Source: Pecten maximus (taxonomy: Eukaryota). Taken from it: a stretch of 64,000 nt of DNA. Position numbers and translations under genes: made by a program. Positions 1-64,000 of the stretch are shown here, piece after piece. Where the stretch lies: NCBI RefSeq assembly GCF_902652985.1, contig NC_047030.1, forward strand, positions 9,796,001-9,860,000, in the 5' to 3' direction. A model generated the notes under the pieces. It had not been told where the DNA came from and made no database searches. It worked only from the letters and a program-made list of their open reading frames with translations. Position 1 is the first letter of the stretch; every line of letters begins with the position of its first letter.

Positions 1-160
1 CACTGGGGGAACAGTGAACTAATTGTATACTTGACACTGACACTGGGGAACAGTGAACTAATTATATACTTGACACTGACACTGAGGGAACAGTGAACTA
101 ATTGTATACTTGACACTGACACAGGGTGAACAGTGAACTAATTGTATACTTGACTCTGAT
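1..160. repeat. ~39-40-bp minisatellite (cactggggaacagtgaactaattgtatacttgacactga), about 4 copies, probably continuing past the window edge
   Basis: Direct tandem repeats visible; lies in an intron of the MIB-like gene. Confidence 0.9.
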
Positions 161-313
161 CCCACAAGAGGTAAACTATATACACTTAACGTGCAGTATT
201 AACCTTAAGAAATACATGTTCCCATCCATATTGATACCTGATTCACCTGTACAATTGTATATTATAAAGACATCTATAGTAGACATTGGATCCTCACATG
301 ACTAGTCACTCAC

Positions 314-418
314 CTCGCTCATGTTATTGTTCCAGCCTCCGTGTCCATCTTGAAGTCCCATCACAGTGTTATAGTCATTTAAGATCTTTACAGCTTCGTC
401 TTTGGTGAATGCATGGAT
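314..418 (-). CDS. MIB2: Mind bomb-like E3 ligase, coding exon 8 (second Mib repeat); gene continues beyond the window
   Basis: AG/GT-bounded 105-nt exon, phase 0/0: IHAFTKDEAVKILNDYNTVMGLQDGHGGWNNNMSE, with the LQxGHGGW Mib-repeat motif. Confidence 0.88.
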
Positions 419-547
419 CTGTTTTATAACAAAATGTGGAAATAACATGATAACTTATTTATCATTAGAACAAAATATTCAAAATCAATCTAGAAACTTA
501 AATAATCAAATAAGATATGCATTATTGAAACTAGCATATAATAGCAT

Positions 548-2116
548 ACCTAGCCTTGTGAGGGCACTCCTATATAAGGTCCACACCTTCCCATTATTAC
601 CAGACTTATAATACCTACCCGCCTTGTGAGGGCACTCCTATATAAGGTCCACACCTTCCCATAATTACCAGACTTATGATACCTACCCTTGTGAGGACAC
701 TCCTATATAAGGTCCATACCTTACCATCGTATTACCAGACTTATAATACCTACCCTTGTGAGGGCACTCCTATATAAGGTCCACACCTTACCATCGTATT
801 ACCAGACTTATGATACCTACCCTTGTGAGGACACTCCTATATAAGGTCCACACCTTACCATAATTACCAGACTTATGATACCTACCCTTGTGAGGACACT
901 CCTATATAAGGTCCACACCTTCCCATCTTATCACCAGACTTATAATACCTACCCTTGTGAGGGCACTCCTATATAAGGTCCACACCTTCCCATCTTATCA
1001 CCAGACTTATAATACCTACCCTTGTGAGGACACTCCTATATAAGGTCCACACCTTACCATTATCACCAGACTTATAATACCTACCCTTGTGAGGACACTC
1101 CTATATAAGGTCCACACCTTACCATCGTATTACCAGACTTATAATACCTACCCTTGTGAGGGCACTCCTATATAAGGTCCACACCTTCCCATTATTACCA
1201 GACTTATAATACCTACCCTTGTGAGGGCACTCCTATATAAGGTCCACACCTTACCATTATTACCAGACTTATAATACCTACCCTTGTGAGGACACTCCTA
1301 TATAAGGTCCACACCTTCCTATTATTACCAGACTTATGATACCTACCCTTGTGAGGACACTCCTATATAAGGTCCACACCTTACCATTATCACCAGACTT
1401 ATAATACCTACCCTTGTGAGGACACTCCTATATAAGGTCCACACCTTACCATCTTATTACCAGACTTATGATACCTACCCTTGTGAGGGCACTCCTATAT
1501 AAGGTCCACACCTTCCCATTATTACCAGACTTATAATACCTACCCTTGTGAGGACACTCCTATATAAGGTCCATACCTTACCATCTTATTACCAGACTTA
1601 TGATACCTACCCTTGTGAGGACACTCCTATATAAGGTCCACACCTTACCATCATATTACCAGACTTATAATACCTACCCTTGTGAGGACACTCCTATATA
1701 AGGTCCACACCTTACCATCTTATTACCAGACTTATAATACCTACCCTTGTGAGGACACTCCTATATAAGGTCCACACCTTACCATTATCATCAGACTTAT
1801 AATACCTACCCTTGTGAGGACATTCCTATATAAGGTCCACACCTTCCCATTATTACCAGACTTATGATACCTACCTTTGTGAGGACACTCCTATATAAGG
1901 TCCACACCTTCCCATTATTACCAGACTTATGATACCTACCCTTGTGAGGGCACTCCTATATAAGGTCCACACCTTACCATTATTACCAGACTTATGATAC
2001 CTACCCTTGTGAGGGCACTCCTATATAAGGTCCACACCTTACCATCTTATTACCAGACTTATGATACCTACCCTTGTGAGGGCACTCCTATGTAAGGTCC
2101 ACACTTTCCCATCTTC
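548..2116. repeat. 65/67-bp minisatellite, about 24 copies, derived from the 3' end of MIB exon 7 plus its splice donor
   Basis: Unit cccttgtgagggcactcctatataaggtccacaccttaccatcttattaccagacttatgataccta. Example unit starts: 1151, 1216, 1281, 1346, 1411, 1478. The last unit overlaps exon 2072-2182. Confidence 0.95.
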
Positions 2117-2182
2117 ATACTGGACTTTGACAGTCATGCCCTCAAACAGCATCTCCACAATGGTACCCAGTTCCTTTGTGCA
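2072..2182 (-). CDS. MIB2: Mind bomb-like E3 ligase, coding exon 7
   Basis: 111-nt exon tag|TGC...AGG|gtaggt, phase 0/0: CTKELGTIVEMLFEGMTVKVQYEDGKVWTLHRSALTR (second half of a Mib repeat). Confidence 0.85.
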
Positions 2183-2563
2183 CTACAGATTTTAAAACAA
2201 AAAGTGTACTCGCGTATGTTATACCAGGTAAACTTGGCTGTCAGGACTCAATTATCAAAAAGTTAAAGACAAAAACCCAGAAATATGTTGTTTGCGGAAA
2301 TGTTAAAAGCACACAAATTAAGAAAGGAATATCTAATGGTTTCGATAGGGATCTTTGTTCATACATTAAAGCCAAAATAAATTAGAACCGAAAACGTTGT
2401 ATACAAATCTTATCGTATGATACTATTATTATATAGATTTCTAATAAGTTTGATATAAAATATACTTGTTTTAACTGACAATTACAAGGGATATCTGGAA
2501 AAAGTTTAACGAACTCTCTGACTTCGAGACAACAATGTATGACTGAATAAAGCATTTGTTTAC

Positions 2564-2691
2564 CTGGTGCATACCGTCGTCCCAGCCTCCATACATATCA
2601 TGTTCCTGAAGTTTTTTCAGTGCGCCAATTTCCAGAGCCACTCTGACTTTGTCCGACGGTCTCATTGCTACCACACCTGGGTTAACCACAT
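2564..2691 (-). CDS. MIB2: Mind bomb-like E3 ligase, coding exon 6 (first Mib repeat)
   Basis: 128 nt, phase 1/0: DVVNPGVVAMRPSDKVRVALEIGALKKLQEHDMYGGWDDGMHQ; canonical splice sites. Confidence 0.88.
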
Positions 2692-3535
2692 CTACAGAGA
2701 AATGGATACAAAATCACATATTTATCCTGTTATCCAGTGAATTCTATAATATTTTTGCATTTGCACTGCGCCAGTAAGAAACTGAATATGACATCTTAAT
2801 ATGGACAATGATGTGATATCATGATTTGTGAATATATATACTGCAACAAAATGGCTGTCTAGACTGTTTGTTTAAGTCATCCATGCTCGGACTTTAAAAC
2901 AGCCAAAAGGCAGTTTATAGAAATTATATGATCAGATGTATCGGTTTGTATTCATTCCATATATGAGATGATTATGAAACTTGTCGGTCAAAGTTTTTAT
3001 TTCTACTGGCTATAAAAACTTCTACGACTCATTTTATGAAATTTCACATGAAATGAAAGCCGATTTTAATCATTAGATGATTATATATACCATAAACTTA
3101 TGATATAAATGATCAATGTATACTCTATTACAGCTATTATTAATATTGATATTGTGTTCAGTAGTACACAATTCCTGACATATACTTTTGAATGTGTTCT
3201 TAATATTCTATAACTCACAAAAAGAGGTCGATTGGGTCAACCTAGCTGTACCAATAACCTGTTAGTAATGCAATTTTAGAATGGATTGTAGGTCAGTCAT
3301 ATGCTAGTATGAATGCCATCTCATTCCATTAAGTAACAGAGAAAGCCACTAAGCTCAGCTCATTTGAACAAACTTTGGAATCATTTACCCCAGCATACCT
3401 CTGGCTCTGCCATGTTATGGCCCTGGACCACCAAAAGATCTCAAAAGTATTGATGCCAACTTGATATGTTTGGCTGATTGCTATAGCAACAGTACTGTAC
3501 TGGAAATAACCTATGATGCAGATTATTCTATTTAC

Positions 3536-3751
3536 CAACAACAGGTAGATGGTCTGGGTAGTAGGGCCCTCCTGAACCAATAGACTTTTTTGACTTGTAG
3601 AGGACATCCACACAGCCATCACCCCCAAGACGGTATTTGCCTTCAAAGTCAGTTTTTCTCCAGAGTACCTTGACCCCTCCCCTATATCCTTTTGGTTGGC
3701 TTGACCCCCAGGTCACCACTTCTTTGACCTCACCTTCTTCTCCGTCAGACC
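3536..3751 (-). CDS. MIB2: Mind bomb-like E3 ligase, coding exon 5 (second MIB/HERC2 domain, C-terminal part)
   Basis: 216 nt, phase 1/1: ...GEVKEV...KYRLGGDGCVDV...GGPYYPDHLPVVG, matching the Mind bomb YRxG..GxVD and YYxDHLPxLG motifs. Confidence 0.92.
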
Positions 3752-4559
3752 CTGTCATTGTCAAATTAAACAATACTATAGCAATTTTAATGTAGAATTG
3801 CAAGTTACTTCAAGCAGTGTTATGATTTACAGCTGTGAGTATGATATATTATTACTATGCTATAATTAACAGTGGTTAATACATCCTGATACATCTCGAT
3901 AAAATACAGTGAAAGTTGTTATACTTACTATATTTCCAAACATTAATTCACCCATAGCACTTATCAATTGCTTAAACTATTTTACACATTATAATTTTAA
4001 CCTAATTATATGATAAGCTCTTGTTATTGTATTGAAAAGGCTACTTTAATTTTTTTCATCTAATAAGACCCCATCCCCCCATTCAATTTTGACAATATTC
4101 TAGGCACCTTGGGTGCTTATTTCGATGAATGCCATATACAGTTAAAAACATTCAATAACACTACAAGGATATGGGTTGTCTTGCAGTCTCCCATCAATTT
4201 TATTGTAATCTGGATATTTCTTTTTTTTGTGTTTACAGAAAACAAAGATTAATAGATATCACATTAGAGTTTATATCTATAATATCAAAATTATAAAATT
4301 AATTAGTCTTTGAGGAGATATATATATTTCAACTACATTATACATGTAAGAGCACATTACATTCTATGCTTTATTTGAACATTTTGTTTTTTCAGGGGCA
4401 TTTTCAGAAACTGATATTAAAACTTTCAGAAGTATATAATGAAATATTCTGGGAAATTTGATCATTTTTGACGATTAGAGCAGGTTATGATATACAACAG
4501 CTATATCTGACTGAGTCTGACAAAAGGAGGTGGCCCTCCAATAACAGTTACTATATTAC

Positions 4560-4666
4560 CGTCCTGATTCTTCCATTTCCAGTGTGGTCCACGGACAACT
4601 TTGGCTCCTGGGAACACACCCATGGAGCCCACAGATTTAGACTTGGAGCGTGGTGGAACTGCCACT
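4560..4666 (-). CDS. MIB2: Mind bomb-like E3 ligase, coding exon 4 (second MIB/HERC2 domain, N-terminal part)
   Basis: 107 nt, phase 2/1: VAVPPRSKSKSVGSMGVFPGAKVVRGPHWKWKNQDG. Confidence 0.92.
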
Positions 4667-4904
4667 CTGTAGACAGACATTAAGTATATCAATTATCATG
4701 TTTATATATATATATATCAGGGAAGTAAAAGTGAGAGTAAAAACAATTTAATAAATTGTAGAATTTTTGAAACAATCCGCCCCTTTTAAAGTTATATATA
4801 ATTATATAAGAAATTACCTATTTGGATTATGGTCTTGATGATCAGACATAAACTTGACTTTTAGTACTGTGTGGAGTTAATATGATGCCTGAGCTTAATG
4901 CAGC

Positions 4905-5850
4905 GAGGGCACTTTTCTATCATAAAACTTACTCGCCATAGAGAGGGCACTATATATTCTATCACAAACATGATACTGGAAGCAGTGAGGGTACTATTCT
5001 ATCACAAAACATACTGGAAGCAGTGAGGGCACTATTCTATCACAAAATATACTGGACACGGTGAGGGCACTATTCTATCACAAAACATACTGGACACGGT
5101 GGTGAGGGCACTATTCTATCACAAACATGATACTGGAAGCAGTGAGGGCACTATTCTATCACAAAACATACTGGACACGGTGAGGGCACTATTCTATCAC
5201 AAACATGATACTGGAAGCAGTGAGGGCACTATTCTATCACAAAACATACTGGACACGGTGGTGAGGGCACTATTCTATCACAAACATGATACTGGAAGCA
5301 GTGAGGGCACTATTCTATCACAAAACATACTGGACACGGTGAGGGCACTATTCTATCACAAAACATACTGGACACGGTGGTAAGGGCACTATTCTATCAC
5401 AAACATGATATTGGAAGCAGTGAGGGCACTATTCTATCACAAAACATATTGGACACGGTGAGGGCACTATTCTATCACAAAACATACTGGACACGATGAG
5501 GGCACTATTCTATCACAAACATGATACTGGAAGCAGTGAGGGCACTATTCTATCACAAAACATACTGGACACGGTGGTGAGGGCACTATTCTATCACAAA
5601 CATGATACTGGAAGCAGTGAGGGCACTATTCTATCACAAAGCATACTGGACATGGTGAGGGCACTATTCTATCACAAAACATACTGGACACGGTGGTGAG
5701 GGCACTATTCTATCACAAACGTGATACTGGAAGCAGTGAGGGCACTATTCTATCACAAACCATACTGGACACGGTGAGGGCACTATTCTATCACAAACAT
5801 GATACTGGAAGCAGTGAGGGCACTATTCTATTACAAAACATACTATGAAG
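4905..5850. repeat. ~39-42-bp minisatellite with two alternating variants (about 81-84-bp higher-order unit)
   Basis: Core gagggcactattctatcacaaa followed alternately by acatactggacacggt or catgatactggaagcagt. Confidence 0.93.
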
Positions 5851-6468
5851 CAGGTGTCCTTATACATGTGTATTTATTCTCAGTTTATCACTGAAATTAT
5901 TTTCATTCTTGATTTAACACATCTTTACATCAAATGAAACCAACAAAAATGATTTAAACAATTTACTTACAAAAACATTCCCATTGAAGAAAATTTTCAT
6001 AAATATTGAAGAATTGGAAGGAACAAATTACAATGTACATAGCCTGGTGCTGTACATCACAGTGAAGGATATATACACTGTACACATACAATTCTAGTAA
6101 GTTTTATACTTGAGTGTATGGACATACATGATCGTTTATATTTTATTGAAGCTTTACTTTGAAAATATTATTACATTTGCAAAAAATCTTTCTTCAATAC
6201 AATTCACAGACAGCATGATCACTGAGTTAGCACATCTCGATGTGTTATACACAGACATTTTGGTATTTGTTAACAGGTACAGAAATATCAGAGGTCAAAA
6301 ACGTGCTCTCTCTGGATCAGACATCATGCTAACTAATGGTGTGGGGAAAAGTGTTAATTGATGGGGTAATGTACAATTTATTAGGATAGGTTTGAGGAAG
6401 TGTTTCAACATCATGTACACAAGTGAAGGATGGGTTGGGGGGAGTGTTCCAACATCATGTACACTTAA

Positions 6469-7383
6469 AGGGACATCACGGTAAAAACGTTGTTATTTTC
6501 ATTGAATGTACGTGTTTTGTTCCTTTCCAGTTATGTTTCTGTGCCATCCCAATATTCATTGTCAATCCCTATGTCCAGATTGACCACTTGTTTTAGTTGG
6601 GAATCTCCCTCTAAATTTAGTGCCGAAATTATTTTAAAATCATTACGTGACTGTTTTGAAATCAAGGCATTTTCATTTGTAAACACAAACGCACGATAGC
6701 TTACAAGTCAAAATATTCCATCTGGGTTAGTTGGATTACGATATTATACAGTGGTTTAAATGTTAAATAGCACGTTCTGTACATATTCCGGCGCAAATAT
6801 TTATGAGTAAGTGTAAACACTGTACATATAATATAGTGACAGTAGCGATGTACTGGTACAGACTGTATAAATATTACCGAGTTTGTGTAGATATTACGGA
6901 GTTTGTATAAATATTACCGAGTTTGTTATGGCCTACTATCCAGCAATCAAGCAGAATAGGAGCAGCATCCATATTACTGCAGTCATTGTCTTCATGTTTG
7001 AACCGTTCCAATCTATTGTACTACTTCCCCAGTGTAAGTCTAGGATTGTCTTTGACTCATTTGCCCATTATTCTCTTTATTGTGGAAGCTGTTATCGTTT
7101 TTCAGCCGCAGTCGATTCAAGTTGGAAGCCATTTTTATTTTCAGGTGTTTTAGGTTGTTGTTCGCCTGCGTTTTATCGTGTATATCACAATATTTACATA
7201 TCCAGACTGATGATCAACAAATTGTGATAACCTTTTTATAATTAATAATAATTTTATTGATGTTTTTTATGTACATATATCATCAAATTCAAATGGTTAT
7301 TGTTCATAAGATTATATTTTTTAAAGATATACCCAATAATATGAAAAAATACAAAAACAAAATTGGTTTACCGTGATGTCCCT
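6469..7383. mobile_element. Non-autonomous TIR element (MITE) with TTAA target duplication, Kolobok-like termini
   Basis: 17-bp TIR AGGGACATCACGGTAAA / TTTACCGTGATGTCCCT flanked by TTAA at 6465-6468 and 7384-7387; no recognisable coding sequence. Confidence 0.8.
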
Positions 7384-10300
7384 TTAAAGAGGTGGATGGG
7401 TTGGGGGAAGTGTTCCAACATGTACACAAGCTTAAAGAGGTGGATGGGTTGGGGGAAGTGTTCCAACATGTACACTAGCTTAAAGAGGTGGATGGGTTGG
7501 GGGAAGTGTTCCAATATGTACACAAGTTTAAAGAGGTGGATGGGTTGGGGAAGTGTTCCAACATGTACACTAGCTTAAAGAGGTGGATGGGTTGGGGAAG
7601 TGTTCCAACATGTACACTAGCTTAAAGAGGTGGATGGGTTGGGGGAAGTGTTCCAACATGTACACTAGCTTAAAGAGGTGGATGGGTTGGGGAAGTGTTC
7701 CAACATGTACACAAGTTTAAAGAGGTGGATGGGTTGGGGGAAGTGTTCCAACATGTACACTAGTTCAAAGAGGTGGATGGGTTGGGGAAGTGTTCCAACA
7801 TGTACACTAGCTTAAAGAGGTGGATGGGTTGGGGGAAGTGTTCCAACATGTACACTAGCTTAAAGAGGTGGATGGGTTGGGGAAGTGTTCCAACATGTAC
7901 ACTAGATTAAAGAGGTGGATGGGTTGGGGAAGTGTTCCAACATGTACACTAGCTTAAAGAGAAGGATGGGTTGGGGGAAGTGTTCCAACATGTACACTAG
8001 CTTAAAGAGGTGGATGGGTTGGGTGAAGTGTTCCTACATGTACACTGGCTTAAAGAGGTGGATGGGTTGGGTGAAGTGTTCCAACATGTACACTGGCTTA
8101 AAGAGGTGGATGGGTTGGGGAAGTGTTCCAACATGTACACTAGCTTAAAGAGATGGATGGGTTGGGTGAAGTGTTCCTACATGTACACTGGCTTAAAGAG
8201 GTGGATGGGTTGGGTGAAGTGTTCCAACATGTACACTGGCTTAAAGAGGTGGATGGGTTGGGGAAGTGTTCCAACATTTACACAAGTTAAAGAGGTGGAT
8301 GGGTTGGGGAAGTGTTCCAACATTTACACAAGTTTAAAGAGGTGGATGGGTTGGGGGAAGTGTTCCAACATCTACACTAGCTTAAAGAGGTGGATGGGTT
8401 GGGGAAGTGTTCCAACATCTACACTAGCTTAAAGAGGTGGATGGGTTGGGGAAGTGTTCCAACATTTACACAAGTTTAAAGAGGTGGATGGGTTGGGGGA
8501 AGTGTTCCAACATCTACACTAGCTTAAAGAGGTGGATGGGTTGGGGAAGTGTTCCAACATTTACACAAGTTTAAAGAGGTGGATGGGTTGGGGGAAGTGT
8601 TCCAACATCTACACTAGCTTAAAGAGGTGGATGGGTTGGGGAAGTGTTCCAACATCTACACTAGCTTAAAGAGGTGGATGGGTTGGGGGAAGTGTTCCAA
8701 CATCTACACTAGCTTAAAGAGGTGGATGGGTTGGGGGAAGTGTTCCAACATGTACACTAGCTTAAAGAGATGGATGGGTTGGGTGAAGTGTTCCTACATG
8801 TACACTGGCTTAAAGAGGTGGATGGGTTGGGTGAAGTGTTCCAACATGTACACTGGCTTAAAGAGGTGGATGGGTTGGGGAAGTGTTCCAACATTTACAC
8901 AAGTTAAAGAGGTGGATGGGTTGGGGAAGTGTTCCAACATTTACACAAGTTTAAAGAGGTGGATGGGTTGGGGGAAGTGTTCCAACATCTACACTAGCTT
9001 AAAGAGGTGGATGGGTTGGGGAAGTGTTCCAACATGTACACTAGCTTAAAGAGGTGGATGGGTTGGGGGAAGTGTTCCAACATGTACACTAGCTTAAAGA
9101 GGTGGATGGGTTGGGGAAGTGTTCCAACATTTACACAAGTTAAAGAGGTGGATGGGTTGGGGAAGTGTTCCAACATTTACACAAGTTTAAAGAGGTGGAT
9201 TGGTTGGGGAAGTGTTCCAACATGTACACAAGCTTAAAGAGAAGGATGGGTTGGGGGAAGTGTTCCAAGATGTACACAAGCTTAAAGAGGTGGATGGGTT
9301 GGGGGAAGTGTTCCAACATGTACACTAGCTTAAAGAGGTAGATGGGTTGGGGGAAGTGTTCCAACATGTACACTAGCTTAAAGAGGTGGATGGGTTGGGG
9401 AAGTGTTCCAACATGTACACTAGCTTAAAGAGGTGGATGGGTTGGGGGAAGTGTTCCAACATGTACACTAGCTTAAAGAGGTGGATGGGTTGGGGGAAGT
9501 GTTCCAACATGTACACTAGCTTAAAGAGGTGGATGGGTTGGGGGAAGTGTTCCAACATGTACACTAGCTTAAAGAGGTAGATGGGTTGGGGGAAGTGTTC
9601 CAACATGTACACTAGCTTAAAGAGGTGGATGGGTTGGGGAAGTGTTCCAACATGTACACTAGCTTAAAGAGGTGGATGGGTTGGGGGAAGTGTTCCAACA
9701 TGTACACTAGCTTAAAGAGGTGGATGGGTTGGGGAAGTGTTCCAACGTGTACACTAGCTTAAAGAGGTGGATGGGTTGGGGAAGTGTTCCAATATGTACA
9801 CTGGCTTAAAGAGGTGGATGGGTTGGGGGAAGTGTTCCAACATGTACACTAGCTTAAAGAGGTGGATGGGTTGGGGGAAGTGTTCCAACGTGTACACAAG
9901 TTTAAAGAGGTGGATGGGTTGGGGGAAGTGTTCCAACATGTACACTAGCTTAAAGAGGTGGATGGGTTGGGGGAAGTGTTCCAACATGTACACTAGCTTA
10001 AAGAGAAGGATCGGTTGGGTGAAGTGTTCCAACGTGTACACTAGTTTAAAGAGGTGGATGGGTTGGGGGAAGTGTTCCAACATGTACACTAGCTTAAAGA
10101 GGTGGATGGGTTGGGGGAAGTGTTCCAACATGTACACAAGCTAAAAGAGGTGGATGGGTTGGGGGAAGTGTTCCAACATATACACTAGCTTAAAGAAAAG
10201 GATGGGTTGGGGGAAGTGTTCCAATATGTACACTGGCTTAAAGAGGTGGATGGGTTGGGGGAAGTGTTCCAACATGTACACAAGCTTAAAGAGGTGGATG

Positions 10301-12380
10301 GGTTGGGGGAAGTGTTCCAACATGTACACAAGCTTAAAGAAGTGGATGGGTTGGGGGAAGTGTTCCAACATGTACACTAGCTTAAAGAGATGGATGGGTT
10401 GGGGGAAGTGTTCCAACGTGTACACTAGCTTAAAGAGGTGGATGGGTTGGGGGAAGTGTTCCAACATGTACACTAGCTTAAAGAGGAGGATGGGTTGGGG
10501 AAGTGTTCCAACATGTACACTAGCTTAAAGAGGTGGATGGGCTGGGGGAAGTGTTCCAACATGTACACTAGCTTAAAGAGAAGGATGGGTTGGGGAAGTG
10601 TTCCAATATGTACACAAGTTTAAAGAGATGGATGGGTTGGGGAAGTGTTCCAACATGTACACTAGCTTAAAGAGGTGGATGGGTTGGGGAAGTGTTCCAA
10701 CATGTACACTAGCTTAAAGAGGTGGATGGGTTGGGGAAGTGTTCCCACATGTACACTGGCTTAAAGAGGTGGATGGGTTGGGGGAAGTGTTCCAACATGT
10801 ACACTAGCTTAAAGAGGTGGATGGGTTGGGGGAAGTGTTCCAACATGTACACAAGCTTAAAGAGGTGGATGGGTTGGGCAAGTGTTCCAACATGTACACT
10901 AGTTTAAAGAGGTGGATGGGTTGGGGAAGTGTTCCAACATGTACACTAGATTAAAGAGGTGGATGGGTTGGGGGAAGTGTTCCAATATGTACACAAGTTT
11001 AAAGAGATGGATGGGTTAGAGGAAGTGTTCCAACATGTACACTAGCTTAAAGAGGTGGATGGGTTGGGGGAAGTGTTCCAACATGTACACTAGCTTAAAG
11101 AGAAGGATGGGTTGGGGGAAGTGTTCCAACATGTACACTAGCTTAAAGAGGTGGATGGGTTGGGGAAGTGTTCCAACATGTACACTAGCTTAAAGAGGTG
11201 GATGGGTTGGGGAAGTGTTCCAACATGTACACTAGCTTAAAGAGGTGGATGGGTTGGGGAAGTGTTCCAACATGTACACTAGCTTAAAGAGGTGGATGGG
11301 TTGGGGAAGTGTTCCAACATGTACACTAGCTTAAAGAGGTGGATGGGTTGGGGGAAGTGTTCCAACATGTACACTAGCTTAAAGAGATGGATGGGTTGGG
11401 GGAAGTGTTCCAACATGTACACTAGCTTAAAGAGGTGGATGGGTTGGGGGAAGTGTTCCAACATGTACACAAGCTTAAAGAGGTGGATTGGTTGGGGGAA
11501 GTGTTCCAACATGTATACTAGCTTAAAGAGGTGGATGGGTTGGGGAAGTGTTCCAACATGTACACTAGCTTAAAGAGGAGGATGGGTTGGGGGAAGTGTT
11601 CCAACGTGTACACTAGCTTAAAGAGGTGGATGGGTTGGGGGAAGTGTTCCAACATGTACACTAGCTTAAAGAGGTGGATGGGTTGGGGAAGTGTTCCAAC
11701 ATGTACACTAGCTTAAAGAGGTGGATGGGTTGGGGAAGTGTTCCAACATGTACACTAGCTTAAAGAGGTGGATGGGTTGGGGGAAGTGTTCCAACATGTA
11801 CACTAGCTTAAAGAGGTGGATGGGTTGGGGAAGTGTTCCAACATGTACACTAGCTTAAAGAGGTGGATGGGTTGGGGGAAGTGTTCCAACGTGTACACTA
11901 GCTTAAAGAGGTGGATGGGTTGGGGGAAGTGTTCCAACATGTACACTAGCTTAAAGAGGTGGATGGGTTGGGGAAGTGTTCCAACATGTACACAAGCTTA
12001 AAGAGGTGGATGGGTTGGGGGAAGTGTTCCAACATGTACACAAGCTTAAAGAGGTGGATGGGTTGGGGGAAGTGTTCCAACATGTACACAAGCTTAAAGA
12101 GGTGGATGGGTTGGGGGAAGTGTTCCAATATGTACACAAGCTTAAAGAAGTGGATGGGTTGGGGGAAGTGTTCCAACATGTACACTAGCTTAAAGAGGTG
12201 GATGGGTTGGGTGAAGTGTTCCAACATGTACACTAGCTTAAAGAGGTGGATGGGTTGGGGGAAGTGTTCCAACATGTACTCTAGCTTAAAGAGGTGGATG
12301 GGTTGGGGGAAGTGTTCCAACATGTACACAAGCTTAAAGAAGTGGATGGGTTGGGGGAAGTGTTCCAACATGTACACTAG
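7384..12380. repeat. 47/48-bp G-rich satellite, about 105 copies
   Basis: Unit ttaaagaggtggatgggttgggg(g)aagtgttccaacatgtacactagc. Diverged units flank the array at about 6385-6465 and 12490-12800. Confidence 0.97.
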
Positions 12381-12384
12381 AGGT

Positions 12385-12485
12385 TTGGTTAATTTTGTTT
12401 GCCGTCCTATTAACAGCCAGGGTCATATAAGGACGTGCCAGGTTTTGGAGGTGGAGGAAAGCCGGAGTACGCAGAGGAAAACCAA
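12385..12485 (-). mobile_element. SINE 3'-end fragment
   Basis: gtcctattaacagccagggtcat...ggaggaaagccggagtacgcagaggaaaacca resembles the reverse complement of the conserved central box and tail of mollusc tRNA-derived SINEs; recognised from memory. Confidence 0.55.
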
Positions 12486-12921
12486 ATGTCATGTTCACTT
12501 AAAATGTCATGGTCACTAGAGGAGGATGGGTAGGGGAAATGTTTCAACATCATGTTCACTTAAATTAAGGATGGGTTGGAGGGGTGGTGGTGTTCCAATG
12601 TCATGTTCACTAGAGGAGGGAGGGTTGGGGTTGGGGTTGGGGGGGGGGGGGGGGGGGGGCAGGGGGGAGTGTTCAAATGTCATGTTCACTTAAAATGTCA
12701 TGGTCACTAGAGGAGGATGGGAAGGGGGAAATGTTTAAACATCATGTTCACTTAAACTGAGGATTGGTTGGGGAAGTGTTCCAATGTCATGTCCACTAGA
12801 TGTATGGAGGGAAAAGTTTAGAAAAGTGTACTGTGTCTTTTGGTAAATAAACTCATACATGAAATTTTCTCTGTAGATATGCACTAAGTTGTAGTTTGTG
12901 ATTTGCTTAAACAACACTTAC

Positions 12922-13099
12922 GCAGCAGACTTCTCCACATCAATCCTCACAAATCCATGTCTGAGATTATGTTGTCGACCCATATAGCAATGGGTGCAAA
13001 GGTCAAAGTCATCACAGACGGCACACTTCCATCGAAAACCTTTGACCTTTGACTCATGACACCCTTCACCATCACATATGATATTTTCATGGACCACAC
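12922..13099 (-). CDS. MIB2: Mind bomb-like E3 ligase, coding exon 3 (ZZ-type zinc finger)
   Basis: 178 nt, phase 1/2: GVVHENIICDGEGC...GFRWKCAVCDDFDLCTHCYMGRQHNLRHGFVRID. Confidence 0.95.
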
Positions 13100-13290
13100 C
13101 TAGAAACAACAATTAATTAAATTTAACTTAGCAGGATTTTTCTTTACCATTTTTCTATGGAGCCCATTTATATAACATGTAGATGCACATTTTTTTAGTT
13201 ACTGTCGTATTTGCATTCATACAAGTAAATGTACCCTATATATAATTAAGCCAAAGATTTTCATAAGAGATTTTTAGGACAAGCTACCCC

Positions 13291-25968: not shown

Positions 25969-26097
25969 NNNNNNNNNNNNNNNNNNNNNNNNNNNNNNNN
26001 NNNNNNNNNNNNNNNNNNNNNNNNNNNNNNNNNNNNNNNNNNNNNNNNNNNNNNNNNNNNNNNNNNNNNNNNNNNNNNNNNNNNNNNNNNNNNNNNN
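25969..26097. other. Assembly gap (N run)
   Basis: 129 Ns. Confidence 1.
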
Positions 26098-26499
26098 TTA
26101 CGATTCGAATTTATTCAAATATTCAATTGATAAATTTAGTTTAATTTTTTACTAAGCAAACAAAACAAATCCGATTTCGATAGCAGAAGATTAAACTATT
26201 CGCTGCACAAAAACACACTGCTATTTCTAATGTTCGTTGTATCCTGTTCCATGGTAAGCTTTCTCCGTTCGATCCATTGCCTTCTGGAAAAAAATATTCG
26301 TTTCTCTTGCGCTATCGGAATCGGAAGAGACTTTATAAATACATTTTCTTTTTTTTTTAACTGTCAATATATATATGTATGTATAATATTTCACAATATT
26401 GATTAAGAAAAGAGAAAACGGGGAATTAAAATCTTCTTGAGTCTTGAATGTATTTCTGAGTGATTTGGCTTATCATAAAATTATCTTCAATGGATAAAT

Positions 26500-29035
26500 C
26501 ATTGTTTCCATATAACAACAGTTGCAGGTCTAGTGGCATGAAATTGTTTAGATTTCGGAACAATTCGATTCTCATGGATATAATGAAATAAGTAAGTTAG
26601 TAATAAGTTTACTAATGACCTGCAACTATTTACAACATCAAATAATTTTAAATGATAAATAAACTTTCGTGAAAACAAAAAACAGTGAGTTCTTTGATAG
26701 AAGCAACCGATAGCCGCCCGGTACTGTGCTAAGTCATTACCCATGGTCATCAAATATTACATAGAAAGTTGGGAGGCAGTCGGCAACATCTATCAAAATT
26801 AGCATACATGTATAAAAAGAAAGGCAGCCAAAACACTCAGATACATTTACAAGAGACATATAGAAGTAAGTAAAGGAAAGAAGAGAAGAGAGAAGAAATA
26901 AGGGATATATAAAATACATATTGAAAATAACTCAGAAATTGGTGTGATAATTCAGTTTGACAGCAAAAAGAAAACACTTTTAAAAAATATTCACAAAAAA
27001 AAATATTTACATGCGCTAGTGAGTTTTGCTGCTTTGAGTTGTTGAAAGATTCTTTCGAGATATTTAATGTACAAGTATCCACACAAATAGGTAATTTTTA
27101 TATATTCTTGTGATAAAAAAAAGGTGAGATAATAGTATTCAAAACACCACTTGGTATAAGTAATTTTTGTTAAACTTTGTGAAAAATTTGACACATCATG
27201 TGTGAAACTTAAAACAAAACAAGAAAAACAGAAGCAGAAAAAACCAACAAAATAATGCCACTTAATAAGCAGTAGATAATAATTGCAAGCTTCTTGAAAA
27301 CTTTAGAATGTAATAACATTGATAGTAGTTATCAACTTTGTTATGAGATTAGCTAGTAGGTAAAAGTAAACAAACTTTTGAAGTCTGTATATCTAATTGG
27401 GGTTATTATAAAAAAAGAACACCTTAGTAAGCATGTATATATAATGGTTATCAAAACTTAAGTGGTTTGACATTTTAAAAATAAATCATTGTTTATAATC
27501 ATATTTGTGTGAGAACGTATAAACTGACACAATGGACATGAATACAAATGCAGTTTTAACCAAACTTTGTGAAATTTACCTTTATGAAAAAGAGTAGTTA
27601 TTAGTAACATATATCAAACTTTATGAAATATTACTTTTATCAAACTGATATTTTGTAGACAAATAGTTAATAGTTATTAAACTTCATGAAATTTGATACT
27701 TTGTTTACAAGTAGGTACATTAAAGTAATTGTCAAAACAAAGTGAAATTTAAGTAAATGATGGAAATAAACACAAACTTGTGAAGTGTGTCCTTATGTTA
27801 GATTTTTGGTATAACATAATCTGACGAGTACACAGCTGACTTCACTCAGATGGGCGAGTGGATGGGATGGATTGATGTAAGTCTTTCTTACTTCTTATTA
27901 TAGTTTTGGATGAATCCACGGTACGTTTCAGGAAAATTCTACCATCATTTGTCCAGAAAGAATCTATTTCACCTCTCGTTTTTGCCGCGGACAGATCTTT
28001 TATGATTCCCTGGCGAAAAGTGGTCAGATCCTCAGTAATATAGATTTTTTCTGGGTTCGTTTTTAGGGCCTTTTTGGAGCGGAACACGGAATTTTTTATT
28101 TTCCAATTCCGAAAACGGCAGATAATCTGATATTTTCCGTTGTAAGGCTTACCAATGATATGTGATCTGCATATGTCATCTTCGGAAATGTCGACAGATA
28201 TTTGAGAACATATAGATACTATTTTCTGATCAGTGTTATGAATCTCACTGGAAGCTAACTTGACATTATGGAATCGCAGTGAGTTACGTCTACTGTATTG
28301 CTGTTGTTCTTCGTCACAAATTTCCAGTTGTTCAACTTTTTTCTCGAGAAAGTTACATTTATTTGTGAGTTCACTGTTAGATTGTTTTAGATTTTGGAGC
28401 TGCACACTCTGATCATTTATCCTATCTGTTAATTCATTTATGTTGTGGTGAAGTGGTTTAATCAATTCCCCCATCATTTCCGTAACCACTGCAGTCATCA
28501 TCACTTTAAAATGTGGAACCATAGCTTCCACCCAAACTGGGGCAATTGCTGCCGCAAAAGCAGGATTAGAGACGGTATTTTGTATCAAAGAATTGAAGTC
28601 AACAACCTTGCCTTTTCCTACATCTAATTTCAAAGATGGCGTCATCTCCGAATATTCCATATCACCCATAGAATTTCTTCTTCTGTGGGTCGGTTGGGAC
28701 GGGACACTGGGACTAGGGGTACTAGCACAGGTTTTCCGTTTGTTGTCGACAACGGGAGTACCTGCAGGCTGGTTTTTGTCTTCCTCCATTTTTTTGCTCG
28801 TCACGTACGATATCAGAACAAAGGAATGTCGCTATTCACAATTTTCTAAACAAGGGAAAGTACCTCAAAAATCACTCATTGGCTTTCTAAAAGTTCATCC
28901 GTAATAACTTGCAGCATTAGAAGCAATATATATCAAAGTTCATCGTAATCTAGCGCCGTACAAACATGATTTGCCAAAACTTTTTACCACTGAGGTACTT
29001 ACAGTGTAACTGCCACGGTCGCCATCTTGAATCCA
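26500..29035 (-). mobile_element. 3'-truncated non-LTR retrotransposon (CR1/L2-group-like): 5' UTR, ORF1, spacer, start of ORF2
   Basis: CAAGATGGCG motif at 29029-29020 near the 5' end; intact ORF1; MGNDLAQYRAAIGCF (about 26744-26700) resembles the leader preceding ORF2 in invertebrate CR1/L2-like LINEs; no endonuclease or RT follows. Confidence 0.65.
27842..28804 (-). CDS. LINE ORF1-like protein (coiled coil plus RRM/CTD)
   Basis: 320-aa ORF with a heptad region, EQQQYSRRNSLRFHNV, DICRSHIIG, IICRF, IYITEDLT and WTNDGRIFLK motifs typical of ORF1p; first ATG is 5 codons in. Confidence 0.8.
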   Translation of the reverse strand: MTSKKMEEDKNQPAGTPVVDNKRKTCASTPSPSVPSQPTHRRRNSMGDMEYSEMTPSLKLDVGKGKVVDFNSLIQNTVSNPAFAAAIAPVWVEAMVPHFKVMMTAVVTEMMGELIKPLHHNINELTDRINDQSVQLQNLKQSNSELTNKCNFLEKKVEQLEICDEEQQQYSRRNSLRFHNVKLASSEIHNTDQKIVSICSQISVDISEDDICRSHIIGKPYNGKYQIICRFRNWKIKNSVFRSKKALKTNPEKIYITEDLTTFRQGIIKDLSAAKTRGEIDSFWTNDGRIFLKRTVDSSKTIIRSKKDLHQSIPSTRPSE

Positions 29036-29551
29036 AGAGAGAGAAATCAAAATAATAAACGAAGTTGAAAAAGAATCGAGGACTCTTTGTTTATATCTGA
29101 TCGTGTTGTGGGAATAGAAAAGAACATGCAATCGCATAGATATATAGCTACTATTATCTTCATAATAATGTCCTTTAGTGAATTACAACAAAAGTAAAAG
29201 ATTCTTCACAGATTCCTGACTTCTGCGTAAATTTTATTTTGAGATTTCGTTATATGTGGAGTTAACTGTAGTTTAGTTTGTAACCCACTAATTGTTTGAC
29301 GTCTGAAGCAACAGAAGTTGACGCAACCATATTTTATCTTTAACTTTAATGACGCAATTCGTAATTAAATCTGTATTATCTACATTTACGCGAATCACGA
29401 AGACGCACATTAGCTCTGTTCCGGGTTGCGTCCGGATCTAATCGGTTCCGACTTTAAGCACGCCGGAAGTCACGTGATTTCATTAAAAATCTAGGCATGC
29501 CTACTTCCGGCGTCTGTAGCAACGTACAGAATATCGTCTGCTACATATAGT

Positions 29552-32440
29552 ATGCCGTCGAACAAGCATTGGTGCGCTGTACCCGAATGTAATTCAGACG
29601 GAAGGAAAATAGGTAGATATAGTTTTATGCAAAATGTTCAGTTTTTCCCCTTTCCGAGCGGTGAAAAGAAGCCCAAACTGCGAAAACGATGGCTTGACCA
29701 AATCATGAGAAAGGACTATGAAGCAAAACAACACCACCGTGTTTGCTCGCTCCATTTCATTGACGGTAAACCAACTGATGACCATCCAGTCCCTACACTC
29801 TTTGGTAGAAACAATTATGGAAGACCCAAATCAGAGAGGAATACTTCTTCCATTACAAAACGACAGGCTGCAGAGGTTAGTATTTACAATTTTGTAACTC
29901 CCATTGCTTTACATTGTAGATACAAATAAATTAATATATAGTTTACATCTGCCATACATGTACACTGCATACATGTTTATCAGAATCAGAATGTACATCA
30001 CTATCTTGTGCAAGAAGAAGTAATAATGATACTCTTACAGCATATACACGTAATTCACTGCAAAACTTTTTTCTGAAGTACCATTTACTTGTTGTTACTT
30101 TATATGGCTTGTTGACTTCAATTCAAAGCATTCAGTGAATGGAAATATGATACAACTATTGATCTATCTAGTTACTATCAGTTAAAAGTAATAAAAAACT
30201 ACTTGCCATATTAACAAAAATAATAATTAAAAATCCATTTGTTTATTTTCAAAGGAACTAGAATCTGATCCATCCTATGAAGAAATTGACTGTCCAAGTG
30301 AAATTGATACAGTGTTTTCTCCTCCATTTGTCTGTACTGTTGAGGTAGAAACAGATACAGTGGATTTATCTGATGATCATTCATGCTTCATATCTAAAGG
30401 TTAGTTATTATAGTGGGTTCTGTTATAATTTCAGTATGGTTAAAACCAGCAACATGGCCATGTAAACCTCATACATATTTTTACTGGCAAGGCCATTGCA
30501 CCCAAGATTCAAGATATCCCCACCTAGTTCTTAATATTTTTTTCAAAAATGTTCAGATGTGTCATGTTTATATAAACAATTTATGTACTCAGTGTTAATG
30601 ACTTCATTTATATCATATTTCATCATTATTTGTGTTAATGACTTCATTTATATCATATTTCATCATTATTTATTAAAGTGTTATTATATGTCATTATAAA
30701 GGGCATTTATTTTGTATTATTGTAGATATATCAGATGACCACCGCTACTCGGTGAGACAAACACTTATATCAGACAGTCACACATCCAGAGATGCTGCTG
30801 TCCAAACAGACTTGTCAATGTTCGACATACAAGACACTTCACAGAAACTTGAAGACCTGGAACAGAAATTGGCAAATAAGGATACCCTTTTGAGGGATTT
30901 ATTTGTTGATAAGGTGACCAGAACAGATGAAAGTGTAATGCAATATACAGGCATACCATCAAAGGATTTGCTTTTTGGACTGTTTGGTTAGTAAATTAAT
31001 TTGTATTTATTCAGTCAATCTTGTAAATATTGAAATTGTAACTTAAATTACACTGATCCCCATAATGCACATGGATATTTTGATAATTAATATATGGGTA
31101 AATAGCATTGTATGCTAGTCATTGGATCCTTATTTTAAGTATATTTATGAAATAGTTGCATGTATATTAAAAAAAATAGTGAACTTAATACATTCTTACA
31201 AACTACTTTGTATACTCATCAATGCATTAGTTTTACTAAGCATGAGTTTCTGCTGACCAAGACATCATAATATATTCAAGCATTAATATTCTTATGTCTA
31301 ATCTAGGCCTTAACAAGACATGTATCCATCAAAGCATCTAAGTCTGGTGTCAAGGTTAAAAGAAATTCAGTTTCACACCATTTAAAGGAGCAAATACTAG
31401 TGATACTATGCGTAGCATTCAAAGGAATGATTGAATCTCACAGAAACTTCCAACAATGTATGAGTTATTAAACAACTTAGTATTATATTGTTGGTCTGGA
31501 GGGTTTGATTATCATTTGATTTTATTTTTTATATCTTCTAAGTTGTGATTTTGTATGTGATATAGGAATACTAAATAGATCTTCTCCAACTCTGAAGTAC
31601 TGGTGTGGTCAAGGAGCTACTAAAGAGATGCCCAGCTACCAAGAGAATCCCCAGAAGCAAAAGAGTGGCCCAAAAAGGAAGCTTTCTCGGTTTGAGGAGT
31701 TCATTTTGACTTTAGTAAAGCTCCGTCTGGCATTGCTGACCTTTTTTTTAGCTGATATTTTTGGAATCTCGAAAAGCAGAGTCTCCCAAACATACATCAC
31801 TTGGATTAACTTTATGTTTGTCATTTTCACTCCATTATTGAAGTGGCCTTCATATAAACAAGTGAAAAAGTTTATGCCAAGATGTTTCAAATTACTTTTT
31901 CCAAAGACAACATGTATCATTGATTGTACAGAATTTTTTATTGAAAAACCAAGATCACCATCAGCACAAAGCTTAACATATAGTTCTTACAAACAAAGGA
32001 ACACTTTCAAAGCTCTGATCAGCATTACTCCATCTGGCTGTATTAATTTTGTGTCAAATCTATGGAGTGGTAACACATCTGACAAATACATAACAAGAGA
32101 AAGTGGATTTTTAGATAACATCAAACCTGGAGATGAAGTTATGGCAGACAGGGGTTTTTTGATAAGGGATTTATTATTGGAACATCATGCTACTTTGAAT
32201 ATCCCACCTTTTACTCGAAAATGTTCTTGGGGTAAAGGCAAACGTCTCAATGCTAGTGAAATTAAGAAAACACGAAATATAGCCAAACTTCGAATTCATG
32301 TGGAGAGAGCGATTGAACGACTGAAAAATTTTCACAGTTTGTCAAACACTATGCCCTTAAGTTGTAAGCCAGTTGCCAACCAGATGTTGAAAGTGTGTTC
32401 TTTCCTTTGTAATCTGCAGCGACCTTTAGTGAAAAAATGA
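29552..32440 (+). CDS. THAP-domain DDE (DDE_Tnp_4/Harbinger-type) transposase, 4 exons: 29552-29875, 30255-30399, 30726-30986, 31566-32440; 534 aa
   Basis: THAP C2CH (CAVPEC...FFPFP...W...VCSLHF...VPTLF), coiled coil, HTH (LADIFGISKSRVSQ), catalytic motifs IIDCTE, MADRGF and RIHVERAI; all introns GT-AG and phase-compatible, with no stops. Confidence 0.92.
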
Positions 32441-33087
32441 GTATAACAAGTTTACCATCAGTCAGTCTGTACCAGAACTACTACTGCATCAATTTCATAT
32501 TACACCATTTAATTTAGCAACTACATATAATTCATTGTATTATACAGGTGTCATCATTTATAATACAAATTGACATTTTTGTTACTTGAATTTTATGATT
32601 TATATATCTGGACATTTAATCTTAGACAAGAAAACATTCTGCTGAAACCAATATTATGAGCAGATTAAGCCAGTATTAAAACTTTTAGATGTTTTATGGA
32701 TATCAAGCTATAAAAATACTTCAAAATTGACATGGCAAGAAGCAATTTATTGATTGGATGGTTTTGAATCAACAACTTATAATTGCAATTTATGATTTGA
32801 AGATGAACAGTAAAATATGATGTGAATATTTAAAATGAATTTTTCTAGTCATTTTGTTTGCTTCATTCTGCTGCACAGCATTATACAAGTACATGCTTTA
32901 ATAAGCTTTTGATCCATTTAGATAAATTTCATTAAACACAATGTGAATACCATGACCAGATAATTTTGATGTAGGTTACTGCAAGTAACATTAAGATATC
33001 AATATAAATTTTCTAAGACATTGATCAGTAGCAAATAATAACCCTCTCATTATGGATCTTAGTCACTTTCTTACTAGTTTTTAATCA

Positions 33088-35103
33088 CTATTGCAACAAT
33101 GCCCTTGCAACATACTTGTTCCAAAATCTTTCAGATTTTTCAATGATTTGTTCATAAACAGCTGGGTCAAAATAGATCCTTTCCACAGAAAACCCTTTCT
33201 TTGTGTAAAATACAAAGTCACACCAGTTGATCTTACACACTCCCATCTGTCCCTGAATCTGAATGTACCAAGGGGAATCAGTTTTCAAATGGATGATATT
33301 TGCATCATCACTGTACAAGTGGTAGTGGGGATCATCACATACAGTTTGAGGCGTTGAATCTCTAAATGAATATGAACATTTCACCTCTAATAATCCTTTC
33401 CCACAACACTTACAGCACACAACACCATCGGGTGAGGCACCCATGAATGGATGTTCAGCATCAATAAACAAACCACACTCTCTGACTGATGACGTCTTGT
33501 GGCTAGTGGCATACTGTGTTGTGTACAACGACCGTGCAATAGGTTCATGATCCTTGCCAAACTTGAGAACATCTGGACCACTTGACCTCGAGAACATAGC
33601 TGGTGGTTGGGGACACATGATTTTCTTCACAATATAGTTATCATAGTTTTCATTAAATCTAAAGTGCATCACTGAGGAAAATATGGAGGCTGTCACACGT
33701 CCTGTCCTATAAGCGAACCAATCAGGATTATCAGCTTGACCCCTGGTCATTTCTTCAATCCTGTTCACAGTTTCTGCACCAGAGTGTGCTGAATTAACTT
33801 TTGAGGCTAAGGCATTTACATCATCACCATTACCTTTCAGAGTTTCTGCAATTTCCAGCAATGTAGGTGGGAAAGTTTCATCATCTAAACTGTCATCATC
33901 ATCACTTGGTGGATCCAAAGCTTGTAAAAGTACACTGTTACTCCCCTTACACAAAGTGAAGATCTCTTTCTCCACCTGTCTTTTTGACAAACACTCTGAC
34001 CTTACTGTGGGATTGTAGTTTTCAGCACTAGCAGACTTGGGCTTGGGTGTTACCTTGTTTACACGGATATCCATGTCCTCAATCTCCAACGGTGTAGTTG
34101 TTTTCTTGGGTTTGTCCCACACACAAGCAACATCTGTACCAACCTCAGTGCTCCTGTCTTGATGTCGTTCGCAGAATGCTGACATGGCAAACAGCAAAGC
34201 CACACAATGCTTACATGTACCATCATCACTGAAAAAACAAATATATAAAAACATTTAATTTCAATTAACTGGAAATAAAACTATCAACGTAGAATGGTAC
34301 ATAAATACATTGTTCATACTGATGTATGTTGATCAATTTCCTCTTGTATTTAAGTTCTTGCATATATTAATCAATTATTTGTATATCATACACAAATCCT
34401 TGTTTTAATTGAACAACTATACTATTTTGCCATTACAATGCTGCGGTAATGGCTGTGAGCTACAATATAAATGTAACTACCGGGTTAGTACCCAACATAT
34501 TCTGCTCATAGAAGAACTACACTTGTGTTGACGTTGAATTTTGGTTACATGCTCACTTATTTGACTCTATTTAAAATGTACTTACGCAACACATGTACAA
34601 CCACCAGATTTCACATGTCCGTCCTGCTTTATAAGGAGCCATGTAGAATATGGTGTAGCACTTTGTCTAGTCTCTGGAATACAGGAGGCCTTCACATACA
34701 TGTACGACCCACTGTTTGGAATGGCACCGAGACACACTTCACTGATGTGATGATCAAGATACAACTTGTAGCCACTGTCACTTTTATAATTCTTCAACCT
34801 TGTTTCAGACCAACCACAAACTTTCATGAAATAAATCAGAATGTCACAATACTCCACGGTAGGGATAGATGTAAGATCTGATATCCACTGTACCTGACCG
34901 ACGTCATCTAACACAATCCCGTCGACGGTTCGTCTCAAGACGTCCATATCATGATAATCATCACAGGCAACAACCTCTAAGTCTAACTCCTTCGCTAGCG
35001 AACACAATCTAACCAAATCGTTCTTGCGATATAAACTGCATGAAATACCTCTCTCTTGTAAATATCCCTTCAAATCCGGCACGTGGAATCCGTCGAAATC
35101 CAT
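33088..35103 (-). CDS. SWIM zinc finger plus YqaJ/lambda-exonuclease-family protein, 2 exons: 35103-34586, 34228-33088; 552 aa
   Basis: SAP-like N-terminus (VPDLKGYLQERGI); SWIM CTCVA-DDGTCKH across a phase-2 intron; YqaJ motifs TRGQ..W...R.GRVTAS, FGKDHE, GASPDG, LEVKC, YIQIQGQM. Confidence 0.92.
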
Positions 35104-35731
35104 TAGAGACGATATTTTGTAACGCGAAAGTTGAAAGCGGTGTAAACGGTAAGGAAGTCGGCTCAAACCGGAAGTTTACATGCCTAGATTTTTGTTTCTA
35201 TGGGGACCGTTTTCTTCCTCCACACAAGAGTTTCCACTAACCCGGAACAGAGCTATTAGTAAATGTTGTTTAAATAGCCGAGCAATTTAACATCAAAACA
35301 TTTCAGATTTCTATTGAGGTTTCCCAGCTTCTATATGGTAAGTTCTCTTGCTTTTTAATTATATAACATCTTATACCTTAAAATGTAACTATAAAATTTA
35401 TTTATATCAAACCAATAGGGAAACATGTCATTACAACTTATATCAATCATGCTTGTTAGCTCTGATGGAATCGCACGAGGGATCTTGGAGAAAACCCACG
35501 TGGTCTGGCAGGTGTCCTCCATACCTTTCGCGTCCGGACGAATTCCTGCCGCCTTTGTACACACAAATATTAAACTTAAATATATTTTCCGTTTTACTGA
35601 ATAAGTCTATCGACCATACAGGATGTTTTCGTTTTTAAAATCCTCTCTGCATTTCAGTACTTGATCTATGTAATTCTCCTCTCTGTATTACCCCTGTATT
35701 GCCCTTTAGAGTATGGATGTAGACTATGTAC

Positions 35732-35839
35732 TAGCCCTGGCCCTGACACCATGCCTGATGTAGGTAGCCTGAGATTTCTCTGGCCCTGACACCATGTCTG
35801 GTGTAGGCATGGTGACAGGGCCAAAGAAAACTCGGGCTA
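35732..35839. mobile_element. Hairpin MITE (same family as 17782-17871) with a partial tandem copy
   Basis: tagcctgagatttctctggccctgacaccatg...catggtgacagggccaaagaaaactcgggcta. Confidence 0.7.
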
Positions 35840-38800
35840 ACTATATACCAACCAATAAAATGGTGTCTACAGGGATGTAAATCTAGTAAAAGGATATATA
35901 TTATAATGAGACAGGCGTACATTAATTAAGCTTAGCTCCAGATCTGCATGTTGTCTACAATACGACCAGGGAGACTCGTATTATGATTTTGAGTAATTGA
36001 TAAGATCATTCTTTCATAATTCAGAAATGATTTTGAGTCATAGGATAACATCTGCAACACCTTCAACAAAATCTGATGCCAAAAACATCCGCTCCTATGC
36101 GTTAAAATATACGAATGTCAGTGGTTGTCCGACTAAATCGAGTGGTCATGTCGACTGTAAATATCGGACTGGCATAGAAACTTCATTGAAAGTGTTTTAA
36201 ATACATACAATCAATTAAAAAATGTTCAACATGATATGCCTTTTGGGTCATATTCATCAAAAGAGAGACAGGTTGTTCATAACAGGTGATCTCCTAATAA
36301 ACCTGAAACAACTACAGAATGAGTTGATTGAATATAAAGCCTCCCTTTTCACCAAGGATAATTATATTTTTAAAATAATTATAATATGGGATCCACAATT
36401 CATTATATATTTTTTTTCATTTTTTTTTTTTGCATCATACACAAATTATGTTTTTTGAACATTTGGGTACTTTCTTGTAAGAATTGGAAGAATTTGTATT
36501 ATTTAACACTGGAAGTGCTACTTGATTAAATATTGCAAATCATCATCCGGTAAACGAAACTATACTTTCAAGAAAAATATAGGTAATCCTTTTTTGTCTT
36601 CTGCAAGACATGACTTCTAAAGCACTTCGTCTCTTTAAAAATTACGTGTACCGTTTCTATGGAGGCAATCACAAAATGACGTATTCTGTCTTGATGTAGG
36701 CATGTGAATATGCGATTAAGCGAGGAACTGACAAATTTGACAAATATACGATACACTTAATCGAACTTCGAATTTACCTAAACAGCTTCCATGTCAGATC
36801 AAGACTGATACCTAGCGACTATGAGTATAACATCGATATTTCTCGCCCAGTAATACCAACCTAAGCGGCTATTGGCGGATCTCCTCGGACAGTACTCATT
36901 TTCGGTAGTTATTGATATTTCACTTCTCTAAAATATCATTACAACATATATCACACGCTTTTATTATACGGCTTTCATTTTTGCTACACGCTTGTTTGTC
37001 TCAATACATCTCACAGGTCTAAATATATTACGATGCTTCACCGAAACCTATATAGTCCTAGTATCTGAATATTCAATGTATCAGGAAAAATCCAAGATGA
37101 ATAATACAATCCATTATCCTGTGCTGCATTTTGTTCAACACTTCACACGGCAAAGCTTATCAAATGTCATATAGCAAACCTGATTTAGGTGAATACTCCG
37201 ACTTCAGGAGACTTCTCGGATGAATAAATACTCGTATTCACTAGAAAACAGATTATATCCAAAGGCTTTGCAGTGTGTACGTGTATGAATGATAGGATAT
37301 ATTCCCTCATGTAATATTGCAACATTATGTCTATCTACGAACATATCCTGATTTACATGCTCTAAGAGTGTTAACCAAATGCATGTAGGGTTACATTTAT
37401 TAAAACCATTCTATGTTTTTGTACACAAGATTTAAAACTTTATCAAGCTAAACTTTATTATCCCTTTTGGAATTTCCTTCATATAATTACATTTAAATCT
37501 GCTGTATTACGTCAATAATGCATAAATGAAATATGTAATAAACCTTTAACAATAGAACGTGAATCGACATTATATTCCGGATGATAAACGCAAAAGCATG
37601 TTTTTTTGTTCATCAAATGCCGAGAAATTTTATTATATACTGCATTGTATATGCAAGACACGACTCAAAGATGCTTCCTAGCCCCCTGTATGTTTATCAT
37701 CGTTCTATTACGCCCGTACCTAAAAGAATGAATGCGTATGTTATGATGTTAGATGCCATATAATATAGCATCCGCATATGTCAAATGTGCTAACATTTCT
37801 TCGATATCCTTGTTTAGAATCAGCGCTGCTAGTGTGGAAGTTGGCTTTTATGAGAGAGATTGACCCGATTGTGAAGGAGTGTGTGAATGTGTTTAGGAGT
37901 GATTGAATTGTTATTACCGGGAGGGACTTCTCACTCTCTACTTTTCCTTTTTGTCCTATCTCTTGTAAGCTGCGTTTCTATTGGCTGTCACTCTCCTGCT
38001 CTGTCGAGTCTAACTAGTTGGTACGTAGCCTTCGAGAGCTAGTTCTGCTCTCTTTCCCTGTGTCTTTCTTCCCTAGTCTTCGAGCGAAGTGGGTGTTTTT
38101 AGTTGTTGGCCAATATATATGTGTGGCAGTGCGCAGGCCAAGCCCACCGGGCTGCCCTGACAATGAGTGTATGAGCGTACTCGTCCCTCGTCCCTCCATT
38201 AGCCTATGCTAGGAGCTTCGTCAATATGTCTACATGCTGTTCTTGGTGCATGTAGGTAGTAACTGATACCAAAATGTCAATAGTGTTGATGAGTTTCTGG
38301 TTGTTATTCACTTCACGGAACCCCCAAAAGAACCTGGGTATTGGTGTGTGACACGTGGATACAGTGCTTTCTGTTGTTCGTACACATGTCCTTTGGCAGA
38401 ACTGGCAGAAACACAAACAAATAACGAAACACATTTAACGTATAAAGGTACTACTTTAGGCGATATGTAATTACCTCTGTGTGGAAGTGATCAAGTGAGT
38501 TTGATATGCCATATGACTATGGACAGGCTATTAGCTTGGTCATAACAAATGCCTCAGTTTACCTCAGCTTTGGCCAACTTGGGCTGACTGGTTACATGTA
38601 AATTTGGTCAAGCCTAAAGTCAAATAATAATATTTTACTCTGTTTAATTATGAAGTTTGTGTAGGTATAATATAGCAAAAATGTATCTTTATATACTATT
38701 TTTGTAATTACATTGTGGTTATCGATCAATTATCTTTTTTATAAGGTAATTGACATTTTGTCATTGAGCAATTTCATGGTCAAAGTGGAATTTGTTGTGA

Positions 38801-50129: not shown

Positions 50130-53100
50130 GTACAACCCCCCCCCCCCCCCGAAAAACCCACCAAAAAACAATAAACAAACAAACAACAAATTCCCTTTTT
50201 GGGCGGGGAGTTTTTTATTTTTTTCCCCTTTTAGGGAAATTTTTGGTTCCCATTTACCCCCCCTTTCCCTCTTCCCCCTTTTCTTCCGCCTTTTTTTTGG
50301 GGTCCTTTTTGGGGTCCGGGGGTTTTGTTTTTTCTGCCCCGGGGTTTTTTCCCCTTTCCCGGGGGGGTCCCCCATAAGAAAAACCTCTAAAAGGGGGTTT
50401 AACGCCCCCCCAGTTTTGGGTTTTTTTTCCCCCAAAAACCCCAAAACCCCCCAAACAAAAACCAACCACAACGAAAAAAAAACGGAAAAAAAAAAAAACG
50501 AATTTTTGGAAACCAAAATGGGGAAACAATAAAGGGGATTGGCTTTTCCCCGAGCCCTTTGTCCCCCCCCCCCTAATAACAAAAAAGGGAAAAGAAAAAA
50601 ACAAAAACAAAAAACAAAAGAAAAAATAAAGCCCCAAAAAACCCCCAAAAAATAAATTTTTAAATTTTTGAGGACCCCGGGAGCAAAAAAAAAGCCCCCC
50701 AAGGGGGCCATACATAAAGGAACGGGGGTGAATTCCACCCCTTGCCCCCCTCCAAACCTTTTTGGCCCCCAATTCCGGGGAAGGAAACCATTCTAAAGGG
50801 AAAAAAACCACCCCGTTTTTAAAAAAACCCCGGGATTTTAAAACCCCTTGCAAGGAAAAACCCAAAAGGGAAAAATTTTCTTTTTCCGAACAAGAAATGG
50901 AATTTTTTTTAAATGAACGGATCCCCACCATAAAATTGAAAAATTTCCCTACCCCGGGCCCTTTAAAAAATTGGTTTTTATTCAGGTAGGAAATTTTTAT
51001 TAATTTAAACCAGTTTTCCCCAAAAAACCGCGGATATTCAGTTTTGGGGAAAAAACAAATTTTCCCGAAAAGGGAAAACCGTTCCCTCGGGTTTGTCTTT
51101 AAAGGGGGCCCCCCTCCAAAAGAATAAACCAAGCCCCAATACAACTTTTTAACCCCCCAAAACAAAAAAAAACCAAACTTAAAACCCAAAACCTGTTCCC
51201 CCCCAAAAACCAAAACCCGGGAAAAATGACCCGTTTTTCCCCCCCCCCGGGCCGGTTTGTGTGTATAAACAAAAGTTTAAACAGCCCCTTGAACCCCCCC
51301 CCTTTGATTTTTGTCCATTTATAAAAATTTTTAGTTAACTTGACCCCTTAACCAAAAAACAAACAAAACCAAAAAACCAAAAAACCCCCCAAGTTTTTTG
51401 GAAAAAAAGTCAAAAGAAAAAAAAAAATTTTTTACAAAAATAAACAAAAAAATGCCCAAAACCCCCCCAACCCCCAACCCCCCAAAACAAACCAAAAAAA
51501 CACCCCCCCCCCCATTTATGCAAATTAAAAAGCATCCTTTTCCAATTTGGTTCCCGAAAAATGTCCCCAAAAATATGCCCCTCGGGGATTTGTGCAGATG
51601 TTTTAAAATTACCGAAAAAGGGGAAAGGGAAAAGGGTTTTTAAAGAATTTGCCCAAAAAGTGAGAAAAAAACGTTTAAGACCAAAACCCGAGAACCCTTC
51701 TGCCCGGGAAAAATTTAAAAACCCCCCCCCTTTGACCCCCCCCCTTTCAAATTTGTTCAAAAAATGGGGATTAAAGAATAAAACCCCCCAGAAACCCCCT
51801 TTTCCTCAATTTTTAAAGGGGGGCTGAGATACTGTTTAAAAAACTACTTTCTTTAGACGACACCCAATTTCCCGGAGACAGGCAGTTGGGGTAAAGGTTT
51901 TTATTGGGTTCCCCAAAAACCTAACCCAAAGCCCCCAGAACGCCTCCACCCAAGTTAAAAGTCCAAAAAATACAAATAACTGTCCCACAGTGATGAAAAA
52001 AAAAAGGGACACCCTTTTTTTCCCAAAAGGGGATTTTTCCCGAGCCTTTACGGGTTTTTTGGGTTTTTATAAGTGATCGGGGCTAAATTTCTTTTTAAAC
52101 CCTTTGGGAAGGGGAAATGTCAAAAAAGGGTTTTCCCCGGGGAAAAAGGGGGCACATACAAGTCATACAAAAAAGCTAGTACCGTAAAACACAAAAGACA
52201 TCCCCCCAAATTTTTAAACCGATAAAAAAAAGGGTGGAGTAAAAACAACCTTTGAGGACCCAACCCCCACCCATGGTTTCAACTGGCCCAGCATACCAAA
52301 CAGTTCGGGGCCCAAAAGGGCCCCCACCCCCTTAAACCAAAAGGAGCCCCCTTCAGAACCCCCCAAAGCTGTTAAACCCACTGCTTTGAAGAGAGCTGAC
52401 CCCAAAAATTGAATGCGGGGAAAGGGCAGAAATCGAACAAAAAAGCCCCCCCAGGCAAAAAAAGGAATAAGGTTAAAGAAAAAGGGAAGCTCTTTTTTTC
52501 CCCAAGTTTAAAAAATTTAAAAGGGGAAACCTTTTGCCCCCTTTCAAAAGGAAACAAAAAGAAAAAAACCCGCGTGCTCCCTTTTAAAAAATAAAACAAA
52601 AAGTATTTATAAAAGTGAAATGTTCCCAATCCAGTGAAAACCAACCCCCCAACCCGTGGGAACCCCCACAAATTAAAACCCCCTAGGGGAAAAAGGTTTG
52701 GGAACCTCCGTCACGAAAGAATGCGGGAAACATCTTCTTCCCGGGCCCAAATCCCCGGGAAAGTTCCGGGACGGGGATAAACCTTCCTGGCATGGTATTA
52801 AATGAATAAACCTTTTTCCAACCCTTTAAACTTTTACCCCCCGTTTTATTGTATTGACCGCGTTGATTTGACGTGGTGGGGATGCACAGGAAAATCATTC
52901 GGCTAAAAAGGATTTTCCGGGAAAGGATTTTGGGTCACGTGTTTTACTTTCCAAACGGGCCGGGGAAAATGGTTGCAAAACTCGGAGTTATACTATAAAA
53001 TGAGTGGAAAGCCCTTTTTTAAAATCGGGTTGTTTTATGCTTGTAGGGCCCATGATGTCAAAAAAAAGTATAAAAAATTTTCAATATCCCTGGTTTGGGG

Positions 53101-55520
53101 AAGTTATCATACACCCGGCGGAAACTGAATATTTGAAAAAAAAACAATGAATTTCCCCCTCCCCCCCTTTTCCCACTAGGGCCCAGAAGTTCTTTTAATG
53201 GTAAATTTTGGCCCCGGTTCCAAAAAAACCCAGATTTTTTAAAGGCCTTTATAACATCAGAACCCTAAACCCCCCGAAGCCGGCCTTTGGCCCAGAGTAA
53301 AAGAAAACTACAACGGAAACGGCAAACCCCAAAAAACCCCTTTTTTTTCCCCCCACCCCCAAAAACCCCAAAAAACCCCAAAAATTTTTGGTCCCCCAAA
53401 TTTCATTAATAATTATTATTTTCCCAAACTTTTGTGGGTTATTTTTTTGTTAGGGATAGGGTGACGTTCCCGAGATTCGCGTGACACGGGGCCAATTTTA
53501 ATAATCCCCTAAAAATACTTTTCGCGTTTTTTGGGTTTGGGAAACCCCAAATTACCCCCCCCTTAACCCCCTTTTATTTTTTGGGGTTTTAAAAGTAAAA
53601 TAAAAAATGTTGGGTTTGGTGATTCCCAAGTTTTTGTTTAAATTCAGTTTTTTCCCCCCCTTTCAAATATATCCGTAAATTTCCCCATATTTTTCCTTTT
53701 TTTCCCCTTTTGCCCCAACCCTGACACCAAACGGAAACCCCAAAGGGAATTTTTCCGGGGAAAAAAAAAAGAAAGGTTACCCCCCCCCCTGGTTTTCCCC
53801 CCCCGGTCCCTTTTTTTCCAAAATTCCAAAAAGTTTTCCCCCTTTAAAACAAAAAACAACAAGGGAAAGCGATTAATTTCCCTTTGCCCCTTTTTTCCAT
53901 TCCTCCCCCTTCTTAAAAACCCCAAACACCTTTGAGACCCTTTTCCTTTTTTTCTTTTTTCCCCCCCCAAAACCCTGTCCCCCCCCCCAAAAAATTTGGC
54001 GGAACTTCTATGTTCCCCTTTCCCCCCATTCCCCTTTTTTCCCTTTTTTTTTTTTCCTGAAAGGCCCCCCCCCGGAAAACAGACCCAACAATTTTTCACA
54101 ATTGTTTAGGAAAAAGGTACCGAAAATCCCTGAATTTTTTAATGGCCAAAACCCCACCAATTGGGGATTACGGAAATTTTTTAAGATTGCCAACAAATTG
54201 TAAATGTAAAAAAAAGGGAAAACCCAAGGGGCCGTTCGCCATTTTTATGAAAAAAAGGGGGAAAAATTTAATTTTTTCAATCTAAAATTTTAAGCTTTTA
54301 TTAAGGTTCTGGTTTTTTGGGATTTTTTCAATTTTGTTTAAAGAAATTCAACTGATTATAAATGGAAAAGCCCGGGATTTATTTAACAAAAACTGTGAAA
54401 GGGGAAACTGCCTTAAATAAAAAAACCCAAGGGGGCCCTATATTTTTTAAAAATAAAAATTTGGTTTAATTTAATAATGCATAAGGGTTGGGGAATGGGG
54501 CCCAAAAGCAAAAATTAGAAAATGGGTGCCCCTTCCCCAAAGGGTTTTTCCCCTGGTTCAACATTAATTCCCCTTTAGGGGGGGCCCAGGGTATTTTTAA
54601 AGGGAAATTCTGTTTCCCCACCCGGCATCAACGGGGTAGGGAAGGGGGGCCCCGGGGAAAACCTTTATAAAAAATTTGGGGCCCCCTTTCCAAAGGTTCC
54701 CTTTTGGGTTAAAATTTCCTTCATAACTTTAGGCGGGTACGATTAAAAGGAAATTCCCTTTCCAATTTCCCCCTATTGGGCCCCCCCCTTGGGGGCCCCT
54801 TTGGGGGTTCAGCGCCCCCCCTTTTTTTATGCAAAATTGTTCCCCCCCCAAAAAAGGATGTTTTTCCCAAATTTTTCAAATTTTTTCCCAAAATTTTAGG
54901 AAAGTCGCGTTTTTTTAAAGGGGTTCCCAAATTTTTCCCCCCCTTTTTGGGGGCCCCCCCCGGGGCCCTTGGGGGGTCGGGCCACCTTTAGAAAAAAAGA
55001 TGCCCTTCCCAAGGATTTTTAAAAAAATTAAAAAATTAATTCAAAACTTAGAAATGGTGGCGATTAAAAAAAAGCCTTTTCCCCCTTTTGGGCCCCGCCC
55101 CCCCGGGCCCCCCTTGGGTCAAAGTCAATTTTATGCAAAATTTTCCTTCCCCAAAAGGATGAGATTTTTGGGGCCAAATAATTCTAACTTTAGAAATAGA
55201 CGATTTAAAAGGTTTTGATTCCCTTTTGGGGCCCCCCCCCCTCTGGCCCCTTTGGGGGTCCCGGTTTTAAAAGGGCAAAATTGTTCCCTTCCCCAAAAGG
55301 TTTCGGACCTTAAATGGGTTAAACTTAATAACTTTAGAATGGACAAAAGGGGAATTATTTAAATTTGGGCCCCACCCTCGGGGCCCCTTTGGGGGCCCCA
55401 GGGGTCCCTTTAAGGCCCCAATAATTCCTTTTAACAAGGATTTTAAAAAACCACCATTAGGCCCCCCCCTCCCCCCTTTTCCCCCCCAAACCAACCCCAA
55501 AAAAGGGTTAAAATCCATCC
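50130..55520. other. Low-quality, homopolymer-inflated sequence (probable unpolished read)
   Basis: Abrupt switch to runs of A, C, G and T; 54500-55520 is a garbled version of the clean repeat at 55520-55860. Confidence 0.85.
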
Positions 55521-56170
55521 ATAACTTTATTGCTAGAAGCGATTTAAAGAAATTACCTATATTTCCCCTATTGGGCCTCGCCCATCTGGCCTATGACAGG
55601 TCAGCGTCACCGTTTATGCAAAATCTGTTCCCCATCCCCAAAGGATGTTTCTTACAAAATTGGGTTCAAATCCATTCATAACTTTATGACTAGTAGCGAT
55701 TTAAAGGCATTACCTCTATTTCCCCTATTTGGCCCCACCCCTCCGGCCCCTTGGGGTCAGAGTCACCATTTATGCAAAATCTGATGCCCTTCTGCCAAGG
55801 ATGTATCTGATTAAATTTGGTCAAAATCCAATAAGAACTTTTTGACTAGTAGCGATTTGAAGCAAATGTTGACGGACGACGGACGAACGGCCAGGGTCAA
55901 CTAGTGGGGTGTAGTGTTTTGTCTATGAACTTGTGCGTTGTGCGGTGCATGACGCAATTCGATAAGAATTTCCGTTCATTATATCGCTAAAAACGCACAT
56001 GCGTAGTGAGATTTAATGTTGATTTATTGGTAAAAACAAAAATACTTTAAAAAATCCTATAGGCGACGAAGATATTTTGACGCATGAATCTGTGAATGCA
56101 CCCAACAAGGATGTTGAGTGAGTACGTCCGGACGTCAGGACGGACGACGGACGCCGCGCCATGACACAAA
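54500..56170. repeat. Interspersed repeat with ~157-bp internal tandem units and a (GGAC/GAC)n microsatellite tail, HINE/Helentron-like
   Basis: cataactttat recurs at about 55520 and 55677; gacggacgacggacg occurs at 55871 and 56139; a head-like motif aacaagaggcccatgggcc lies at 49216. Family assignment is from memory. Confidence 0.5.
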
Positions 56171-59100
56171 AGTTTTATAAATATCGGCAACCAGATGGAA
56201 CAGTGGAAGAAAGCGAAGAAGACCGCATCGGTCGAGTCGACCGAGGAATTGGAATTGCTTCGGCGGGATACTCATCTCCACAACCTGGAAGGTTCGTAAT
56301 GAAGTTATGTTCGAGACATACATGCTATCGTGCTGACAAATCACAGACATTAAAGCTAAATATAACCTCACCGAACCACAATAAATTAGTTTACAAGTAT
56401 ATCGTGTATTTGTCTGAACTTGGTACTAAATATATAGCCATTTCATTTACATGTATTCAATACGTTTTGTTACACGGCACAAGTGCCCTGTGGTGTTTAT
56501 ATTCATATGCGACAAAGTGCACGTTTTTGTGTGTTTTACTAGCTATACATTTACATAACAAAAGTAATCGAGCTATAATTGAGGTTTATCTGCACAAAAA
56601 AAAACCCATACACCTACATCAGTCGCCATGGTGTGATCTGTAAGTCACAAATATGAGTTTAAGCTTCTTTCATCTAAATCTTATACATTACTGTGCAACT
56701 GATATCGTTCGAACGAAGGAATGCTCCTACGTAATATCCGTAAGTTAAGAAAAGTTGATCATATCGGGACCTGAATAGTTAATGCATGATGAGATGGTAT
56801 TCTATTGTTTGATGTTAAGACTGTTGACTATTGATTCATTATGAGTTTTCGGCGAATGCTCTTGTTGTTATAACTTTATTGATGTTAAATACCAAATAGT
56901 TGTAAGTGATGTGTTTCCTTACCGATTGTCATTATACATACACCAAGCTGTGCAAAGGATAGTCAGTGTGTTTGTAGGTAGGCTTTCATAGAATGAAAAG
57001 TGCTGGAGTTTCGTGACATAGCAAATTGGTCTTACCAGAAATGGTTTTATCAGGATTTTATAATGGTTGTTCCGCCGAAGACTTTATTCGGAAATACATA
57101 CACAGGATTCATATATGTATATAATATAGTAAAAGCTGAAACAAAGAAATACATTCAATAAGTACGTATCATTGATAGATAACGCTATCAAAGTTACCCC
57201 TACGAATGTACACGTTGTTTTTAAGTAACCGATATAATGAGTTTTAAATCATAAACTTTCTATAATAAATCACTAAACGAACCTAATTAGTAAACGACTA
57301 GAATAGGAATGACAAGTAGAATTACTTACAAATCACTACAATCAACACAAACAGGGCATACGACTGTTATAAGTAACCGTACATCTAATATGTGACGGTA
57401 AGGTACACTGGGCCGAACTAACGAGCTGACGCTATTTTACGTAGTTTGTAATGAACTTCTAAGAACTTGACTCGTAAACAATTTAGTTTACGTCATAGAA
57501 CATATAAACATCACTAATAAAGGAAAACTTGCAAGAAATATGAAGAAACTTACACAATATGGGCCAGAAATGCCGAACTGTAAAACATGTGTATGTTGGT
57601 CTACTCCAACTTGGGCGGAAAGTGTGTTCAGGTAAGGGCGACAACTCTAACCTACATCGTCAAGACGTGGAGTCACTACACAATTAAACTGCCACTTACC
57701 ATGCAGACAGCACAATGGTTGTTAATATCAGCCTTATTACATTTTGACCAACTGGACCCATATAGGTAAGTCAGATGGTTTTAGGAATAAGATGTCCCTC
57801 CCATACGATATTGTTATAGATTTTCAGCAAGGGATGTTAAACTACTTCAAGGAAACATAAAAATTCCATTTGTTCAATCAAGGAACAGCCCCAGGCTCAA
57901 CCTCGAAATATCACATTTTCTTACAAACCTTCCAAGTCTACCTACATAAATGACGAATTATCTATCAAAGGGAGGCACTATATTAATTATGGAAATAGAA
58001 ATTTGAATGTCTTTGCCTTAAGATACATCCATAAGCGAAGAAGTAGTAGCACAGGCTATGAGACGAATACTGAGAGGAAAGCTGGAATGGTAGCAATACG
58101 GATGGAACATCGCTCATCTCGGAATGGATAAATCAACTGAAAAACAGTTATGGAGTTGGATATTGGACAATTCTATAACATTCAGAAGACTAAAAGCTGT
58201 GTTTCTACTTTTTAAATTTGAGGAAATGGAAGGAAGGATATGTCAACTCGCCCGCTTACCACCAACATATTCCAATTAATTCCGTACAAAACTTACCATT
58301 TCATTTCATCTTTTATTTATTGTCAATATCAAAGATATTTTCCTCTGTATATCGCTAAACTCCCTTTAATGTCAAGCCATAGTTGAACACGCTGCATTAG
58401 TTTAGTACATTAGTAAATTTGGCGCGAAATTGAATAAATTGTAACGTCGAACCTCGTTATCGTTGTAATGGATGCAGACGAAGAAAATTGCTGACACTGA
58501 GAGACCCTCGGGTGGTGAAATATTTTGTTAATATTCAAATTAGCAAATCAAATTGGATGTTTGATGTACTAAACACATTATGGCCTTGTTAAAAGGGAAC
58601 TATCCATCCCTCGACAATACCTTAAGGCAATTAGGGCCCTCTTAACAAGGCCATGATAGATAAATAACGAGGTTTAGCACTCTAAAATGTTGGGGATGGA
58701 GAAATACAGAAATGAAGTAGAAATATGATTAACAGTCACGTGATATATGTGAACCACGGTACAGCACAAGCGAGGACTAAAACGTCACTATTATTAGTGC
58801 AGTATGGCGTTTGTTGCAAAATTAACTTGCGGCCGCGCGCGGTGGCCGAGTGGCTTAGATGTCCTGACACTTCGCACTAAGGTTACACATCACTAAAATG
58901 TCAAACCCAAAAATAAATGTGTTTAATTGAAAAAAATTAAACAGAAATATATATTAAACGCCTAAATACAATATCCCATACATAAATATTAGTATAATAT
59001 ATGAAACCGCCTTCTTTAGATTAATATTTTTACGATAAAGTTATGTAATTCATTCAGGGATTGTTGCAGCCCTTCTTCAAAGTAGAATGATAAAATTAAC

Positions 59101-59521
59101 AGTCGACAAAGGAAGGTTGTAATTTATGGAACCTTATAAACCACAGAATGACAGATTATTTGTTTCGAGGAGAGATAAGCTGCGCAGTCAACAGATGCTG
59201 CTCTTGATTGTTACCTGGGTGGAAACCAATTGAGTTCTACACTGATCCAAAGCAGCAAAAGGCACGCACTTCTTGTCATAGCAACAGTGTCACGCACTTA
59301 AAACGAGAAGTAAATTTACAAATCTCTACAAAGCTTAATCCAAGCTTTTAAAGAACAGCTTTGTGTATTTGACATCTAAATCCTGCATCGACAACTCTTA
59401 AGACGATTAAGCGAACGAAGCGTTTTAGAAGACAACTAATGCGTGTTTACATTATATTTCGACTAGAAGACCAATTCGACGCCAAAAGCTTACAGAACGA
59501 GGGAAGAGTGTATGTGGCAGT

Positions 59522-62500
59522 ATGTTAATGGTTATATTCATGGTAGTTTTCGGGACCACACACGGAAAACAGTGTAAGTTCAGTCATTCGTTCATTGTGA
59601 TGATAACGGTGATATGTATCAGGTTTTCAAATAATGGTTTTAACCTATTTTTCACATAGAAAATCTAGATTTAAAATATAAATTATATGCAGAACATGTT
59701 CTGTGAATGGCGTTTCTCTCCCGACCATAAAGTCGAATACACCAACTAAACTTAAAAAAATCATTATGATACCCTGTTAATCCCAGAACAACTAATGAAC
59801 CTCCCAAGGCAAATATCAAATGACTTTTGGGATGTTTTGTTTTGTTTTGGTTTTGCGATGTTTGTTTTGAATTTGTTTTGGTTTTGTGATGTTTGTTTTG
59901 GTTTTGTGATGTTTTTGATTTTGTGATGTTTGTTTTGGTTTTGTGATGTTTTTGATTTTGTGATGTTTGTTTTGGTTTTCTGATGTTTGTTTTGGTTTTG
60001 TTTTGGCTTTGTGATGTTTGGTTTGGTTTTCTGATGCTTGTTTTGGTTTTGCGATGTTTGTTTTGAATTTGTTTTGGTTTTGTGATGTTTTTGATGTTGT
60101 GATGTTTGTTTTGGTTTTGTGATGTTTTTGATTTTGTGATGTTTGTTTTGGTTTTGTGATGTTTGTGTTGGTTTTGTGATGTTTGTTTTGGCTTTGTTTT
60201 GGCTTTGTGATGTTTGTTTTGGTTTTGTGATGTTTTTGATTTTGTGATGTTTGTTTTGGTTTTGTGATGTTTGTGTTGGTTTTGTGATGTTTGTTTTGGC
60301 TTTGTTTTGGCTTTGTGATGTTTGTTTTGGTTTTGTGATGTTTGTTTTGGTTTTGTTATGGCTTTGTAATGTTTGTTTTGGTTTTGTGATGTTTGTTTTG
60401 GTTTTGTGATGTTTGTATTGGTTTTGTTTTTGTTTTGTGATATTTTGTTCTTTGTGATGACTCCTTTTGTTTTGTGATGTTTATTTTGGTTTTGTGATGT
60501 TTGTTTTGGTTTTGTGATGTTTTTGATTTTGTGATGTTTGTTTTGGTTTTGTGATGTTTGTGTTGGTTTTGTGATGTTTGTTTTGGCTTTGTTTTGGCTT
60601 TGTGATGTTTGTTTTGGTTTTGTGATGTTTGTTTTGGTTTTGTGATGTTTGTTTTGGTTTTGTGATGTTTGTTTTGGTTTTGTGATGTTTGTTTTGGTTT
60701 TGTTTTGGCTTTGTGATGTTTGTTTTGGTTTTGTGATGTTTTTGATTTTGTGATGTTTGTTTTGGTTTTGTTATGGCTTTGTAATGTTTGTTTTGGTTTT
60801 GTTTTGGTTTTGTGATATTTTTTTCTTTGTGATGATTCCTTTTGTTTTTTATGTTTGCTTTGCTTTTTGATGTTTGTTTTGGCTTTGTGATGTTTGTTTT
60901 GGTTTTGTTTTGATTTTGTGATGTTTGTTTTGGTTTTGTGATGTTTGTTTTGGTTTTGTTATGGCTTTGTAATGTTTGTTTTGGTTTTGTGATGTTTGTT
61001 TTGGTTTTGTGATGTTTGTATTGGTTTTGTTTTTGTTTTGTGATATTTTGTTCTTTGTGATGACTCCTTTTGTTTTGTGATGTTTGTTTTGGTTTTGTGA
61101 TGTTTATTTTGATTTTGTGATGTTTGTATTGGTTTTGTTTTGGTTTTGTGATATTTTTTTTCTTTGTGATGATTCCTTTTGTTTTATTATTTTTTTTTTT
61201 TTTTTTATATGTTTGTTTTGGTTTTGTGATGTTTGGTTTGGTTTTGTATTGGCTTTGTGGCGTTTGTTTTGGTTTGGTATTGGTTTTGATTGGTTTTTTG
61301 ATGTTTGGTTTGGATTTGTGATGTTTGTTTTGGTTTTATGATGTTTCTTTGATTTTATGACGTTTGGTTTGGTTCTGTGATGATTATTTTGGTTTTGTTT
61401 TGGTTTTGATTTTACTTGTTGTTCACTTAATATCTATTATTCTAATAAAACAGAAAGTATTTTTTATCTTCAGTTGACGTCAACATGTTTGGAAGGGACT
61501 TTATCCTATCTTTCAACCGAAATTCTTACAGAAACGACACAACAAGGCTAAGGATAATGAACAATCTAAAGGACAAGGTCACGGTCACTGTTTATAGCGC
61601 TTCCGGGTTAGAGGTCAGTAAATCAGACGACAGGTCAGCTATAATTGAACATCACCTTCGGACAACATGTGAGCGGACGTTTACCGCTGGCGACTGTGTC
61701 GTGCGCATCAAAAGTATCGCGAATGTTCGGATGACAGTTCTCGATATTATGGACGGGGAAATATTTTATTTCGTTCTTCCGCTTGACAAAGCTGGAAATG
61801 AATACATCATGGCGACAAGTTTACTGCATGCTAACTACACTTGTGATCTTGTTACGATTTACCCAATGACAGAATTCTACTTCTCCGTGGCTCATTCAGC
61901 TCAAGTGTCATTTTCAAACAAAACAAGTGTTTGTAGCCATGACATGTGCCAGGTTCCAGTCCCGCGCGAAAACGCGATGTTTCAAATCCGTAGTTCAAAG
62001 GACATGACGGGAATGAAGGTTACAGGTAACAAGCCGTTCGTGGTGTTCTGTGGTGGGGCCATTTCCGCCGGAAGAACATTCATGAATCAACTTCCACCTA
62101 TAGGGATGTACGGAACATCATATCAAACATGGCCGACTCAGTTTTCCGGTTTTGTGAGTCTGATGTCACGATGTAATGATACACACGTGCGTGTGTATGG
62201 TGCAACAAATCAGACAATTGACCTTGACCTTGGGAGTCACACTGATGTGGCGGTGCTGGCACAAGATGTCCTTGTGATATCAAGTGATAAACCAATCATG
62301 GCGATCCAAAGTTGGATCATGCGCTATGCCACACATAGACTTACGTTAGTTCCCCTCGTCACAGCCAACCATACATGTGAGGACCACAAACACTCAACAC
62401 AGGTATTTTTAAAACTGCATGATTAGCTTCTAGTACGGTTTCTAATTTTAAAGGTACGCATTAGTTTTCTACTGAGAACATTGTATAGCTACTGTTGTTG

Positions 62501-63503
62501 AGACTTTGTCAGCAGTAAGGCTTCTAATTCTAGGTCATGTCTCTAGGGAGACTTACTGTTACAAGTCAATTTTAGTTTAAATATGTGTGTAGGTTAAAAA
62601 CATGTTTATTGTAAAACGATAAAATGATGTAAGATATTCCTTTATTTTTCTGCACATAAGTATTTTTTAGATTAGTTCTAGCTAAGGGATTTCTAAAACA
62701 ACGACTTTATCATATAAAAGTCATAAATGATGTGTCTTGTGGGAGCACAAATAACATGAAATTAACATGAACTATGTCCATTATAGCAGTGACGCAGTGT
62801 TAACTCATCGTACTGAGAGTAGATAACTTCTGTTGTAGCTGATTAACACCTTGCCCTTACCCCAGGCCTTCGCCATTTTTGATGATGGCGATATCTGTGT
62901 CAAGTACTGAGTCAAGGGGAAATCGAACAAAACAATGTTTTTTAAGAAATTTAATATAGTCCTTTTTTCTTACTCAGCGAAATGACAAATCGGAAAAGTT
63001 CTAACTGAAGCGTTTGTTTGATACACAGAAATACAACAGCCGTCTGAAATTGTTAACATTTATTTGTTAACCATTGTCTTTTTTTGTTACAGTCACCTTT
63101 ATGCCTATGTCCATGTCCAACAAAAGTGACCACCCCGACCCCTGCTGACCTTAATACTAAACTCCAGAAGCTACGAGAGTTATCTGTGAACAAATCTACC
63201 TTGTCATCGACACTCCGGAAGAAGAAAAGTGCGTACGACGGTCGCACTTCCGCTCAAGGTATCGGGATTGTCGGTGTCACTCTGCTCTGCGGCGTGGTAG
63301 TGTTCATAGTAACCCTTGACATGCCAAACCTTGTGGCACAGTTCCGAGTGGTCAGACAGAATCTCTTCGGAAGCACCCTCTGTCAGTACGACGGACAATG
63401 CGGCCCGAAACTGAAATGGAAACGTAGCAAATTAATTCATGTGCACAAATCCGAGTCCACCGCGACCATTGGGCCTGCCGATATAAACCAAGGAGAATGT
63501 TGA
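59522..63503 (+). CDS. Membrane-anchored protein with IgGFc-binding (FCGBP N-terminal-like) domain; exons 59522-59573, 61474-62402, 63093-63503; about 463 aa
   Basis: Signal-like exon MLMVIFMVVFGTTHG ending in gtaagt (phase 1); motifs FGRDFILSF, LP....GNEY, DMTGMKVTGNKPFVVFCG, QLPP...YG..Y, ISSDKPI; phase-0 join to the last exon with TM segment IGIVGVTLLCGVVVFIVTL. Extra small exons in 62403-63092 are not excluded. Confidence 0.78.
59830..61412. repeat. T/G-rich low-complexity ~20-bp minisatellite (ttttggttttgtgatgtttg), intronic
   Basis: Direct repeats visible. Confidence 0.93.
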
Positions 63504-64000
63504 TTAGGCCCAATGTACCCAGGCCAGTATAACCGTAATGCACATTTCAATGACTTCTAGCTTGAATTTAACATGTTTGTCTTCGGTATTTCGTATGCTT
63601 ATTAAATTGATGAAATCCTGCTAAAGATGTCATGTCTTTTTTTCAAAAGTTTGCCATTCGGTCTTGGTTTACATTGTTTAACGTCCGAGCAACAGGACGG
63701 CCTCCCCTTTATCGCATTACATGATCACTGACGCCTAATCTGCTTTTTTTCGTCAGAATTATACCATGGCGTAAAAAATGCATTGTTTATTTACCAAATG
63801 CCTGTTTCACAAGTCATTCTAGTTCTTGATTTGGTTCTGAAGAATCGGGATTTTCGTCCGTGTCTTTTATCTAGGGGGCATATTTAGGGGACATTGAAGA
63901 GACCAAAACAGATCTCCTGTCTCCATTGCAACACTTACAATGTAGGACTGTTACTTTGACACCCGCCCTCATATTGCGATGAGATTAAACCCCTAAAATA

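What the first reader, a model, noticed from the sequence alone, without database searches (positions are those of the whole stretch)
29411..35255. Apparently intact two-gene transposon pairing a THAP-DDE transposase with a phage-type SWIM-YqaJ exonuclease
Seen: perfect TIRs, a TSD, and two convergent, fully spliceable, stop-free genes (534 and 552 aa) with catalytic residues present (DDE triad; PD...EVK). This suggests a young, possibly active copy. Known: this architecture defines ISL2EU/IS4EU elements, and YqaJ is the lambda-exonuclease/Red-alpha family of 5'-3' exonucleases. To my knowledge the role of the nuclease in transposition has not been shown experimentally. Inference: the SAP-like/SWIM/YqaJ protein may resect the donor break or process transposon ends to steer repair (for example, homologous restoration of the donor copy), making this a self-contained cut-and-resect system and a tractable candidate for reconstitution. 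The family may be new; the superfamily is not.
Basis: partly seen in the sequence, partly recalled or inferred. Interest (0 to 1): 0.78.

Follow-up and report, generated by a model that had tools for sequence, protein, structure and literature searches.

The report
Young, mobile two-gene ISL2EU transposon
This is an intact, transcribed and still insertion-polymorphic copy of an already known kind of jumping gene (ISL2EU), which carries a transposase and a phage-like DNA-end nuclease whose role in jumping has never been tested.

Summary
The element is real. It spans window 29412-35254 (5843 nt), has perfect 16-nt inverted ends, and carries two convergent, open, spliceable genes. One is a 534-aa THAP + HTH + DDE_Tnp_4 transposase. 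The other is a 552-aa protein with a lambda-exonuclease/YqaJ domain and an intact active site.

Published work defines this architecture as ISL2EU (PHIS superfamily), so the kind is known. The family is young and very probably mobile:
- There are three copies at least 99.7% identical, at three different sites.
- Empty alleles exist for two of those sites, on alternative contigs of the same assembly. For the window site they also appear in two other DNA samples.
- RNA contigs are spliced exactly at two predicted introns.

Neither TA nor ATT is duplicated. The empty sites read CAATT, which fits the published ISL2EU rule A|AT|T with an AT duplication. The window copy itself has an aberrant left junction: two target bases lost and nothing duplicated.

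Transposase-nuclease pairs are abundant here: 68 of the 135 transposase hits examined have a YqaJ hit within 8 kb. This element is therefore not unique.

The parts
29412..35254 (.). Whole element, 5843 nt, under the AT-duplication reading. T29411 and A35255 are then target bases.
   Evidence: DNA contigs of runs X4 and X8 skip exactly 29412-35254 (table 5). The alternative contig C1484 lacks it.
29412..29427 (+). Left terminal inverted repeat, AGCTCTGTTCCGGGTT
   Evidence: I5; identical in all three copies.
35239..35254 (-). Right terminal inverted repeat
   Evidence: I5.
29485..29510 (+). Left subterminal mirror block (AAAAATCTAGGCATG..ACTTCCGG), upstream of the transposase ATG. A candidate transposase-binding or promoter module (inference).
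   Evidence: I1 (26 nt, 88%).
35168..35193 (-). Right subterminal mirror block, upstream of the nuclease ATG
   Evidence: I1.
29525..29539 (+). Second mirror block (TACAGAATATCGTCT), just before the transposase ATG
   Evidence: I11 (15 nt, 93%).
35107..35121 (-). Second mirror block, just before the nuclease ATG
   Evidence: I11.
29552..29875 (+). Transposase exon 1 (108 codons): THAP zinc finger, C8-x4-C13-x51-C65-x2-H68. S24 is private to this copy; the other copies have G.
   Evidence: Pfam THAP 5e-13. The exon1/exon2 joint is seen in X9 and as a loose end in X5. S24 versus G: and 29621 A>G in X4 and X8.
30255..30399 (+). Transposase exon 2 (acidic linker)
   Evidence: GT..AG joints 29876-30254 and 30400-30725 in an X9 contig.
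30726..30986 (+). Transposase exon 3 (conserved QTD...YTGxPS region)
   Evidence: Open frame. Homologue P0062 reads GLFGILDKASPTLKYW straight across the predicted exon 3/4 junction. The X9 joint 30987->31597 is only approximate.
31566..32440 (+). Transposase exon 4 with stop: HTH_Tnp_4 plus the DDE_Tnp_4 core (D119, D194, E246)
32441..33087 (.). Region between the two convergent stop codons (3' UTRs). This copy lacks 15 nt at 33040 that the other copies have.
   Evidence: An X5 contig runs unbroken over 31802-33474.
34586..35103 (-). Nuclease exon 1: SAP-like helix-linker-helix, a middle region, a beta-sheet, and the CxC half of a SWIM-type motif
34229..34585 (-). Nuclease intron (GTAAGT..TTTCAG). 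Copy 3 has a 63-nt deletion inside it.
   Evidence: Depth is zero in X5 and X9 over 34140-34539 while both exons are covered. The annotated protein P0001 and the homologues read ..CTCVADDGTCKHC.. across the junction.
33088..34228 (-). Nuclease exon 2 with stop: CxH half of the SWIM-type motif, a poorly modelled acidic linker, and the lambda-exonuclease/YqaJ domain
29405..29411 (.). Aberrant left junction. The flank ends ..CACATT, with CA lost relative to the empty allele and no AT duplication.
   Evidence: (letters CA between the two sides of the joint).

Best explanation
WHAT IT IS. This is an autonomous DNA transposon of the ISL2EU group (PHIS superfamily, cut-and-paste type). It belongs to a very low-copy family that has moved recently in this species.

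HOW IT MOST LIKELY WORKS
- The transposase (THAP finger, helix-turn-helix, DDE_Tnp_4 core) recognises the 16-nt inverted ends, and probably the mirrored subterminal blocks too. This step is inferred.
- It excises the element and inserts it at CA|AT|T-type sites, normally duplicating AT. The target is shown by the empty sites (with a no-duplication reading not excluded, rival 1); the chemistry is inferred.
- Each end also carries the same promoter-proximal module in mirror image, so the two convergent genes are probably switched on together. This is inferred.
- The second gene makes a 5'->3' lambda-exonuclease-like enzyme with a complete active site, tethered to DNA-binding modules (SAP-like, SWIM-type).

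THE NUCLEASE. Its conserved linkage to the transposase across deep divergence argues that it serves the element's own propagation. My ranking of its possible jobs is all inference:
- About 45%: it resects the double-strand gap left at the donor site, so that the gap is repaired from the sister chromatid or homologue and the donor copy is restored.
- About 25%: it trims the 5' strands or flank remnants on the excised element, or at the target, before or after strand transfer.
- About 30%: something else, or no direct role.

THIS COPY. The window copy is the most derived of the three. It has an aberrant left junction, two private amino-acid changes and a private 15-nt deletion.
For: DOMAINS AND CATALYTIC RESIDUES
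- The predicted nuclease fold matches LHK-Exo (TM 0.71 on the target, E 1e-9) and lambda exonuclease (TM 0.55-0.60).

COPIES
- Three full copies lie at three different sites with different flanks.
- Copy 1 versus copy 2: 6-7 substitutions. Copy 1 versus copy 3: 16. Copy 2 versus copy 3: 12. There are also three indels, all outside coding sequence.
- All six exon pieces are open and all four introns keep GT..AG in 3 of 3 copies.

EMPTY SITES
- Copy 2 sits on contig C1713. The matching place on C9 lacks it and reads ..GACAATTGACG...
- Contig C1484 matches the window's flanks at 97.6-97.9% and lacks the window copy.
- One contig each in DNA runs X4 and X8, from two other samples, skips 29412-35254.
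- An X4 contig end carries the flank of copy 2 (table 7).

TRANSCRIPTS
- An X9 contig is joined at 29875|30255 and at 30399|30726, both GT..AG.
- X5 has the last 11 letters of exon 1 ahead of exon 2.
- Intron bins are empty in both runs.

LINKAGE OF THE TWO GENES
- 68 of 135 transposase hits in this genome have a YqaJ hit within 8 kb, 58 of them convergent.
- Same-contig pairs occur in other bivalves. One example is consecutive gene numbers on a 58,588-nt Saccostrea contig.
- The same nuclease domain is fused to an unrelated Mutator-like transposase in this genome.
- It is also reported in KolobokE elements (PMC9587614, passages).

LITERATURE
- ISL2EU definition and the A|AT|T target: PMC4482050 (passages).
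Against: - No transposition event was observed directly. Polymorphism shows past mobility, not present mobility.
- The family has only three full copies, one decayed copy (C10, 87-96% identity, with stops) and a few fragments. No derived short elements were found: 8 exact end matches in the genome, 6 of them from the three copies.
- All 5 coding differences among the copies change an amino acid. That is what neutral decay after insertion looks like.
- The window copy's junction breaks the AT rule.
- The inverted repeat starts AG, not the 'usual' GG of ISL2EU (PMC4482050).
- I could not place the transposase in a tree with named ISL2EU, Spy and Harbinger references.
- RNA evidence comes from assembled contigs of runs whose RNA label is a guess. 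No contig bridges the nuclease intron, and the third transposase intron is only roughly supported.
- For the nuclease's role there is no direct evidence. The sister group Spy transposes without such a protein (PMC11304231).
Confidence: 0.85

Rival explanations
1. Spy-like insertion without any duplication. The element's true ends would be T...A (29411-35255, 17-nt repeat), and it would be inserted bluntly into AA|TT. The 'AT duplication' would then be a reading artefact.
For: The empty site of copy 2 (..CAATTG..) fits 'A + TAGCT..AGCTA + T' as well as it fits 'AT + AGCT..AGCT + AT'. All six ends have T/A outside AGCT. Spy is the sister clade, inserts at AAWTT and makes no duplication (PMC11304231, passages). 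Repbase files Spy under ISL2EU (PMC12730594, passages).
Against: Published ISL2EU families were read as AT duplications, with paralogous empty sites (PMC4482050). Spy elements have one ORF, and this one has two. Sequence alone cannot separate the two readings here. The window copy needs a 4-nt loss under either reading.
Confidence: 0.2
2. The family, or at least this copy, looks intact but no longer moves. It would be a recently dead lineage whose polymorphism is left over from past activity.
For: 5 of 5 coding differences among copies change an amino acid. The window copy has two private transposase changes, a private 15-nt deletion and a damaged left junction. Copy number is very low and there are no derived short elements.
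Against: The copies are at least 99.7% identical. Both inverted repeats are perfect in 3 of 3 copies, and all reading frames and splice sites are intact. Transcripts are present in two runs from two studies. Insertions are still segregating.
Confidence: 0.3
3. The nuclease gene is a passenger with no role in the element's own movement. For example, it could be a captured viral gene that acts against host or rival DNA.
For: Spy transposes without it (PMC11304231). The nuclease evolves faster than the transposase core: it is at most 50% identical in non-scallop bivalves, against 64-75% for the transposase core.
Against: The pairing and the convergent arrangement persist across transposases only 36-61% identical: 68 of 135 hits are paired, 58 of them convergently. 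They also persist in other bivalves. Catalytic residues are invariant in 15 of 15 sequences from molluscs, a crinoid, a tick, a fish and a barnacle. The same domain has been recruited independently by other transposases (PMC9587614).
Confidence: 0.1
4. A domesticated host gene pair at a fixed locus, or an assembly duplication, rather than a transposon.
For: The genes are annotated only as 'uncharacterized protein'.
Against: Three copies have unrelated flanks that begin exactly at the inverted repeats. Empty alleles exist for two sites.
Confidence: 0.02

Closest known systems
ISL2EU (= IS4EU) DNA transposons of animals (Repbase; PHIS superfamily of Han et al. 2014/2015)
   Same: A THAP + HTH + DDE transposase with a second gene encoding a YqaJ nuclease. 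The target is A|AT|T. The length is near the reported mean of about 4.8 kb. The host is an animal.
   Different: The inverted repeat starts AG rather than the usual GG. The window copy has a junction without duplication. Whether this family is already catalogued could not be checked: no Repbase or Dfam was available and supplements were closed.
Spy transposons (sister clade of ISL2EU)
   Same: A related DDE core. An AT-rich palindromic target (AAWTT versus CAATT here). The insertion can formally be read as having no duplication.
   Different: Spy has a single ORF, no THAP domain and no nuclease gene. It has been shown active in human cells (PMC11304231).
PIF/Harbinger
   Same: A DDE_Tnp_4/HTH_Tnp_4 transposase and a two-gene layout.
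   Different: The Harbinger partner is a Myb/SANT DNA-binding protein, and the duplication is 3-bp TWA (PMC4482050, PMC9179366). Neither holds here.
KolobokE elements, and the Mutator-like::YqaJ fusion ORF in this genome
   Same: A lambda-exonuclease-like PD-(D/E)xK nuclease recruited by a DNA transposon.
   Different: The transposase superfamily is different, and the nuclease is fused downstream of the transposase rather than encoded by a separate convergent gene (PMC9587614, passages).
Lambda exonuclease / LHK-Exo / herpesvirus alkaline nucleases (YqaJ, Viral_alk_exo)
   Same: The fold (TM 0.71 to LHK-Exo). The motifs E, PD, ExK and QxQxQ. The N-terminal W..R.G..TAS motif.
   Different: The transposon protein has about 340 extra N-terminal residues (SAP-like, SWIM-type, acidic linker). 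No single-strand annealing partner gene is present in the element. Activity, polarity and oligomeric state are untested.

Membership tests
ISL2EU | Transposase with a DDE (DDE_Tnp_4-type) core plus HTH and THAP domains | tested here: met
   (THAP 5e-13, HTH_Tnp_4 1.3e-11, DDE_Tnp_4 1.7e-43). D119, D194 and E246 invariant in 12 of 12.
ISL2EU | Second ORF encoding a YqaJ exonuclease-domain protein | tested here: met
ISL2EU | AT duplication at an A|AT|T target (family level) | tested here: met
   Copy 2: the occupied site reads ..CAAT[element]ATTG.. and the empty site ..CAATTG... Copy 3 has the same flanks. The empty allele of the window site contains CAATTA. A no-duplication reading with T..A ends is not excluded.
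ISL2EU | AT duplication flanking this particular copy | tested here: not met
   The left flank ends TT and the right flank starts AT. Relative to the empty allele, CA is lost and nothing is duplicated.
ISL2EU | Inverted repeats of 6-259 bp, 'usually' starting GG | tested here: inconclusive
   The length of 16 nt is within range, but the repeat starts AG. The paper says 'usually', so this does not exclude membership.
ISL2EU | Transposase groups with named ISL2EU references in a phylogeny | not testable with these tools
   No labelled Repbase or Dfam sequences were available, and supplements were closed.
Spy | Single ORF, no nuclease gene, no THAP domain | tested here: not met
   Two genes and a THAP domain are present.
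PIF/Harbinger | Myb/SANT partner protein and a 3-bp TWA duplication | tested here: not met
   The partner is a YqaJ nuclease. The empty sites show no 3-bp duplication.
Lambda exonuclease / YqaJ (PD-(D/E)xK) | Pfam YqaJ score above the curated cut-off | tested here: met
   68.0 bits against a cut-off of 22.
Lambda exonuclease / YqaJ (PD-(D/E)xK) | Catalytic motifs E...PD...ExK...QxQxQ | tested here: met
   They align to GASPDG / GLIEIKC / QMQTQM of 3syy and are invariant in 15 of 15 sequences.
Lambda exonuclease / YqaJ (PD-(D/E)xK) | Fold | tested here: met
   In the model, residues 121-379 are mostly above pLDDT 88, apart from a loop near 201-220. Best Foldseek matches are LHK-Exo (E 1.1e-9, TM 0.71 on the target) and lambda exonuclease (E 8e-9 to 2e-7).
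Lambda exonuclease / YqaJ (PD-(D/E)xK) | 5'->3' exonuclease activity on 5'-phosphorylated duplex ends; ring-shaped trimer | not testable with these tools
   Needs biochemistry. No oligomer was modelled.
SWIM zinc finger | CxCxnCxH motif recognised by a profile | tested here: inconclusive
   The motif C169-x-C171 ... C-K-H is split by the intron and conserved. Pfam SWIM was reported in 0 of 7 full-length homologues at E<=0.01. UniRef names two homologues 'SWIM-type domain-containing protein'. An Atlas cluster has SWIM in 12% of members, at score 0.89.
SAP / HeH | Helix-linker-helix DNA-binding motif recognised by a profile | tested here: inconclusive
   HeH E=0.02, below the cut-off. SAP E=0.0088 in 1 of 7 homologues. 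Atlas clusters carry SAP in 54-56% of members, at score 0.94. The model has two helices (8-17, 27-39) at pLDDT 87-95. Foldseek gave no significant match.

The most novel reading that the evidence does not exclude
The tethered lambda-exonuclease-like enzyme would be what makes ISL2EU transposition effectively replicative. It would resect the donor gap so that homologous repair restores the element. It would also act at the integration step. The window copy's junction, with two target bases lost and no duplication, would be a trace of that end-processing. On this view, the difference between ISL2EU (nuclease present, AT 'duplication') and its nuclease-less sister Spy (no duplication) reflects how the ends are processed rather than where the transposase cuts.
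Probability: 0.2. Interest if true: 0.65.

Novelty: new member of a known kind. Interest (0 to 1): 0.4.

Why it matters
ISL2EU elements have been catalogued since 2007. In the library searched, I found no report of one that has been shown to transpose, and none on what their nuclease does.

A natural family with three near-identical intact copies, segregating insertions, spliced transcripts and documented empty sites is a reasonable starting point for a reconstitution experiment. That experiment would ask why several unrelated DNA transposons have recruited a lambda-exonuclease-like enzyme.

The value is practical, as a well-characterised candidate, rather than conceptual. The same genome holds dozens of similar pairs, and some families have more identical copies than this one.

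Tried and rejected
REJECTED READINGS
- ATT duplication. Copies 2 and 3 have AAT on the left and ATT on the right, and the window's empty allele already holds both ATT.
- TA duplication. The empty site of copy 2 is CAATTG, not CAATATTG.
- The 'empty' allele as an excision footprint. I think this unlikely. The allele recreates the CAATT target seen at the other two sites, and the same CA is seen in the assembly's alternative contig and in two other samples.

SEARCHES THAT GAVE NOTHING USEFUL
- Empty site for copy 3. The alternative contig C312 diverges about 180 nt before the junction.
- Short derived elements. A genome-wide search with the 16-mer, allowing up to 1 mismatch, gave 25 matches. Eight were exact: 6 are the ends of the three copies, 1 is a solo fragment on C15, and 1 lies in a 35-nt satellite on C7. 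The reversed-pattern control gave 0 and 3.
- The C7 satellite shares nothing beyond the 16-mer. I take it for chance.
- Solved structure for the DDE exon: nothing at E<=0.5, only chance-level rows.
- Fold search with nuclease exon 1: no match at E<=0.001. I did not try the wider library.
- Pfam on the neighbouring 320-aa ORF: only coiled-coil-like rows below their cut-offs.

NOT DONE
- A phylogeny against named ISL2EU, Spy and Harbinger references. No such sequences were at hand.
- Supplements were not opened. Table S2 of PMC4482050, which lists ISL2EU families and species, may bear on whether this family is already catalogued.
- The spliced proteins were never joined. All searches, alignments and folds used single exons, and the joined step was left out.

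Full report
**1. What is there**

The stretch is AT-rich animal-type DNA, with introns bounded by GT..AG. A perfect inverted repeat closes it: 29411-29427 against 35239-35255, 17 nt (I5).

Two further mirror-image blocks lie inside each end:
- AAAAATCTAGGCATG..ACTTCCGG at 29485-29510 and 35168-35193 (26 nt, 88%).
- TACAnAATATCGTCT at 29525-29539 and 35107-35121 (15 nt, 93%), directly ahead of the two start codons.

Reading the frames gives two gene models.
- On the + strand there are four exons, 29552-29875, 30255-30399, 30726-30986 and 31566-32440. They hold 108 + 48 + 86 + 290 whole codons plus two split codons, which makes 534 aa.
- On the - strand there are two exons, 35103-34586 and 34228-33088. 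They hold 172 + 379 codons plus one split codon, which makes 552 aa.

I searched every exon on its own. I never joined the exons, and the joined step is left out of this work.

**2. Domains and catalytic residues**

Pfam, exon by exon, gave:
- Transposase exon 1: THAP, 5e-13.
- Transposase exon 4: HTH_Tnp_4, 1.3e-11, and DDE_Tnp_4, 1.7e-43, covering the full profile (1-158 of 158).
- Nuclease exon 2: YqaJ, 1.4e-18, and Viral_alk_exo, 1e-15.
- Nuclease exon 1: only HeH, 0.02, below its cut-off.
- Transposase exons 2 and 3: nothing meaningful.

I aligned the DDE exon with 11 homologues of 47-75% identity. D119 (IIDCTE), D194 (MADRGF) and E246 (HVERAI) are invariant.

The nuclease exon aligns to the solved exonuclease 3syy (E 1.2e-7). 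GASPDG, GLLEVKC and YIQIQGQM lie on that protein's GASPDG, GLIEIKC and YIKQMQTQM.

Across 15 sequences from molluscs, a crinoid, a tick, a fish and a barnacle, several residues are invariant:
- E228, P266, D267, E281, K283, Q323 and Q327.
- The motif W170..R174.G176 R177.T179.S181. From my own recollection of the lambda exonuclease literature, the Arg of this motif binds the 5' phosphate. I did not test that here.

A model of exon 2 (mean pLDDT 78; residues 121-379 mostly above 88, apart from a loop near 201-220) matches three groups of solved structures:
- LHK-Exo, E 1.1e-9, TM 0.71 on the target.
- Lambda exonuclease, E 8e-9 to 2e-7.
- Herpesvirus alkaline nucleases.

The N-terminal 120 residues of exon 2 are poorly modelled and acidic.

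For nuclease exon 1:
- The model shows two confident helices (8-17 and 27-39) and four strands before the C-x-C.
- Foldseek found nothing significant.
- The Atlas look-alike clusters carry SAP in 54-56% of members, and one carries SWIM in 12%.
- C169 and C171 are invariant, and homologues continue with a near-invariant C-K-H.
- Pfam reported SWIM in 0 of 7 full-length homologues, and SAP below its cut-off in 1 of 7.

So 'SAP-like' and 'SWIM' are reasonable labels, but they are not proven.

**3. Copies and age**

The genome (G000, 918 Mb) has three full-length copies:
- The window copy.
- C1713:538-6397.
- C16:17822625-17828421.

There is also a decayed, end-truncated copy on C10 (87-96% identity in pieces, with stops in the nuclease) and a few fragments.

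The flanks of the three copies are unrelated and change exactly at the repeat.

Differences between the copies:
- Copy 1 versus copy 2: 6-7 substitutions and a 15-nt indel at 33040.
- Copy 3: 12-16 substitutions from the other two, and a 63-nt deletion inside the nuclease intron.

All exon pieces are open and all splice sites are kept in 3 of 3 copies. The 5 coding differences all change an amino acid.

The window copy alone has S24 (others G), T35 in exon 2 (others A), and the 15-nt deletion. Runs X4 and X8 also read G at 29621.

**4. Insertion polymorphism and the target site**

Copy 2:
- Contig C1713 matches C9 near 21.68 Mb over both flanks, at 93.7-98%.
- C9 has no element there and reads ..ACGACAATTGACG..
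- The occupied form reads ..ACGACAAT[AGCT...AGCT]ATTGACG..

The window copy:
- Contig C1484 matches the window's two flanks at 97.9% and 97.6%.
- It reads ..GGCACATTCAATTAGTAAATG.. without the element.
- One DNA contig in X4 and one in X8, from other samples, join 29411 to 35255 with the letters CA between. That is the same empty allele.

Three conclusions follow.
- The insertions segregate. If C1713 and C1484 are alternative haplotypes, which is the simplest reading, the assembled individual is heterozygous at two of the three sites.
- The target is CAATT(G/A) at 3 of 3 sites. Copy 2 carries an AT on each side. This is the published ISL2EU rule A|AT|T (PMC4482050, passages read).
- The window copy is irregular. 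Against its empty allele it has lost CA and duplicated nothing.

A reading with no duplication and T..A ends fits copy 2 equally well. It cannot be excluded from sequence.

**5. Expression**

X9 and X5 are labelled RNA only by guess. The evidence that they are RNA comes:
- An X9 contig is joined at 29875|30255 and at 30399|30726. Both are GT..AG and both are exactly as predicted.
- X5 carries the last 11 letters of exon 1 ahead of exon 2.
- Intron bins are empty in both runs.

The third transposase intron is seen only as an imprecise joint, 30987->31597. Homologue P0062 runs straight across the predicted exon 3/4 junction.

No contig bridges the nuclease intron. Three observations still support it:
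- Its bins are empty.
- The database's own 500-aa annotated product, 100% identical over exon 2 and named 'uncharacterized protein LOC117344514 [Pecten maximus]' by NCBI, reads ..CTCVADDGTCKHC.. across it.
- Homologues read across it in the same way.

That annotated product starts at an internal Met. Homologues share the longer N-terminus of my model.

An X5 contig covers 31802-33474 without a break, across both 3' ends.

**6. Context in the genome and beyond**

The own-genome search scored 135 of 631 transposase candidates (36-100% identity) and 108 of 370 nuclease candidates. Both lists are truncated.

Of the 135 transposase hits, 68 have a nuclease hit within 8 kb. Of these, 58 are convergent, 9 divergent and 1 on the same strand, with a median gap of 877 nt.

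Several other families show 4-9 identical-scoring open copies. This element is therefore one of many.

Outside the genome:
- The nuclease is 78% identical to a protein of another scallop, and at most 50% identical elsewhere.
- The transposase core is 64-75% identical to proteins of oysters, pearl oysters and mussels.
- Several hits of the two searches lie on contigs of identical length. One pair has consecutive gene numbers.

A separate 961-aa ORF, with nuclease hits of identical score at 9 loci, fuses a Mutator-like transposase to a YqaJ domain.

**7. Literature**

I read passages only, in the following papers:
- PMC4482050: ISL2EU is a DDE/HTH/THAP transposase plus a YqaJ ORF. It makes an AT duplication at A|AT|T, and its repeats usually start GG. 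The function of the second ORF is unknown.
- PMC4122938 and PMC9179366: the same architecture.
- PMC3673617: the name 'ISL2EU/IS4EU', with Kapitonov and Jurka 2007 in its reference list.
- PMC11304231: Spy is the sister clade of ISL2EU, has one ORF, is active in human cells, and makes no duplication at AAWTT.
- PMC12730594: Repbase files Spy under ISL2EU.
- PMC9587614: KolobokE encodes a lambda-exonuclease-like nuclease.

Five searches listed no experimental work on ISL2EU transposition or on its nuclease: 'ISL2EU', 'YqaJ'+'transposon', 'IS4EU', 'YqaJ'+'THAP' and 'ISL2EU'+'excision'. This holds for the library searched only. Supplements were closed.

**8. Verdict**

The thing is a young, low-copy, expressed, segregating ISL2EU transposon, which makes it a new member of a known kind.

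The nuclease is a bona fide lambda-exonuclease-type enzyme by sequence and by predicted fold. It is tightly and anciently linked to the transposase, so a role in the element's life cycle is likely.

Which role it plays is open. I favour donor-gap resection that steers repair towards restoring the element, but only weakly. Against an essential catalytic role, the nuclease-free sister group transposes without it.

The element around the closest foreign homologue therefore could not be examined.

Noticed in passing
L069:3363-6248 (G000:C5:8406500-8413500), minus strand; similar hits at 9 loci: A single 961-aa open frame fuses a Mutator-like transposase domain (PF20700, 2e-83) to a C-terminal YqaJ nuclease domain (3.4e-13). 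This is a second, independent marriage of this nuclease with a DNA transposase in the same genome. It may correspond to the published KolobokE type.
   Followed up: partly
G000, many loci listed (for example C9:2758343, C13:34993275, C18:6692071, C7:40247199, C10:44454728): Other ISL2EU-like families have 4-9 identical-scoring open transposase frames, each with a nearby YqaJ hit. Some may be more active than the family in the window.
   Followed up: partly
window 31802-33474: One contig of run X5 (RNA by guess) runs unbroken across both stop codons and the 647-nt spacer. Either the 3' ends of the two convergent transcripts overlap, which could give double-stranded RNA, or there is DNA in the run.
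   Followed up: no
window 27842-28804 (minus strand) and 28611-29037: A 320-aa open frame with only coiled-coil-like Pfam rows lies just left of the element. The stretch 28611-29037 recurs at 97-99% identity at four other loci. So another young repeat sits next door.
   Followed up: partly
L002:6398-6580 (flank of copy 2 on C1713): The first 150-180 nt beside copy 2 belong to a high-copy repeat: dozens of copies, most at 94-95% identity (range 86-95%). Copy 2 therefore inserted into another repeat.
   Followed up: no
L037:1-1869 (G000:C7:46160035-46161903): A 35-nt satellite of 53 units. Its unit junction resembles the element's 16-nt end, with 1 mismatch in most units. Nothing else is shared, so this is probably chance.
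   Followed up: partly
run X7: A small DNA run labelled as another organism ('organism B') holds 43% of the sampled words of the stretch. It could be a close relative, a mislabel or a transfer.
   Followed up: no
window 546-2114, 4900-5853, 7384-12380, 13291-13722, 14138-14912, 18113-20163, 42433-43267, 47281-48182, 59825-61410: The window is unusually rich in tandem arrays. Examples are a 48-nt unit x 105 and a 27-nt unit x 76. These explain the composition spikes seen.
   Followed up: no
window 30592-30671: A perfect 40-nt tandem duplication lies inside transposase intron 2. Copy 3 differs from the other two by four substitutions in the first unit.
   Followed up: no
run X8 over the whole element: 30 of the 44 contigs laid are only 95-99% identical and carry small indels and internal deletions. 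Another individual therefore holds more diverged copies or alleles of the family than the assembly does.
   Followed up: no
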